Origin: an uncultured virus (IMG/VR IMGVR_UViG_3300032280_000373)
Lineage: Duplodnaviria > Heunggongvirae > Uroviricota > Caudoviricetes
DNA: 64,000 bases
IMG/VR virus record: IMGVR_UViG_3300032280_000373
Strand: one strand, 5' to 3'
Shown here: positions 1-64,000 of the stretch, piece after piece
Layout: every line of letters starts with the position of its first letter
How positions within the stretch are numbered: position 1 is the first letter of the stretch
Made by a program: the position numbers and the translations under genes
The notes under the pieces: model-generated
Databases searched by the model: none
What the model was told of the DNA's origin: nothing
What the model saw: the letters and a program-made list of their open reading frames with translations, nothing else

Positions 1-887
1 TCTTTTTGCAAGTTACTCCACTCTGTTTCATATGCTGTTTTAACTTCCGTCTCCATGCGTTGCTGATAAGCCTCTTGTTCTTTCTTCTCTTCAGCTTGGA
101 TCATTTGTAGGACGGTATTAACATCCTTAGTTAAGATTTCCCTGCGCTCGAATACCTTTTGCAATTCCTCTGCCCTATTCCGAATAGCTAAAGAATCGAC
201 GGGGTCAAAGGAACTAGTAGCTTCCTTCAACAAAGCCCTGCGTTTGGCAGTGTCCGGTTCTACCATAGCTGCATAAATATTCCGGGGGTCGACTCCCTCG
301 TAAAGCTTGCTGATCTCAGAAACTTCTTTCTGAATGCTGTTTAGGGGCTCAGTAACAGCCTGTTTATATTCCTTGGTGGATTCTAGTCTAGAGAACTTCA
401 ACTCATTTTCATACTCATCACGCTCCTGTTTGAGCGTATTCAACTGGTTCTGCAAATCGATCTGCTCGACCGAATTAGTGGGAGCCTCGGAGACTTTACC
501 CTCGAGTTCTTTCAGTTTTGTTCTGGCTTCTCGCAAATCTTTGGTCAAACGGGCCCATGCAGTCTGGGCTTCGGGTTTAAGATTTTCGGGTGCTTTGACG
601 TCCAACTCATCGGAAACGGTTTCGGTTTTTGTGACTTCTTCTTCTTGGCCAGTCAACCGCTTGGTCAAAATATCCAGAGGATTAGTCGTGGAAGATTTAT
701 CAGTCTTGGCAATCTCAACAGTTTTAGTTGTCTCCGCTGGTGCGGTTACGGCGGTGGCTACGGGTGCTTCCGTAGCTGGTGCTTTGTCTAGAGCTTCAAA
801 CCCTGCATCAAATGCATCGGCAAAGCTAATGTTATCGGCCCCAGCGGCTCCTGCCACTACGGGTTCTGCGGTTGCTGTTTCACTCAT
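1..887 (-). CDS. Putative capsid scaffolding protein (partial, runs off left edge)
   Basis: ATG at 887, open frame to the edge: MSETATAEPVVAGAAGADNISFADAFDAGF..., acidic/flexible N-terminus then coiled-coil (KDLREARTKLKELE...); lies two genes downstream of the portal. Not in the ORF track because it has no stop in the window. Confidence 0.65.
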   Translation of the reverse strand, partial: MSETATAEPVVAGAAGADNISFADAFDAGFEALDKAPATEAPVATAVTAPAETTKTVEIAKTDKSSTTNPLDILTKRLTGQEEEVTKTETVSDELDVKAPENLKPEAQTAWARLTKDLREARTKLKELEGKVSEAPTNSVEQIDLQNQLNTLKQERDEYENELKFSRLESTKEYKQAVTEPLNSIQKEVSEISKLYEGVDPRNIYAAMVEPDTAKRRALLKEATSSFDPVDSLAIRNRAEELQKVFERREILTKDVNTVLQMIQAEEKKEQEAYQQRMETEVKTAYETEWSNLQK

Positions 888-899
888 GTTTTGTGTTCC

Positions 900-1193
900 T
901 TATGGTTGGTTGGTTTCTTCTGTTCTGGTTTCCCAGGGTTCTGGTAAATTAGTTGGCTCTGACCGGTCTTCACCAAGAGCAGTCAGCAAACGAATGGCTT
1001 CATAATAGCCTTCTCTTCGAGCATTTAAAGTTGCGTTCCAATCAATAAAATCAACATTAGGGGGAGGGAGCGTCGGGGTAGGAGTACCAATAGTTAGCAA
1101 AATTTGATTCAAAGCTTTCCCGGCTTCTGATTTGGAAAAGGTTTTCCAGGCGAGTTTGAAATCGTCTCTTTTATTCCAGTCGTTTAATGTCAT
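900..1193 (-). CDS. Hypothetical protein between portal and scaffold
   Basis: 97 aa; ATGA overlap with portal stop; typical head-module position. Confidence 0.7.
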   Translation of the reverse strand: MTLNDWNKRDDFKLAWKTFSKSEAGKALNQILLTIGTPTPTLPPPNVDFIDWNATLNARREGYYEAIRLLTALGEDRSEPTNLPEPWETRTEETNQP

Positions 1194-3457
1194 GCTTTTT
1201 GGGCGGTGGTACTCATCGCAGAACGCAGATTAGCTGCGGTTTGCGCGTCTTGTAAAGCTAATTTTTGCTTTAACTCCGCCTCTTTGAACCGCGCATCCAA
1301 CGCGGCTTTTTCTTGTTTGAGTTGCATGTCAAGTTGATGCTCTTGCATTTTCATTTGCATCTGCGGGCTGATGCCCTGTACTTGCCCCTGTTCCAACGCG
1401 AGTTGCTGTTGTTGTTCGTTGGCCGCACGAATGTCTTGCTCCACATCTCGCTGTAGGTTTACAACAGCTTCGCGCAACAAATTCATTGCAAGTTTTGCCT
1501 GACCAATTTCTTGTTGCTTTGTTTTATCGTCGACGATTCTAACAAGGTGTTCATTTGAATGCTCATACACCATGGTAAGGAACATCATGGTGCCCTGCTT
1601 ATCTTGAATCTGATTATTCTGAACGGCTTGAACAATGGGTTGAGTTTCTTTCAAATGGACAGCCAGATGGATCGCGTGATTTTCATTCGGCATAACAGTT
1701 ACTTGTCTGCCAGCCTGCATTGAACCATTTTCGAGTTCGGCAATTTTAGCGTCGGCAGGAATACGATTTTTAACAGTCGGGTTAGGCAGGTAGCGATCAA
1801 CCTGGTCATACCCCACGCGGGCGGCCACGCGGTCGCGCACGGCATTAATCTGACCCAACTCGTCGAATCGTGGGAGCATTTGCATGAATTCATTGAACGC
1901 TGAAAGACGGGCGGCGGGGGAACCCAACCCAACGGCTTTTACAGCATCAACGTCATAAACAGCTTTAACTGCCTCCCAAGGAACTCCACGCTCTTCTAAT
2001 CGGCTACGGAATTTTTTGGCTTCAGCTGCGCCCTCTTCTCCCGGGACCCATGTATCACGCTGGAGCCGTCTGAATTGTTCGCGTAGCAAACGTCCCCAAG
2101 GAACGTAGAAAAGGTTCATCGAGTTGGTAGTGAGTATCGCCTCGTTCGCAAGCTGTGCTTCTACTTCGGTTGCAGTGCGAGGATTTCCGGTAGGCGCATT
2201 CATCTGGGTCCGATAAGATCCGGTATTGCTCTGGCGGACCATTGCCATTTCGTTCACAATCGGCTGTACGTTAAGGGCCAAATTGGGGTACTGCGTCTGA
2301 ACAACATTCAATCCTGGGGGTAAGAACGAAAGCGGACCCGAGTAAGCCATCGTCATTTTAGATACATCTTCCGCGCTTTGGGGTTGCAACAAGACGGAAG
2401 TTTGCAACATCGCTCCGTCGGCCATCGCGCAACGTAAACGATTGGTCATCTGGATATGTGGAAAAATCTTGTACCCAAGACCGCGGATAGAATGATAAAC
2501 TCCGTTGCCTACTCCATAAGTAAAAATGTGGAAAGCTTCGGAAGCCGACTTAAATCGATGGAGTCTTTTAAATAGGAAATCACCAGATCCGTCACGCAAT
2601 CCAATGGCGTGAGAATAGCTTCCGTCGAACTCCCTGACGTAATAATGAACTACATGAACTTCGCGTGACCGAACATGGGCGAAATACAAATCATTGGCCT
2701 TAATCTGTCTCTGTAACTCTTCCCAATTAAAACCATCTTGAGGGAAAGTAGTGGTAGCATTGCGTATCGCCTTTCGTACTTCTTCCACATTCCATCCAGC
2801 TTCTTCTGCAATTTTCGGGTTCTCAATATATTGAAAGAGTTCGTGTACTAAAAAGATTCTTCGGATGCACGCAATCTCAACTTTATCTTCTGTGGCGGGG
2901 GTTCCGCGGGGAATAAAGAAGTCGCCAATAGGACATACAGTCCACTGCCAATTTCGTTCGTCTTCAAAGTAAGCAATCCCCAAGCCCTGGGAAACAAAAT
3001 AGTAGGACAGAAGTTGTTGCTTAAAATAAAAGCTGGGCCAATCTTTTGTCAGAAGACGGGTAAACTCTTCAGAAATAATTGAAGCGTACTCTTCGCGTTG
3101 GCTCTCATCCCCGAAACGTGTTTTAACATTAATCAAACGATCGACTGAGGTGACAAGATCATTATATGAAGTGAGTGCTTTTTCCAAGTCAGCGCTGGCT
3201 TCTCCAAAGTTAAGGTTCGCCCGATAGCCTTGGCCCAGCCTCCGCAGCACTACGGGATCATACGGAGCCGCCCCGTCGAACATGTCCATGATCCTGGTGC
3301 GATCCCGGGCCGCTGCCTCGTCTGCCAGATACAAATTCTGGTACAAAGAGTGTAGACCTTTATGGTCGCTAATTCGGGTTTTAGGTACTTTCCCTTTTTC
3401 GCTTATTGTTAGGAGATCCGAATCAGGAACGGTATTGTTATTGTATTTGGGTTCCAC
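1190..3457 (-). CDS. Portal protein
   Basis: Large helical protein directly after TerL; RTATEV motif common in podovirus portals; Gln-rich C-terminal coiled coil. The track start at 3496 coincides with a -35 box, so GTG 3457 is preferred. Confidence 0.8.
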   Translation of the reverse strand: MEPKYNNNTVPDSDLLTISEKGKVPKTRISDHKGLHSLYQNLYLADEAAARDRTRIMDMFDGAAPYDPVVLRRLGQGYRANLNFGEASADLEKALTSYNDLVTSVDRLINVKTRFGDESQREEYASIISEEFTRLLTKDWPSFYFKQQLLSYYFVSQGLGIAYFEDERNWQWTVCPIGDFFIPRGTPATEDKVEIACIRRIFLVHELFQYIENPKIAEEAGWNVEEVRKAIRNATTTFPQDGFNWEELQRQIKANDLYFAHVRSREVHVVHYYVREFDGSYSHAIGLRDGSGDFLFKRLHRFKSASEAFHIFTYGVGNGVYHSIRGLGYKIFPHIQMTNRLRCAMADGAMLQTSVLLQPQSAEDVSKMTMAYSGPLSFLPPGLNVVQTQYPNLALNVQPIVNEMAMVRQSNTGSYRTQMNAPTGNPRTATEVEAQLANEAILTTNSMNLFYVPWGRLLREQFRRLQRDTWVPGEEGAAEAKKFRSRLEERGVPWEAVKAVYDVDAVKAVGLGSPAARLSAFNEFMQMLPRFDELGQINAVRDRVAARVGYDQVDRYLPNPTVKNRIPADAKIAELENGSMQAGRQVTVMPNENHAIHLAVHLKETQPIVQAVQNNQIQDKQGTMMFLTMVYEHSNEHLVRIVDDKTKQQEIGQAKLAMNLLREAVVNLQRDVEQDIRAANEQQQQLALEQGQVQGISPQMQMKMQEHQLDMQLKQEKAALDARFKEAELKQKLALQDAQTAANLRSAMSTTAQKA

Positions 3458-3505
3458 AAGTCCGACTAGTATGGGGGAAGGCAATATTCCTGTCAATCAG
3501 GCTTT

Positions 3506-5245
3506 TTAGACACTAAGGAAGGAAGATTCGGAAACAGCCTGGTCAAGTTTACGGGCTTGCTCCTGCCAAGTAGACCTTAACTTGCCCCCGACTAAGGAGC
3601 CGGCATGAATGCCCAGCTTTTGTCTAGCCAGATCAAGACCTAAGAAGAAGGCATCGGCCAAGTCGGGGGACTTCCCCAAGCGTAACTTGTAATCTCTTTT
3701 GGGCTCTACTGTAACCTTTCCGCCGGCGGTTGTATTATATTTTCTCCCAGTCATTTCTTTGGCTAAATCTGGTACAATTCCTTTTAACTGCCCAGACCTC
3801 ATATACTCTACCCCGGAAAACCAAAGTTCCGTAACTCGGTTTGTATACTTGTCTACACCTCGAATTGGGTTTGTAACGCTTACCGGTAGTAAGGAAGCTT
3901 TTTCTCCAAACTTAATTCGAAGTATTCGATTTGACCATATTTCAGATAAGATGTCACAAAAGGGATCTCCGGCACCAGTGGCGTCGATAGCCACTCTTTC
4001 AGGGGGAATCCCGGATTCTTGGCAAATTCGCATGACTTCTTTTGCAATCTGGAAATTCCGTGGCTCAGGTTTAGTAACGTCTTCGCGAAGACTGTGGAAC
4101 TTATGAAGCGCTACTGCTGGACCGGATTCTTCGCTTTGCCCATACTTGAGGATAGCTAGCACCGATCTATCCCCTCCGTTTGTGAATGCAGGGTCGAATC
4201 CAGCCAGGTAAAGCGGAGGGTGCGACCATCTTGGTTCTTTTGTAACATCGTATTTCCTGAAGTCTGCTTCCGAATAAATACCCTCTTCAGCTCCTACTGG
4301 TGCTGGAAAGCTTCGTATAAATCGCCAAAACGAAAGTGAGTTTTCCCCCTCGTTGTCGATAGCGTACTTAACTTGCTTCGAGGTCAACAAGAATGGCCAT
4401 TTATCATCGTGCTCGATATTTGGAGTTTTGATACCGTCAAGGTGAATACACTTACCAGATTTTGTTTCCCACTCTTCAGAATCTACCGTAACCGAGTTCC
4501 ACCCATCTTTGGGTGTGGAAAAAACTCCGAATGGATCGTATTGAGAATTAAAGTTTCCTAAGGCTACGCATTGAAATTGTGGGTTCGCGTTTAGGTTTGA
4601 GATGGCTTCAAACACCGAATTGGTTACGTCGGTTGCCTCATCGATAATCAAGAACACTCTCTTATTTTTTAGACCAATAAGTTTTGCTGTGGCTTCCTTT
4701 TCTTTATCTGGGCTCGATGGGACCAAGGTAATCGAAGACCGATCGGAAGCTTCTCCGGATTCGGATGCGTCAAGTACGATCTTGCCCATAGAATCTACTA
4801 ACTTTCCCGGAAGTCCTGGTACTTGCATATATCTCTCGCGGATAGAACCCCATAGACGTTTACGAGCTTCTCGAACGCTGGTGGTCGTGACAAGAACAAG
4901 GGTTTCATGCGGAGCACAAAGCCAATTAACTAATCCCCACATAGCCATTGTGGAAGTTTTGGCAGAAGACTTTGGCCCGGAAATGGCTAAATAGTTTTCT
5001 TCACAAGCACGTTCAATCATCCAATCAGCCCAAGGATGCCAATGAAACCCATTCTTGTTTTTAGTTTTGTGGTAAGGCCAAAGCAGATTGACCACATTCT
5101 TAAAATGTTGAGCCTTGCCCAAACCTCCATCCTCGGGTCTTAACCCAAGTTTAAAAGCGAGCAATTCAATGTCGAGGTCTCCGGCTCCATCTGGCCAGGA
5201 CTTTCCATATTTTTCTATAGGCAAGGAACTACTCTGCATAATCAC
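3506..5245 (-). CDS. terL: Terminase large subunit
   Basis: Walker A GPKSSAKT, Walker B LIIDEA, RNase H-like nuclease motifs GFDPA, AIDATG and SPDLADA. The start may be TTG 5224. Confidence 0.93.
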   Translation of the reverse strand: MIMQSSSLPIEKYGKSWPDGAGDLDIELLAFKLGLRPEDGGLGKAQHFKNVVNLLWPYHKTKNKNGFHWHPWADWMIERACEENYLAISGPKSSAKTSTMAMWGLVNWLCAPHETLVLVTTTSVREARKRLWGSIRERYMQVPGLPGKLVDSMGKIVLDASESGEASDRSSITLVPSSPDKEKEATAKLIGLKNKRVFLIIDEATDVTNSVFEAISNLNANPQFQCVALGNFNSQYDPFGVFSTPKDGWNSVTVDSEEWETKSGKCIHLDGIKTPNIEHDDKWPFLLTSKQVKYAIDNEGENSLSFWRFIRSFPAPVGAEEGIYSEADFRKYDVTKEPRWSHPPLYLAGFDPAFTNGGDRSVLAILKYGQSEESGPAVALHKFHSLREDVTKPEPRNFQIAKEVMRICQESGIPPERVAIDATGAGDPFCDILSEIWSNRILRIKFGEKASLLPVSVTNPIRGVDKYTNRVTELWFSGVEYMRSGQLKGIVPDLAKEMTGRKYNTTAGGKVTVEPKRDYKLRLGKSPDLADAFFLGLDLARQKLGIHAGSLVGGKLRSTWQEQARKLDQAVSESSFLSV

Positions 5246-5259
5246 TTGACAGTTGTCAA
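5246..5259. promoter_or_regulatory. Back-to-back sigma70-type -35 boxes (divergent promoter between terL and the replication arm)
   Basis: TTGACAGTTGTCAA reads TTGACA on both strands; candidate -10 boxes CACTCT (+) and CAGAGT (-) at 16/17-nt spacing. Confidence 0.65.
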
Positions 5260-5302
5260 TTTGAGTTCACTCTACCCAGCACGATGAATACACCCTTAAA
5301 AA

Positions 5303-5704
5303 ATGAACAGTTGTACAAAAGGCAAAGTCGGAGAACGTGAGTGGCGCGATGTCCTCAAGGCGAAGGGTTTCGAGGCGCGCCGCGGGAGGCAATTTTCGGG
5401 CAGCCCGGATTCCCCGGATGTTGTCAGCAACCTCCCATTTCACTTTGAAGTCAAACGGGTTGAGGCCCTCAACATTAACAAAGCTATGGAACAGGCCAAA
5501 CGAGACAGTGGCAAGAGTGTGCCAGTGGTGGCCCATAGAAAAAACAAGTGCCCGTGGCTTGTTACGATGGCTGCGGAAGATTGGCTTGAACTAGTTCGTG
5601 AAAAGCACTCAGACGCTTGTTCAACTCCGCCCGTGGCAGGAGAAATCAAAAAGTATTATACTTCAAGCAATTCAGAATCACTCGATCGCGCTGGACTGCT
5701 CTGA
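5303..5704 (+). CDS. Holliday junction resolvase-like (Hjc-type PD-(D/E)XK) nuclease
   Basis: KGKVGERE...SPDV...FHFEVKR...AMEQA...PVVAHRKN pattern. Confidence 0.8.
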   Translation: MNSCTKGKVGEREWRDVLKAKGFEARRGRQFSGSPDSPDVVSNLPFHFEVKRVEALNINKAMEQAKRDSGKSVPVVAHRKNKCPWLVTMAAEDWLELVREKHSDACSTPPVAGEIKKYYTSSNSESLDRAGLL

Positions 5705-6902
5705 TACTGGTACGGGAAAAACTGTTACGGCTTGTGCTGTAGCAAAAGAACTTGGCCTTGAATTTGCCATTATAGCCCCCAAAATTGTACTTCCAGCTTG
5801 GAAAAGTTGGTGTAGCACTTTTGGGCTACAGCCAAAATTTGTGCTCAACTATGAAAAGCTACGGACGGGTAATACAGAATTCATAACTAAGCTGGCGAGC
5901 AAGCAATGGAATTGGAAGCATAAGGGAAAAGATTTCCTTTATATATTTGACGAAGTCCATCGTTGTAAGAGTTACAAATCTCAGAATGGGGCAATGCTCG
6001 AGGCCGCGGCTGGATCGAACGTTCTCATGCTGTCTGCTACCGCCGCGGGAAGTCCTATGGATATGCGTTTTACTGGGCGACTTCTCGGGCTTCACAACGG
6101 AGTGGATTACTTTAGGTGGCTCCACAAAAACGGTGTGGTCAAAGCTCCGTGGGGTGGCATGATATTCCGTGGCGGGAAGCGTGTGCTAACCGATATCCAC
6201 TCCAAGATATTTCCAGCTAAAGGCGTTCGTATTCGGGTCAGTGAACTTGGGGATGCGTTCCCGAGTAACCAGGTAAACGCCGAGGTGCTGGACATCTCTC
6301 CAAAGATTGGTGAGTTATACCAGAAAGTTGAAGAGGAAATTTTGGAATTAAAAGATCGGTCTCGTACTGACGCAGACCCAGAGAATCCTCTCACTAAGCG
6401 TTTACGCATGAGGCAAGAAATTGAACTGCTTCGAGTTCCTGTGATTACGGAAATGGCGGAGGAGTTTATTGAGGAAGGCAAAAGCGTTGTATGCTTTGTA
6501 AACTTTAGACAAACGCTTGACGCCATCGGGGAGAGAATGAAAAAGCACAAACCAGTTTATATTCTTGGCGATCAGACAACCGACCAAAGAGAATCGGCCA
6601 TTGCTTCTTTCCAAGCAAACAAGTCGCACTTAATCATCTGCCAAATTGCGGCTGGGGGTGTTGGCGTAAGTCTTCATGATCTGCACGGAAGGCCAAGAGT
6701 TTCGCTAATTAGTCCGACGTACTCTGCTGTTGACCTGAAACAAGCTCTCGGTCGTATTCATCGCACGGGAGCTAAAACTCCCGCGCTACAATACATCCTG
6801 TTCGCGGCTAACTCGGTTGAGGAAGAAGTCAGTAAATCAGTAAAAGCAAAACTTCGAAATATTGATTTGCTCAATGACGGCGATCTACTAACCCATAATT
6901 AG
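5598..6902 (+). CDS. SF2 (SNF2-like) DNA helicase
   Basis: LRPWQ Q-motif, DTGTGKT, FDEVH, LSAT, GGVGVSL, QALGRIHR. Confidence 0.92.
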   Translation: MKSTQTLVQLRPWQEKSKSIILQAIQNHSIALDCSDTGTGKTVTACAVAKELGLEFAIIAPKIVLPAWKSWCSTFGLQPKFVLNYEKLRTGNTEFITKLASKQWNWKHKGKDFLYIFDEVHRCKSYKSQNGAMLEAAAGSNVLMLSATAAGSPMDMRFTGRLLGLHNGVDYFRWLHKNGVVKAPWGGMIFRGGKRVLTDIHSKIFPAKGVRIRVSELGDAFPSNQVNAEVLDISPKIGELYQKVEEEILELKDRSRTDADPENPLTKRLRMRQEIELLRVPVITEMAEEFIEEGKSVVCFVNFRQTLDAIGERMKKHKPVYILGDQTTDQRESAIASFQANKSHLIICQIAAGGVGVSLHDLHGRPRVSLISPTYSAVDLKQALGRIHRTGAKTPALQYILFAANSVEEEVSKSVKAKLRNIDLLNDGDLLTHN

Positions 6903-6905
6903 CAC

Positions 6906-6933
6906 TTGACGATTACGGTTTTGGGGTCACAAT
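6906..6933 (+). promoter_or_regulatory. sigma70-like promoter
   Basis: TTGACG-N16-CACAAT, 13 nt upstream of ATG 6947. Confidence 0.55.
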
Positions 6934-6946
6934 CCACGGCACGCTG

Positions 6947-7183
6947 ATGGATACACAACACGCAAGATATAGCCCTAGTACCCTAAAGAGCCGGGAGCTG
7001 TGCCCAGGCTACGAACCTAAACGGGATGGGGAAGTTCACATAGTTACTCAACGCGGTACGGCTATGCATTACGCTTGTGAGATGTCTGACTTTTCAAAAT
7101 TAAACGCCGACGAAACCAAGCTAGTTATGAAATGTTTGGATTACATTGAGCGTTTGCGAGCGGAGTTATCTACCGATGCTTGA
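6947..7183 (+). CDS. N-terminal part of a Cas4/DUF2800-like exonuclease
   Basis: HARYSPSTL...CPG...RGTAMHYACE matches the SPS...CP...GT.xH N-terminus of Cas4/AddB-like nucleases. Confidence 0.7.
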   Translation: MDTQHARYSPSTLKSRELCPGYEPKRDGEVHIVTQRGTAMHYACEMSDFSKLNADETKLVMKCLDYIERLRAELSTDA

Positions 7184-8048
7184 TTTAAAAGAAATAAAGC
7201 TAGAGGTTTTTGACCAATGGGGTTTTGTCGACCGATTAATGATTCGTGGCGACAAGGCTCATCTTATCGATTATAAATTTGGTTTTAACCCTGTTGATGA
7301 TGCCGAGCATAACGCTCAAATGTGGGCGTATACCCTAGGTGTTTTCGACAAACACGACTACATCAAAGAAGTTACTGTACACATTTTACAACCTCGTCTA
7401 GATCTTATCTTCACTCACACATTTACCCGTGAGGGAGACTACGAAAGAATACACAAAAGAATAAAAGGAATCATCGACAAATGCAAAAATCATACAGAAG
7501 CCGATTACACACCTGGGGATCAATGCGTTTACTGTCACAAGCTAGCAGACTGCCCAGCAGTCCACGGAGCCACAATGCAGATTGTTAAAGCTTATGACAT
7601 GGCGCATGACGCTCAGTTGCCAGAACTATTTCAACCTAGTCAGTTGTCCACGCCGGAACGTAGGGCTCAAGCCCAGCGTATAGCGATGGTCATGGAGGCT
7701 TGGTGCTCCAGCGTTCGTAAACATAATTTAGAATTTGCTAAAGAGGGTGGGGAAATACCGGGCTATGGGTTAAAAGAAATCCAAGGCCGCAGGGAAATTA
7801 AAGACTCCCAGAAAGCTTGGGATTTGGTGAAAGGCAAACTTACTCCAGAGGAGTTCAGCTCCGCCTGCGAGATTAAGTTCACAGATTTGGCCGATCTAGT
7901 TGCGGCCAAGGCGCCTCGCGGTCAGAAGACCGTGGCGAAAGAACAACTGGAAGATGACCTCATCGCTGCTGAAGCAATGACGCGTGGTGAACCATCTTAT
8001 CAACTAAGAAAAAATAAAGAGATAAAAGAGATAAAACAAATAAAATGA
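7176..8048 (+). CDS. Cas4/DUF2800-like PD-(D/E)XK exonuclease, catalytic part
   Basis: GFVD...IDYKFG...Q..AY motifs and CVYC..LADC cysteine cluster; ATG 7176 with upstream GGAG. Confidence 0.8.
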   Translation: MLDLKEIKLEVFDQWGFVDRLMIRGDKAHLIDYKFGFNPVDDAEHNAQMWAYTLGVFDKHDYIKEVTVHILQPRLDLIFTHTFTREGDYERIHKRIKGIIDKCKNHTEADYTPGDQCVYCHKLADCPAVHGATMQIVKAYDMAHDAQLPELFQPSQLSTPERRAQAQRIAMVMEAWCSSVRKHNLEFAKEGGEIPGYGLKEIQGRREIKDSQKAWDLVKGKLTPEEFSSACEIKFTDLADLVAAKAPRGQKTVAKEQLEDDLIAAEAMTRGEPSYQLRKNKEIKEIKQIK

Positions 8049-8761
8049 AAACATCATTCAGTAAGAAAGATAAAGAAGCCGTAGAGGCAACCGAAGATAA
8101 AGCGTTGGCTGTGGCGGAGAGCAAGTCTCCATCCATTACCAATCGTAACGCTGGTGTAGACGGAGAGTTTAAAGCCTCCGACTTCCTTATCCCGAGGATT
8201 AACCTTGTGGGTAAGACTGGCAACCTTAGCAATAACTTCCAACCAGGCTCCTTTGTGTTTAACAAAGAGATGGTCGTTGGGAGTAAGGACTCCGCAATGG
8301 AGGCCATCATTACTCACATCCAAAAGAAATACATCCAGGAAATCCCTTATGGGACGGATGTCATCCCGAAGATTTTTGCCTCGCAAGCCGAGGTAGAAGC
8401 TGCGGGTGGAACTTTGGATATCTCTGAATCGGACGATGTGGACCGGTATATTCCGTTCCTGGTCCTCACCCTTTTGGTTGCAGAGCCGAAAGAAAAAAAT
8501 CCGATCTTCTCGCTTGAGGGGCCGGATAAAAAGAACTACGCGCTGGCGCAGTACAATCTCACTAAGAGTGCGTACCGCGGAGCGGGTCGTCAGTTGCTAA
8601 CCGACAGTCAGACCGTACTTCGAGGCGGGTTGACCAAGGGGCGCTATCAAGTCAGCAGCAAGCTAAACACCAATACGATGGGTAGTTGGTTTACACCCAC
8701 GTTTAAGTTGGCTGGAACGAACAATGACGAGTTCCAGGCTTGGGCTTCCAGCTTGATCTAA
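8045..8761 (+). CDS. Putative ssDNA-binding/annealing protein
   Basis: Position between exonuclease and polymerase; DFLIPRINL...PG.F N-terminus and WFTP C-terminal motif resemble phage SSB-like proteins. Confidence 0.5.
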   Translation: MKTSFSKKDKEAVEATEDKALAVAESKSPSITNRNAGVDGEFKASDFLIPRINLVGKTGNLSNNFQPGSFVFNKEMVVGSKDSAMEAIITHIQKKYIQEIPYGTDVIPKIFASQAEVEAAGGTLDISESDDVDRYIPFLVLTLLVAEPKEKNPIFSLEGPDKKNYALAQYNLTKSAYRGAGRQLLTDSQTVLRGGLTKGRYQVSSKLNTNTMGSWFTPTFKLAGTNNDEFQAWASSLI

Positions 8762-8773
8762 GTAGATGAAAAA

Positions 8774-8860
8774 GGGGAGACGTTCCGGCATGGTGCGGCG
8801 CGAGAAGCGCCGACAGGTTAGGTGTGTCCTGCCGCGTGAAACACCGGACGTCCTCCGCCA
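8774..8860 (+). ncRNA. Candidate structured RNA in the intergenic region
   Basis: Outer stem GGAGACGT.CCGG / CCGGACGTCCTCC enclosing GGCGC-GAGAA-GCGCC and GACA...TGTC hairpins. Confidence 0.4.
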
Positions 8861-8926
8861 AGCAGTAAGATTTTTTTCTGAACTGATAGAATCAAAATTT
8901 CAAAACGTGACACAAGTAAAGGGTAT

Positions 8927-9229
8927 ATGGATCAAAACGAAATAGTGCCGCCTTCAATTCACGAAGTAGCTTCAGAAGCTTTTACAACCGTTACAAAAAT
9001 TATGGAAAAAGGTTCTGACAAAAGCGCTTTCGGGGAATGGTTTCATAAAGATTCTCGACGATATAATTCTGATAGGGTAATCAGCCACATCTGCCAAGCA
9101 ATGATGCAAATTGATGGTAACAGGCAGGACCCCGATAAATACAATGAGACATCTATTGACCATTTAGAAAGGGCTCTCGTTCGGGCAGCTTTTTTATTAT
9201 TCAAATGTAAAAGGGGTAAAATTCAATGA
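8927..9229 (+). CDS. dATP/dGTP diphosphohydrolase-like protein (DUF5664-like)
   Basis: MEKGSDK..GEW...SH...D..ET.IDHL..A..RAAFL pattern, somewhat degenerate. Confidence 0.55.
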   Translation: MDQNEIVPPSIHEVASEAFTTVTKIMEKGSDKSAFGEWFHKDSRRYNSDRVISHICQAMMQIDGNRQDPDKYNETSIDHLERALVRAAFLLFKCKRGKIQ

Positions 9230-9408
9230 TTGATTCAATTTTATTGTGGTTATTTGTCTGGATTAGCAAACGTTGGTTCAACTCTGTTATTTTTGGGACT
9301 GACCCTGAAACAGACCGTGCTACATCTATTTCATTCTTTGAACATGAGGAGCACGCTGAACAATACTTAGAATTAATTCAAAAAGGAAAAAAGGAGCTAG
9401 AAAAATGA
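9226..9408 (+). CDS. Hypothetical protein
   Basis: ATGA coupling on both sides. Confidence 0.55.
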   Translation: MIDSILLWLFVWISKRWFNSVIFGTDPETDRATSISFFEHEEHAEQYLELIQKGKKELEK

Positions 9409-9596
9409 TATTCTATTGGGTTTGGAAGAAAACTGGATTTCCTTATTTGGAAATCCCCAAAACGGAAACAAAAAGTACAACCATGCCAAAAAAGAAAGGT
9501 AAGGTGTCAAGTGGAAAATCAAAGCGATCTAGAAAACGATAGACTTGCAAAAGAGATTGTTGCAGAATTGGATTACCTTTTAAAGGAAGGATTTTT

Positions 9597-9959
9597 ATGT
9601 CTAAAGAACACGAAGGAACCTCGCATTGCTTTAAGCCGGGAGGCGAACATATGAGCCTGGACGCGATCATTGATACAGACACAATGCGCAAACAACCAGA
9701 ATATATGCAAAGAGAACTTCATAGGGTTCATCAGTTTTACAAACGTGTAACAGATCTGGCAGAAACAAACCATAAAACCGCCTCTACTCTTGTGGAGGAG
9801 AATGGGCGGTTAGAAAATGAGAACGAAGGGCTGAGAGAGTTCTGCCAGGAACTCCTTGGTTCTATGGCAGATCTTGAGGAGGAATGCTCGGGATTCCGAC
9901 ACAAGGTAAGGTCAGCCGTCCTCGAATTACTCCCACAACAGAAAGAAGAAAACAAATGA
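9597..9959 (+). CDS. Hypothetical coiled-coil protein
   Basis: Heptad-like acidic helix; true start may be ATG 9651; coupled to next gene. Confidence 0.55.
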   Translation: MSKEHEGTSHCFKPGGEHMSLDAIIDTDTMRKQPEYMQRELHRVHQFYKRVTDLAETNHKTASTLVEENGRLENENEGLREFCQELLGSMADLEEECSGFRHKVRSAVLELLPQQKEENK

Positions 9960-10303
9960 TTGAATTAGCTATACAAATCAAAAACGAAGTTGGAACAGAC
10001 AAGATTAGTGTAGAGGTTTTGCCCAGAGATTCCGACGCAAATCCTATTGAAAAAGATGTTTTGAGTGGTCTTTTTCCGCACGTTGTAGATTTATTGAATG
10101 GTTTGCTTGGTGGAGAAGGCTTCCGCAAAATGGAGAAAGTAGCTCAAGAAGTTTCGCTTCCTCCGCAGGAATCACGGATTGTCGATAAAAATGGAGTCCC
10201 AGCGAGCATACCGATGAACGAAGATTATCTTGTGAGGAAAGGTCTTGTCGAGCCTCTTGAGGGCGATAAACCCATCTCTAAAGACTCTGCAATCATCATC
10301 TAA
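9956..10303 (+). CDS. Hypothetical protein
   Basis: ATGA overlap at 9956; TAATG coupling to next gene. Confidence 0.6.
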   Translation: MIELAIQIKNEVGTDKISVEVLPRDSDANPIEKDVLSGLFPHVVDLLNGLLGGEGFRKMEKVAQEVSLPPQESRIVDKNGVPASIPMNEDYLVRKGLVEPLEGDKPISKDSAIII

Positions 10304-10599
10304 TGCCTTCTGCCAGTGAACAACTGGCCGAAGAATTCACCGTGATTCCTTACCCATTCGTGGGTGAGCATCGCGCTGCAATCGAGGCTGAATATTCGGT
10401 TCTGCTTAACGGTGGTATAAAACCTACTGAAGTAGCCGATCTTATTTTTCATGCCTTGGAATTACTATTAAACAAAAGAAAAAAAGCAGAAGGAACGAAC
10501 ACTTACGATGAAACTACAACTCAAGTGGCGGATATGCTTGGGCGCTTGTTGGTTTTTGAAGAAATGTTCTCAAATAAAAAATACAAAAAATCAAAATGA
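10303..10599 (+). CDS. Hypothetical protein
   Basis: Coupled to the preceding gene and to the polymerase. Confidence 0.6.
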   Translation: MPSASEQLAEEFTVIPYPFVGEHRAAIEAEYSVLLNGGIKPTEVADLIFHALELLLNKRKKAEGTNTYDETTTQVADMLGRLLVFEEMFSNKKYKKSK

Positions 10600-12389
10600 A
10601 TACATATGCAATTGACTTTGAAACATATTACGACAAGGAGACATCAATCACAACGCTTGGGCAGTGGCATTATTTGCGGAGCCCGGCGTCAGACATTTAC
10701 ATGGTCGCCATTCAGGGGCCGGATGTTGACTACGTAGGCTGCCCTAAAAAAGCTCCATGGGCAAAGATTGATGGCCACAAATGGGTAGCTCATAACTACA
10801 GCTTTGACGGCGCGGTGATCGAGAGGTTGCGGGAGCAGGCATGCGTTCAAGAATCCAAGCCTGTAGCTTGGGACTGCACCGCAAACCTTTCGGTTGCCGT
10901 GGGTGCGCCAAGGAATTTGTTGGGCGCTTCTAGGGAACTTCTTGGAAGGACTATCGACAAGGACCCTCGGGATAAGATGCACTCCAAGAAGTGGAGCGAT
11001 GTGGAGGGTACTGAGTTTGGAAAAGAAGTACTGGAATATGCTCGCCAGGACGCCAAGGCATGTCTTGGTATTTACGAGAAGTTTTCCAAGGACATGCTTC
11101 CAGCGGAAGCTGAACTATCCAAGCACACGATTGAGATGGGATGGCGTGGAATTCAGGTCGACCAGGATGCTGTTGCCGCGGGCATTAAGGCTCTTCAAAA
11201 AGTAACTTGGGAGAGTGAGAACTCACTACCCTGGATCGACGAGACAGATGGAGTAGTTTTATCAACGAAGGCATTCCGTAGGGAATGCGCCAAGGCTGGA
11301 ATACCTTGGCCTACCTCACTGGCTGAGAATTCTGAAGAGTGTGCTTTGTGGGAATCTCAGTACGGAGAGAAGGTCCCATTTGTCGGTATCATGCGTGACT
11401 GGCGCAAGGCAAACTCTTTGCTTGCCAAGCTAAAGGTAATGCAGGGTCGAATCAGGCCGGACGGTACGATGGGTTACGGATTGAAGTATATGGGCGCTCA
11501 TACTGGGCGTTGGTCTGGTGACTCCAAGTTTAACGTTCAGAATCTTCCTCGAAATGAAATGTTCGGGGTAGACCTAAGAGGTTGTATTATTCCGCGCCCA
11601 GGGAAGAAGTTTGTTATCTGTGACTTGGCTCAGATTGAACCGCGGGTTCTTGCGTGGTTGTCCGGCAACGACGGACTCTTAGGGGCAATCAGAAATGGCT
11701 ATGGCATCTACGAGGCGGCGGCTAAGAACATGAGTTTATGGGATGGCCCGAAAGGGACATTGAAAAAGACTGATGCTCCGTTGTACCAGTTGGTGAAAGC
11801 TATGGTGCTTGGTCTTGGCTATGGCGCGGGCGCTAAGAAGTTCGCGCTGATCGCCAAGATGCAATACGGAATCGACATGACTGAAACTAAATCAACTATG
11901 ATCGTCAATGATTTCCGTACTAGGAATCAACCGATCCTTGGTTTGTGGCGTAAGTTGGAAGGCGACTTCCAGCGGGCAAAAGCGGATAAACAGTTAGAGG
12001 TTGGCTTGCCAAGTGGTCGAGTGCTCACTTACCGTAACATTATGTCTCAATGGCCAGACAAGCAGAAATATGACAAAAGTGGTAAGGCTAGGAAAGCGGC
12101 TTGGACAGCTAGCGTGGAGAGAGGTGGGCCTCAGATTCCTTTCTACGGAGGGAAGCTATGCGAGAACCTTGTTCAGGCTGTAGCTCGCGACGTCATGGGC
12201 GCGGCGGTATTGCGTTTGGAAAAAGCTGGTTGCCCCGTTGTGATGCACATTCACGACGAAGCTGTTTGCGAAGTTGACAATTCAGTTCCGGCTGGTGAGA
12301 TTGAACGTCTCATGAGCGTCTGTCCTGAATGGTTGGATGGGTGTCCAATAGGTGCAGAGGCAACGGATGCAGTGAGGTACAAAAAATGA
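10596..12389 (+). CDS. polA: Family A DNA polymerase with 3'-5' exonuclease
   Basis: ExoI DFET, ExoII AHNYSFD, ExoIII YARQD; HTGRWSG; motif A DLAQIEPR, motif B KAMVLGLGYG, motif C HIHDE. Confidence 0.95.
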   Translation: MNTYAIDFETYYDKETSITTLGQWHYLRSPASDIYMVAIQGPDVDYVGCPKKAPWAKIDGHKWVAHNYSFDGAVIERLREQACVQESKPVAWDCTANLSVAVGAPRNLLGASRELLGRTIDKDPRDKMHSKKWSDVEGTEFGKEVLEYARQDAKACLGIYEKFSKDMLPAEAELSKHTIEMGWRGIQVDQDAVAAGIKALQKVTWESENSLPWIDETDGVVLSTKAFRRECAKAGIPWPTSLAENSEECALWESQYGEKVPFVGIMRDWRKANSLLAKLKVMQGRIRPDGTMGYGLKYMGAHTGRWSGDSKFNVQNLPRNEMFGVDLRGCIIPRPGKKFVICDLAQIEPRVLAWLSGNDGLLGAIRNGYGIYEAAAKNMSLWDGPKGTLKKTDAPLYQLVKAMVLGLGYGAGAKKFALIAKMQYGIDMTETKSTMIVNDFRTRNQPILGLWRKLEGDFQRAKADKQLEVGLPSGRVLTYRNIMSQWPDKQKYDKSGKARKAAWTASVERGGPQIPFYGGKLCENLVQAVARDVMGAAVLRLEKAGCPVVMHIHDEAVCEVDNSVPAGEIERLMSVCPEWLDGCPIGAEATDAVRYKK

Positions 12390-14515
12390 ACCTCTTTCGT
12401 ATACCTAATTTATCGTCGTCGATTGCCAGTCCATGCACACCTTGGGATGGTAATGTAAACCAGCCACCGAGTCTTGAGCCAGAAGTTGCAAAGCGTTGGG
12501 CCGTTCAGAATTCAACTGACGGAATGTTCGTCAGCGGATTCGAAGGTCGTGCCGCGGCTATGCGTGTTACCAGAGATAATCCCCCGGCGAAGATGCATGC
12601 GTTCATTGCAGATTATGATTGTGAACTTACATCTGAAGAGTTTATCTCTGGGGTTGGGGCTAAAGCCAAAGCTGGATTAAAACCTATGTACGCTCACCGT
12701 ACTCCGAGTGGAGGTGCGCGGGTAATCTGGATGTTTGAGACTCCAATGCAGATTCCGGTTGGTCTATTGCCGGCGTTCTTAAAGCGAGTCGCTAAAGAGT
12801 TGGGGGCAAAGCGTTTGTTTGCTGGACTTGATGACAATCATATTAAGCCCGAGCAGTATTACGCTTGGTACTTGCCAATGACCAAAGTAGGGGATGTCCC
12901 TTTAAGGACAGAGACCTTGTACAGTTGGTTTGCTTCGACGATCGACGCCGACCACAAGTACCGCGGGGAAGGCCCCGTTGAGATCCCGATGGATCGTGTA
13001 CGTAATCGCGTACAGGAAATGTACCCTGACAAGTTGCTGGGGAATCTCGAAGTCAACGGCAGAACCAATGCGTTCTGGACTGCGACTTCAGATAACCCGA
13101 CAGCCTGTGTGGTCACTCCTACCGGTATAGTCAGCTTCTCGCAGGACAAGAGTTTTTATAGCTGGGCTGAAATCCTCGGAGCTGGCTGGGTCAAAGAGTT
13201 TGAGGAGGATCGTCTAGGCGCACCTCTGGCCAACTACTACTTCGACGGAAAGCGATACTGGAGGCAAGACGGTCGTGGCATCTGGCGCGATACAGACTCC
13301 GAGACTACCCGCAAGGATATTGCTGGTATCTACGGACTGTCTCTTGCTCCAATGCAACGGGGTGGAATGTGCGAAGTCGACCAGACTGTTTTGCGCGTGC
13401 GCGAAACACGACGGGTTGACGATGCTGGCCCAATTCTGTTTAGCAAAGAGGAAGTAGTCCACATGGGTGGGCGTACCGTTCTCAACATCTCGCGGGTAAA
13501 GGTTCTGGAACCAAGATCGGAGCCTTGCGAGAAGTGGGGAGATGGATTCCCTTGGATTGCAAAGTTCCTAGATGGGTTCTTTGACCCGCATGATTCCCTC
13601 CAGTATTTCCTGGCGTGGCTTCATCACTTCTACGTATCTGCCAAGTCGGGTAAACAATCTCAGGGGCAGGCGATCTTTATCGCCGGCCCGGTGGGAGTGG
13701 GTAAGACTCTCATGGGGACTCAGATTGTGTCCAGGCTAATGGGCGGTGGTTGCGATGCCTCGGGTCACATCTCCGGGGAGAGTGAGTTCAACTCGGAAAT
13801 GTTCGAGGTGGGCGTACTCAACGTCGACGATACTATCGCATCCACGAGCCACGAAAAACACTTGCTCTTCTCCAATACGGTGAAGAAGTTTGTTGCCAAT
13901 CGTCGCCATCGTTACCGCGCCATGTGGAAAAATCCTGCGACCATAGAGTGGTCGGGTAGGGTATTCGTCACGCTCAACGACGATCCAGACTCTATGCGGG
14001 CGGTTCCATACACAGACGCGAGTATCTTGGACAAGCTTATGCTGTTTAAGGCGTCGTCCAAAGGTATGGACTTTCCCCATTCTCAGGAACTACAGCGTAT
14101 CCTAGACGGGGAGCTCCCAGCGTTTGCCAGATGGTTGACTGACTTTGAGATTCCGGAAGAGCTTAAGTGCTCCAATCGGTTTCAGGTTAAGTGCTACCAC
14201 CATGCCGATATCTTGGAGGATACCCGGACCACCCATCCTAACCACGCTTTCTCGGAGTTGCTGGACGAATTTCTTATCGGGTTCAACCAAGCCAATCCAA
14301 AGGAGAAAACATGGAAGGGTTCAGCTACCCAGCTACTTAACCAGATGCTGAATGACCAGAGCCTTACCAATCTTACTCGCCATTATGCCTCTACACCGGA
14401 GAAAATGGGCCAGCGGTTGGCAAAGCTAATGACGACTAAGGGTATTGAGCGGGTGACGATCCAGGGCAAGGTGCTCTGGAAAATCCCGGTTGACGACGTT
14501 AAACCGGCTGTTTAA
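12386..14515 (+). CDS. Primase-helicase (primase-like N-terminus, SF3/DUF5906-like ATPase)
   Basis: FIADYD and RTPSGG in the N-terminus; Walker A GPVGVGKT, SEFNSEM, NVDD, VTLN; ATGA overlap with the polymerase. Confidence 0.8.
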   Translation: MNLFRIPNLSSSIASPCTPWDGNVNQPPSLEPEVAKRWAVQNSTDGMFVSGFEGRAAAMRVTRDNPPAKMHAFIADYDCELTSEEFISGVGAKAKAGLKPMYAHRTPSGGARVIWMFETPMQIPVGLLPAFLKRVAKELGAKRLFAGLDDNHIKPEQYYAWYLPMTKVGDVPLRTETLYSWFASTIDADHKYRGEGPVEIPMDRVRNRVQEMYPDKLLGNLEVNGRTNAFWTATSDNPTACVVTPTGIVSFSQDKSFYSWAEILGAGWVKEFEEDRLGAPLANYYFDGKRYWRQDGRGIWRDTDSETTRKDIAGIYGLSLAPMQRGGMCEVDQTVLRVRETRRVDDAGPILFSKEEVVHMGGRTVLNISRVKVLEPRSEPCEKWGDGFPWIAKFLDGFFDPHDSLQYFLAWLHHFYVSAKSGKQSQGQAIFIAGPVGVGKTLMGTQIVSRLMGGGCDASGHISGESEFNSEMFEVGVLNVDDTIASTSHEKHLLFSNTVKKFVANRRHRYRAMWKNPATIEWSGRVFVTLNDDPDSMRAVPYTDASILDKLMLFKASSKGMDFPHSQELQRILDGELPAFARWLTDFEIPEELKCSNRFQVKCYHHADILEDTRTTHPNHAFSELLDEFLIGFNQANPKEKTWKGSATQLLNQMLNDQSLTNLTRHYASTPEKMGQRLAKLMTTKGIERVTIQGKVLWKIPVDDVKPAV

Positions 14516-14518
14516 GCT
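14490..14518 (+). promoter_or_regulatory. sigma70-like promoter for the accessory operon
   Basis: TTGACG-N17-TAAGCT at the end of the primase gene. Confidence 0.55.
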
Positions 14519-14542
14519 GGTAAGACGCTCGAAACACCTCTT

Positions 14543-14947
14543 ATGAGAAATATAGTCATAGCCATAGCTATGCTCTTCTCGATCCCAACGTTGGCTTCCA
14601 ATGTGATGATTGAGAAAGAGCCTAAGAAGCCTGCCAAGAAAATCAAGGTTAGGCTCACAGCCTATTGGTGTGGCCAAGACCCCGATACCTCAAGGTTCAA
14701 ATCCTCGACGGGGTATACCTTGAAATCTGGCAGGACATGCGCTGTCGACCCTAGAATCATACCGTATGGCAGTACCGTAATTATTGACGGCAAGGAGTTC
14801 AAAGCGATCGATACGGGTACGGCAGTTATTGCCAAAAAAGCGTCACACGGTAAGCTTCCTGTTGTGGATCTCTTTTACAAAACAGAGCGTCAGGCTATGG
14901 TTGCGCTGGGCAATATGCCAATGCATCCATGGGTGGAGATTCGATAA
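14543..14947 (+). CDS. 3D-domain (peptidoglycan lytic transglycosylase-like) protein with signal peptide
   Basis: LTAY...CAVDPRIIPYGS...AIDTG...VDLF (three Asp); hydrophobic N-terminus MRNIVIAIAMLFSIPTLAS. Confidence 0.85.
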   Translation: MRNIVIAIAMLFSIPTLASNVMIEKEPKKPAKKIKVRLTAYWCGQDPDTSRFKSSTGYTLKSGRTCAVDPRIIPYGSTVIIDGKEFKAIDTGTAVIAKKASHGKLPVVDLFYKTERQAMVALGNMPMHPWVEIR

Positions 14948-14948
14948 T

Positions 14949-15332
14949 ATGGCAGCTAGTGCGCTTCTGTCATGCGATTGTAAAGATTGCAGTACTTGTT
15001 CATGTTGTCTCACTGGTTTTGATACAAGAACCGATTCTTACGATGGGGATATAGAGGCTTGTCCATATGCCTTAATTGTTAAAACAGACAATAAAGCGCC
15101 GATTGATGGGATGTACGCTTGTAACGGTTTCAGAGACGATAAAGCTACAGTATCTTGGCCTAGTGGGTCAAAAGTTTTTGAAACAGGGGATCCGCAAAGG
15201 CCATGCGCCGGAACTGGTAGCTGGAGTGTAGACGTTAGCCTTAAAAAAGATGATATAGTAACATGCCGCGCTCAATCTTGGGGAGGGCCCATCACTTGTA
15301 GAATTTCATGTTGCATAATTAAAGCTCCATGA
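14949..15332 (+). CDS. Cysteine-rich protein (13 Cys in 127 aa)
   Basis: MAASALLSCDCKDCSTCSCC...CRISCC; ATG immediately after the 3D gene stop; ATGA overlap with the Erv gene. Confidence 0.7.
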   Translation: MAASALLSCDCKDCSTCSCCLTGFDTRTDSYDGDIEACPYALIVKTDNKAPIDGMYACNGFRDDKATVSWPSGSKVFETGDPQRPCAGTGSWSVDVSLKKDDIVTCRAQSWGGPITCRISCCIIKAP

Positions 15333-15778
15333 AAACAAGATTTTATTTAAAATCAATTATAGATAATATTCCGTATAGACCAAAAGAATACTATAACGAA
15401 GTAATTTCAGCTGGTAAAATAATCGATGATTACCTGGAGTTGGATATAGAGGAAGCGAAAAAATTAATTAAGAAATATCATGAAAAAAATCCAGCTGAAG
15501 GCAAGCTTCATACTGCGGTAGAGTGGGGCCCGGTATTGTGGGGGGAGCTTCATAAGCGAACAGATGAATACATCGGGGAAGAAGAAAAAGAAAGGCGCTG
15601 GTTACAAATATTTACTTCGTGGATACCATGCGGAGAATGTAAATCTCATTGGGTTGGGTTAACTAAAGAAAATCCGGTTGATCTATCTTCTAAAAATAAC
15701 TACAGAGACTGGGCAATTCGTATGCATAATAAAGTCAATGAAAGACTAAATAAACCAATCTATGAACCAGCCGGCTAA
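15329..15778 (+). CDS. Erv1/ALR-family FAD-linked sulfhydryl oxidase
   Basis: WGPVLWGELH (G-x3-W-x3-H), IPCGECKSH (redox CxxC) and WAIRMHNKVNERLNKP (W-x3-HN-x2-N). Confidence 0.9.
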   Translation: MKTRFYLKSIIDNIPYRPKEYYNEVISAGKIIDDYLELDIEEAKKLIKKYHEKNPAEGKLHTAVEWGPVLWGELHKRTDEYIGEEEKERRWLQIFTSWIPCGECKSHWVGLTKENPVDLSSKNNYRDWAIRMHNKVNERLNKPIYEPAG

Positions 15779-15998
15779 CTTTGCCAAATCTATGGCTATG
15801 TGGGCGGGCTCTGGGTTCAAAAAGGTCCAGCAACATGTCTATGAGAAGCGTCTTGCCATCTGCCGTAAGTGCCAGTTCTGGCAAGAGAACGGTAACCTGG
15901 GTATGGGAAAGTGCTTGAAATGTGGATGCGGAAAGGGTAAACATTGGTTGCCGCACGAGCAATGTCCAATTGGTCTGTGGGGCAAAGAGAATACATGA
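15762..15998 (+). CDS. Small CxxC protein (DUF6171-like)
   Basis: YEKRLAICRKC...CLKCGC...CPIGLW. Confidence 0.7.
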   Translation: MNQPANFAKSMAMWAGSGFKKVQQHVYEKRLAICRKCQFWQENGNLGMGKCLKCGCGKGKHWLPHEQCPIGLWGKENT

Positions 15999-16267
15999 AA
16001 AAACAAAAAAGTATTTTATCGGCAAAGCGGGTTCCATTGTCCCCAAAGATTGGGAAACTCCCCGCTATTAAAATCATGGCGGAGCGCAAGGTTGACTATG
16101 TGGAATTAGACCTTGACGTGGACGACGAAGCGGTGGCAGTATTGGCGAAAGCTGGGTTGGAAACAATCCGGAATGATAAGGAAGCTTTGGTGAATTACGC
16201 GATCGTCAAAGCCCTACAAGACCTTGTCAAAAACGAGAAAGAAAAGAATGCAAGACATATTGCTTAA
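15995..16267 (+). CDS. Hypothetical protein
   Basis: ATGA overlap at 15995; plausible helical protein. Confidence 0.55.
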   Translation: MKKQKSILSAKRVPLSPKIGKLPAIKIMAERKVDYVELDLDVDDEAVAVLAKAGLETIRNDKEALVNYAIVKALQDLVKNEKEKNARHIA

Positions 16268-16309
16268 GACGTTTCTCGGAGCAGTAGCCGCGTTGCTAGG
16301 AGGTGCAGT

Positions 16310-17257
16310 ATGTGTATTTTTAGCCGTGGTTTGGTTTCGGTGTTGGGAATATTTGCGGTCGTTCTTTCGTCGTCACTAAACGCATCGCCAGCTCTATTTG
16401 ATTCGGTTGTACGTATTGTTGCAAACAACCCTGAAAAACAATCCAGCAAACGCGGCGCCGGCGTAGCCATCGAAAACGGTTACATCTTATCGGCGTTTCA
16501 CGTAGTAGAGGGATGCCAGGATATCGAGGTCATCATGGGTGATGGCGATAACTCAGTTTGCTACGACGGGGAGCTGGTAGCCAAGGACGAACTCATCGAC
16601 ATCTGCCTGATCAAGATCCGCGGGGGCGACGGTATGTTTGTAAAGTTACCCGCGGTAAAGTTTTGTGATCAGTTTCCTATCCAAGCCGGGACGAGGGTCT
16701 ATGCCATTGGTAACCCTATGGGCTTTACCCGTACTGTCACGGAGGGAATCGTCAGCGCGTCAGGCAAGAACAAGGGCCAAAACTACATCCTTACCGATGC
16801 CTTGATCAAGGAAGGCAACTCTGGCGGCCCGCTGGTGGACCAGCAGGGGCAGTTGCTGGGCGTAGTCACCTCAACCATGGAAACTGGTACCCCAACTCAA
16901 CCGGTAAAAGCTGACCCCACCAGACCTATGGGCTACGTTGTGTCGGTACAGGATCTGAAGGACTTTATAGCCAATCATGGCAAACCCTCCAATGGAGTGC
17001 TTGGAATCAACGGAAACACCGTTAAAACGGGCTTATCGTCCTTTCAGTCAGAGGAAGGCTTCCAGGTCACCAAAGTCCTCAGGCCATGCGGCCTGGAGCG
17101 AATGGACATCATTATGATGATCGAGGACACCCAGGTCTCAAGCTTCCAGGACGTGGTACGTATAGTGAGACCGCGTGTACACGGTGATACCCTCAAAGCC
17201 TACGTTATAAGAGACGGTTGCTATAAGGAAGTAACTCTAAAAGTATTTGATAGATAG
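16310..17257 (+). CDS. HtrA/DegP-like trypsin serine protease with PDZ domain
   Basis: ILSAFHVV (His), DICLIKI (Asp), GNSGGPL (Ser), AIGNPMG; C-terminal PDZ-like LGING...GLERMDII; hydrophobic N-terminus. Confidence 0.9.
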   Translation: MCIFSRGLVSVLGIFAVVLSSSLNASPALFDSVVRIVANNPEKQSSKRGAGVAIENGYILSAFHVVEGCQDIEVIMGDGDNSVCYDGELVAKDELIDICLIKIRGGDGMFVKLPAVKFCDQFPIQAGTRVYAIGNPMGFTRTVTEGIVSASGKNKGQNYILTDALIKEGNSGGPLVDQQGQLLGVVTSTMETGTPTQPVKADPTRPMGYVVSVQDLKDFIANHGKPSNGVLGINGNTVKTGLSSFQSEEGFQVTKVLRPCGLERMDIIMMIEDTQVSSFQDVVRIVRPRVHGDTLKAYVIRDGCYKEVTLKVFDR

Positions 17258-17285
17258 GTGGAAGCACTTCTGCTTTCAGCAAAGA

Positions 17286-17692
17286 GACTTACGGAAGGTA
17301 CATGTATTAGTCGTAAGTCCTTGATGCAGTGATAGGGTGGGGGTATGAAACGATGGTATAATTGTTCTATGTGCTTGAGTATTAGGATTCTATGCTTCAA
17401 AGGGTGGTAGGGTGGGGGGTGTAGGGGTGGTTTTGAACTCGTTGTTCCTACAGCTTTGTGTGTGCGGCGTGTGTGTGCAAACACCCGGAACGAGTTGGGA
17501 TACCCCCACCCAGTGGGACCACCCCCACCCTCTCTTTCTTTATATTTATATATATTAATAATAAACATATACTTACACAAGGACCCAAGGTTCAAAATTT
17601 GGGTGGGGGTACCCATTTTTGACCCCCCACCCTAGGGGACACCCCCACCCTAAATCGTAGCCCCTTGGGGATAAATTAGCCCTTTGGGGCTA
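17286..17692. repeat. GGGTGGGGG iteron array around an AT-rich tract; candidate replication origin
   Basis: About seven copies of GGGTGGGGG or CCCCCACCC in both orientations, an AT-rich tract at ~17536-17575, and inverted repeat GACTTACG/CGTAAGTC. Confidence 0.65.
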
Positions 17693-18172
17693 GTCGACCT
17701 TTTCCCAGATAGAACAATCCTTGTCCAGGTCGAGGGATTTGTTCATGCAGAACTGATAGAACTTCCAAGACCAAGGATCCCAGCCGAACCAAGGAAGCCT
17801 AGATGCAATGTCTCCTAACCAATAGAACAAGTAGCAAAGGGCTCTCACGTTTGCGATTGTATTTTCCAATGGACAAAAGTCAAAGTATTTGAGACACTGC
17901 GCGGATGCTATGGGGATTCTTTCTTGGGTTGTTTGTCTATTGGATCTACCACCAAAGCCGTAGACGCTGCGGTTGGTGTAGGAGGAAACTATGAAATCAG
18001 CAGGACTTAACTTCAGGTTGTTCGGCTACATCTTCAACCTTCGAATCAGCGCTTATCGATCTGCGCACCATGTTCCACTGTTCCAGTGTGGTTCGACTTC
18101 GAACTTTGGTAAGTGGAAAGTTCCACCCTCGGGAATCAGCAACGAATACAAATCGAAAAGGAAACGCAAATA

Positions 18173-18802
18173 ATGTCCACCCTGAACGAAGACATTCCAA
18201 GTTTTAAAGGGATGGTAAGAAAGTCCTTCTTCACCAAAGATCAGACAGACCGAAACGAGTTTTACAACGTATACGTATTTGCTTTGCAGTCCTGCCCCGG
18301 GACGATTCTAACTTTCCACATCATGACCGATTCAGGGATGCTTCGAAGCCGAGTCCCTATGTCTGAGATCTACACGCAAGAGCCCACTAATGATATCCCG
18401 TTTAATTACAAACAGCTTTGGGATTGCTTCTCTGAAAACGTGACCGTAATCGACTACAGCTTCTTAGCCTACCACCGCGCCCAGATTGTTTTGAGGGATG
18501 GCTCCAAGGTGTGGGGCACGTATATGTTCACCGTTGATTGGTACAATAATCCTTACTCGGACGAACCTTCCGATTACAAGTGCGGGCACGTCTTCGCCGC
18601 AGACGACGGATACTTGCTTTGCATGCCGAACAATCGAATCTTCTGGAGAGACTCCAACTGGGTTACCAAGAAGCTTCCGGAGAATCTCAAACAATTTAAG
18701 GTGGACACCGAGCTACCTTCTGTGGAGAATCAGTCCGACAGATGGGTAACAGAAGACACAGACTCGTTTTACTACGACATTAAAGAAAGAGAGACAACGT
18801 GA
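18173..18802 (+). CDS. Conserved phage hypothetical protein
   Basis: LNEDIP...QLWDCFS...YMFTVDW...KCGHV...PNNRI, a pattern I recognise from aquatic phage proteins; TAATG start at 18173. Confidence 0.7.
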   Translation: MSTLNEDIPSFKGMVRKSFFTKDQTDRNEFYNVYVFALQSCPGTILTFHIMTDSGMLRSRVPMSEIYTQEPTNDIPFNYKQLWDCFSENVTVIDYSFLAYHRAQIVLRDGSKVWGTYMFTVDWYNNPYSDEPSDYKCGHVFAADDGYLLCMPNNRIFWRDSNWVTKKLPENLKQFKVDTELPSVENQSDRWVTEDTDSFYYDIKERETT

Positions 18803-19509
18803 ATATACCAGACCTAGGAATGAAAATGAGAAGCGTAATGATTTTGACACCGGCCTATGGTGGCATTGTCACCGCTGGGTTCCACAGATCTTTGCTGACC
18901 TCGACGATTGAACTACTCGCGGAGGGTATCGCGCTTGAATCCGAGATTCTTGAAAACCAATCCCTGCTACCCCTTGCCCGCAACACATTGCTCAACGAAG
19001 CCTACAAACGTAAACCCGACGACATTATCTGGATTGATACCGACATGGTTTGGGAGCCCGATACTTTGCGCAGACTGCTCAAACATGATGTTGATGTGGT
19101 TGGTTCTGCCTGCCGCAAGAAGATTCCGGACAATGTTCAGTTCAACTTTCAACTCTTCAAAGAAAAATCCTTCGAGCCAGATGAAAAGGGTTTGATCGAG
19201 GTTCGTCGCCTTGGTACCGGATTCCTTCGGATGAGCCGCAAGGCTTACACCCACTTGTGGGAGAACGATAAGAAGTACGAGGTGCAGGGCGTAATGGGAT
19301 CGAACGTGTTTGAGATCGGTATCTGGCAAGGCCGCGAGCTTTTATCGGAGGACTTTATTGTTTGTGAGAAGCTGATCCAACACGGTTTCAAGATCTTCAT
19401 GGACCCTGAACTGACTGTCGGTCACGTCGGCACGTTTAACTACTGGGCCGACGTAAAGGACTTTTTCAAACGTTTGAAAGAACAGACCAATGATCAGCGA
19501 AAATCTTGA
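18799..19509 (+). CDS. GT-A fold glycosyltransferase
   Basis: ILTPAYG, ARN, IIWIDTD (DxD), GTGFL, LSEDF, VGHVG. Confidence 0.8.
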   Translation: MNIPDLGMKMRSVMILTPAYGGIVTAGFHRSLLTSTIELLAEGIALESEILENQSLLPLARNTLLNEAYKRKPDDIIWIDTDMVWEPDTLRRLLKHDVDVVGSACRKKIPDNVQFNFQLFKEKSFEPDEKGLIEVRRLGTGFLRMSRKAYTHLWENDKKYEVQGVMGSNVFEIGIWQGRELLSEDFIVCEKLIQHGFKIFMDPELTVGHVGTFNYWADVKDFFKRLKEQTNDQRKS

Positions 19510-20176
19510 GATCTTAATCTCGGTTTTGCACCCTACCCGCCGATGCAGCGAAGCATTGGCCCGCAAGCAGGGATGGATGGACATGGCCGCCAAGCCAGAA
19601 TCGATTGAGTGGATCTTTGGCATTGATGAGGGCGATACTTCATGCAATCCCCTCAAAGAACATGACCACGTAGTTGTCCCGCCCCCGACCTGGGATGTAT
19701 CCAAGGAAGGTGGCACACTTTGCCTAGCGATGAATATGATGGCCGAGAAAGCCAAAGGCGAATTGCTTTTCCAAATGGCCGACGATTGGTTTGGCCCCTA
19801 CCACTGGGATGCCTGGTTTCTCGAAGTGATGTCCGCCCATATGTATGAGCCCAAGATGCTGACTCTGCCAGACCACCCGGGGAGACCCGCGGGCTTTGAC
19901 CTTTGCTGCTTCCCCCTGATTACCCGCAAGCTTTACGAAAAGAACGGCCATTTCTATTACCCCGAGTACCGCCACGTTTACGTGGATACCGACATTTCAT
20001 TGCGAACGAGACGGTTTGGCCAGCGAGTGGATGTTCCCGTTATCCCGGGGTTCTTCCACGACCACCCGTTTTTGACCGGCAAATCCTCCGACGAGGTTTA
20101 CAACCGGGCAAACTCCAAACCAGCATACGAATACGGCGAAGCCATATACAAGAAAAGAAACGGACATCTGCTGTGA
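19490..20176 (+). CDS. GT2-like glycosyltransferase
   Basis: ISVLHPTRR, GELLFQMADD, YVDTD, HDHP. Confidence 0.75.
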   Translation: MISENLEILISVLHPTRRCSEALARKQGWMDMAAKPESIEWIFGIDEGDTSCNPLKEHDHVVVPPPTWDVSKEGGTLCLAMNMMAEKAKGELLFQMADDWFGPYHWDAWFLEVMSAHMYEPKMLTLPDHPGRPAGFDLCCFPLITRKLYEKNGHFYYPEYRHVYVDTDISLRTRRFGQRVDVPVIPGFFHDHPFLTGKSSDEVYNRANSKPAYEYGEAIYKKRNGHLL

Positions 20177-20664
20177 TACTTTATGATTTAGGGGCAAGAA
20201 CAGGGGAAGCTTTAAGCCTTCTTGACACATCCAAGTATTCCAAAATAATCGGTTACGAAGCCAATCCAGAAATAAAGGATATTCCTCCGGGCTACACAGA
20301 ATGGGTGAAGGCGGCTGCATGGACTCACGACGGGACCGTCAAGTTCATATCCGGGGATGGACTATCCGATTGTTCGGGTATTGAAGGGTACAATTGCATT
20401 TACTCACGTTCTATATCCTCCCGCGTCAACGAAATCCCCTGCGTTGACTTTCCAAAAGTTGTTTCTGAAAATGGATTGTGCGATGTGAAGATTGATATTG
20501 AGGGCGCCGAATGGGTATTGGTTCCGGCTTTAATTCCCCTTGCCAGTTTAATTAAGAATCTATACATTGAGTGGCACCATGGCGACAAAGGAAATCCAGA
20601 AACAGCAGAAGACCTTACGGCAAAGCTGAAAGCCGGGGGCGTCACTGTTCACCAATGGTTTTAA
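20173..20664 (+). CDS. FkbM-family methyltransferase
   Basis: YDLGARTG, YEAN, AAW, KIDIEGAE, IEWH; GTGA overlap start. Confidence 0.85.
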   Translation: MILYDLGARTGEALSLLDTSKYSKIIGYEANPEIKDIPPGYTEWVKAAAWTHDGTVKFISGDGLSDCSGIEGYNCIYSRSISSRVNEIPCVDFPKVVSENGLCDVKIDIEGAEWVLVPALIPLASLIKNLYIEWHHGDKGNPETAEDLTAKLKAGGVTVHQWF

Positions 20665-20668
20665 TTTT

Positions 20669-21256
20669 ATGACAAAAAGACCCTCACTCAGTATCCTTGT
20701 TGGCACAACGACCAAGCGGCCGGAGCAGTGCAAGAAACTAGTCGACTTCCTTTGCGCCCAGATCGAGGAAGCCAAACGCGATGACGTCGAAGTAATTTGG
20801 CTAGGTGACAATTTGAAATGCTCGTCCGGCCTAAAGCGCCAGCGCTTGCTTGCCTGTGCGATCGGCAAATACCTCGCCTACGTGGACGATGACGATTGGG
20901 TAAGCGATGACTACGTCAAAGAGATCACCAACGCGATCGACAACCATCAGGTCGACGTTATTACATTCCGCCAAAAGGTGAACCTCGACGGCCAGGAAGC
21001 GGAAGTAAACTTCCAGCTTGGGTACGAAACGGTTGAACCCTGGACCGGTCAGAATATGACTCGCCCGCCCTACCACGTTTGCGTGTGGGAAACGATGCTT
21101 GCCAAGTCAGCCCAGTTCTCCGACCAGTACTATGGCGAGGATGTGTTCTGGCTCCAGCAGCTTTGGCCGAAAGCCAAGACCAGCCACCATATCAACAAGG
21201 TATTGCACCACTACATTTGGTCATCCAGCGGGACTCTCTGCCAACCTGGAACCTGA
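20669..21256 (+). CDS. GT2-family glycosyltransferase
   Basis: LSILV, GLKRQ, GKYLAYVDDDD, GED. Confidence 0.85.
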   Translation: MTKRPSLSILVGTTTKRPEQCKKLVDFLCAQIEEAKRDDVEVIWLGDNLKCSSGLKRQRLLACAIGKYLAYVDDDDWVSDDYVKEITNAIDNHQVDVITFRQKVNLDGQEAEVNFQLGYETVEPWTGQNMTRPPYHVCVWETMLAKSAQFSDQYYGEDVFWLQQLWPKAKTSHHINKVLHHYIWSSSGTLCQPGT

Positions 21257-21258
21257 TT

Positions 21259-21861
21259 ATGTACTCACAGAATGACGAGGAGCGGGTAATCCTCAACTAT
21301 TTTGACGGGAAGCCCGCGGGGACTTTCTTGGATATAGGTGCGTATAGCCCGAAGAAATTCTCAAATACCAGAGCTTTGTTTGAGCGGGGGTTCAAGGGAG
21401 TCTTTATTGAGCCTTCCCCGTCTCTTCATCAGGCTTTCCTGGACGAGATCAAGGACGATCCTAAGATGCAGTTGATTACCGATTGCCTCGGACCCAACGC
21501 CGGCGAAGTGGAATTCTACGATTCCGGCGAGTGGGCCCTATCAACAACCGATCCAGAGTGGGTTGAAAAGAGAAAAGGTTGCGGCGCGACATTTACTAAG
21601 ATTAAGGTCAATATGATTACTGTCCCCATGCTCCTTGAAAAGGCAATCCACAAGACGTTCGACTTTATTTCGCTTGACACTGAAAACACCGTAAAGGTGA
21701 TTCTACCTTTGCTCGATCTAAACGCCCTAAATACTTCTTTGATTTGCGTTGAGTGGAACAGCCAAGACTTTGCTTTCTTTGACGACACACTTCGCGCCCA
21801 GGGATTTGTTGAAATTGACGGCTCGCGTACCGGCGAGAATCTGATTTACTCCAAAAAATAA
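21259..21861 (+). CDS. FkbM-family methyltransferase
   Basis: MYSQNDEE, FLDIGA, SNT, IEP, FDFISLDTE. Confidence 0.85.
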   Translation: MYSQNDEERVILNYFDGKPAGTFLDIGAYSPKKFSNTRALFERGFKGVFIEPSPSLHQAFLDEIKDDPKMQLITDCLGPNAGEVEFYDSGEWALSTTDPEWVEKRKGCGATFTKIKVNMITVPMLLEKAIHKTFDFISLDTENTVKVILPLLDLNALNTSLICVEWNSQDFAFFDDTLRAQGFVEIDGSRTGENLIYSKK

Positions 21862-21906
21862 AATAAATTTTTAAAATACATACAACCTTATATTAGGTTT
21901 GGAAAA

Positions 21907-21980
21907 GGGTGGGGGGTGGGGGGTGTCCGTATAGTCTTATGTAGAACCCCACTACTAGCCCTATCGGGAAGGGTGGGGGG
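21907..21980. repeat. G-tract repeats (GGGTGGGGGG x3), candidate terminus/pac signal
   Basis: GGGTGGGGGGTGGGGGG at 21907-21923 and GGGTGGGGGG at 21971-21980, following an AT-rich stretch. Confidence 0.5.
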
Positions 21981-22002
21981 ATGGATAATAGGAGACACTA
22001 AA

Positions 22003-22488
22003 ATGAGTAAATCAGTAACCGAAATCAAACCCTTCTTCACCTTTGTTGAAGGCGAATCCGTAGTCACCCGTGAAGCGGGCATTAGCGAAAAGACGGGCAA
22101 ACCCTTGGCCAAGCGTGAGTATGTCGTTGATCAAGGCATCCTAATGGCGAATGGTCGCCTTGCCCCTTCTTCCGCCCTAAAGAAGATGACAGATACCAAG
22201 GGTAAGGAGTTGGCCGCCATTCAGGTTCAGCAGGTGCGGGCGTTCAGCAACTTCACCCAAGGGAGAATGACGGATGCGGTCAATCGCATCACGGCGGGCG
22301 AAATGCAGGCCACCCAATGCCTCATCAAATTGGATGAGGACGGCAAGACCCCTGCGGAATATGTTTTCCGCATTAAGACGGCGGGCGTTGGATTGCAGAA
22401 GGCGAAATTGGAAAAGGAATTGACTGACAAAGGACTGGATGCGGAGACTATCGCACTTGTTCTGAAGCGGGCGTTCCCGAAGGCCTAA
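22003..22488 (+). CDS. Hypothetical protein
   Basis: AGGAG ribosome-binding site before ATG 22003; followed by a terminator. Confidence 0.7.
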   Translation: MSKSVTEIKPFFTFVEGESVVTREAGISEKTGKPLAKREYVVDQGILMANGRLAPSSALKKMTDTKGKELAAIQVQQVRAFSNFTQGRMTDAVNRITAGEMQATQCLIKLDEDGKTPAEYVFRIKTAGVGLQKAKLEKELTDKGLDAETIALVLKRAFPKA

Positions 22489-22498
22489 CGGCATAAGC

Positions 22499-22534
22499 GG
22501 TGGGGGGAGGGAAACCTCCCCCCATCCTTTTTTT
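22499..22534 (+). terminator. Rho-independent terminator
   Basis: GGTGGGGGGAGG-GAAA-CCTCCCCCCATC followed by a T-run. Confidence 0.85.
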
Positions 22535-22575
22535 ATCAAAAACCCAACCCCTTTGAATCAATGATTCTTAGCTTA

Positions 22576-23037
22576 TCAAACATCGATGGCAGGCTTAACG
22601 ACCGCAGGTTCATCGCTTCGAAGAACTGCGAGGTTAACGATTGTCTTGCCATTGCTTCCTTGATTCTGCGAAGCCAGTCCCAACGCGGGACGGGCGATAC
22701 GATCTACCTTTTCAAGAACCTCGATATGATCTTTCAATTCCTTTCGGCTTCCAGGCATCTCGGCTTCGAGGACGTCCAAGCTATGGTCGACTTGATTTGC
22801 AATCCTGTTCAGATATCGAGCCTGCTTATCGACACTGTTCTGTATGATAGTTTCTGTTCTGACCTGTGCAATCTTCTCTGTTATCTGGTCCCTCTTTGTC
22901 ACCCATTTGTACCGTCTTGCACGGGCATCAAGGGTGTTCAAGCTTATTCCATACTGCGAAGCAATGAAGCTTCGAGTCTTCCCTCCAAGGAACTCTCGCT
23001 CAATGACTTTCCAATCGACAGCCAATGCTTTACCCAT
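22576..23037 (-). CDS. terS: Terminase small subunit-like HTH protein
   Basis: DWKVIEREFLGG...IASQYGISLNTL..RARRYKW N-terminal HTH, then coiled helices; has its own promoter. Confidence 0.65.
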   Translation of the reverse strand: MGKALAVDWKVIEREFLGGKTRSFIASQYGISLNTLDARARRYKWVTKRDQITEKIAQVRTETIIQNSVDKQARYLNRIANQVDHSLDVLEAEMPGSRKELKDHIEVLEKVDRIARPALGLASQNQGSNGKTIVNLAVLRSDEPAVVKPAIDV

Positions 23038-23043
23038 AAGCCA

Positions 23044-23072
23044 AGCTTATACGACATCGTACATCAGGTCAA
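23044..23072 (-). promoter_or_regulatory. sigma70-like promoter, leaderless configuration
   Basis: TTGACC-N17-TAAGCT-N6-ATG(23037). Confidence 0.6.
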
Positions 23073-23248
23073 CGTATCTTTGATTCCTCGATTCGAGGAT
23101 GCACTAACAACCAACCAAAGGAGTAACAACCCATGAATGATAGCCAAGTCATATGGCTGACGGCAGACATGACGGAAGACACCGTAAGAGCAATTCTTAT
23201 GGACGTGGACTGCTCAATCCAGCCCAGCGATTCACAGGAGTCAATCAA

Positions 23249-23821
23249 ATGAGCGACACCTACCTTCAGGACTTCGGGCACCTGCGTAAGCAAGCCCATG
23301 CACGGGACGTGCATGACCCTATGTCCAGTGCTGGACGATGGGATGACCTTCAACTGGATATCCGCAGACCGCATATCCCGCAGGCTCGACGGGCGTCAAT
23401 GCGTAAGAATCGCAAGCTTACTGTGGGGAATGTCACTGTCCCCCTGCCCATCGCGGATGCTGAGTTGAACAAGGCGTTAGGCTTCAAGGCTTGCACGGGC
23501 AGTCCCAAGTATGCCTTGAGTAACATGACCAGCGACAAGTGGGAGCATGCACCGCATGATGCCAATGTGCGATGGTTGTTGCGCCGTGAGCAGGAGGCCG
23601 AGGCCAAGATGCTCTCGTCCAACATCAACATCCATCAGACCTATGCCGAGCTGTTCGGTAGGCTGATTGCCAAGATGTGGTTCAACCATACTCCCAAAGC
23701 CCGCGGTGCATACGAACGGCAGTTCCGATTCCTTTGGCAGTATCGCCACTCCTTCAAGAAGGTTCTTGGCAAGGGTGGTTACAGAACCAGAGGCTGGCGT
23801 AAGAAAGGGAAGATGCTGTGA
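23249..23821 (+). CDS. Hypothetical protein
   Basis: AGGAG site and ATGA coupling at 23249. Confidence 0.6.
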   Translation: MSDTYLQDFGHLRKQAHARDVHDPMSSAGRWDDLQLDIRRPHIPQARRASMRKNRKLTVGNVTVPLPIADAELNKALGFKACTGSPKYALSNMTSDKWEHAPHDANVRWLLRREQEAEAKMLSSNINIHQTYAELFGRLIAKMWFNHTPKARGAYERQFRFLWQYRHSFKKVLGKGGYRTRGWRKKGKML

Positions 23822-24069
23822 AGTGTGTCATCTGTGACGATCTTATCGAGGCCGAGCGTATCAACCTAGGCTTCTCCAAGTGCAAGGGCTGTGCCTTCCT
23901 GCACCCTGAAGAGAAGGTCAAAGGTGCGATGGTTTACCTGGATAAGACTGGCGGGGCAATCAATGTGATGAGTCCCGAAAGCTTTGATAACTACAAACGA
24001 ATTTCGCGCAGGGTCGGTCAGCGTTCGGCACTAAGGAATGTGCTGGACAATGGCGGTCGCTCGCAATAA
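23818..24069 (+). CDS. TraR/DksA-like C4 zinc-finger protein
   Basis: CVIC.DLIEAER.NLG..KCKGCA. Confidence 0.55.
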   Translation: MKCVICDDLIEAERINLGFSKCKGCAFLHPEEKVKGAMVYLDKTGGAINVMSPESFDNYKRISRRVGQRSALRNVLDNGGRSQ

Positions 24070-24089
24070 CCAAAAGGAGACACAAGACA

Positions 24090-24281
24090 ATGAGCAGAGA
24101 AATCAACGGCCAGACCCGCTGGAGTCCCGAGCAGTTCGGGGCTTTCGCCGCGGGCACAGCGGAAGGTGCAGACCCTACCAAGACTGCCTGCCCTGTTTGC
24201 AAGGGCACAGGCTTGGACTGGAACAACTCCAACGTCCGCGATTGTGAGGAATGCGACGGCTATGGGGAGGTAACCAAATGA
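24090..24281 (+). CDS. DnaJ-type (CxxCxGxG) zinc-finger mini-protein, copy 1
   Basis: CPVCKGTG...CEECDGYG; AAGGAG ribosome-binding site. Confidence 0.7.
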   Translation: MSREINGQTRWSPEQFGAFAAGTAEGADPTKTACPVCKGTGLDWNNSNVRDCEECDGYGEVTK

Positions 24282-24409
24282 GTCCCGACACTACCAAGAT
24301 TGCCTGCCCTGTTTGCAAGGGAACAGGGATTGACTTTAAACATCTGTGGCCAGACGGGACACCAGCTTACTGCGAGGAATGTGGTGGCTACGGGGAGGTA
24401 ACCAAATGA
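24278..24409 (+). CDS. DnaJ-type zinc-finger mini-protein, copy 2 (43 aa, not in ORF track)
   Basis: MSPDTTKIACPVCKGTGIDFKHLWPDGTPAYCEECGGYGEVTK; GGAGG site and ATGA coupling. Confidence 0.7.
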   Translation: MSPDTTKIACPVCKGTGIDFKHLWPDGTPAYCEECGGYGEVTK

Positions 24410-24771
24410 GCGTGATACTACCAATAATCGCCTACATCCAACTCAACGGCATTGAGTATTACGGAAAGGTGGTCAAGGACGGAACCCGAAACCATCACCC
24501 TCAATCGGAGTATGTCGGCAAGCGGAAGTTTGATGTGGCCAAGATTCAGTCAGACGATAGCTGGACACACTGGTATGTCTTCGAATCCGAGATGCCATTG
24601 CCCAACTTCTATGACTCTACGTTCATTCACTCGCTGGAATATGCGAGCTGGATTGATGTGGACAGGGACGACTGCGAAGCTCCGGGACAGATGTTCCGTC
24701 GCAGAGCTAACATCTGGAGGATGGGTATGTGGAAGATGCTCATAACCCAAAGCGGAGGGAGGGACATATGA
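24406..24771 (+). CDS. Hypothetical protein
   Basis: GGAGG site, ATGA coupling. Confidence 0.6.
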   Translation: MSVILPIIAYIQLNGIEYYGKVVKDGTRNHHPQSEYVGKRKFDVAKIQSDDSWTHWYVFESEMPLPNFYDSTFIHSLEYASWIDVDRDDCEAPGQMFRRRANIWRMGMWKMLITQSGGRDI

Positions 24772-25130
24772 ATTGCAATCAAGTTTGGGATATTATAAAA
24801 AGTGTTGAGTCCGCTGATTCGAAAATCGAAAATATACCCCTTAAATGGGCAGTCGAACGGCTTACGGGATTAAGGTATGAGAATATGGAAAACGAATATA
24901 AGGGCCGTATGTTTGAACCTTATGGGTCAAATCTAACGGATAGTGAGAAGAAGCAAAAGTATTTCTGGGTTAAATCTGAAAAGGTTTACCCCAATGAATA
25001 CGAAGGAGGAGACCCTTATTTCAGATACACATACTTCTCCCGATTTGAAGTTGCCGATAGGCTTCTGAAAATACTCGGTGATGTGGATATGATTACTAAT
25101 ATTATGAAAGAGAAGGAGGTAACTAAATGA
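24768..25130 (+). CDS. Hypothetical protein
   Basis: GGAGG site, ATGA coupling. Confidence 0.6.
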   Translation: MNCNQVWDIIKSVESADSKIENIPLKWAVERLTGLRYENMENEYKGRMFEPYGSNLTDSEKKQKYFWVKSEKVYPNEYEGGDPYFRYTYFSRFEVADRLLKILGDVDMITNIMKEKEVTK

Positions 25131-25255
25131 ACAAAGACAACAATGAGCTAGCCATAGCAATAGCTCAACTCCAACAGATTGAACTTGAGATTGCATATCA
25201 AGACAATCCCGAGGAACTCAACGCGTTGTATCGGCAACAAGATTAAGGAGGACAT

Positions 25256-25444
25256 ATGATTACCATAGAAAAACTAGTTGAGATTCTCAAAGAAGATATA
25301 ACTCGTGTGCGGAAGTATGTAAACAAAGATGTGTACGACGGAGATGGAGTTCGCGACATCTTCCAAGAGGGTTACAACTATGGTCACGAAGTGACTGTGG
25401 AACAAATACTAGAACTAATCGAGAGAGGAGGGCGAATCAAATGA
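25256..25444 (+). CDS. Hypothetical protein
   Basis: AAGGAGG ribosome-binding site. Confidence 0.6.
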   Translation: MITIEKLVEILKEDITRVRKYVNKDVYDGDGVRDIFQEGYNYGHEVTVEQILELIERGGRIK

Positions 25445-25725
25445 GAGGTAGGTCTATCGACCCCAAGTATGTCATGACCAATGCAGTCCAAGCTCACTAT
25501 GGGCGAAGGCTGACTAGGAAAGACTGGGAAAGGAACGTCAAGATAGCCAGACGCACGAGCCGAACGACCATCGCGCTCAAGCGGAGCCAAGGCTTGGAGT
25601 ATCAGTTTGCCTTGACCGACATCCATCGGGCGATCATCAAGAAAGCTATGATGACTCCCGACCAAGCGTATCAGAAGAACAAGGTAACCAAACAGCATGG
25701 GCTGGCTTGGGTTCTCTGCGGATGA
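25441..25725 (+). CDS. Hypothetical basic protein
   Basis: GGAGG site, ATGA coupling. Confidence 0.55.
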   Translation: MRGRSIDPKYVMTNAVQAHYGRRLTRKDWERNVKIARRTSRTTIALKRSQGLEYQFALTDIHRAIIKKAMMTPDQAYQKNKVTKQHGLAWVLCG

Positions 25726-25807
25726 GTGCCGAGACAATTAAGTTGTGGATTTGGTTGGCTTACCAAACTCCATCACCCAAGCTTTGGCACGGAAACAACT
25801 AGTCGAG

Positions 25808-25859
25808 TAGACCAAGTGCCCCCCTAACACGGGGGCACAAGTCTGGCCGATAGGCTGGA
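25808..25859 (+). repeat. Two-hairpin element, copy 1
   Basis: TAGAC..GTGCCCC..ACACGGGGGCAC then AGTCTGGCCGATAGGCTGGA, the same 20-mer as at 28397. Confidence 0.7.
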
Positions 25860-25900
25860 GAAAGAGATAGTTAACCTTAACAAAGAAAGGAACATTATAT

Positions 25901-26140
25901 ATGTTCTTTAAGAATCGAAAAGACGGTGAAGTTACCATTGAAGTGAAGCAGGGCGTATCCTCGGACGGTAGTCTGAACGGCCGCTTCTATACAGCCAGCC
26001 TCAACGGCTGGACAGGTGAAGGTCTGACTGAGCAGGACGCTGTGCGCGATCTTGACCAGACTCGGGCGGAAGCTTTGACCAAGCTTCACCACAACAACCG
26101 CGTGTTCGGAACCCGCTTGAACTTCGAGGTGGTCTCGTGA
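25901..26140 (+). CDS. Hypothetical protein
   Basis: AAGGA site downstream of the repeat element. Confidence 0.6.
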   Translation: MFFKNRKDGEVTIEVKQGVSSDGSLNGRFYTASLNGWTGEGLTEQDAVRDLDQTRAEALTKLHHNNRVFGTRLNFEVVS

Positions 26141-26273
26141 GTTGGGCGGAGTTCTTTGAGGTGATGACAGTCATCATCCAACTTGTCTGTGCGTTCCTAG
26201 TTATCCCAGCCTCCGTGGTGGCGGCTGTGATTCTACTCAACCGCCTTCTGAAGATGGCGTTGGAGGAGATCAG

Positions 26274-26627
26274 TTGAAACCTGGGGATAAGCTCTGGGTC
26301 GATGCCCAAATGATTGAGATCTTAAAAGGTCACAACCTTGGGCGGAAGTTCCGTCTTAACACTGGCGTAGTCGAGGTAGCTGGCGACATCTACACCGACG
26401 ACACGATGGTGCCGAAGGAACTGAATGTGAAAGTCGGTGATGCCCGCTGGGTCAGCCTGCCTTTGGGTGAGCTGGAACGTCCGTGGCGTTACCCAACCTT
26501 CCGCCGTTTGCTTGCGGTTATCCGCTCGTGGACTGGTGACTGGTTGTTCCGTGCTCGTAAGCTCGAGCAGGGAATCGACATCGAAGAAACAATCAACAAT
26601 GAGGAGAACGACAATGATCAAAGTTAA
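26274..26627 (+). CDS. Hypothetical protein
   Basis: GGAGG before TTG start; overlaps next gene. Confidence 0.5.
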   Translation: MKPGDKLWVDAQMIEILKGHNLGRKFRLNTGVVEVAGDIYTDDTMVPKELNVKVGDARWVSLPLGELERPWRYPTFRRLLAVIRSWTGDWLFRARKLEQGIDIEETINNEENDNDQS

Positions 26628-26795
26628 GCTTGGTTGGGAGTGGATGCGTTTCCACTTCTTCAAAAACAAAATGAACAGGTTGTTGGTGGCTAATGTGGAG
26701 TTTAGCAAACTTGGGTGTGAACTCTATGGCGGTTCGACATCGGTAATCATTTACTTGGAGCTTGTCATCGGCACGCTGATGATCAAGTTGAGCAG

Positions 26796-27182
26796 ATGAG
26801 TTACCCAATCGAAGTCGTGGCCGAGAAGGGAACGCTCCAGCGCAGGCTCGGGCTGGACCCCATTGACCGAACCTCAACGGCAGCCTTCCCGAAAGGGAAG
26901 ATAACCATTAGAACAAACAGAGTCCCAACCTTATCGGAGGGCGGAGCTTACGCGTTCTACTACACTGACCCCGAAGGTTATCGGGCGGTGTGTCACGTTG
27001 GGCCCGTGTACCGATACACGAGTCAGGGGAGAGCTGCCAGTGATGAGATGTATTATCACTTCAACTCTGGTTGCTTGAAGAAAACTCAACTCGACGCGTT
27101 TGTCGGAACCATCAAGGCCATCGAAGCCAAAGTCGATGCCTTGATGAGAAAGGAGTCCAATGGCTACCAAAACGAAATCTAG
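26796..27182 (+). CDS. Hypothetical protein
   Basis: ATGA coupling. Confidence 0.55.
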   Translation: MSYPIEVVAEKGTLQRRLGLDPIDRTSTAAFPKGKITIRTNRVPTLSEGGAYAFYYTDPEGYRAVCHVGPVYRYTSQGRAASDEMYYHFNSGCLKKTQLDAFVGTIKAIEAKVDALMRKESNGYQNEI

Positions 27183-27546
27183 TAAGAGGAAGCTGACCAA
27201 AGACGAGTTCAAGCGTATTCTTAATACGCCCCGTCGGGAGAAGCCGAGCAAAGCCCAGTTCGATAGGCTCAAGATACTCGACTTCATCGACATCTACGCT
27301 GATGAAGACCACAAGGAAAACATCATCCTAGCCGATGGCTTGGACAAAGCTTTCCTTGGGCTTGCCTATCGAGATGGTGAACACGGAGCACAAGTGGCGG
27401 TGTATGGAATCTTTTCCTGCATCCACCAACTTCAACTCGACAACAAGTGGAGCTGGGATGAAGCTGAAGAATACTTCAACTTCAACACCCGCTGGGCTTA
27501 TGTTGGCGAGTATACCCCGATGTTCATCGAGGAGATGGTGCGATGA
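27160..27546 (+). CDS. Conserved phage hypothetical protein
   Basis: LADGLDKAFLG...AVY...EAEEYFNFNT..AYVGE.TP, a recurrent aquatic phage motif; AAGGAG site. Confidence 0.7.
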   Translation: MATKTKSSKRKLTKDEFKRILNTPRREKPSKAQFDRLKILDFIDIYADEDHKENIILADGLDKAFLGLAYRDGEHGAQVAVYGIFSCIHQLQLDNKWSWDEAEEYFNFNTRWAYVGEYTPMFIEEMVR

Positions 27547-27791
27547 CTGCCAAGCTGACACCTCAAGAGATTAGGCAAGGCGACACCGTGTGGTGGCGCG
27601 GAAGCTTTGGCAACGATGGCTGGGAGAAGGCGAAGGTTCATCGGATTGAACTCGTTCGCCCAGGCCAAAAAGAAAACGGACTCCTTGTGCCTTGGGTGCC
27701 TACAACCATTATCGAGAACTGTGTTTTCGATCTGGACAATGGGCATTGGGCATATGGATATCAAATCAAACCAGTGGAGGAAACACTATGA
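27543..27791 (+). CDS. Hypothetical protein
   Basis: GDTVWWRGSFG...LDNGHWAYGYQI; coupled on both sides. Confidence 0.65.
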   Translation: MTAKLTPQEIRQGDTVWWRGSFGNDGWEKAKVHRIELVRPGQKENGLLVPWVPTTIIENCVFDLDNGHWAYGYQIKPVEETL

Positions 27792-28039
27792 GCGTAACAC
27801 AACTAAACTGCGGAACTATGATAACAGGAGAAAGCATTAATAGGTTTCGCCTATTGATGGCAATCCAAGGCTTGGAGACTCACATTCGATCGGGTGGTCG
27901 GATGCGTGTGTCACGAGCCGTAACACCTAAACTCTGTATGGGGATTGTGAGTGGGTTCACTCGCAAGAAATACAAGAGGACAGATGCGCAGAAAGCGGTC
28001 GAAGATGGCCGTAACTTCTTAGCTCTGAATGGATTATGA
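27788..28039 (+). CDS. Hypothetical protein
   Basis: GGAGG site, ATGA coupling. Confidence 0.6.
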   Translation: MSVTQLNCGTMITGESINRFRLLMAIQGLETHIRSGGRMRVSRAVTPKLCMGIVSGFTRKKYKRTDAQKAVEDGRNFLALNGL

Positions 28040-28362
28040 GAATCGAAGTCGAGAAGGATGATGTTAAGTTCGAATACGACGGCAAGAAGTATTCGGTAAC
28101 TGGCACAGCCATCCACAATACCGAGAAGGAAGACATCGGTATTGGTTCTTATGAGTTCTGGGGTTCGCGTGGTTATGACAGCCAGATTGTCAACCAAAGC
28201 GAGTTCTCGGAATGTGAGTTCGATAGCTTGGCAATCTATCCAGACGAAGGAATGGAAGAAGTTCCAGAACCTTCTAAAGAACTTGTCGAGGCTGCGCAGG
28301 AAGCTTTGTATCAAGCGACCTACGAAATCGCGGAAGAGCGGGCTGTCGAGTTAAGCGACTAG
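28036..28362 (+). CDS. Hypothetical acidic protein
   Basis: DIGIGSYEFWGSRG motif; ATGA coupling. Confidence 0.65.
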   Translation: MRIEVEKDDVKFEYDGKKYSVTGTAIHNTEKEDIGIGSYEFWGSRGYDSQIVNQSEFSECEFDSLAIYPDEGMEEVPEPSKELVEAAQEALYQATYEIAEERAVELSD

Positions 28363-28416
28363 ACACTCTGCCCCGTCGCTCACACGGCGGGGTAGCAGTC
28401 TGGCCGATAGGCTGGA
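28360..28416 (+). repeat. Two-hairpin element, copy 2
   Basis: TAGAC..CTGCCCCGTCG..ACACGGCGGGGTAG then AGTCTGGCCGATAGGCTGGA. Confidence 0.7.
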
Positions 28417-28433
28417 AACAAACGAAAACCAAA

Positions 28434-28766
28434 ATGAAAGGACACAATATGGAACTAACAATACCATCAGAAGTGGTAGATGAGTTCGGTCGGGCGACCG
28501 AGTGGCTCAAACTATCCAATGAGAAACGCAAAGAGTATCGGAGTCTATTCCTCGAATCCGCGAAGCAAGGAATCAAGAGCTGGGTAGGCCAGCACTTCAC
28601 GGTTCAGATGGATGAACACGATAAGGCAAGACTTGCCAAACCTTTGCTCAAATCCAACCTGCTCAAGTATCTGACGCCAGAGCAAGTTAACCACATCATC
28701 GATGCCTCAACAGTATCGAGCGAAGAGTGGCACTTCACGGCGCGAAGGATTCCGACAGGTGAGTGA
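28434..28766 (+). CDS. Hypothetical protein
   Basis: Downstream of the repeat element; the true start may be the second ATG, after AAGGA. Confidence 0.6.
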   Translation: MKGHNMELTIPSEVVDEFGRATEWLKLSNEKRKEYRSLFLESAKQGIKSWVGQHFTVQMDEHDKARLAKPLLKSNLLKYLTPEQVNHIIDASTVSSEEWHFTARRIPTGE

Positions 28767-28948
28767 GGCCGTAAAGATTGCAAACGAGATAACAAAGTGG
28801 GATGGTTACGCTTTGTTTGACAAAGACAATGTATTACTCAACGACCAGTTATTCACACACTACCAACGGGCGCAGAAAATTGCTTCCTGTTACGAGAATG
28901 GTGAAGCCATCATCTGGAAAGTTGAACTGAACAGAAAGGAAAAAGTCA

Positions 28949-29140
28949 ATGAATCTAGAGAAACCAATAACAATTAAACTAGAAGCGTCGTGGATTTTTT
29001 CAGAACTGCCAGATGACTTTGAAGGAACACGCGAAGACGCGATCGACTACTTCAAAAGTGATCTTGTAGATAATTTTGGAGAGTTCTTTGACACTCGTTA
29101 TGTATCTCAACATTTAACTGTAGAAGGAGAAAATAAATGA
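28949..29140 (+). CDS. Hypothetical protein
   Basis: AAGGA site; coupled to rIIA. Confidence 0.55.
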   Translation: MNLEKPITIKLEASWIFSELPDDFEGTREDAIDYFKSDLVDNFGEFFDTRYVSQHLTVEGENK

Positions 29141-31485
29141 TAATTACGTCATCTAGAAACACGCCAGTATCGAGCGGGGTTACCGACACGATCGACTACA
29201 AGATCGATGTGTCCAACCTCGGTCACATCGCCAGTATCCTACGCAAAGCTTACTCTGACCCGATCAGAGCGGTTGTGCGTGAGTATGGCACCAATGCCTG
29301 CGAGGGTCACATCCTCAATGGTAAAACCAACAAGCCCATCCAAGTCTCGCTTCCGACTGGTATGAAGCCAGTCTTCACGATTCGTGACTTCGGCCCTGGA
29401 CTTGGCAAGGAGAAGTTCCAGGAGCTGTTCTGCTCGTATGGCGGTAGCGACAAGCGGACAAGCAACGCCTTCACGGGCTGTCTTGGTATCGGTTGCAAAT
29501 CGTATGGTGCCTACACGGATGCCATTACGGTAACTGATTACAACGGAGTTACCCCCCACAAAGACGGAGTCAAGCGTATCTGGAATTGTCACATCGACGA
29601 GAGTGAGGTGGGCAAGGCATCGCTGTTAAGCGAGACCAAGACCAACGAACCCTCTGGTGTTGAGATCTCGATTCCAGTTCGGCCGCAAGACATTAGTAGA
29701 TTCCGCGAAACTGCGATGCAAGTCTATCGTGTCTTTGATGTCCGTCCTGACATCGTTAACCTATCGCCAGAAGAGAAGAAAGCATATGCCACTCAGACAT
29801 ACAAGGATGGCATCATCAAAGGAACCAACTGGTCTTTCAATGGTGAAGGCCAAAGCTGGCTCCAGATGGGTCTTGTGCTTTACCCGCTCAAGTCCGACTT
29901 CTCTGGCTCACCAGTCATCAAGCAGTTGATTGACGCTGGAGTCTACGTGAGGGTCGATCTTGGCGATGTCCAAGTCGCTCCGTCTCGTGAGGACTTGCAG
30001 TATTCGCAGAAGACAATCCAAGGCTTGGTCAAGCATCTCAATCCAGTCATTGACTCGATGGGTTCGACCTTGCTTGCCGACATTCAAGCGGCTCCAGATT
30101 ACTTCCAAGCTCACTTGATCTTGCGTAGGTTCACTGGCACTGGCGGATATAGTTCCTCCAGTTTCCGTGAAGGCATCGTCAAGAAGCTGAAGGGCAAGCT
30201 GAAGTGGAAGGGAATCGATATGCATGATGACAATCGAATTCCTTTGTGTGCTTCGCCTCTTGCGAAAGATCAGACTGAAATCGAATTGCTTGAATCTCAT
30301 GGCGTAAAAGTCATGAGTATAAGCAAACGTAGTTGGGGCAAGGCTAAGTTCAATGTCGATCGTGATGTCGATGAACTGATTGTTCACAAAGACGCGGTCG
30401 TTATGGTCAACGATACTGGCACTGGTTCGGGTGAAGCTCGCGTTCGTCACTGGCTGATGAACGGTGGGCCATCTGGAGCAACCGTCACTATCATCAACTA
30501 CAAGAATGGTGGCCGAGAGTTTCTCAACAAGACTCTCCCGTGGTTTGCAACGACGACATTCCAACAGGTGTCGTCTCTGCCCGTGCCTCCACCAAAAGTC
30601 AAAGCAGTTGATGAGAACGGCGATGAGGTTGAATACGACAAGAATGTCAAGCACACCAAGGGGAATGTGTTTGGCTTGCTTGCCAAGTATTGCCGACAAG
30701 AGAAACGCAGTGACTATTGGGGAATCGCAGCATCACCTAAGACTGGCAAGAAAGTCTTTGTGGTGCTCGATCAATTCAAGTGGATGATGCCTGGAAAGAA
30801 GTATCAGCATGAGGAGTATCATCAGCTGTATCGGGCAAAAGAATACTTGAAAGAGATCGGGTATTGCGATCAAATCTACGGCGTGAAGCAAGCCGATGTT
30901 GAAAAGAAAACCGATTCGACTTGGACTATGCTACACGAAGCAATCGAGTGTGGGACAAGAACCTTCTTGAAGGATAACCCCGACAAGGCTCAGAAGATTG
31001 CTGATCGGCTGGCAGCGATTAGTTACTTCAGCGACAGTCGTGGTATCTATAGAACCGATCGGTTCAAGGAGAGAGGTTGCTTCTTTGAGCAATCTACTCT
31101 TTGCCGATGGGTTGACAAGAAGACTGGCAAGCTCGATCAAGTTAAATCCGACAGCCCATTCCGAATCTTCATGGAGAAGATCATGGAGATGCTTGGCGGA
31201 AAGACTGACATGAATGAGAAAGATCTACCAGCATGGCTCGATGAACCTACAAGTTCTTGGGCTCTTGGTCGATCTGACAATGACGATAAGAACGGTGTGT
31301 ATCGGCAGCTCAAAGCGTCGTTACCCAAACCTTCTTATGATCTGAAAGTTGAAGGAACCAAAATCGCTTCGCGTTATCCATTGTTCTGTGGCCAAGGAAA
31401 TTGGCAAACAGACGCATTTGAATACGCGATCGAAGGCACTGTCGAGTATGTGCATCTTGTTGATGCAGCTCGCAAAACAAAATAA
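29137..31485 (+). CDS. rIIA: rIIA-like protein (GHKL ATPase N-terminus)
   Basis: YSDPIRAVVREYGTNA, IRDFGPGL, GCLGIGCKS, SREDLQY; followed by an rIIB-like gene. Confidence 0.85.
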   Translation: MIITSSRNTPVSSGVTDTIDYKIDVSNLGHIASILRKAYSDPIRAVVREYGTNACEGHILNGKTNKPIQVSLPTGMKPVFTIRDFGPGLGKEKFQELFCSYGGSDKRTSNAFTGCLGIGCKSYGAYTDAITVTDYNGVTPHKDGVKRIWNCHIDESEVGKASLLSETKTNEPSGVEISIPVRPQDISRFRETAMQVYRVFDVRPDIVNLSPEEKKAYATQTYKDGIIKGTNWSFNGEGQSWLQMGLVLYPLKSDFSGSPVIKQLIDAGVYVRVDLGDVQVAPSREDLQYSQKTIQGLVKHLNPVIDSMGSTLLADIQAAPDYFQAHLILRRFTGTGGYSSSSFREGIVKKLKGKLKWKGIDMHDDNRIPLCASPLAKDQTEIELLESHGVKVMSISKRSWGKAKFNVDRDVDELIVHKDAVVMVNDTGTGSGEARVRHWLMNGGPSGATVTIINYKNGGREFLNKTLPWFATTTFQQVSSLPVPPPKVKAVDENGDEVEYDKNVKHTKGNVFGLLAKYCRQEKRSDYWGIAASPKTGKKVFVVLDQFKWMMPGKKYQHEEYHQLYRAKEYLKEIGYCDQIYGVKQADVEKKTDSTWTMLHEAIECGTRTFLKDNPDKAQKIADRLAAISYFSDSRGIYRTDRFKERGCFFEQSTLCRWVDKKTGKLDQVKSDSPFRIFMEKIMEMLGGKTDMNEKDLPAWLDEPTSSWALGRSDNDDKNGVYRQLKASLPKPSYDLKVEGTKIASRYPLFCGQGNWQTDAFEYAIEGTVEYVHLVDAARKTK

Positions 31486-31506
31486 AAACGAAAGGACACA
31501 GTAAGT

Positions 31507-32358
31507 ATGAACTACATCATAACTGACGAAACAATAACAGCGGTCATCAACGGGAAGTCTCACACTCTCCGCCGTGACCACGCAAATGCAAAGATGGTAA
31601 TCAACGCGATCGCAGAGGGTCGTGCGGAGGGTGACATCGAGAAATTGATGGACATCACCAACGCACTCAATGCGTATCTCGGCAACTCCGTCGAGGTGAA
31701 AGACGGTTCGGTGTATCACCGCGGGGAGATCGTTGACGAGCGTATCGCCAAACGAATCCTCAACTTTATGCAGGAGAATCTACCAGTGGAACCGATGACT
31801 CGGTTCTTGGAGAATCTCTACAACAATCCGAGCCACAATAGTCGCGCTCAACTCTACCAGTTCTTGGAGCACAAGAACATGCCCATCACTGAGGATGGCT
31901 GTTTCTTGGCCTACAAGTCGGTTGACCCAGACTATATGGACCACCACACTGGCAAGTTCTCTAACCGAGTTGGCCAGGTTTTGAGCATCGCTCGTCGCAG
32001 TGTGGATGACAATCCCGAGAACGGATGTTCTTATGGGTTCCACGCTGGCTCGCTCGAGTACGCCAGCAACTTCGGTGGTTCCGATCGTCGGGTCGTGATC
32101 GTCAAGATCAACCCCGAGGATGTGGTGTCGGTGCCCAATGACTGCGAGTTCCAGAAGCTTCGTACTGCAAAGTATGAGGTTGTCGCGGACTACACGGGAC
32201 CACTGCCCAAGACATACGCCGAGTCGTATGACTCCACGGAAGATGACATCTACGAAGAGGACGATGTCGAAACCGAAGAAGCTGACAGCGATGACAGCCT
32301 TGTTACGGCAATCCGTACCGCGGCTCGCCAGTTGCTTGACGCAGTAGCCAATCGCTAA
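31507..32358 (+). CDS. rIIB: rIIB-like protein
   Basis: FLENL..NPS, LYQFL, PITEDGCFLAYK, CSYGFH, VKINPEDVVSVP.D, KLRT..YEV. Confidence 0.9.
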   Translation: MNYIITDETITAVINGKSHTLRRDHANAKMVINAIAEGRAEGDIEKLMDITNALNAYLGNSVEVKDGSVYHRGEIVDERIAKRILNFMQENLPVEPMTRFLENLYNNPSHNSRAQLYQFLEHKNMPITEDGCFLAYKSVDPDYMDHHTGKFSNRVGQVLSIARRSVDDNPENGCSYGFHAGSLEYASNFGGSDRRVVIVKINPEDVVSVPNDCEFQKLRTAKYEVVADYTGPLPKTYAESYDSTEDDIYEEDDVETEEADSDDSLVTAIRTAARQLLDAVANR

Positions 32359-32364
32359 CTATTC

Positions 32365-32393
32365 GGGGCGGGTGGGCAAATCCCATCCGCCCC
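32365..32393 (+). other. GC-rich hairpin after rIIB (terminator or processing site)
   Basis: GGGGCGGGTGGG-CAAAT-CCCATCCGCCCC, no long U-tract. Confidence 0.5.
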
Positions 32394-32563
32394 ACTTGAA
32401 AGGAAATTATGAAGATTAAATATATGACAAAAGAAAACTTGATTAAGAAACTTGAACACCTCAAGACGTCTTATCCGAAAACGGATGAGCGTCCTGCGAA
32501 AGGCGACGAATCCGCTAGCCTATACGCCAGACACATTGTGGAAGAACTAGCGAGGAGATCGTA

Positions 32564-32842
32564 ATGGAAGCCGTGTACACAGGTAAGCAAGCTCGTGACA
32601 TCGCGGGAACTAAGTTCCCCTATGGCTTGGGCTGGCACAAAGAGGATGCATCCATCATCGAAACATTGAAGCTTCGAGGCGGAGACGCTTCGGTTCTTCT
32701 TGCCGAATGGTGTGAGGCTACTGGATTGGACAGCAATAACAATCTGGTCCGCAAGGAACGATTTGAAGGCAAGAAACCTTGGAATCAAAAAGATGAGAAC
32801 AAGAAGATCTACACTCGTGAAATCAGACTTGCTCAAATTTAA
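32564..32842 (+). CDS. Hypothetical protein
   Basis: GAGGAG ribosome-binding site. Confidence 0.55.
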   Translation: MEAVYTGKQARDIAGTKFPYGLGWHKEDASIIETLKLRGGDASVLLAEWCEATGLDSNNNLVRKERFEGKKPWNQKDENKKIYTREIRLAQI

Positions 32843-33659
32843 TCGCGGTAACGCGAAGCTTGGGCGAGACATCTGGACGTTCAGCCTACCCGCAGGGTTC
32901 TCCTGCCCAGGTGCGATGGAGTGTTTATCCAAAGCCAATCGAGAGACGGGTAAAATCACGGACGGTGCCAACACCAAGTTCCGTTGCTTTGCCGCATCCG
33001 ATGAGGCTCAATACAAGAACACTCGGTTGCAGAGGTGGCACAACTTCGAGTTGCTGAAAGGCAAGTCAACCGCTGAGATGTCCGAGTTGATTCAAGCAAG
33101 TCTACCAAGACAAGCAGGAATCGTTCGGGTTCATGTCTCGGGTGACTTCTTCAATCAGTTCTACTTCGATGCTTGGATGCATGTTGCCAGGTGCCAACCA
33201 CTGCGCACCTTCTACGCCTATACCAAGAGCTTACCCTTCTGGCTTAGGCGTATCGGGGACATCCCAAAGAACTTCGTACTCAACGCAAGTCGAGGCGGAG
33301 CGCACGATGAACTGATTGCCAAGCACGACCTTAAGTATGCCGAGGTTGTGTACAGCTACGAAGAAGCGAAGGCCAAGAGACTGGAGATCGACCACGACGA
33401 CAGCCATGCTTACAAGTCTGGCAAGCCGTTCGCGTTGCTCATCCACGGGACACAGCCCGCTGGTAGCATCGCGGCCAAGTCGCTGTCTGCCCTTCGCAAG
33501 ATCGGGTGGACTGGCTACAGCAGGAAGGTGGCCTTGGCCTTGCTAATCGGTAGCTTATGTATCGACGCTGTTCCACTTGAGTTCTGGCCCGTGTGGTCCA
33601 GAGAAGGAAATGAGTGGATAATCAAGCATCGAGTTCTGACTTGTCAGAACTACGTTTAA
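32793..33659 (+). CDS. GP88-like phage protein
   Basis: GNAKL...FSLPAG.SCPGA..C...CFA...RVHVSGDFF...Y..AW...FYAYTKS. Confidence 0.75.
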   Translation: MRTRRSTLVKSDLLKFNRGNAKLGRDIWTFSLPAGFSCPGAMECLSKANRETGKITDGANTKFRCFAASDEAQYKNTRLQRWHNFELLKGKSTAEMSELIQASLPRQAGIVRVHVSGDFFNQFYFDAWMHVARCQPLRTFYAYTKSLPFWLRRIGDIPKNFVLNASRGGAHDELIAKHDLKYAEVVYSYEEAKAKRLEIDHDDSHAYKSGKPFALLIHGTQPAGSIAAKSLSALRKIGWTGYSRKVALALLIGSLCIDAVPLEFWPVWSREGNEWIIKHRVLTCQNYV

Positions 33660-33670
33660 AGGAGAGCATA

Positions 33671-33889
33671 ATGAGTCTATTAAATAAAGCAGCGGTTAAG
33701 CGGTCAGCCCTTGACTTGGCGAGCGCCAAGTTCAAAGAGCGCAACAAGACGAGACTAGAGATGGGGCTTGCCCCTATGAAGTTAGTCCCGTCGAGAGTTA
33801 GTAGTGAATTCATGGACACCTTCGAAGCCAAGGTCATTGGCTTGTTGAGTGTTATGGTTCACGAGCACAAGACAGGAGTTACACTATGA
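33671..33889 (+). CDS. Hypothetical protein
   Basis: AAGGAG ribosome-binding site. Confidence 0.6.
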   Translation: MSLLNKAAVKRSALDLASAKFKERNKTRLEMGLAPMKLVPSRVSSEFMDTFEAKVIGLLSVMVHEHKTGVTL

Positions 33890-34110
33890 ATTGTTATTGT
33901 ATTACAAAACCAGCGGAACAAAAGTTCTTGTCGATCGACGAGAAGTGGGTGGACTTCCAAACGGGTATCCGTGAAGACTCCATCCGAGGCTACACCTCTG
34001 AGGAGATGGAAGCCCTGAACAACGATGCAACGAAGCATGGAGGCGAGGTGCGACAGCATCCGTCTCCCGACGGAGTCACACTCCCCTTGTTCTATGACTG
34101 GGGTACGTGA
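33886..34110 (+). CDS. Hypothetical protein
   Basis: AGGAG site, ATGA coupling. Confidence 0.55.
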   Translation: MNCYCITKPAEQKFLSIDEKWVDFQTGIREDSIRGYTSEEMEALNNDATKHGGEVRQHPSPDGVTLPLFYDWGT

Positions 34111-34732
34111 AGTATTTGAGGGACTGAAGTCCCGAGAGGTTAGCCGTTACGTCAACTACTGGGATAAGATTAAGCCCAAGTCCCGCAGTGACGAGTGGCG
34201 CTTCTGGGTCTTCTCGATTCTCGCGGCCAACTTCGGTTGGAAGCAGAACGTGAAGGCGTTTAATGCAATCAAAGACCGCGACTCGTGGAAGTCCGATATG
34301 GGTAAACTACAGTTCGAGCTGTACAAAACCAAGACTGGACTGTGGCGGACGAAAGCCGTGAGCATCTGGAAGTTTGACCAGATGTTCGCAGCCAAGCCCC
34401 ACATCTTCGAGCGCTATGCCAACGAGCCGTTGACGCAATACCGTGATAGGATTGCGGACAACGTCCCAGGATTGGCGATTGCAAAGTCGAGCTTCTATGT
34501 GGAGATGAAGTACCACGAAGAGTCAGACGTTGTCTGTCTCGATCGTCGTGTGCTGAAGTCCATCCACAAGAGGGATAGAAACGTGAACAGATCTGACTAC
34601 CTCGCGCTTGAGAACGAGTGGCAGACCTGCTCACAAGAATATGGTATCCCAGCGGCTACTGCCAGATTCATCTGGTGGGACAAGTTGCAGGGGTATAAAA
34701 ATAGTCGGTACTGGAGTGAGGTATTAGAATGA
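34094..34732 (+). CDS. HhH DNA glycosylase-like protein (OGG / N-glycosylase-lyase type)
   Basis: VFSILAAN, NVPGLAIAKSSF (HhH with Lys), VVCLDRRV (catalytic Asp), Y..LE. Confidence 0.7.
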   Translation: MTGVREVFEGLKSREVSRYVNYWDKIKPKSRSDEWRFWVFSILAANFGWKQNVKAFNAIKDRDSWKSDMGKLQFELYKTKTGLWRTKAVSIWKFDQMFAAKPHIFERYANEPLTQYRDRIADNVPGLAIAKSSFYVEMKYHEESDVVCLDRRVLKSIHKRDRNVNRSDYLALENEWQTCSQEYGIPAATARFIWWDKLQGYKNSRYWSEVLE

Positions 34733-34947
34733 CAACAACAATCAATGGTTCATTTGTCTGGGGTGCAGACGATAGTCTCTTTGAGATTAAGTTTGACGCA
34801 GATGTGGACAAGCAAGAGAAGGTGGTTACTTCGATGCATTTGCATCTGAAGCCAGATCACTTAGATAGAATCCTGCAAGACGTATATAAGACAGGCGAAC
34901 AAGAAGCCCTTCGGTTAGCGTTGAAGCAGGAGGCTAATGAAAGTTAA
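34729..34947 (+). CDS. Hypothetical protein
   Basis: GAGG site, ATGA coupling. Confidence 0.55.
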   Translation: MTTTINGSFVWGADDSLFEIKFDADVDKQEKVVTSMHLHLKPDHLDRILQDVYKTGEQEALRLALKQEANES

Positions 34948-35417
34948 TAAAGTAATTCGATTCATTATATTGATTCTATATACTGTGTTCCTTGTGAACG
35001 GAGTATTGGTGACTGGAACGGGGGTACTCTATGGCATCTGCTATTTGTACACCTCAACGATTAAGAAGGTGTGTAACAAAATTGACCCGATGATTCGTGT
35101 CTAAAAGTTCTCACCTATCCACGTTTCAAAGTCATCTAATTTATTCCCGAGTTCCTCAGGGGTGATGATACCCAAAGAACAAGCACGCGCAAATTGTAAA
35201 ATATCCGTGACTTGTTCTGGAAGTATCGCCAACTCTGGGGACTCGGGAATATTTTTTAACACAGTTTCATCCTTCTTCCGATAAGTATACACACAGTTTT
35301 AATAATAGAAAGCGTGACCAGATACGTCAGCCAAATAATATCACGCTTTGTGTTCCTCATTCCCCCAGTTTGTCCCCGCTATATTGACTTGGCAACCCCG
35401 CCAGTCAGCATTGAATT

Positions 35418-35678
35418 GTGCCCAAGAAGCTTGCAGAAGCAAAGTTCGGCGAACTATCCGAACAGTTCCTCCGTGTATTACTCGCCGCGGCCGCGGTCGA
35501 TGGTAAATCGGAAGAGCTGGTTATTACCCGCAAGGCTTTCCATGATCTCCACCAGAAATTAAAGGATGGCTACAATCCAGAGATAGATGTTTGGTTTGAA
35601 GACAATGAGCTCCACATTGCTTTAGCCTGGAGCGAGGCGCCCATTATTGGGTTCAGGAAAATCCGTGGCCAAAAATAA
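35418..35678 (+). CDS. Hypothetical protein (leaderless candidate)
   Basis: TTGACT-N16-CAGCAT-N6-GTG. Confidence 0.55.
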   Translation: MPKKLAEAKFGELSEQFLRVLLAAAAVDGKSEELVITRKAFHDLHQKLKDGYNPEIDVWFEDNELHIALAWSEAPIIGFRKIRGQK

Positions 35679-35771
35679 AAAGAAAAAGGTTAAGAGCTTG
35701 ATCGATCACTCGCATCGGCCACGTCAAGGCTTGCTCGATAAGGTCGCCAAGTTGGCATTATACCATAAGAA

Positions 35772-37109
35772 CTAGCGGCTTATCTCTTCCCAATCAACGG
35801 AAGTGAATAAATCAACCTTCTCATTGTTCGAGGTGCAAACAACTGAAAACTCAAAGGCTGTTCCTAAGATACCATTTCGTTCTAACTGATTGGCGAAGAG
35901 GGCTTCTTTTAGAATATCGATACCTCCACCAGTTTGCTGGGTGGTGCTGAAATAACCAGACGCCATAGTTCTTCCCGCTGTCGTGAGTGTTGTTGCTGTA
36001 AGGTTGTATTCTACCGCGCTGTCGGCGCCAGCGCTCAACCACGTTCCCCCTGAAGATATACTTGCGTTTCTAACCTGCCAGTTAAAGGTGTCTCCTGTGG
36101 TTCTTCCAAGCAAAGATAGGGCTGTTATAATAACTATGGCATCCGTTCGATCTACAGGAGGAGTGCTAGCGGAAGACTTTAGTCTAAGTGTAACGACTGG
36201 ATAAAAGGTTCCAGGTGTGGTAAGTCTATAGGGACTTGTAACTGAAGTCCCGACGGCTTGTTGAGCTCCCCTTAATTCATATCCACCTTCGGATAAAACC
36301 GTAGAGCAAATTTGTTTGAGATTGCTGGGGCTAGAAGTAGCCCCTACATTTTTAATTTCGTACCGAAGTGGGAGACTTGCCGTCGTTATATAAGTTGAAG
36401 TAATTAAATTGGCATGATGAAACGAATGACAAAGAATAAACTGACCATTAATTACAAACCCCATTCGCACCGTACCAACGCCAAGCCACTCAAAATCCAT
36501 CCATAAAATCTGAGCTTTAGTTATGTCGAGAGTAAGTCCAGAGGGGCCAGTTCCATCCAACTTATCCCCACTCCAATCAGATTGGACGGCCTGAGTTTCA
36601 GCGACAGCCCCAGTTATAAAGGATCGCTTTACAAATTTTAATATACTTCCAGATAATTCTAAATATATTCCATTTTCATCCCCGTAATATCCAACTTTTT
36701 GCTCAAGATGGTCTTTAGCCGGGTTCATTACAAACGTATTCATAACCAGCAATGATTTTCCTGGCTGATAAGCAAACACTTTTGTTGTCTCTCGAATTAC
36801 CTCGTCATTATTTGCTGTGCCAATTGTTAAATCCATGAGACCCTGGCTCGCGTTGAAAGTAGCTGAAGCTCCAGTTGCTGAAAGATATGTCGACCACAGT
36901 CCATTGTCCCGATAGCGATGGCTAGAATCAAAGAGGGTGAAAGGTTCGGAGACCCTTAAACGACCGAAGGAATCGGTAGGGAAAGACCCAATAATACCGC
37001 CAGCCCCACCAGTTGAAAGGTTATCTAGGCTACTGGAGATCTTCTGGAGACTACGGACTTCCGTGTCTGACCAGAGAGGAGTATTATTTTCTGGAAAATA
37101 TTCAGGCAT
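35772..37109 (-). CDS. Putative virion structural protein (beta-rich)
   Basis: DSFGRLRVSEPFTLFDS...YQPGKS...WLGVG.VR.GF...SLPLRYE...WEE, a motif set recurrent in aquatic phage virion regions. Confidence 0.65.
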   Translation of the reverse strand: MPEYFPENNTPLWSDTEVRSLQKISSSLDNLSTGGAGGIIGSFPTDSFGRLRVSEPFTLFDSSHRYRDNGLWSTYLSATGASATFNASQGLMDLTIGTANNDEVIRETTKVFAYQPGKSLLVMNTFVMNPAKDHLEQKVGYYGDENGIYLELSGSILKFVKRSFITGAVAETQAVQSDWSGDKLDGTGPSGLTLDITKAQILWMDFEWLGVGTVRMGFVINGQFILCHSFHHANLITSTYITTASLPLRYEIKNVGATSSPSNLKQICSTVLSEGGYELRGAQQAVGTSVTSPYRLTTPGTFYPVVTLRLKSSASTPPVDRTDAIVIITALSLLGRTTGDTFNWQVRNASISSGGTWLSAGADSAVEYNLTATTLTTAGRTMASGYFSTTQQTGGGIDILKEALFANQLERNGILGTAFEFSVVCTSNNEKVDLFTSVDWEEISR

Positions 37110-37126
37110 AAACTATGCCTGGGGTA

Positions 37127-37267
37127 TCAATACTTACCCAATCCCCGACCCTTGTTGGAAACCTTACCCATGCCGTAACTTTTCTTCTTCTCTACTTTAA
37201 GAGAAGGTGACTTGTCGGTTGGCATCTTTGCGTTCTTTTGATTCAAGTTAATTGAATAATCTTTCAT
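37127..37267 (-). CDS. Small Lys-rich protein (46 aa, not in track)
   Basis: MKDYSINL...KGRGLGKY; ATG 1 nt after the previous stop. Confidence 0.5.
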   Translation of the reverse strand: MKDYSINLNQKNAKMPTDKSPSLKVEKKKSYGMGKVSNKGRGLGKY

Positions 37268-37268
37268 A

Positions 37269-37424
37269 TTATTTATTTTTCGATTTGCCAGCCGCGCTCA
37301 ACGCGATGGCAATAATCTGTGCGCGGGGACGGGCTTTACCCATAGCTCCACGTTCTTTACCTTTTTTCTTATTGTCAGCGTAAAGTTCGCTGATATTTTT
37401 CGATACATTTTTTCCTAATGGCAT
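37269..37424 (-). CDS. Small basic protein (51 aa, not in track)
   Basis: MPLGKNVSKNISELY...QIIAIALSAAGKSK, the Q.IAIALS.AG motif of small basic phage proteins; AGGAG site. Confidence 0.65.
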   Translation of the reverse strand: MPLGKNVSKNISELYADNKKKGKERGAMGKARPRAQIIAIALSAAGKSKNK

Positions 37425-37436
37425 ATGATTAAACTC

Positions 37437-38783
37437 CTAGTTTTTTGATCCTGCATACATGGATTGGTTATTAGCTTCAACACCAGGTTGAATACCAAGT
37501 TTTCCCCGAAGGGCAACAACTTTTTCAGCTGCTTTACGTGCAGCTTTTTTATCAATTTGTTGGGCGCGGCCAAACCTAGTCGTACTAAACTTTCTGAAAT
37601 CTGCTTCCGCTTTAGCGAGATCGGCTCGGGTTTGGGCGAGATCTGCTTTTGCTTTGTCCTCAAGTGTGAATCCTCTCCGACTCCCTCCAGTGTTCGCTGC
37701 GGTTGGTCGTGTAGTATCGGGAGTAACGCCAGCTGAAGCGAGAAGTTTATCCACATCGTTTAGAGTCGGGGATTCGGCTGTCGCAAGAGCTGTAGTGGGA
37801 ACTTCGACTGGCAGAACAGGTTGCTTCTGAGCTTCCGTATAAGGTTGCACAACATCCTCTGCTGGTTCGTTGCTAGCCATCGGTGCTGACGCAGGAGTAA
37901 TAGTCTCTTGTCTAGGGGGAGTTGCAGGAGCAGAAGCTGGCTTGGGAGTTTCAGGGGTTGGGTTAAGGGGGGCAGTTGTGGAAGCAGGAGCGGGTGTTTG
38001 GGTAGTCTTGCTCTCCCCAAAAGTAAACGAAGGGCCAAGCTTAAGTCTCTCGCGCATTGCCGCTCGTTGCGAACTTGTTAGATCATTGGAGCGTTCATAG
38101 CGCCCAGTCGCAGCATTCCATGCGAATCCACCCTCGGCAGCTTGGCTCAACCTTTCACGATTACCCAAAGATTCATTGACCATTTGTATGGCCGTGTTAG
38201 TTGCTAGTTCTGATCTTTGTTCCGGCGAAGCTGAAGCAAATTGAGTCAACGATCCTGGGGCTTGATTGAAAGCCGCTACTCGTTTAGCCTGTTCCTGCGC
38301 GGTAGACGCAGGACGATTCGTCATGATGTCCCTGCCGAAATAATCTTTCCCAAGAGAATAGGTTGGCAGGGGTTGAAGCTCCTGCTTGTATGCATTGGTT
38401 TTGTTAATAAAATCTTGGGCTCTTCCTTCGGCTTGCGCCCGCTCATTGTAAGCAATTTTTTTAGCTTCGCCCACACTAATTCCGCTTAAATCTGCGCGTC
38501 TTTGAATCTCCTCTTCCCCAAGGCTTTCGTCGTACCGAGTGGGGCTACGATAAAAATCTATCAGCATGTTCAAACGTTCCATACGTTTTCTGTCTAGATC
38601 TTCAGCGGCTTTACGCTCAACTTCTTTGGCCATGTCTTTGGCTTTTTGATCGCCAGTAGCTGAAGCTTGTGCTTGCGCACGGGCGCGAGCGTCCGCTTCG
38701 GTCATTGAAGTTTCGTCTACTGGTAAGTATCTGCCCCCTACAAATGGGCCTGGAAAATACTCGGGGTTATCAAAAGGCGGCAT
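37437..38783 (-). CDS. Hypothetical low-complexity protein, possibly internal virion protein
   Basis: 448 aa, Ala/Gln/Pro-rich; own promoter TTGACC-N17-TAATCT-N6-ATG. Confidence 0.65.
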   Translation of the reverse strand: MPPFDNPEYFPGPFVGGRYLPVDETSMTEADARARAQAQASATGDQKAKDMAKEVERKAAEDLDRKRMERLNMLIDFYRSPTRYDESLGEEEIQRRADLSGISVGEAKKIAYNERAQAEGRAQDFINKTNAYKQELQPLPTYSLGKDYFGRDIMTNRPASTAQEQAKRVAAFNQAPGSLTQFASASPEQRSELATNTAIQMVNESLGNRERLSQAAEGGFAWNAATGRYERSNDLTSSQRAAMRERLKLGPSFTFGESKTTQTPAPASTTAPLNPTPETPKPASAPATPPRQETITPASAPMASNEPAEDVVQPYTEAQKQPVLPVEVPTTALATAESPTLNDVDKLLASAGVTPDTTRPTAANTGGSRRGFTLEDKAKADLAQTRADLAKAEADFRKFSTTRFGRAQQIDKKAARKAAEKVVALRGKLGIQPGVEANNQSMYAGSKN

Positions 38784-38814
38784 AGAGATAGATTACAAAT
38801 TGTTGTCTACGAGG

Positions 38815-39015
38815 TCAAGGCTTCTTCTCTAGAATGTCCTCAACGCCGTCCGAGTCTTTGTCCTTAAAGTTCGAAGGATCGCGGGTAAAGATCTTCTTGG
38901 CTAGCATGTACTTCTCTTCGGCGGACATCTCTGTCCACGATTCGGTCTTACCCCTTGGTCTCCAAAGGATTAAGATTACTACAATGCCAACAAAAAATAT
39001 AATGGGCCAGAACAT
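38815..39015 (-). CDS. Small membrane protein
   Basis: N-terminal TM helix FWPIIFFVGIVVILILW; DKDSDGVED acidic loop. Confidence 0.6.
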   Translation of the reverse strand: MFWPIIFFVGIVVILILWRPRGKTESWTEMSAEEKYMLAKKIFTRDPSNFKDKDSDGVEDILEKKP

Positions 39016-39248
39016 TAGGATTTCCCTAACCCAGTTTTTTTCTTCCAGCTTATCGGTTCTGAGCTTACTTTCTTACGCATGGAAGAATTGCACATGGACT
39101 TGGTCGGCCTGCAAGCTGGGTAGCTTCCGCCGGACTTAGCACTCTCACGCCCACAAGGCCCGCCAGTCTTACAGTTAATCCATCCCTTGCCTTTGTTGCG
39201 GGAGAACCAACCATGCAGGCCCTTCTTCTTTTCAAGTTCGAAGCCCAT
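39015..39248 (-). CDS. Small basic Cys-containing protein
   Basis: GLHGWF...WINCKTGGPCGR...YPACRP; TAATG coupling at 39248. Confidence 0.65.
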   Translation of the reverse strand: MGFELEKKKGLHGWFSRNKGKGWINCKTGGPCGRESAKSGGSYPACRPTKSMCNSSMRKKVSSEPISWKKKTGLGKS

Positions 39249-39400
39249 TACTTCTTCCCCTTGTTTCCCCAATTAGCTGCCCCTACTTTACGACATTTGA
39301 CGAGCGCTCCGCTGGCGTAGGCCGAGGGCCATACCGCGTAACGAGCTTTGACCTTGCGAGTGCAAGCATCTGCCGCTTTCTTTTTACCTATTCCGCCCAT
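39248..39400 (-). CDS. Small basic protein (50 aa, not in track)
   Basis: MGGIGKKKAADACTRKVKARYAVWPSAYASGALVKCRKVGAANWG; WPSAYASG motif recurrent in phage proteins. Confidence 0.65.
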   Translation of the reverse strand: MGGIGKKKAADACTRKVKARYAVWPSAYASGALVKCRKVGAANWGNKGKK

Positions 39401-39684
39401 ACAGACTTTCTAGCGGCGATCCGTTGTTTCGCAAAGTCGGCCGCTTTCTTTATCATTTCTGGGGTAGCTTGTTCATTACGTTTTAATTTTTCAATTTCTA
39501 AAAGATTAAGAGTCGGGACAATCAACGGGATTAAAGTTTCTTTTCCGTCAAAATTAACTCCTATGGACTTTTCTGTCATAACACTACCATCTGTTGTTTT
39601 GATTGGACCCATCCATCCGCGACCTTTTGCTGTGCCATCTTCCCGCAATCCATAGTTATTGGTGGGTTGTTTACCGAGAGGCAT
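39388..39684 (-). CDS. Hypothetical protein
   Basis: R.DGT.KG.GW.G...MTE.SIGV...IPLIVPTL...KA..FA..R motif. Confidence 0.65.
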   Translation of the reverse strand: MPLGKQPTNNYGLREDGTAKGRGWMGPIKTTDGSVMTEKSIGVNFDGKETLIPLIVPTLNLLEIEKLKRNEQATPEMIKKAADFAKQRIAARKSVWAE

Positions 39685-39685
39685 C

Positions 39686-39982
39686 TTAGTATTTTCCCTT
39701 CCGATTAGATGGACTAGACTGAGTAGATCCTCCTGGCCCAGCCCATAAATTTTTACAAGCCCAGTACTTGGCGCTTAATTTAGTTCCGGGGTTATCGCAG
39801 TTATGGCGGGCCCGGAAGGATTTGCGCGCGGCGGCCGAGTAGTTGTGGCCGTATCCTTTGGCCCCAAAGTGTACAAGTCTTTCTTTCCCGCCCTCGCAAG
39901 CTTTGACCATTCGCTTTTTGCCTGGCCGTGTGCTTGGCCGAGGCTGATTGCAGGGCATGCTGGCTTTTCCTAGACCTGGCAT
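39686..39982 (-). CDS. Small basic protein (DUF6321-like)
   Basis: VHFGAKG...ARKSFRARHNC...SAKYWACKNLW. Confidence 0.7.
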   Translation of the reverse strand: MPGLGKASMPCNQPRPSTRPGKKRMVKACEGGKERLVHFGAKGYGHNYSAAARKSFRARHNCDNPGTKLSAKYWACKNLWAGPGGSTQSSPSNRKGKY

Positions 39983-39983
39983 A

Positions 39984-40538
39984 TTACTCCTTTGCTCCCG
40001 CCATCCTCGATTCAATGATGCTTGGGTCCATGGCCGGAGTGTTTTCCATAATTGTCTCGAAGTCTTTCACAAGACCACGGAGTCCTTTGGTATACACCCC
40101 AACGTCTTCAGTAAAGTATCCACCCTTCTTCAAACCTTTGGCGTAGTCTTCAACCGTCTTAGCTTTTCTTGCATCCTCATATTGTTTCTTGCTAAGTCTT
40201 TCAGCCCACTTATTATAGAACGCATCGGTACTGGGGTAAGCACCAAACCTGCTCACCTCGACGCGCCGTGTTGCCCCGTATCCCTCGGCTGATGGGTACA
40301 TCGCACCGGCTTCAGAAGCCCCAACCTTTACACCTCCCAGATTGTTTTGTTCTTTGGCTAACTTTGACTCTCCCCAGCCAGACTCAAATGCGTTCTGTGC
40401 CATGAGATAAGAGGGAGGAATCCCAAGAACTTTGGAGGCTCGCTCTGCGTTATTATAAATCTTGTTGAAAAAATCAATTTTTTTCTGGGACATAGGGCCC
40501 AGTTGCTTCTTCCACTCTTCTTCGTTTTGCGGGGGCAT
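39984..40538 (-). CDS. GH73 glucosaminidase/muramidase (FlgJ-like)
   Basis: AQNAFESGWGES.LA..NNLGGVK...Y...LKKGGYFTED..Y. Confidence 0.85.
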   Translation of the reverse strand: MPPQNEEEWKKQLGPMSQKKIDFFNKIYNNAERASKVLGIPPSYLMAQNAFESGWGESKLAKEQNNLGGVKVGASEAGAMYPSAEGYGATRRVEVSRFGAYPSTDAFYNKWAERLSKKQYEDARKAKTVEDYAKGLKKGGYFTEDVGVYTKGLRGLVKDFETIMENTPAMDPSIIESRMAGAKE

Positions 40539-40560
40539 GGCGTTATTGTAAAGACTATTT

Positions 40561-43500
40561 TTACTGTTTCAACCCCTGTTGTTTTTGCATCCGTTCTAGT
40601 TGAGTTCTCATCAATGCGGCTTTCTTGATCGGGTTGGTAACACGGGAAACAATTTCGCGAATTACGTTGGGGTCTTCGGTGTTTAGGATAAGATTGAAGA
40701 TGCGGGGATTGGACAGCACCTTAACCATGTCGGGTCCAGCGAGCTGCATCCAGTCGTACTTTTCCTCTCCGCTCAAACGCTTACCAAGGAACACGGCATT
40801 GCTCAACTCACGCTGGGCTTGTCCCGGGGCAATTGATCCGCTTGCGATCTTGTCCTGAACTTCCTTAACTGCGATATCGGAAAGGGAACTTGGACTCCAG
40901 TCAATGCCCACTCGCTTCGCTGCGAGCAACGCGAATACTCGCTCCTCGGGATCGGCAGAATTGATATCCGCTCCGAGTGAGAATGCCCGCTTGGCCAATG
41001 GAATACCGCGGAGCAATGGAACTTTGATAGGAGTTCCAAGCATCGTAAGATCGGGTCGGGCGATCTTATCTGCTCCAGGGATGGAGGTGGCGAAAGGGAT
41101 ACTGCGCAGGAACGCAGAAGTAATTCCGACTTGGGCAGGTTTACCAGAAGGAGTCTGCATCAAACCGTCGAGCGTTGATTCCAAATCTCGCAAGGTTGCG
41201 TAGGCCGGCACGAAAGTAGTGGCTCCGAGATTGCCGACGAAATCCGAGAACGCCTTGAGTCTTCCCTCTGCACTTTGCTGTTGGGGATAAGCGGCATTAA
41301 ATACTCGCTTGAGTCCGTTCATAAAGGCGAGGTCAAGGAAGCCGAAGCCAACCATCGGGAGGGCAGCCGCGGCCGCAGTGGTCAAAGCTTCTGCATCGCT
41401 ACGCTTAGAGTAACGCTGGGCTTCTACAACGATACCGAGAGGCATAAGGAATCCAACCATACCGAAAGGTAGAGTTTCCCAACTGATAAACTTTGCGTTG
41501 CCGCTTTTGAAAGATCCGATCTGGATGGAGCGACCGCGACCTCCGGCCGCTCGGAAAGCCTTGGCTTGAGCGGGATCGTCTGGGCCATTGTAATGAATCA
41601 TGAATATAGGATCGTCTTCGCGATCAGGTCCCCATGCTCCAGCCGAGCGGAGAACAGCGAGTAGGATTGCGAAAGCTGCATGGCCGAGAACCACCTTGCC
41701 AACTTGGATATTGTAGGCGTTGGTTCCGGGGGTAGGAGCTTCGGTGCGGAACTTAGAACCTTTCTCGGTAAGAGTTCCGGCTCCGACAAGCAGACGCTTC
41801 AAGCTCCAAGCGGGAATCCAGTTAAGACTTTCGTTGGTCAAACTGCTGGCAGTCTTCAAGAACTTAAAGATTGTTCGGGCCGACCAGTGGTTGGTTCTGG
41901 CAAAGGTTTGCAGACCGCTCAACACGCGGCCAATCGATCCTTCGAAATCGTTGGTGAAGGTGGAACGCTTGGCATACTGGGTCGCAAGATCGGTCAACTG
42001 CTGGCCAGCCTGATCTCGGCCCTGCTCCATAATCTCCTCGACACGCATAGCTTTTTGGAACGGGTTGAGGTTAAATCTTTCAGCTTCTTCTTCAGCCTGA
42101 GCGATTGCCATATTCCTAGCCTCCGGGGTGTAGTTCAACAAGCGCATGGCTTCGGCATCCAGTTCGGCTGGGTCGGAATACTTCTGGCCCGCCAAGCGGT
42201 AAGCTTCGGCAATTTCCATGGCCTTCTTTGCGCCGAGTTTATTGAAGGCGTCACCCATCGCCATGGCTTGGCTAACCCACACAGGAGGAGAGAGGAGAGA
42301 ATCGACAACTTTACCGGTTGCCGTGAAGGGGTTAAGAGGTAGGGAAAACTTCAGGCCAAACGGAAGGTTGATTTCTTGGTATGCGTCTTCGATACTTAGC
42401 TTACCTTTGCGGACGTTATCGATCTTCTGCTTCATCGCCTGGAACATATTGACAGTGGAGTAATCACCGCTGGCCATGTCTTGAGCGGCGGACAAGTCAC
42501 CCTTGCGGATAACATTCATGGCATCCCACGCAAGACCTTCACCACCCATCCACTTGGGCAGAGCGACTTGGAAGAGTCTGGCGATACCATTGAATCCTGC
42601 TTTGCCAGCCGCCGTGTTGCCGAACAATCCCTCAACGCCGTTGGTCAAAGCCATCAAGCCGACGTCAGTAAGAACTTGAACAGTACCCCCGTAGGTGTTG
42701 ACGCCAAGGGTACTGACAGACGCCAGCAAGTTAAAGGTTTGGAAATCCACAAGCATGTCACCCCATGCGATCGGAGCCGAAGTTTTAATGAACCCGAGCA
42801 GATCATTCAATGCCTGCTGACGTAGCATACCTTCGGGGCGACGGGCAAGATTCTTAACTCTTTTATCGATCTCGGCTCTCACCTCTGCTGTAATCTCCGG
42901 CAACCCAATGGACTGACGGATCATGCTAAACAGTTCGTCATCACGCAGTGCGCCCAAGTTAGTCGCTTCAATCAAACGATCTAAGGCAGAACGAATCTTG
43001 CGTGTCTTCTTCTCCGCACGTTTTTCCATTCGCCGTTTGATGCTCTCGAGTTCACGGATACGTTCGAGTCTGATTGTTTCGCGGAGTGCGCCCATGAGAT
43101 AACGTTTGACCTTCTGCGTATCTTCGTCGGACAAATTAGTATCCTTGAGCATTGCATCTTGGAAGTTCTTACCAAACCGAACAACGTCTCCGTTGCTTTG
43201 GCGGATAAGGTTCTTGATATTCACCGACACTCCGCTTTGGATATTATCTTTGGAATTGAGCGCCGCCTTAAAGTCGGAAACAGTTAGAGGGAAATCCAAC
43301 GCTCCGTCGATCAAGGGCTCGAGGGCTTCAACCTGATCTTCCGTGTAGTCTGTACGCAAAGTTGAGATCGCCTGGTCCAAAGCCCTCTGGAAAAAGGGCA
43401 AGTTGGCAATACGTCCCTTGAACTTTTCTCCAGCTGTGGGGGGCGCGGGACGTTCGTATTTTTCTTGCAACCCACCAAGTCTCTTGATCTCCTGCCGAAT

Positions 43501-46500
43501 GTTGCGTTCGAAATCTTTCTTAAACAGGGTCATCATCTGAGCTTTGACAGGCTCCTTATCAAGGTTAGCCGCTATGTTCGCCAGAGTTTTAGCAAAAGCT
43601 ATGCCGTAATCCCTAGCCGTATTCCCTGTGGGAGCGACGATAACTTTCTTCTTAGCTTTGGTTTGCTTGGATACTTCACGGAATTTCTCTTCGGATTCTT
43701 CCAAGGTCCTGACTGGGTACTGCAATTTGTTGACCTGTTGAGTTAGCTTCTCTTGAACAGAGATAGCCGCCGCTTTTCCGTAGTTCTCAATCTCATCTGT
43801 GGTAAGCCCCATCTTTTCGTAGTAAGAACGAAGGGCCGAGAAATCTTCAAACAGGACATCGACAGCTTCTGGATCGACTTGGGAAACGATATTAATGTGG
43901 GCCAACAATGCTTCTGCCAAGTCATTGATTGCGTCTTTGTTGAGACGGATTTCGTCATCGGGACGGCTAGCGGCAGATACTTTACCCAGCCGGCGTTTAA
44001 ATCTCTGCAAGCTTTCGACAACAACCTGGTCTTGGTTCGCACGGCGCAAAGCTTCGAGCAGTCCAGAAACGCGTCCCGATGTTGGGGTTTTCGGCGTTAG
44101 TTCTTCAAGCTTATCGATAACTTTCTTGACCCCAGGATTAGAGAGAAGTTCATTGACTGCTTTCCCGTTGGCGTTGGCCAGGCTCAAATCAATATCATTC
44201 AACTCAGGTAGATAAGGTTCAATCCTATGCTTGGCTGCCTGCTCGAGAGTTTTGTTGATGACGAAGTTCATGGCCGTTGGTTTCCCGGCTACGATGTTGA
44301 ATACCTTGGCCAACTCGACCGAACGTCCAGCCTCAGTAAAGTATTTCTTTGTCAGGAAGATTTGGAGATTGGCCATATCCTCGGCCGCATCTGGGTCTTC
44401 ATCTGCCCGGGCGTTTAGATCAGATACAACTTGCAAGGCAATGGCAGTTTCAAGAGAGAAGGGAATTGCTAGGTTGTCGGCCAGCAATAGAGAAACAGTT
44501 TGCTCAACGCCGTGAAGCTCGACGAAGTCGCGGGCTTTCTGCATGAGAACTTCTTTGGGCTGTTGTTTGTACTCAGCCGCGTTCCGCATATAGTGTTCAA
44601 TCTCAGGGTTGGCCTGAAGATCGGCAAGCTTGTTGACGGCCTTGGAGTATTCAATTCTTCCAGCGGGCGAAGCTCCGGCCCCACGGACGGGACCAACTTT
44701 AGAGAAGACATAGGCGTAGCTGGTCGAATTTTGGATTCTGTAGTACAGCAATTTACGTTTTTCAAACGGGTAGCTTTCGCCTTCGAAGTTAATTGGCTGG
44801 TTCTTATTGATCTTATAAAGAGTATTGATGGTAGATACCAAAGCCTGATTGGGTGTCTTCTCAACCCCAGACACAACCTCATACCCGGGCAACGCAAGAT
44901 TGTACCGGATGAATGGCTTGGCGGGAGTGGACATCAACCTCAAGTCCACAGTATGAATCCGAGTATCTGGCTTAAGCCGTTGGTCTAACGGGATTGGGTT
45001 GTTGTTTGAGTCAAAAGTAATGGGGTCGGCGGAGCCAATCGCTACGGGTAGAATTACGGCACCCGACCAATTCCTGCGCGCCCTTTCCAAAGCGTGCTGG
45101 AAGTTGAGTCCCTTCATCCCATCAATGAAAGCCTCTTGACCTTCGAACTTAACGGCGACAACAATCTCTGTGGAGTATTGAGACTGATCATACATTTGGT
45201 TATCCGTTCCGTCAGCCTTAAAGCCAACGTAAGCAAGAGGAGTATTGGCGTAGTTGGTCGACGGGTATGGGCGGGCAAATCGCAGGGCGGCTTTCTCAAA
45301 GATCCTGCCAGCCAATTCACGTTGGTTGTTGGCGACAGCTTGGTTGTAGTCGGCTTTCTCCTGTTCGGTTACACGGAGTGAAACAGGAGAACTCCCAACT
45401 GCGGCTCTCCGCGGGAAGCGTTGCTTGATATCTATCACGGTGCCGCGACTATCCCTAACAATGGGATCGGCTTGTTTGATCTGGGTATTGGAGAAAACAA
45501 TGTACGAATCAGACGGGACAAATGTTCTGCCAGCCGCTTCGTCAGCGATCTTTCCTTCAAAGTTATTGGTATATACCACACCATCATATCCCTTTTGGAT
45601 AAGGATTCTTTGAAGCGCAGATTCTCTGAAGCCACCAGTCTTTCTCAGGTTAGCAATAGCCTCATACTCTTCTTGGGTAATGGTTTTAGAGGCGAGCAAC
45701 TGCGGGGCAATAGAATCAAAATTCCACTTACCGTTTTTTGGATCTTCAAGGCGGATGGGGTTAACCAGTTTGATAGCAGCTCGATAAACATTCTTTCCAG
45801 AGCTTTCCGCCTGCTCGAAACGCGACCCGAAGTGAGCCCCAAACTGCGGACTCTTGGTCGAGCTAGTACTTTCAAATACCTGCTTGGGGTCCGTCGAGAA
45901 CGCGGGGAACGCCTCGGCAGAAGTTCCATGCCAGACACCAACGAGGTTAAATCCTTCAGCCCTAAGATTGTCGTCTACAATTTTCTGGGCTAGCAGAATA
46001 TTCTGAGACAGAACAGCGGCTTTATAAATTGCGTTCTCATCCTGTTCAGCAGGAGATTCTCCATCATTGAAAGCGGCAATCTTTTCGCGTAGGGCGAGAA
46101 CTTCCTTGCGCATCTTCATCCATTGTGCGCGTTCGGCTTTTGCCTCTTTACTTTCCTCACCCGTCTCAACATTAATGATAGGGAAAGCCCCGCTGCGGTC
46201 GTCACCCAGCACATCAATATCGTCAATGACCAACTTCAAGGCATTCAACTGCCATGCTTCAGTGGAGGTGTCTTGTTCAAGGGGTTCGGATTCTTCCAAG
46301 GAATCGATCCTAGCTTGGACTTCGTCTCGGCTGGGTTTGGGTAGAGATTCGATAATCCCCGCAACCGTCACGCCGGCCTTCTTCATGTTGTCGACCTGCC
46401 TGTTGACGCTTACGGGGGACTTGGTGAATGGGACGAAAGCTTCCGCGGGCAGTACAATTCCACCTTCCTCAAGAGGAGTTTCGATCAAATCTTCCGTAAC

Positions 46501-49500
46501 TTTAAGAGCATTATTGTTAATAACATAAAGGCTGGCTTTGCCATCACGTAAGGCCATCTCCGTGGCCGCTTTGTAAATCATGTACTCTTCTTTTGTAATC
46601 AGCCCGCCATTGAAAGCGCCGGTTAAAGCGTTTATCCATTGGGTTATTGGCATTGTCCTTGCGTTGTCATTCGCGGGCATGACGCCAAGAATTCCGGTTG
46701 CAAGATTTCCTTCGAGGAAGTTATTGATCTGGCGGTAAAGCCGAAGATCTCCGTAATCAAGTTTGGTGGGCTGGCGCAAAGCGTTCGGGGATTCCCCAGT
46801 AAAGACTTCCTCCTTAGGAGAGATCTCGCTCACAAGATTCTCTAGATCTTTTCTAACTTCCTCCAAAGCTGATCTCAAAGCCTGAGCATTTGGAGCCTTG
46901 GACGTACCTAGCTTAGTCTCTACTCCCGACAACGTATCAATAAAGTTCTTCAACCATTCTAACAATTTCTCAATGAACCCAGGGTTCTCGTCAGCCGTCA
47001 TCGTTTTGATAAGATTATAAGCCCTTACAGCTTCTTGACGATTTTGACCAATAGCGGAAATTTCTGTAGTTCTCCCAAATGTTCTTAACTGGGTAAGAAT
47101 TCTTTTGTACTCAAGAGCGACCAAATAAGGATCGTTCATGAGAGTATTGACATTCTTCTGCGCGGCTTCGTTGTTGATGGGGATTCCGTGCTTTATATAA
47201 TACAGTTCAGCGACAAGACGACGTAACCCCGGGCTCATCATTCTTCCAAGTCGTGTATTCTCTTGCTCCACATCCTCACCACGTGCCCTTGAATTTCTGA
47301 AATCTTCAACGTGAATAATTTCTTCAGCGAGAATTTTAGCGATGTATTCATTCGCTTGTTCTTCGGTTAAATTGAACTGCTCAATAGCTGCAAGAATTCC
47401 CTCCGGGTTAATTACGATCTTATCGTCTTCATCGCTTTGCCCCGGGAAAGCCAGACCCGTACCATCGGCTTCGTTGTCAAACTGAACATTGTAGTTACCG
47501 TCTGGGTACACTTCTTGAAGAGCCGCGGTAACCTTATTCTCAATTCTGGAAGCCGGCGTTTCGGCTTTTGGGGCAGGCTCAACCTTGATGGTCTGAGTCT
47601 TTGCTCCCTCAACTTGAGTCGGCTCTGGCTTGAAGGTGGGCTTGTTAATCGGATTGTTGTTGACGTCCAGCTTATCAAAGCCTGCTTCCATGGTTGCGTT
47701 AAGCGCCCGGATACGAGCAGAGTGGCGATCCAAAGCCCACTGATCGGCGTCGGTATCGGAGATGAACATGTACACATCAACAGGGCTGGCCGTGTCTAGA
47801 CGCCACGCACGATAGATACCTTGGACGGTATCGATAGCTGTGACAGAAGGAGTGAGCATGATAATCGAACGACGACGTCCACCGTTGGCTGGACCAAACT
47901 TATCGTCCAATTCAATACCAACTCCACCCTTGTTTAAGGTTGTGATAAGAACGTCGGCATTCTGTTTGTTGAACAAGTCGATCGATTGTTTATCCTGACC
48001 CTTCGGTCCTTTGGCTTCTCCGTGGAGTTCAGCCACAACCGCGGCCGATTTGCGACGGGCGAGTTCTTTGCGGATAAGATCTGCTGTACCTTTTAACCCC
48101 AAGATATACTCGTCAGTAACTGGGTTATTGATCTCAGAATCCTTTACATAGGAAACATACAGCACTACTTGTCGACCGAGTGCTACTTCTTTTTCGATCA
48201 AGTCGCAAGCGGCATTAACTTTAAACTCTTCTAACGCGCGTCTTTGAGAAATAATTAGATTAATCTCGGCCCCAGGAGTTTCAGGATTGGGGTACTTTTG
48301 GCGAATGAAATCCAAACGTTCTTTGGCTTCTTCGGATACTGGAACGTCGACTCGGTTGACGGTTACTCCGCCTTCCAACGAGAACGATCTGGAAGAAAAC
48401 AATCCGATACTAGATAATCCCTTGAGGAGTTTTGACTGCCTATCGTCGAGTTCTTCTAACGATAACGCGGGGTCTGCAATCCATGTTGAGCGGTTACTCT
48501 TGCCAAGCTTGGCCTTAACCTGGCCTAAGCCCTTCATTACCTGGTCGAAGGAGGCTTTGTCGAAAATACCTAGACGCTCATAAGCTTTGAGTTGTTCGGG
48601 TTTCTCGAATGGGGTTCCAGATGCAAACAAAACTTTGTCCGCTAGCAAAGATATTTCAAGAGCTAGAGGGGCTTCTTTCTGACCCTTCTCCTGAGCCTTG
48701 TGAACACCACGAACGCTTTGATGTTCGTCGAACAAAACCACAGCATCCGGGTTTTCTCTAACTACTTTGGCGACGTCGTCGATGTAATTATAAGTTGTGA
48801 CAACTACTTTCCCGGGGAAAAGCTCGGTAAGCCCGGGCCCTTCTTTCGCTCCACGGACAACAAGCGGAACGCCGAGAGCTTCTGCTGCTGTCGCTATCGA
48901 CCCCTCAACCCGACTGTTCAACCAATCAATATTCTTGAATGATGTGGCCGAACTGATGTAGATAACTTTCTTACCCTGTTCGGCGTAGTGCTTTGCCGCG
49001 CCCATGAGAACGAAACTCTTCCCAGTTCCGGGTCCGTTGGCCAACAAGAATGCCCGTTGCTGAGATTCATCCATCGCTGAGATGGCCGAAACAAGATCAT
49101 AAATCTGTTCCTTGAACAGAATCTGAAGCGTAGCGGGGCTGATTGTTTTTCTTACATTCGGGTTGATTTGACTGTGGGCTCCGAAGGGGAAGACGAACTT
49201 CTTGGGGAGGGCTGGACCTTTGCCCCGAACCCCCACTGCCTCTGTGCCAACAACTCCTCCGGACTTAGGAAGTTGTCCTGACTCTCCTGCTTCAACGACT
49301 GCATCACCTCCTGCGGGCTTTTGCGTGGGCTGTTTCCCCTCGGGTCTGGTAACGGCACTGGGCTCAGGTTGAGTTGTCCCAGCAGTTTCTGTCGTAATGA
49401 CTGTGGGGGATACGACACCTTTGGTTCGCTTAGAGAGGTTTTTGACGGCTCGTTCGTCAGAGTCTTTTGCGGCTTCATCTTCTGCTGTTTCATATTTTGC

Positions 49501-52500
49501 GTCCTTTCGTACTCCATTGGTCAATAGAACAAGCGAATCGCGCAGGTTTTTTTGACCACGTTTTTGTATTACTGAGTCGTTTGATTGTTGTGACTTGTTA
49601 AATTCTTCTTGGATCTTTTCAAGCTTGGCTACGGCTGCGCCATATTGCTTTTCATTAAGATCGTTTTTGTAAAACTCGATTTCGTTTTTAGCGTCCGCAA
49701 TCGAAGCTTCAGGATTGAACATACCGAGCATCGCAGATTCTATGCCGTCGAGAGTATAGATAATTGTGTTAGCCGTTTCCGCATCGCGGGAAACTGTGAT
49801 ACCATATCCGCGTCCGTCAGAGTTGTCCCCGTTCAAAAGATTCTCGTACAAATCATTGTCGATATATCCGAGTTCACGCGCCAACCTAATTTGCTTGGTG
49901 ATTTCTTTAACTTGAGCGTCGGTAACTGCGTCGCCCTTCCGGAACTTATTTGTAATTTTTGGTTGTGCTGGGACCGGAAGATTTCCAGCGGCTTGTCTTG
50001 CCTGATACTCGGCCTTGACTACCTTTTGAAACTCAGCAAACAACTTAGCCCCGCGGCGTTTTATAGTCTGTTCTGACATCCCGGCGGCAGCGGCTGCGCT
50101 CTTTAAATTGCGCATTCCAACAGCCCATTCAAATGAAACGGCATCGATTCCGTTTTTAAGAGATGCTCGGAAAGGTATCTTTAATTCTTCTACAATGAGC
50201 TTTGCTGACTGCTTATACTCTGCATTCTTTGTCTGCTCACCCAAAGTTTCAGCAACCTGATCTTCTAATGGTGCTTCATCTACAGTCTCTTCTTGGGTAA
50301 CTTCGTCTCCACTGGCGGTAGATTGTTCGCTTTGCCCCTCAATAAACTGTACCGCTCCTCCACCAACTCCAGCCCGTAAACGAGGGATAGCTAACTCAAA
50401 GAAATCACCGAGCTCAAATTTAAATATTGTACTTAAAGTAACCTTTTTATTTTGTCGCATCAAGTCTTGGGCATTAGCAACAATTGCAGATCTGATTTGG
50501 TCTCCTGCGTCAAAACCTTTATAGTTTTTAAACCGAGGGCTATTATTGAAATAGTCTTGTTGCCTGTTGCTGTAGGCTATGATGACTTCATTAGGCGTCA
50601 TCAGAAAATCACCCGTCTCACTTATGGCACCGAGATCTTCAAGGAGGGTGAAAGTATTTGCGTTATTGAGGTCAAACACTTCACCCAATCCAATTGTGTT
50701 GTCTTCTAAAGGATGAGGCTTGGAGTTTGCCAACCTCACTTGGACGACACCGCCGGGTTTGTTGGATGCTAGGATGGCTTCACCGCGCTCAATCAACTTG
50801 CCGTTTCCGTATTTCTCTCTGGCATTCTTTTCCTGTTCGTCAGCCACCTGATCGTTTTCAGCTGCTACCCTGGCTTTTTCTTTTTGTTTTAAACCTTCTG
50901 CCTGCGTGTTTACCCGTTCCAATTCGTTTTGTTTGGCGACCCGATCTGGCCCGGGAGGAAGTTTATCAATCTCCTCCTGCAATTTAACGGCCTGTTGTTT
51001 ATTGTTATAAACATCTTCTCTTAACTTTTTACGGAAAGCTTTCTGTTCAGTGGCTTTTTGCTGGTTTTTCTCCGCAAGTCTTTCTTCTTCTGTGCGTTTG
51101 TTTTCTGGGAATTGCTCTTCGAGTTCGTCAAGCTCTTTAAGATTTTTGGCCTGATAAACAATATCATACATCTTGTCCAATTCTTCTTGAGAGTAATCCC
51201 CTGAGTTCTCACGTTTCTCAAGAAACTGGTCTTTCTGTTGTGGGATTACTTCATATGGGTCAGGGTCTCCATACCAAACTTCATCAGAATCTCTGACTCC
51301 TAGAACCGTATAAACACCGGTGGCTTTATCTTCTATTGCGTAGATATCTTTATTGCCATTCGCCCACTCCTTAAATCGGTTGGTATCTTCGCTTGGTTTA
51401 AACCTCAATGGGGTTTCGTCTTGGCCCATCGAATCAATCAGGGATTGGAGCAAGGTTTGAGTCTCCTCTTCGTTAGCGGGAATGTCTTTAAATTCGAGAG
51501 TTCCAGGCTCGACGTCCACGTACCGGGGCTTGGTCGGTTGAGTCTTGGGAGCTTCGGTTACTGGAGTGACGGGTTGTCCACTCGTAATGGCGGGGGCAAT
51601 AGTTTCAGAAGGGGTGATAGGAGCGGCGGGTTCTTGGACTTTCTGGGAAAGCTCGTCGGCGATACGTTCGCCTTCAGCGGTAACGTCCATGCCAGCCTGT
51701 TCTGTTTGTTCGGTCAGTACTTTATGAGTTTCAGGAGAAATTGAGGGATCAACTTTATCCAAAGCAGATTTAAGGCGAACACCTTTCTCAACACTAGTGA
51801 ACAACTGAGTAAACTGCGGTTCAATGTTATTCCGCAAGGATTCAATCTGAGCCTGTTTGGTTTCGTCGTCCAAACCAGGATCGTTGACCACTGCTGAAAT
51901 CTGATCGCGGTAGGCAACTGCTTTGTATTGGTTAACCAGATATTGAATCTGTCTGTAATTGGATCGGAATCCAAGGGCTCGCATCCCAAGTCCTGCGCCA
52001 CCGGCCGCGGCAAGAGACTCGGCCATCCGGGCAACAGGATCTTGAGCCGTCAGGATGTTCTGAATAACATCGGAAGTAAACTCGCCGGCGGTCATGGCGC
52101 CGGCTCCCAAAGCGTAGGTTGCCAAAGCCCCGGCCAAAGGTTTGTTCTTTAATACTGACCCTTTCGCAATATCGGAAGCGAACGCGCGCATAGCTCCGTC
52201 TTCGATGCCCCTTTGGCTCAACTCTTCCGCCAAGGCCATGGAAATACCCTCTGATCCGATAGATGCCAATCGGTCGTACCAAGGGAGATCGCGAGGATCA
52301 TTCTTCAATGATTGGCTTGCCCCCAGTGTTCCGTAGAGAGCGGCTCTAGATAGGGGGGTAGCTGTCTTTTCAGTTCCAGCTGCGGTCTTGGCCAAGCTCT
52401 GCGCCAGTTCTGTTCCGAACAACTCTTCAGCTCCGGCAACGGCTTCAGCTTTACCAACAGCGCCAAATGCCTTGGCCGCAAGCCCGCCACCCAAAGCAAA

Positions 52501-53424
52501 CTGGGACACGGAACCAAGAACAGAACCCGCAAGTGTTGACCCGAGATAGTCTTTTCCGACAACCTCGTTAATCGCTTCGGTCAACGCTGCTCGTTTTGCA
52601 ACCTGATCAAAATCTTTTTCGTCAATTACGATGTCGCCTACTCCAATGAAAGGAAGGAAAGTATCACCAGTATTTACTGCAAAGTTACGAAGTCCTGCTG
52701 TCCCGAGGGCTTTACGACGATCGCTTTTAAGATCTTTAAGATATTCCTGCGCTCGACCAATCGTCATCCCCGCGGTAAATAGAGTTCCTTTCTTGGCCCC
52801 AAACTCAATCAAATCCCCGTCCTCTTGCGCTATAGTCTTTCCTTCGTCGAGTTCTTTTTTATAGTCTGCGCCACGAGACAGGGATCTTTGAATATCATCT
52901 GGGTCAGTCAATTCCCCTATGTATTGGCGAGCTGTAAAAGCATGCTGGAGAGATTCAACATCTGCCTCATCGAGACCGGCTGCGTATTGTAAGCCAGCCT
53001 GAGTTTGGCGCCCGATAGCCTTTGCAGTACCCCAAAGCTGTTGCAGTACACTAGGGTCTTTGCCAGTGTCCCGCGCAATCTGACCCATCTCCTTGGCATA
53101 ATCCAAGGTAACTTGATTGCTTTGCTTTTTGAAATACTCTGCGCTATCCGGGGAACGATTAAAGAAAATGCCAGGGTTTAAAAGCCCCGCACCTTTAGTA
53201 GTGGGGTTATCGCGAGCCTGCTGGAATACTTTACCAAGATCCCCCATATTGGGGATCTGAGATAGATTGCCTCCAACTGCTCCGTCATCCGGATTAAACG
53301 TGAGCTCCTGCTCGGGAGGCGTAAGCTCCAGAACTTCATCCTGTATTAGCTCCGGCTGGTTGATCTGCTCGGGGGCTAAAGAGGATGGTTCTTCGATTGG
53401 GTTAAGCGGATCGATGGGGGGCAT
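40561..53424 (-). CDS. Giant polyvalent internal virion protein (4287 aa) with SF2 helicase and ART-like domains
   Basis: ANGPGTGKS, FDEH, SGTP, GGVGIELDD, QGIYRAWR (strawberry-notch/DarB-like helicase); VWHGT...HFG...GYDGVVY.N (ART-like); AEEIIH (zincin-like); lies at the ejection-protein position. Confidence 0.8.
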   Translation of the reverse strand: MPPIDPLNPIEEPSSLAPEQINQPELIQDEVLELTPPEQELTFNPDDGAVGGNLSQIPNMGDLGKVFQQARDNPTTKGAGLLNPGIFFNRSPDSAEYFKKQSNQVTLDYAKEMGQIARDTGKDPSVLQQLWGTAKAIGRQTQAGLQYAAGLDEADVESLQHAFTARQYIGELTDPDDIQRSLSRGADYKKELDEGKTIAQEDGDLIEFGAKKGTLFTAGMTIGRAQEYLKDLKSDRRKALGTAGLRNFAVNTGDTFLPFIGVGDIVIDEKDFDQVAKRAALTEAINEVVGKDYLGSTLAGSVLGSVSQFALGGGLAAKAFGAVGKAEAVAGAEELFGTELAQSLAKTAAGTEKTATPLSRAALYGTLGASQSLKNDPRDLPWYDRLASIGSEGISMALAEELSQRGIEDGAMRAFASDIAKGSVLKNKPLAGALATYALGAGAMTAGEFTSDVIQNILTAQDPVARMAESLAAAGGAGLGMRALGFRSNYRQIQYLVNQYKAVAYRDQISAVVNDPGLDDETKQAQIESLRNNIEPQFTQLFTSVEKGVRLKSALDKVDPSISPETHKVLTEQTEQAGMDVTAEGERIADELSQKVQEPAAPITPSETIAPAITSGQPVTPVTEAPKTQPTKPRYVDVEPGTLEFKDIPANEEETQTLLQSLIDSMGQDETPLRFKPSEDTNRFKEWANGNKDIYAIEDKATGVYTVLGVRDSDEVWYGDPDPYEVIPQQKDQFLEKRENSGDYSQEELDKMYDIVYQAKNLKELDELEEQFPENKRTEEERLAEKNQQKATEQKAFRKKLREDVYNNKQQAVKLQEEIDKLPPGPDRVAKQNELERVNTQAEGLKQKEKARVAAENDQVADEQEKNAREKYGNGKLIERGEAILASNKPGGVVQVRLANSKPHPLEDNTIGLGEVFDLNNANTFTLLEDLGAISETGDFLMTPNEVIIAYSNRQQDYFNNSPRFKNYKGFDAGDQIRSAIVANAQDLMRQNKKVTLSTIFKFELGDFFELAIPRLRAGVGGGAVQFIEGQSEQSTASGDEVTQEETVDEAPLEDQVAETLGEQTKNAEYKQSAKLIVEELKIPFRASLKNGIDAVSFEWAVGMRNLKSAAAAAGMSEQTIKRRGAKLFAEFQKVVKAEYQARQAAGNLPVPAQPKITNKFRKGDAVTDAQVKEITKQIRLARELGYIDNDLYENLLNGDNSDGRGYGITVSRDAETANTIIYTLDGIESAMLGMFNPEASIADAKNEIEFYKNDLNEKQYGAAVAKLEKIQEEFNKSQQSNDSVIQKRGQKNLRDSLVLLTNGVRKDAKYETAEDEAAKDSDERAVKNLSKRTKGVVSPTVITTETAGTTQPEPSAVTRPEGKQPTQKPAGGDAVVEAGESGQLPKSGGVVGTEAVGVRGKGPALPKKFVFPFGAHSQINPNVRKTISPATLQILFKEQIYDLVSAISAMDESQQRAFLLANGPGTGKSFVLMGAAKHYAEQGKKVIYISSATSFKNIDWLNSRVEGSIATAAEALGVPLVVRGAKEGPGLTELFPGKVVVTTYNYIDDVAKVVRENPDAVVLFDEHQSVRGVHKAQEKGQKEAPLALEISLLADKVLFASGTPFEKPEQLKAYERLGIFDKASFDQVMKGLGQVKAKLGKSNRSTWIADPALSLEELDDRQSKLLKGLSSIGLFSSRSFSLEGGVTVNRVDVPVSEEAKERLDFIRQKYPNPETPGAEINLIISQRRALEEFKVNAACDLIEKEVALGRQVVLYVSYVKDSEINNPVTDEYILGLKGTADLIRKELARRKSAAVVAELHGEAKGPKGQDKQSIDLFNKQNADVLITTLNKGGVGIELDDKFGPANGGRRRSIIMLTPSVTAIDTVQGIYRAWRLDTASPVDVYMFISDTDADQWALDRHSARIRALNATMEAGFDKLDVNNNPINKPTFKPEPTQVEGAKTQTIKVEPAPKAETPASRIENKVTAALQEVYPDGNYNVQFDNEADGTGLAFPGQSDEDDKIVINPEGILAAIEQFNLTEEQANEYIAKILAEEIIHVEDFRNSRARGEDVEQENTRLGRMMSPGLRRLVAELYYIKHGIPINNEAAQKNVNTLMNDPYLVALEYKRILTQLRTFGRTTEISAIGQNRQEAVRAYNLIKTMTADENPGFIEKLLEWLKNFIDTLSGVETKLGTSKAPNAQALRSALEEVRKDLENLVSEISPKEEVFTGESPNALRQPTKLDYGDLRLYRQINNFLEGNLATGILGVMPANDNARTMPITQWINALTGAFNGGLITKEEYMIYKAATEMALRDGKASLYVINNNALKVTEDLIETPLEEGGIVLPAEAFVPFTKSPVSVNRQVDNMKKAGVTVAGIIESLPKPSRDEVQARIDSLEESEPLEQDTSTEAWQLNALKLVIDDIDVLGDDRSGAFPIINVETGEESKEAKAERAQWMKMRKEVLALREKIAAFNDGESPAEQDENAIYKAAVLSQNILLAQKIVDDNLRAEGFNLVGVWHGTSAEAFPAFSTDPKQVFESTSSTKSPQFGAHFGSRFEQAESSGKNVYRAAIKLVNPIRLEDPKNGKWNFDSIAPQLLASKTITQEEYEAIANLRKTGGFRESALQRILIQKGYDGVVYTNNFEGKIADEAAGRTFVPSDSYIVFSNTQIKQADPIVRDSRGTVIDIKQRFPRRAAVGSSPVSLRVTEQEKADYNQAVANNQRELAGRIFEKAALRFARPYPSTNYANTPLAYVGFKADGTDNQMYDQSQYSTEIVVAVKFEGQEAFIDGMKGLNFQHALERARRNWSGAVILPVAIGSADPITFDSNNNPIPLDQRLKPDTRIHTVDLRLMSTPAKPFIRYNLALPGYEVVSGVEKTPNQALVSTINTLYKINKNQPINFEGESYPFEKRKLLYYRIQNSTSYAYVFSKVGPVRGAGASPAGRIEYSKAVNKLADLQANPEIEHYMRNAAEYKQQPKEVLMQKARDFVELHGVEQTVSLLLADNLAIPFSLETAIALQVVSDLNARADEDPDAAEDMANLQIFLTKKYFTEAGRSVELAKVFNIVAGKPTAMNFVINKTLEQAAKHRIEPYLPELNDIDLSLANANGKAVNELLSNPGVKKVIDKLEELTPKTPTSGRVSGLLEALRRANQDQVVVESLQRFKRRLGKVSAASRPDDEIRLNKDAINDLAEALLAHINIVSQVDPEAVDVLFEDFSALRSYYEKMGLTTDEIENYGKAAAISVQEKLTQQVNKLQYPVRTLEESEEKFREVSKQTKAKKKVIVAPTGNTARDYGIAFAKTLANIAANLDKEPVKAQMMTLFKKDFERNIRQEIKRLGGLQEKYERPAPPTAGEKFKGRIANLPFFQRALDQAISTLRTDYTEDQVEALEPLIDGALDFPLTVSDFKAALNSKDNIQSGVSVNIKNLIRQSNGDVVRFGKNFQDAMLKDTNLSDEDTQKVKRYLMGALRETIRLERIRELESIKRRMEKRAEKKTRKIRSALDRLIEATNLGALRDDELFSMIRQSIGLPEITAEVRAEIDKRVKNLARRPEGMLRQQALNDLLGFIKTSAPIAWGDMLVDFQTFNLLASVSTLGVNTYGGTVQVLTDVGLMALTNGVEGLFGNTAAGKAGFNGIARLFQVALPKWMGGEGLAWDAMNVIRKGDLSAAQDMASGDYSTVNMFQAMKQKIDNVRKGKLSIEDAYQEINLPFGLKFSLPLNPFTATGKVVDSLLSPPVWVSQAMAMGDAFNKLGAKKAMEIAEAYRLAGQKYSDPAELDAEAMRLLNYTPEARNMAIAQAEEEAERFNLNPFQKAMRVEEIMEQGRDQAGQQLTDLATQYAKRSTFTNDFEGSIGRVLSGLQTFARTNHWSARTIFKFLKTASSLTNESLNWIPAWSLKRLLVGAGTLTEKGSKFRTEAPTPGTNAYNIQVGKVVLGHAAFAILLAVLRSAGAWGPDREDDPIFMIHYNGPDDPAQAKAFRAAGGRGRSIQIGSFKSGNAKFISWETLPFGMVGFLMPLGIVVEAQRYSKRSDAEALTTAAAAALPMVGFGFLDLAFMNGLKRVFNAAYPQQQSAEGRLKAFSDFVGNLGATTFVPAYATLRDLESTLDGLMQTPSGKPAQVGITSAFLRSIPFATSIPGADKIARPDLTMLGTPIKVPLLRGIPLAKRAFSLGADINSADPEERVFALLAAKRVGIDWSPSSLSDIAVKEVQDKIASGSIAPGQAQRELSNAVFLGKRLSGEEKYDWMQLAGPDMVKVLSNPRIFNLILNTEDPNVIREIVSRVTNPIKKAALMRTQLERMQKQQGLKQ

Positions 53425-53440
53425 AGTTAAAGCTCATGTA

Positions 53441-54991
53441 TTACTCTGACCTGCCCGCAATATTACCAACTCCGGAACCAGTTGTCTCCTTATTTTTTCG
53501 AGAAAGTAAGCCATTGTACCCACCCGTTTGGGCGTAGTAAGTATCGTAATATTGTTTGATGGTCATCGTCTTCCCGGTCTTAGTATCCTTAATTGTGCTG
53601 TTGGGGCTACGGGAAAGAGCGATCTGATCCTGCTGGCTTAAAGTCGAAGTTGGGGTTACAGCGGGAGTCTGTTGAGCAACTTGTGCCTGGGGCCGAACGG
53701 GGGGTGACATCCTCACGTAATTCGAAGGAGCCGCTGGTTGTTTAGTGTTCGAAGTAGTTTTGTTAGCAGGACCCGGAACGGCCGCTGCTCCCTGAACAAG
53801 GAACTGATCGAACATACTCTGGTTAGGAAGTCTCAGCCTGTTTCTAGCAAACCAGTCTTGAACCGCTTTGCGAGAAGCTTTAGTCCTGGCTCCAGTTCTA
53901 GGATTGATTGTTCCGTCGTCGCTAAAATCTGCGGCCAAGGAGGGGGGCGGATCAGACCAAGTCACTCCGCCTTCAACTTGGACAGCTTGATCTGGGTACA
54001 TCTTAACCAAAGCCGCTGCCAAATTATCCATAGCAATTTGATCTTTTTCTGCGGAAGTTAACGCGGCGTTTTTATTATACTGCAAAACAAACTTCTTCAT
54101 CTCAGAGGCGTAGGCTGGGGACATGCTTCGAGTTTCTTCTGGATATTTGGCCTCAATCTTGTCGAACGCAGCTTGCGCATCCCCGAGTTCACCAATCGCT
54201 CCCAACTGGATCACAGATGAAAGAGCGGAATTGTCTTCGTCGGACATTAGTTTTGCGTGAGCTTGGCGGGCATTATTTAGATTTTCTTGGAACATTTTCC
54301 TGGCTACTGGGTCAGTATTGCGGAGTTGATTGTAACTAGCTGACAACCCCGTGAGCGCTGAATCTAACTCAGTAGGAGTCATGGTCTCAAGATTCAACGA
54401 CATCGGAGCGGAGGCGAGCTCGTAAGCCTGGTCTTGCGTATTAAGATTGATGTTTTCTCGCTCCATCGCCCGTTGAGTATTCACGGCTTCTTTAGCCGAC
54501 TTCGCTACTTTTAAATAGCCAGCCGTGTTCTGCATTATTTGGCTCGCTCTTAAGCTAGCCTGCTGAATTTTCTCGGGGTCACCACTTGAGTATGCTGCTT
54601 CAAGTTCACTCTGCATAACGGCGGAGTTCTCCTCCAGCTGTCGTGCGCGGGCGTCCTCTTGGGCTTTGAGTAATTCTTTCTGCTTCTCAAAAGAAAACTT
54701 ACGTTCAGCTAGATCGTTAGCCAAACTCTTTTGATTTAAACCCTGTTGGTATTTTGCCAATTGGTTTTGATATTGGAGATTTTGATTCTCTAATCTGGCT
54801 TGGTCGAGGTCAGCCTGACGAGCTGCGTTTTCTCGGTTGGCGTTTAACTGAGCATAACCCAAACCAACCTGAGCCTGCGCTTGCTGTTGTTGCTGGAACA
54901 ACTGCTGCTTTTTTAAATAGTTCTCACGTAGATCGCCAATCACCCCGCGAACTTGGCTTACGTAATCTGGAGCGTTAGGAGAAAGAGCCAT
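53441..54991 (-). CDS. Putative DNA ejection / internal virion protein
   Basis: Gln/Ala-rich helical protein between tail genes and the giant protein. Confidence 0.6.
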   Translation of the reverse strand: MALSPNAPDYVSQVRGVIGDLRENYLKKQQLFQQQQQAQAQVGLGYAQLNANRENAARQADLDQARLENQNLQYQNQLAKYQQGLNQKSLANDLAERKFSFEKQKELLKAQEDARARQLEENSAVMQSELEAAYSSGDPEKIQQASLRASQIMQNTAGYLKVAKSAKEAVNTQRAMERENINLNTQDQAYELASAPMSLNLETMTPTELDSALTGLSASYNQLRNTDPVARKMFQENLNNARQAHAKLMSDEDNSALSSVIQLGAIGELGDAQAAFDKIEAKYPEETRSMSPAYASEMKKFVLQYNKNAALTSAEKDQIAMDNLAAALVKMYPDQAVQVEGGVTWSDPPPSLAADFSDDGTINPRTGARTKASRKAVQDWFARNRLRLPNQSMFDQFLVQGAAAVPGPANKTTSNTKQPAAPSNYVRMSPPVRPQAQVAQQTPAVTPTSTLSQQDQIALSRSPNSTIKDTKTGKTMTIKQYYDTYYAQTGGYNGLLSRKNKETTGSGVGNIAGRSE

Positions 54992-54994
54992 AAA

Positions 54995-56056
54995 TTATCC
55001 AATAGGATTATACGCGGTGCCAGTCCAATTTCTTGCTGCTGCTGCGTTCATCGCTCCAGCAATTCCACCAACAGGACGACCAGCTAAAGGTCGGCCCTGC
55101 AAGTCTACAGCTTTGCTATCACTCGGCCAATTCCATTCGGATCCAGGAAGACTTGGTCTAGTTGCAGCATAAGTTCCCGGCTGGAATCCAACATACTGAC
55201 CTCTTGAAATATCAAACTGGCCAGGCAATGCCTGACTCTGCCAAGCGTTGAGCGCGTTCTGATTTCTAATCTGACTGTTATACGAAAGCTGGTTTGCGGC
55301 TGTTGAGAATATTTCGTTAACCGAAATTGGGGACATGGCCTGCATCGCTTGTTGAGCAAGTTGCGAAGATTTGGCCAACAAATCTGCCCCAAACTGTTGA
55401 ACTTGCAAGGTACTTAGCCCGAGATCCCTGGAGAGAATGTTGCGGCCAATTCCAGATCGACCACCAAGCCCGGTGCTAAAACCTAACTGCGCGGCCCCGC
55501 GCCCAGCTTGCATTGCCGCGTCTCGAGAAAGCTGCCCCGTCGCCATCGTGGCCCCAAGATTTGAAATGGCTCTTGTTCCTGCCTCTGTTCCCGGAGCGAA
55601 CTGTTTGTATTGTTCGGCGTAAGGCTTGTTGCCTTCCATTGTTCGCTTCCCCATCTCTTCATAATTTAAATTAAGTTCTTCCATCGTCGGTGCTGGCCCA
55701 AGATAGAATTCAATTGGGGTTGGTGCTGCTTGCCCGCCGCCGTACCCACCGCCGGTGCTACTACCGCCTCCGCCAGAGCTTCTCCGTATGCTTCCACCAC
55801 TAATACCGCTAGGATTGTCTCGTTGAGTGGCTGCTGCTCGTGCAGTCGGAATTCCAAAACCTGTGTATGTTTTATTGAAAGCTTCTTGTTGCCCCATCCA
55901 ATCATTCCAACTCTGGCCTGGAGCTCGGGGAATTTGACCGTATGACATACTTCCTGGATTCCTAGATTCTTGTAACGCTCGATCGTATGAGTATTGCTCA
56001 TACGATTTCCCTGAACCCATGAAATTATTTGTCGGTCTATTTGTAATAGTTGCCAT
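54995..56056 (-). CDS. Putative DNA ejection / internal virion protein
   Basis: Gly/Gln-rich, RDLGLS motif; position in the ejection module. Confidence 0.6.
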   Translation of the reverse strand: MATITNRPTNNFMGSGKSYEQYSYDRALQESRNPGSMSYGQIPRAPGQSWNDWMGQQEAFNKTYTGFGIPTARAAATQRDNPSGISGGSIRRSSGGGGSSTGGGYGGGQAAPTPIEFYLGPAPTMEELNLNYEEMGKRTMEGNKPYAEQYKQFAPGTEAGTRAISNLGATMATGQLSRDAAMQAGRGAAQLGFSTGLGGRSGIGRNILSRDLGLSTLQVQQFGADLLAKSSQLAQQAMQAMSPISVNEIFSTAANQLSYNSQIRNQNALNAWQSQALPGQFDISRGQYVGFQPGTYAATRPSLPGSEWNWPSDSKAVDLQGRPLAGRPVGGIAGAMNAAAARNWTGTAYNPIG

Positions 56057-56058
56057 AG

Positions 56059-57282
56059 TTATGCCATGTTGGCGATTTCACCCATCGCGAACATCTCCAT
56101 TTGGACCTGGGGTCTGCCAATGTTAGCTCCTTCAACTTCTTTGAGTTCTTCACGCAAGAGTTCGACAGCCTTTTCTTCGTATTTCATGGCTTCGTCCAGG
56201 TTATTGTTTTCCTCTTTTTCGATGGCTATCGCCATCATCTTTAAAGCTCCAAGGTTGGTCACGATCAAATCGTCGTCATCGGTGACCGCGGGAATAAATT
56301 TCCGCTTTGCCAGTACAGTCACAGTAGCTCCTTGTTCGCTTTCAAAGCCTGGAATTGCATACCGCCTATACTGGGGCAACGTCTCGCTGGGCGCAAGTAT
56401 GGCGATGCAGGACTCCGAACCCGTGGTCGGATCGACTGCATAGACACGGACCCAACCTTTCGTTGCAGTTTTGTTTATGGCATCGATGGATCGAAAGGCG
56501 TTGGCTGTGGTGCGGGGAAGTTCTGTAAAAACTCCAAGTGCCCAAGTGGCTAACCACGGGTAGGCGACATCGGCAACGCCTGAATTAACAATAATTCCTA
56601 ACTCAGGATCTGAAGAAGTAACGGCCCAGTATTGCTCTGCGCTATCGTAAGCAAGAATAGCCCCGGCAAGATTTTTATATGCCGGCTTTGAATTAGTAGT
56701 TGTATACCAAGCATAAACACCATTACCTTCGGCATAAGTTCCAGTTAATCCAGAAACTAACACGCTAGAATTACCCGACCCAGCACTCAAGTTCAACCGC
56801 TCGCCATCAATATAAACATTGTCCTCTTGGGTCTGAACTCGGTTGTTGTAGGAGTCAGACCCGCGGAACAGAATGGTTGAAGTAGAATCTTCAATCAAGT
56901 CGGTGTAAACCCGAATATACTTTTGGGCTTCAATCGAACGAAAGCAAGGAACAAAACCGCGGTCGATCAACCTTTTCCAATCTCCAGCGGGGGCAATGCC
57001 AGGGCCATTAGCCATAAACTCATACCACTGGTTATAAACTTGGGCGGGCACACCACTGTAGTTGTACCCCAGAACAGTTTCAAACTCTCGGGGTAATGTG
57101 ATACAACCACCATAAACGCAAACGGAATAACGCCCGTAAGTTCCGGCGTATAATCCTTTATTTAGCAAACGTTCTTGTGCTTCGTTGGTGCGGGCCAGCA
57201 ACTGCGGGTCAGTCGCGCACATTCCGTTCTGGGTAACGCGGGCCAGTTGTTCTTTAACCGATCCGTAGGTACGACGGATCAT
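56059..57282 (-). CDS. Putative head-tail adaptor / tail tubular protein A-like
   Basis: N-terminal helix NEAQERLL, ITLPREFE, C-terminal helices A.KYEEKAV..L; position in the tail module. Confidence 0.6.
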   Translation of the reverse strand: MIRRTYGSVKEQLARVTQNGMCATDPQLLARTNEAQERLLNKGLYAGTYGRYSVCVYGGCITLPREFETVLGYNYSGVPAQVYNQWYEFMANGPGIAPAGDWKRLIDRGFVPCFRSIEAQKYIRVYTDLIEDSTSTILFRGSDSYNNRVQTQEDNVYIDGERLNLSAGSGNSSVLVSGLTGTYAEGNGVYAWYTTTNSKPAYKNLAGAILAYDSAEQYWAVTSSDPELGIIVNSGVADVAYPWLATWALGVFTELPRTTANAFRSIDAINKTATKGWVRVYAVDPTTGSESCIAILAPSETLPQYRRYAIPGFESEQGATVTVLAKRKFIPAVTDDDDLIVTNLGALKMMAIAIEKEENNNLDEAMKYEEKAVELLREELKEVEGANIGRPQVQMEMFAMGEIANMA

Positions 57283-57704
57283 TCGTAATACCCCACGTAG
57301 ACTTTATATTGTGCGTTGGCTGGGGCAACCGGAAGTGTAGGAGTTAATTTACTAATCCCGTCGACAATATAGGTTGTATTCCCGATACCCCACGGCGAAG
57401 AAATAGTTGCGTTGACATCGGTCAAAACAATGTCCCCAAAAGAAAACGGGGTAAACTCTTTCCATGCTCCTTCAGAAAAAACTTTTACCGCCCGCGGAAA
57501 TCCACTAACCCCCGGGTCTAATTGAAACCAAATTTTATCATTGTCTTGAGATGCGGGGGTATTAGATGAGATAATAATGGAGCTTAAATTTGACCCTGCA
57601 TTTACCGATAAATAAGATTGCAATAACTGTAATAGACCTTGTAGGTTAGCAGGATATCCAGTATTTTGCGGAACGGTACCTGCGGATATCGTGTAAACAG
57701 CCAT
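57279..57704 (-). CDS. Virion protein, paralog of 57746-58198
   Basis: Shares YPA, P.S.D.DK.WF, GAW.EF, NATIS.PWG and YK.YVGY with its neighbour. Confidence 0.7.
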   Translation of the reverse strand: MAVYTISAGTVPQNTGYPANLQGLLQLLQSYLSVNAGSNLSSIIISSNTPASQDNDKIWFQLDPGVSGFPRAVKVFSEGAWKEFTPFSFGDIVLTDVNATISSPWGIGNTTYIVDGISKLTPTLPVAPANAQYKVYVGYYE

Positions 57705-57745
57705 GGCTTAATTAGATTAACGTCTCGGTATTTTGTGTCAACTAT

Positions 57746-58198
57746 TTAGGGGGTTTTGGAAGACCAGTATCCAACGTAGGTTTTATACTTCAATCCTTCT
57801 GGGGGAAGGGGGGCAGCAGTAGGGGTATAGTTATTTAACCCCAAGCCTGAAAAGCTATAGGTGTAACCGTATTCACCCCATGGGGCGGATATAGTCGCGT
57901 TTTCAATAACCAATATTCTATCTCCTTGGAATAATTGAGCAAACTCTTGCCAGGCTCCGTTTACATAAAAACGAGCTACTTTTGGGGTGCCATAATTTGT
58001 TGCGGGTGCCCCCGTTTCAAACCATAGCTTGTCGGTATCGCCAGATGCCGGGGGTGTTTGACTTATAACATAAGCCTGTTCATTCCCATCTACCACAAGA
58101 GTAGAGGCGTCCGCAACAAAATTTACAAGTGTTTGAACCTGTGCTGGATAGCAAGTTTCTACAGGGACAGAAGTAACAGTAATTGGGTATTCAGCCAT
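57746..58198 (-). CDS. Virion protein, paralog of 57279-57704
   Basis: Same shared motifs as above. Confidence 0.7.
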   Translation of the reverse strand: MAEYPITVTSVPVETCYPAQVQTLVNFVADASTLVVDGNEQAYVISQTPPASGDTDKLWFETGAPATNYGTPKVARFYVNGAWQEFAQLFQGDRILVIENATISAPWGEYGYTYSFSGLGLNNYTPTAAPLPPEGLKYKTYVGYWSSKTP

Positions 58199-58206
58199 AC
58201 ACTAAT

Positions 58207-58863
58207 TTATTCTTCCTTTGGTTTAGAAGCAAGCACTTTCCAAGTCTTTCTCTGCCCGTCCACGCAAACATCTAGGTTTTCTGGTTTGTATTCGTCCCCA
58301 TTTGCTGCTGTAATATTGGGCCCCCCACCTCTAGCAAAAGTGATCTCACCTTCATCCAAATACAAAACAGCTCGCGATCCGCTTGCATCAAGTACCCAAT
58401 TCGAACTGCCTTTTCCTTCGAGCCCTTGAACTCCTTGGTACAAAAATATTCCTTCACCACCGCTCGAGGACGCGGTTGTGTCAAACCATAAAGTTTGGCT
58501 CACTACATTTCCACTGCAATCTTTACAACCAGTATCGATAGCCGCGGCCATAAGTATCGGGCGAGGATTGAGATTTATTGTGGACGGTTGGCACACTTTA
58601 CAAAAATTAGAACTTGCCCCGCTACCTGATGGTGGAGCTGTTGCTGGAGTTACAACCTCATTGGTTGGGTTTTCTGGATTGCTCCCAACCGGTGGTTCTG
58701 GATCCGGAGGGGTTACAGTTGGGGCATCGTTTACGGGGCCAAATTTTTGAGCAGCTACCACACGACTAAAGCCGGGGAGTGGAAGAACAGTAATTGTTCC
58801 ACCACCAAAACCGGGTAGACCGGAGGGGAGCGGATCTCCCGAGTACTCCAATCTCTCACTCAT
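58207..58863 (-). CDS. Putative virion protein with Pro-rich linker and two CxxC motifs
   Basis: ATG 58863 directly after the nozzle stop; CKVC and CKDC; C-terminal VCVDG. Confidence 0.6.
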   Translation of the reverse strand: MSERLEYSGDPLPSGLPGFGGGTITVLPLPGFSRVVAAQKFGPVNDAPTVTPPDPEPPVGSNPENPTNEVVTPATAPPSGSGASSNFCKVCQPSTINLNPRPILMAAAIDTGCKDCSGNVVSQTLWFDTTASSSGGEGIFLYQGVQGLEGKGSSNWVLDASGSRAVLYLDEGEITFARGGGPNITAANGDEYKPENLDVCVDGQRKTWKVLASKPKEE

Positions 58864-58864
58864 A

Positions 58865-60799
58865 TTAGCATTCTCCCAAATCGCTGATATCTTTTTTGGA
58901 CGCGTGGAATTTAAATATTGCCAGCTTTGCGTGGCCAGTCCAAGAAACTTTTGGTTGGAAAAGATATCCAAAACGTGCTTTTCTAGATACTCCAATGATA
59001 CAGGAATCTGAGGGTTTTACTGTGCGGATTGTTCTGTAGCCTAACCCCAAATCAGGTGGGGAACAAGTTTCTAGATTTTCGGTTTGTGTGGCAAAATCAA
59101 TTGATCCGCTTTGAATCGGGAAATAAGACGGGTAGTAGTCTGGTGTAAAATCAAGATTCCAAGATACAGATCCGTATACTTCAGAAAAACTTAAATCAGC
59201 CCGCATTAATTCTTTAATCTCGTTAGGTGTGCCAAACTCCATCCTCCGGCACTCTACTGAACAGGATATAGGTACTTCTACCGAATTGTTCTGCTCGTCT
59301 GGTATGGTGTCAAAATAATCATCTGATGTAATCTCGTACAGCGCGTTGTTTCCATCTGACCCGCAAACAATGGCAAAGCATCTTTTTACCCCACGGAAAT
59401 CCCCAACCACAAATTTGCTTACCTGCAAGCCCGTCCATTCTCCATCGTAAACAGGAGGGAAATTTCCCTCGTACACTCCAGGATTAAAGTCCTGAGTCAC
59501 AATCTTTGTGAACACAATGTTATAACGCGTAGAACTTCCGTTTACTTTTTGAATTTTTGGTGCGCAACCATACAAAGCTCGGTAGTCAAAATAAGCTGCT
59601 GGAGAAAAAGGAACCCATCTTTCAGTATCATAATTAATAACGCGATCGGCTTCAATGCTGTCAACCAAGGTAACATTGGCGCTTTTCGAAAATTGAATGG
59701 TTTGCACAAGAGAACGTATTCCATCTAATGATCTGAAATAAACGTCATTATTTGTCATAATCATACAATCTGAGGCAACGCCACCGCCACCAATAAACAT
59801 TTTTCTCTGCATGCCTGGAGTGGCTTGCCAGGTTGTTCTATCAAAAATATTAGATCTGATAGCCGATACTTCATTCCTTGTAAAGACAATCAAATCCCCC
59901 TGCCCGGTTGACGTATCGGACCCGGGCAAGAATGCTAACCCTGTGATTTCAGAATCAAAAGAAAAACTTCCGCCACCGTTTAAATATTGTGTTTCAGAGA
60001 AACGAATTTCTGCGCCCAAATAACTACCTGACAAATCTCCAGCGTACAATTGATTTCCGTTTGCTACCCATAAACGCCCGTTCCCGAAAGCCATTATAGG
60101 CCCAACAGGAATAGAAACATTTGTTTGCAAAGGCCCAGGAGGAAAAAATTTAACGGTAGCTAAAGCAGTCAATGAGCAATTGTTATTTAATGTAACTTCA
60201 GTTGCTGTATCCACCGATACGATAACAGTATTGGGTGGTATTCCTCGAGCGGCTTGAGCGAGCATACCGGGGAAAAGACCGGCGGTTGAAGAGACGTTGA
60301 TTCGTGGGTTATTGGCTCCAATAGTACATTCAAGTTCAACGAAGGTCGCTAACTCTTCTAAAATATTTTCTGACCGAAATGAGGTAGCTCCAGTGTATAC
60401 AATCGCTGGATTAACTCCGTCTTGAACAATAAGATAATCATTTGCTGCCACCATAGAAGCTCTTCTTGAAACATAATTATTTGTTTCGTTTGCGGGGGTA
60501 ACGTCCAGCGATGCAGAGTTTGGGTTAGTTGCTTGAGTATTATAAAGACGCCCGTCGATAAAAGCCATCAAATCTTCGGAAGAAGGATTTTTAAAGTAAC
60601 AAGCACCTTGGATTACACCATTGGGTAGTGCTTTAACAAACTTAAAGCCTGGACGTGTTTTGGGAAAACCACCGCGGATTGCAACATTGATGCCCCAAGA
60701 GTATTGATTTGGTGGTAAAAGTGCTGGGTCAATACTGGAATTAGCGCCACCAATGAAGGTTGCAATTCCCTCCATCAGACGATTTTGATCTTTGATCAT
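58865..60799 (-). CDS. Tail nozzle / DNA stabilization protein (tail tubular B / P22 gp10-like)
   Basis: GG.NS..DP.LL..NQ...N...RGG..TRPG N-terminus, beta-propeller-like repeats, GRLWVA. Confidence 0.7.
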   Translation of the reverse strand: MIKDQNRLMEGIATFIGGANSSIDPALLPPNQYSWGINVAIRGGFPKTRPGFKFVKALPNGVIQGACYFKNPSSEDLMAFIDGRLYNTQATNPNSASLDVTPANETNNYVSRRASMVAANDYLIVQDGVNPAIVYTGATSFRSENILEELATFVELECTIGANNPRINVSSTAGLFPGMLAQAARGIPPNTVIVSVDTATEVTLNNNCSLTALATVKFFPPGPLQTNVSIPVGPIMAFGNGRLWVANGNQLYAGDLSGSYLGAEIRFSETQYLNGGGSFSFDSEITGLAFLPGSDTSTGQGDLIVFTRNEVSAIRSNIFDRTTWQATPGMQRKMFIGGGGVASDCMIMTNNDVYFRSLDGIRSLVQTIQFSKSANVTLVDSIEADRVINYDTERWVPFSPAAYFDYRALYGCAPKIQKVNGSSTRYNIVFTKIVTQDFNPGVYEGNFPPVYDGEWTGLQVSKFVVGDFRGVKRCFAIVCGSDGNNALYEITSDDYFDTIPDEQNNSVEVPISCSVECRRMEFGTPNEIKELMRADLSFSEVYGSVSWNLDFTPDYYPSYFPIQSGSIDFATQTENLETCSPPDLGLGYRTIRTVKPSDSCIIGVSRKARFGYLFQPKVSWTGHAKLAIFKFHASKKDISDLGEC

Positions 60800-62604
60800 G
60801 AAGCCGCGGCGCGCGTTACAAATATGTTAATGGTTATATTCGTCGTAGTTGCACTAAAATCTGTGCTGCTCATATTAAAGAAAACAATCTTTACATAATT
60901 GGATACGCAATAAGCGCTAATCATAACTTTATCCGCAAAATTATTTTCCGAAGAAGAATAAGTAACTTGTGCGAAATCTCCAGAAAGTACATTTGGAAGA
61001 TAATGAGTATAGGTCTGGTAAGTTCCAGCTCCCGTAAGACTTCCAAGAGAATCTGTAGATTCTAATGAAACAGATCCTCTGTAAAGTTTTGTAATCTTGG
61101 CGGCTGATGTTTCTATTTGATAAGATGTTGCTTGGACGGCACCAGTAACATCCAATTCAAAATCTGGGGAAGCTTTTCTAATACCAACTCTATTGTTAGT
61201 GGAATTAACAACAAGTGTACTTGTATCTACAGTAAGATTACCGCTTATTGATGCATTACCGCTTATTGCTGCGTCTCCAGTAACATCTAAAGGAACTGCC
61301 GGAGTAGTATTATTGATTCCTACATATCCAGTATTCTTTACATACAAAACAGAAGTTGAATTTAACTCGCCAGTGATATTGGCAGACCCAGATACGGTAA
61401 GTGAAGAGGTAGGAGCGGTTGTATTTACCCCGACTCTATTTGATGAAGTATCGACAAATAATACTCCGGAATCAATATTAAGATTATTTGAAACTGCTAA
61501 AGTCGAATTCATCGTTGTAGCCCCAACAACATTTAAAGTAGAGCTTAACGTGGCTGCTCCGGAAACGAGTAGAGAACCTAGGATTGTAGAACCACTGACA
61601 TCCAAGGCAACAGTAGGTGTTTTATTAATACCAACAAAATTGTTGGAGGTATCGACCTTTAAAACGTTGGTATCGACTGACAAATCACCGCTTATGTTAG
61701 TAGCGCCAACAACATCCAGCTCAACTGCTGGGGTGGCTGTTTTAATCCCAACGCGATTTGTATTTGCATTTACATTTAAAAGGTCCGAACTGGATACTCC
61801 CCGCACTAGGAACGTAGAAGCTCCGCTAACTCCACCTGGGTTAACGAGAAAAGAGACAGCTTGGGCGGCTCCGTTTACATCCAACAATTTTTTAGGATCT
61901 GAAATTCCAATACCAACTCTATCGGAACTTGCAGACACAACAAGAGTGTTAGTAAAGTTGTCCGTCATAACTACAAAATCAGAATTATTTACTTGAGAGG
62001 AGTTAATGGTCGCGCCCAACCTAAATTCTGAAAGGCCCGCAACTCTAAAAGTTCCGCTAATATCGAGATCGGCTGCTGGGGATGACGTTTTAACCCCGAT
62101 CCTGTTTGTGCTACCTTTGGTATATAACAAATGAGTCTCGGTATCGGATTCTACTCTAAAGTCTACGGCAGCTCCACTTTCATTGACTACGGTTGGCCCG
62201 TTAAGAATAGAAGATCCGTTAACGGTAAGCGAGGAGAGAGGATCGGAATATGTAGCCCCGGCGGAAGGGGAAACTTTTAAACCCGCCGTAACTGAACCGG
62301 ATGGGTTTACCCCGGCTGCTCTTACTAGGGTGGCAGTAACCGATGTGTAAGGAGTTCCCCCGACAACGGTAACAGTATAAAAACCAGCACCGGAAATATA
62401 AATAGTTTGCCCCACTGCAATCCAGCGATTTTCAACTACGCTAAAAGTTATTGGGTCATTAACGGCCGGTTGGGGAAAATTAGCGGCTACTGTGGTAAAT
62501 GCATTGATACCGTTAGTGCCATTTGTACCATTCGATCCAGCAAGACCCTGCGGTCCCTGGACTCCGGCTTCTCCAACAACAAGTGTATTACAATCGCAGC
62601 TCAT
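60796..62604 (-). CDS. Tail fibre protein
   Basis: Short collagen-like GVQGPQGLAGSNGTNGTNG; repeated NRVGI.T..P...LDV.G shaft units; N-terminal MSCDC. Confidence 0.8.
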   Translation of the reverse strand: MSCDCNTLVVGEAGVQGPQGLAGSNGTNGTNGINAFTTVAANFPQPAVNDPITFSVVENRWIAVGQTIYISGAGFYTVTVVGGTPYTSVTATLVRAAGVNPSGSVTAGLKVSPSAGATYSDPLSSLTVNGSSILNGPTVVNESGAAVDFRVESDTETHLLYTKGSTNRIGVKTSSPAADLDISGTFRVAGLSEFRLGATINSSQVNNSDFVVMTDNFTNTLVVSASSDRVGIGISDPKKLLDVNGAAQAVSFLVNPGGVSGASTFLVRGVSSSDLLNVNANTNRVGIKTATPAVELDVVGATNISGDLSVDTNVLKVDTSNNFVGINKTPTVALDVSGSTILGSLLVSGAATLSSTLNVVGATTMNSTLAVSNNLNIDSGVLFVDTSSNRVGVNTTAPTSSLTVSGSANITGELNSTSVLYVKNTGYVGINNTTPAVPLDVTGDAAISGNASISGNLTVDTSTLVVNSTNNRVGIRKASPDFELDVTGAVQATSYQIETSAAKITKLYRGSVSLESTDSLGSLTGAGTYQTYTHYLPNVLSGDFAQVTYSSSENNFADKVMISAYCVSNYVKIVFFNMSSTDFSATTTNITINIFVTRAAAS

Positions 62605-62615
62605 TTAGTTCTCCT

Positions 62616-63614
62616 TTAGTTTTCGTAAGCAATTTCAAGACCTTGAACAACTGCCACCCAGCGAATAGTGGTCGAGGCAGCCCCTGTTACTTTAATATCC
62701 AAGGCGTCATTGGTATTGTCGGCTGTAATTGTTACATCCCATCCGGCAACGTCCTCAACATCAGTGCCAACAGTAGAAACTGCTCCAACTAATGCCGTGG
62801 TCCCGCCAACATTTTTAATCATTACTTTGCGAATATAATGGGCTCCCTGTGAGCCATCCGTTTTAATGCCAGAAACATTTACAGTGCAAGCAAGAATTTT
62901 TCCGGTTGGAATTGTTAATCTCGCGGATCCTCCGTCTAAAAAAAGATTAGTTGGTGTATTATTAGTAGTGAATCCTCCTAAAACAAAAGATACAGCTTGA
63001 GAAAATCCTGCTTGCTGAAAAAGGCCAAGCGAAAAGGAAGCATTTGCAACCATTCCATATCTGTCGGCTACTCCGTAACGTCCCCCAATAACTGTAGAGT
63101 AGTTTCCAGAAGCTTGATTCCTGTTTCCTCCGCACACCGTTGAATTTTGTCCGGAAGACAAATTTGTGCTGCCACCACCAATTGTTGACTTTTCGCCCGA
63201 GGCTACATTGCCAGATCCCCCAGATACTGTGGCCCCAGTATTTGATGCCGTATTAGTAAATCCACCGCTCACTGTACCATAAAAATCTCCACTTACTGTA
63301 TTATCTCTACCACCAGCAAGTACCGAAGCATTACTCGAAGCAACTTGAGTAGCAGCACTTCTGGTTTGTTGTAAATCTACAGATCCAATTCCTCTCGCAT
63401 TACCGACTACATACGGTGTAGATTCTTCGGTATCGGGGGCACCATATTTAGCGTAAATATTCCCAGACCCCGCATCTGCTGGGTTAGCTATTGATGAAAG
63501 AAGATTCTGGATTTCGGCTTCAGCAACAAGACTTGCCGGTGGAGGAGTGGTATTTGCCCCGGCTGTTCCGCAATCGCAATCTCGGGCGTAGTTATCGGGA
63601 TTAGGAAAACTCAT
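62616..63614 (-). CDS. Tail fibre / virion decoration protein
   Basis: GNARG..SVDLQ..R, SGG..N.ASG..ST repeats, C-terminal IRWVA; DCDC near the N-terminus. Confidence 0.7.
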   Translation of the reverse strand: MSFPNPDNYARDCDCGTAGANTTPPPASLVAEAEIQNLLSSIANPADAGSGNIYAKYGAPDTEESTPYVVGNARGIGSVDLQQTRSAATQVASSNASVLAGGRDNTVSGDFYGTVSGGFTNTASNTGATVSGGSGNVASGEKSTIGGGSTNLSSGQNSTVCGGNRNQASGNYSTVIGGRYGVADRYGMVANASFSLGLFQQAGFSQAVSFVLGGFTTNNTPTNLFLDGGSARLTIPTGKILACTVNVSGIKTDGSQGAHYIRKVMIKNVGGTTALVGAVSTVGTDVEDVAGWDVTITADNTNDALDIKVTGAASTTIRWVAVVQGLEIAYEN

Positions 63615-63656
63615 CGCAGTGATTATGCCTGTCTATAATTATGAGTCAAGCAATCT

Positions 63657-64000
63657 CTACTTGAGAACGTTCCAATTATCCCGCCACTTGCAGTTGGGCT
63701 CTAGATAGATGGACTTGGTGCGGGGAAGCTTTTCTCTTGGTATGACAAACAAAGCATCCAAGGTTGTATTTAGAAATATAAAAACGTCGCAATCTCCCTT
63801 GGTATATAGCCTCTTCTGCATATGCCCAAACCCGGGACCGCGGATAGCAAAAAACTTCAGCTTTCTGCGGCGACAGTCTTCACCTCCAATGGTAGTTTTA
63901 ACTTGGACGCGTACCATCTTGCCCTTCCAATCGGTAACCAAGTCGTACCCATCGTCATAGACGGGCAGGCTTACGAGAAAGCCCTGCTCCATCAACTTGG
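63657..64000 (-). CDS. PD-(D/E)XK endonuclease (homing-type), 5' end probably outside the window
   Basis: YDLV.D....RVQVKT...Y...DCD motif. Confidence 0.75.
   Translation of the reverse strand, partial: KLMEQGFLVSLPVYDDGYDLVTDWKGKMVRVQVKTTIGGEDCRRRKLKFFAIRGPGFGHMQKRLYTKGDCDVFIFLNTTLDALFVIPREKLPRTKSIYLEPNCKWRDNWNVLK

Follow-up and report, generated by a model that had tools for sequence, protein, structure and literature searches.

Does a tailed phage carry its own sulfhydryl oxidase, and if it does, which protein would that enzyme serve? The question is raised by positions 14949 to 15998 of an uncultured Caudoviricetes virus (IMG/VR record IMGVR_UViG_3300032280_000373), of which a stretch of 64,000 nucleotides, hereafter the window, was analyzed. 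Virus-encoded Erv oxidases have been described for large eukaryotic DNA viruses. According to the available part of the cited source, Erv1/Alr is a conserved oxygen-dependent enzyme that these viruses probably took from their eukaryotic hosts. An earlier note on this DNA stated that no characterized example was known from tailed phages, and the statement held: none was found in the literature searched, nor did a tblastn search with the Erv protein find anything at E up to 1e-3 among 50,697 deposited phage records. The 2026 cryo-EM preprint on mycobacteriophage Jabs counts about 1,700 disulfides in the virion and, in the part available, states as open how disulfides form in particles put together in a reducing cytoplasm, and whether the oxidoreductases behind them come from the host or from the phage. 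The features of the locus are the following.

14543..14947, + strand: 3D-domain (MltA/RlpA-like) backbone gene, left flank (PF06725, 29.2 bits against a cut-off of 23.8)
14949..15332, + strand: Cys-rich gene, proposed oxidase substrate (127 aa, 13 Cys from the ATG at 14949)
14949..15776, no strand assigned: exchangeable cassette (Cys-rich gene plus Erv) in a hypervariable slot (homology breaks, identity drop, GC)
15329..15778, + strand: Erv/ALR-family FAD-linked sulfhydryl oxidase homolog (149 aa, 2 Cys; PF04777, PDB profiles, AF2, Foldseek)
15329..15496, + strand: N-terminal alpha/beta domain of Erv, residues 1-56 (AF2, conservation in 7 close homologs, tandem copies in protein P0077)
15629..15640, + strand: codons of the active-site C101-G-E-C104 (invariant Cys, aligned with Erv2 CGEC)
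15762..15998, + strand: DUF6171-like small Cys protein, candidate thiol relay or adaptor (78 aa; phrog_13558, PF19668 below cut-off)

The Erv/ALR homolog and its cysteines

The motifs from which the earlier note had read an Erv signature at 15329-15778 are present, and both HMM and structure checks bore the assignment out. Residues 71-145 matched the Pfam family Evr1_Alr (PF04777) with an E value of 2.9e-14 and 53.6 bits against a cut-off of 27.6. Among PDB profiles yeast Erv2 (1jr8) ranked best at 2.4e-14, and AtErv1, Erv1, ALR, ASFV pB119L and R596 were also matched (range 2.4e-14 to 3.8e-5). The AF2 model (pLDDT 92.8) has predicted helices at residues 63-79, 85-97, 102-114 and 122-139. When this predicted structure was used as a Foldseek query, the 11 top-ranked chains were Erv enzymes throughout, led by 3gwl, with target-normalized TM scores of 0.65-0.78 and rmsd of 1.9-2.2 A over compact alignments. 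Judged by profiles and predicted fold, the product of 15329-15778 is a real Erv/ALR-family protein.

The C101-G-E-C104 motif is a CxxC that begins the third helix of the predicted fold, and both cysteines are invariant in all close homologs (7/7) as well as in the wider alignment (45/45). In the same 45 sequences W71, H75 and H133 are invariant, and conservation reaches 90% or more at N134, V136 and N137. The W..H residues of the first helix and the H-N-x-V-N residues of the last one align with their counterparts in Erv2 and AtErv1; in Erv2 and ALR structures these residues contact FAD. The four-helix bundle of the phage protein would be expected to bind FAD likewise, and the homolog presumably acts as a thiol oxidase. 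The CGEC pair accounts for all cysteines of the protein, which leaves no second (shuttle) pair in the same chain. A shuttle pair on a flexible arm is typical of cellular Erv/ALR enzymes, but pB119L and E10R are also without one, and its absence is thus not family-defining. With two cysteines only, the protein implies an external relay or direct access to the substrate, which makes a partner plausible.

The Pfam match begins at residue 71 and the PDB profile matches begin only at residues 57-65, in agreement with the extra N-terminal segment of about 55 residues that the earlier note had described. AF2 modeled residues 1-50 as a folded alpha/beta domain with high confidence, and the domain is conserved across the 7 close homologs; its search against PDB by sequence gave nothing convincing. 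Protein P0077 consists of five tandem copies of this domain followed by a DUF6171-like domain, with no Erv. The domain may be a docking module. The absence of a signal peptide was also borne out, as far as inspection goes, by the lack of a hydrophobic N-terminal stretch.

An accessory cassette in a variable slot

Directly upstream of the Erv gene, and overlapping it as reported before, lies the gene for the 127-aa protein with 13 cysteines, whose TGA shares the sequence ATGA (15329-15332) with the Erv ATG. Besides an N-terminal cysteine cluster (CDC..C..C.CC), the protein has a C-terminal jelly-roll domain, all-beta, in which C58, C86, C106, C117 and C121 are invariant; its last residues follow the form ..CC...AP. 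Neither a Pfam family at E up to 0.1 nor a PHROG match was found for it, and its family gave no hit against PDB by sequence. This family comprises 23 clusters for which the source name never goes beyond "hypothetical protein". The AF2 model (pLDDT 84.7) is all-beta, with middling fold matches (Z of at most 7.8, TM 0.4-0.55) to C1q/TNF-like heads, PRD1 P5 and phage C1q-domain or tail-fiber proteins. The best VIA match was zebrafish C1qA at Z 7.8, and many unrelated jelly-rolls scored Z 6-7; on this model we call the protein a jelly-roll without assigning it to the C1q family. A lipoprotein or secreted partner was considered and dropped, as inspection found no plausible signal or lipobox context.

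According to the family HMM, a Cys-rich jelly-roll gene sits directly upstream of Erv in 7/7 close loci (the window and L001-L006), and the HMM matched nowhere else in the 16 loci searched. In one of these loci (L005) the partner is a 74-aa jelly-roll domain alone, which together with the 7/7 synteny indicates that the pairing is with the jelly-roll domain and not with the N-terminal cluster. The ORF coordinates of L003 show the same overlap of the Cys-rich and Erv genes. A Pfam score of this size, together with the agreement in fold and a gene pair that recurs in 7/7 loci, is far more than chance would give. Co-divergence of Erv and jelly-roll was weak (Spearman 0.39, p 0.08; Pearson 0.60; 21 non-independent locus pairs), and the Pearson value may owe largely to the close L002/L003 pair, a clear outlier; the argument was dropped as too weak and non-independent.

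The pair, which overlaps a low-GC stretch, fills a slot with the 3D-domain gene on its left and the DUF6171-like gene on its right. DNA homology with five relatives (L021-L025) ends at 14946-14948 and restarts at 15762-15777. When the window is compared with L003, the flanking proteins are 79.5-98.7% identical (91.8% for the 3D-domain protein), as opposed to 30.9% for the Cys-rich protein and 59.1% for Erv. The AT-richness remarked on in the earlier note was recovered as a GC content of 0.385-0.398 in 15000-15800 against 0.48-0.54 in the flanks; that of the Erv gene is 0.358, compared with 0.478 for the whole window. No Erv was found anywhere in five sister phage records, four of them 98-100% complete, while the positive control was recovered in 3/3 records with Erv. 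In the sister genomes the slot is filled by other genes, different in almost every relative, including Cys-rich variants without Erv in L022 and L026 (13 Cys each). Cys-richness alone thus does not require Erv, and some of the cysteines may bind metal. Overall, the comparison supports a conserved two-gene cassette exchanged as a unit, which appears to be accessory and dispensable in sister phages.

The left-flank protein has a signal-like hydrophobic N-terminal stretch, and its gene is kept in the Erv-less relatives. The genes around the cassette in the window are early or non-structural ones: polymerase and primase come first, followed by secreted 3D-domain and DegP-like proteins. A promoter and terminator scan came out near shuffled expectation and no operon boundary was drawn; searches for tRNA and Rfam matches found none.

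The gene downstream (15762-15998) overlaps Erv by 17 nt. Its 78-aa product matched phrog_13558 with E 2.4e-9 over 64/69 profile positions, and scored 21.0 bits against PF19668 (DUF6171), under the cut-off of 27; by these profiles it appears to be a member of phrog_13558 and only "DUF6171-like" for Pfam. Its nearest Atlas clusters are mostly from Uroviricota, and in one of them 42% of the members are labeled DUF6171. A sequence search of PDB gave nothing convincing. The cysteines are arranged as C34xxC37, C51xxC54-G-C56 and C68 (CxxC ... CxxCGC ... CP), and a CGC motif is thus found in this separate protein. The earlier note had counted the gene with the Erv operon, a claim which stood in part. 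In its favor are three metagenomic proteins (P0010, P0011, P0021) in which a DUF6171-like domain is fused C-terminally to Erv. On the other hand, Erv lies within 4 kb in only 1/35 IMG/VR loci with a DUF6171-like gene and is missing from 34/35, and in L004 and L005 (contigs of 1.1-1.4 kb) a different gene directly follows Erv and the DUF6171-like HMM matched nothing, so the adjacency seen here may be positional. The gene is part of the phage backbone, common in phages and outside the cassette. Its product may still serve as a thiol relay for Erv.

Which protein would be oxidized

The reading that we lean towards is that 14949-15776 is an accessory cassette consisting of a disulfide-dependent jelly-roll protein and a translationally coupled, dedicated Erv oxidase. 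Erv would hold FAD in its four-helix bundle, probably as a dimer by analogy with solved Erv enzymes, and C101/C104 would accept electrons from the cysteines of the new partner protein in the bacterial cytoplasm. Transfer could be direct or pass through the CxxC/CxxCGC motifs of the DUF6171-like protein, and the electrons would then reach O2 to give H2O2. Docking of the partner or relay is probably the task of the N-terminal alpha/beta domain. Erv would thereby serve one protein and not the whole virion, in a place akin to that of a tail-fiber chaperone beside its fiber gene, and the phage probably brings its own oxidase to fold its one Cys-rich protein within the bacterial cell. The final location of the partner is something we infer. 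With its two or three small genes, the cassette is a compact system in which the origin of disulfides in phage particles can be tested, and a minimal putative oxidase evolved for the bacterial cytoplasm, along with its natural substrate, could aid the production of disulfide-bonded proteins in bacteria.

The earlier note had gone further and proposed that the oxidase folds Cys-rich virion proteins in general. As a cytoplasmic pathway in which oxidase and relay oxidize many particle proteins, comparable to vaccinia E10R/A2.5L/G4L, this would fit an Erv protein that is real and without a signal peptide, and the oxidoreductase source left open, as far as the available text goes, in the Jabs preprint. 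The window also encodes a 644-aa virion protein with 12 Cys, and two tail-fiber-like ORFs whose N-terminal CDC motif resembles that of the partner protein. However, the recognizable structural ORFs of the window are Cys-poor, with a single Cys in 4287 aa, none in the ORFs of 516, 353 and 448 aa and 3 in the 602-aa fiber, which makes a general virion-folding pathway unlikely. The four Erv-less sister genomes that are 98-100% complete retain the same tail-fiber genes; the homolog of the 602-aa fiber keeps the CDC in the three genomes where the full ORF was recovered, and the second fiber does so in two. Since sister phages without Erv conserve this fiber motif, the idea that it requires Erv was dropped. 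Similarly, in G001 the neighboring large, putative tail-fiber ORFs contain 0-0.5% Cys, save one 442-aa ORF at 3.6%, against 7.5% in the 835-aa protein adjacent to Erv; no homolog of the 602-aa fiber of the window was found in G001. We consider the general pathway improbable, and this claim of the earlier note did not survive the comparison. The idea that the phage is N4-like, with a virion RNA polymerase of giant size, was also dropped, as the 4287-aa ORF has polyvalent-protein domains (AAA_34 above cut-off, ART-PolyVal just under).

A cassette set among early or non-structural genes, dispensable in sister phages and placed in a slot whose gene differs in almost every relative as in diversity hot spots, could also be directed against the host. 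The oxidase would then act on host thiols (thioredoxin, glutathione or a defense protein) or through H2O2, with the Cys-rich protein as effector or decoy and the slot as a defense or counter-defense hot spot. Such a weapon would have no need for one particular Cys-rich fold, yet the pair is kept in 7/7 close loci, and it adjoins large or repeat-rich ORFs resembling fiber genes, putatively so, in G001 and L006, and head genes in L007; we find this account hard to favor. It is also doubtful that the Cys proteins on either side bind metal (Zn or Fe-S), with the Erv homolog controlling metal release or using an acceptor other than O2, a reading to which we give little credence. The zinc-ribbon-like CxxC...CxxC spacing of the DUF6171-like protein, the resemblance of N-terminal CxC..C..CC clusters to metal sites, and the Cys-rich slot variants without Erv are compatible with it, as are weak HiPIP-like matches (E 0.05-0.23), but these are at chance level. 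The pairing is strictly with the jelly-roll domain and not with the N-terminal cluster, and in the model the five invariant jelly-roll cysteines lie on separate strands or loops, a placement that would suit structural disulfides better than a single metal site. Finally, the marked AT-richness relative to the flanks could betray a chimeric assembly, a gene in decay or a piece of a eukaryotic virus misjoined to a phage contig. Against such an artefact, the overlapping ORFs are intact and keep their order in six other loci (L001-L006), the exact Cys-rich and Erv proteins have each been recorded from 2 contigs, the junctions fall on gene boundaries at a slot that sister genomes use for other inserts, and all Erv catalytic motifs are intact. 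The chimera, which the earlier note had named as a possible refutation, was not borne out, since the same junctions occur in independent contigs; the artefact reading is extremely improbable, and as far as contig-level data go it is already refuted.

Returning to the dedicated cassette, a more specific form of it may be put forward tentatively, although we would not count on it. In this "oxidative fiber chaperone" of some tailed phages, Erv would be exchanged as one cassette with a C1q-like receptor-binding head stapled by disulfides, which would be made in the reducing cytoplasm before lysis, and the DUF6171-like CxxC/CxxCGC domain would be the thiol-relay module. If this were true, disulfide formation would be a phage-encoded step of virion maturation linked to host range, and the DUF6171-like domain, widespread in phages, a previously unrecognized thiol-relay module.

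Known systems and the wider Erv family

The best structural match to the phage Erv model is ASFV pB119L (3gwl; Foldseek E 8.6e-5, target-normalized TM 0.75-0.78, rmsd 2.0 A, 90-92 columns, 29% identity), with a PDB profile match of 5.6e-13. pB119L is a compact Erv-family oxidase of a cytoplasmic DNA virus that has the active-site CxxC only and depends on the separate partners pA151R and pE248R. The two proteins are alike in being virus-encoded for a reducing cytoplasm and in lacking, in the aligned stretch, the two cysteines found on either side of the HNxVN helix of Erv2; in Erv2 and ALR these form the Cx16C structural disulfide. Unlike pB119L, the phage protein comes from a tailed phage of a bacterium and has the extra 55-aa N-terminal alpha/beta domain, found in the phage clade only, and its candidate partners (the jelly-roll Cys protein and the DUF6171-like protein) matched no Pfam family above cut-off.

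Vaccinia E10R, A2.5L and G4L form a cytoplasmic disulfide pathway (Pfam Pox_E10, PF04805). The phage locus would be alike in logic, pairing a virus-borne minimal Erv homolog with small Cys-motif candidate partners for cytoplasmic disulfides, while the Pox_E10 profile itself matched the phage Erv at E 0.066 and 13.5 bits, against a cut-off of 27. In contrast to vaccinia, no thioredoxin-fold partner was seen in the phage genes scanned, the phage seems to have one dedicated partner where vaccinia oxidizes a large set of virion membrane proteins, and sister phages do without the cassette. Among cellular enzymes yeast Erv2 (1jr8/1jra) comes closest in sequence; it is 34% identical in the structural alignment and has the same CGEC active site, W..H and HNKVN motifs. 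Cellular Erv/ALR enzymes have a flexible arm that bears the shuttle pair, such as the CGC at the C-terminus of Erv2, as well as the Cx16C structural disulfide, and the phage Erv differs from Erv2, Erv1 and ALR in having neither. A parallel of another kind is provided by tail-fiber and assembly-chaperone cassettes such as lambda or P2 Tfa and T4 gp38. There too a small accessory gene lies directly 3' of a gene for a protein with a variable C-terminus and the two are swapped together among phages, but sequence and fold are unrelated, the accessory gene here encodes a redox flavoenzyme homolog, and the partner is only a candidate fiber or virion protein.

A profile search for Erv gave 7,672 matches at E up to 0.001 among 1.84 billion representatives, 746 of them at E up to 1e-10; Ervs of cellular organisms and of giant viruses can be expected among these matches. 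The 150 best-scoring proteins are short and have the motifs WGP.LW.ELH and PPDLSS in common. Source look-up of 10 Erv relatives led to metagenomes only. No Erv family exists in PHROGs, and a high-GC homolog (P0059) had as its sole match among the same 50,697 phage records a Mollivirus-like giant-virus record. On the neighborhood survey suggested in the earlier note, the 16 loci searched gave a Cys-rich gene before Erv in 7/7 close loci and the jelly-roll family in 0/9 distant ones. A Cys-enriched ORF abuts the Erv start in L015 (31 Cys in 432 residues), L011 (10/203), L009 (28/622), L008 (14/345) and L007 (6/197), the last of which also carries a head protease and a major head protein. No same-strand partner was found upstream of Erv in L010, a 6.9-Mb MAG chromosome, and the high-GC loci L012-L014 were left out of this count because their ORF calls were ambiguous. 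A pattern-based scan of GTDB species genomes revealed no relative of the close Erv clade. The locus scan for a more distant subclade used 10 sequences, as the 45-sequence alignment was too diverse, and 4 loci were found in GTDB, all of them in Tepidisphaeraceae MAGs.

Erv homolog and its genomic setting

The window belongs to an uncultured tailed phage. Its polymerase has matches in 2,092 deposited phage records, the best of them at less than 30% identity, and the largest contig on record for its Erv protein measures 70,699 bases. The window encodes a RIIA-like protein, virion structural proteins and the following features:

3506-5245, minus strand: large terminase
10596-12389: DNA polymerase, family A
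12329-14515: primase/helicase, DUF5906-type
14543-14947: 3D-domain (MltA/RlpA-like) protein, probably exported, with a hydrophobic N-terminus; flanks the cassette
14949-15332: Cys-rich protein, 127 aa
15329-15778: Erv homolog, 149 aa
15762-15998: DUF6171-like protein, 78 aa
16310-17257: trypsin-like protease, DegP-like, probably exported, with a hydrophobic N-terminus and a PDZ match below cut-off; flanks the cassette
40561-53424, minus strand: polyvalent protein, 4287 aa, 1 Cys; AAA_34 helicase-like match above cut-off, ART-PolyVal just below (29.2 vs 31.2 bits)
60796-62604, minus strand: tail fiber-like ORF, CDC at residues 3-5, then a collagen-like Gly-X-Y run
62616-63614, minus strand: tail fiber-like ORF, CDC at residues 13-15

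The earlier note had read 15329-15778 as an Erv1/ALR-type oxidase with an extra N-terminal segment, located in an AT-rich stretch between an overlapping protein of 13 cysteines and a protein with CxxC and CxxCGC motifs. All of these observations held. The ORF matches Pfam Evr1_Alr over residues 71-145 (53.6 bits; cut-off 27.6), and a profile of the window protein and six close homologs retrieved yeast Erv2 from the PDB at 2.4e-14, along with plant and yeast Erv1, ALR, ASFV pB119L and mimivirus R596. In the AF2 model (pLDDT 92.8), residues 1-50 form a small alpha/beta domain ahead of four helices (63-139), and the model's top Foldseek matches were Erv enzymes throughout, with pB119L first (target-normalised TM 0.75-0.78, rmsd 2.0 Å). 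Profile and predicted fold identify the protein as a genuine member of the Erv family encoded by a tailed phage. Residues C101-G-E-C104, W71, H75 and H133 are invariant in 45/45 aligned homologs. Since this active-site pair provides its only two cysteines, the protein has no shuttle pair; unlike Erv2, it lacks the two cysteines flanking the HNxVN helix. Its GC content is 0.358, compared with 0.478 for the window.

A passage of PMC10598087 describes Erv1/Alr as a conserved oxygen-dependent enzyme of NCLDV, probably derived from eukaryotic hosts, and a section of the Jabs preprint (10.64898/2026.07.24.740622) states the origin of phage virion disulfides as open. As the earlier note had supposed, a full-text literature search returned no description of a tailed-phage oxidase of the Erv family.

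Gene pair and its exchange among relatives

The close Erv set obtained by word-based protein search comprises only seven proteins including the window's own, and locus scans yielded six further loci (L001-L006), one on an IMG/VR contig and five on contigs from metagenomes. The ORF directly 5' of Erv has a Cys-containing domain at its end that is shared by all seven loci (consensus Y.C.G..DD.G...W.GG...GPC.G...F....G...C.AGSWGG.V.C...CC...AP), and an HMM of this family matched exactly these seven ORFs among 16 loci searched. The window's member contains 13 cysteines and is joined to the Erv start by an ATGA overlap. The domain stands alone in L005 (74 aa), is preceded in the window, L002 and L003 by a short cluster of N-terminal cysteines, and closes a 241-aa protein in L006 and, in L001 (contig G001), one of 835 aa with 63 Cys. 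The conserved unit is the gene pair of Erv and Cys-rich partner. By profile search the partner family extends to 23 clusters, with "hypothetical protein" as the only name and no Pfam domain on record in any of them. The partner is predicted by AF2 to adopt an all-beta fold (pLDDT 84.7) matching C1q/TNF domains, PRD1 P5 and phage C1q-domain/tail-fiber proteins; because the scores are middling (Z up to 7.8, TM 0.4-0.55), the resemblance to jelly-roll heads serves as a lead only.

With L003 as identity reference, window proteins scored 98.7% for the primase, 91.8% for the 3D-domain protein, 30.9% for the Cys-rich protein, 59.1% for Erv, 79.5% for the DUF6171-like protein and 88.9% for the next small protein (90 aa). 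Homology to the window at the DNA level ends at 14946-14948 and restarts at 15762-15777 in five relatives from IMG/VR (L021-L025). The content of the intervening slot differs each time in these five and in a further relative, L026, including genes of 166 aa (13 Cys, L022), 247 aa (3 Cys, L024) and 270 aa (13 Cys, L026). A PF04777 search found no Erv in five whole sister records, four of them 98-100% complete, and recovered it in 3/3 records known to have one. At contig level, the breakpoints, the alternative slot genes and the Erv-less records therefore rule out an assembly chimera, which the earlier note had named as a way in which its reading could fail. The slot comparison and the PF04777 search show that Erv and the jelly-roll gene form an exchangeable, dispensable cassette, gained and lost together.

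The hypervariable slot spans 14948-15777 in the window and its counterpart in L021-L026, between the 3D-domain and DUF6171-like genes, and 5/9 slot variants start with a similar N-proximal CxC cluster (e.g. KRGCGC, KGCPCSC, KKCGCSC). Further downstream, a shorter protease replaces the window's one in L003. About 430 bases at 17237-17675 are 87-93% conserved in L003 and L022-L025 despite differing neighboring genes; this stretch matched neither a tRNA nor an Rfam family, and in place of a convincing ORF it has only a low-complexity frame on the minus strand. Glycosyltransferase and FkbM methyltransferase genes lie a few kb downstream of the cassette in the window (18799-21861) and in L003.

Candidate clients of the putative oxidase

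The earlier note had proposed an oxidase and relay serving Cys-rich virion proteins in the bacterial cytoplasm. A 644-aa virion protein with 12 Cys is the exception among recognizable structural proteins of the window, which are otherwise Cys-poor: the 4287-aa polyvalent protein has one cysteine, the 516-, 353- and 448-aa ORFs have none, and a 445-aa virion protein and the 602-aa fiber-like ORF have three each. Moreover, in Erv-less sisters the homolog of the 602-aa fiber retains its N-terminal CDC in the three genomes yielding a full ORF, and the CDC of the second fiber is kept in two genomes. A general virion-oxidation pathway is therefore unsupported. We consider it most likely, with moderate confidence, that Erv is a putative oxidase dedicated to the jelly-roll protein transferred along with it.

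Of the 40 window ORFs examined, only four contain a CxC motif: the two fiber-like ORFs, the Cys-rich partner and the DUF6171-like protein. On contig G001, a 442-aa ORF with 16 Cys (3.6%; 51787-53115) lies among Cys-poor large ORFs that by appearance are possibly tail-fiber genes, and this ORF could encode another client for the Erv of that phage.

DUF6171-like neighbor and wider Erv family

The DUF6171-like protein carries both the CxxC and the CxxCGC motif, belongs to phrog_13558 (its Pfam score is below cut-off) and has phage proteins without assigned function as its nearest Atlas clusters. Erv lies within 4 kb in only 1/35 IMG/VR loci with this gene, the L001 contig; the gene is phage backbone. 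Among other metagenomic proteins, a DUF6171-like domain is fused C-terminally to Erv in P0010, P0011 (both in the training set of the DUF6171-like HMM) and P0021 (independent), and P0047 and P0068 carry a degenerate version behind Erv. P0077 lacks an Erv domain and consists of five tandem Erv N-terminal alpha/beta domains with a DUF6171-like domain behind them. An N-terminal CxxC...C...CP.GLF stretch in distant Erv proteins (L011, L013) resembles the DUF6171-like domain by eye. The fusions argue for a functional link, and we infer that the DUF6171-like protein could serve as a thiol relay. In L001, a DUF6734 gene sits between Erv and the DUF6171-like gene.

Searching 1.84 billion representatives with the Erv profile gave 7,672 matches with E ≤ 0.001 and 746 with E ≤ 1e-10. 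The best 150 of the 7,672 are mostly short, with WGP.LW.ELH and PPDLSS motifs common; 64 do not exceed 160 aa in length, and 38 contain exactly two cysteines. All 10 wider-family proteins checked came solely from metagenomes, one named "FAD-linked sulfhydryl oxidase" and the others "hypothetical protein" or unnamed. A high-GC subclade occurs on four Tepidisphaeraceae MAG contigs and five IMG/VR contigs, one classed as provirus, and the family HMM found no jelly-roll partner in these nine loci. A Cys-enriched ORF abuts the Erv start in 5/9 distant loci: L015 (31 Cys of 432 aa), L011 (10 of 203), L009 (28 of 622), L008 (14 of 345) and L007 (6 of 197), the last also encoding a head protease and major head protein. 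L010 has no same-strand neighbor upstream of Erv, and L012-L014 were left out of this count because of ambiguous ORF calls.

Fusions of Erv to glycosyltransferase-like domains were seen in P0068 (GT9), P0047, L009:2837-4405 (GT25-like, just below cut-off) and L014:4482-6308. Finally, P0014 and P0015 are tandem Erv-Erv proteins whose second domain lacks CxxC (IPDSD, IPDKE), a layout that recalls QSOX, in which a pseudo-Erv is combined with an Erv domain.
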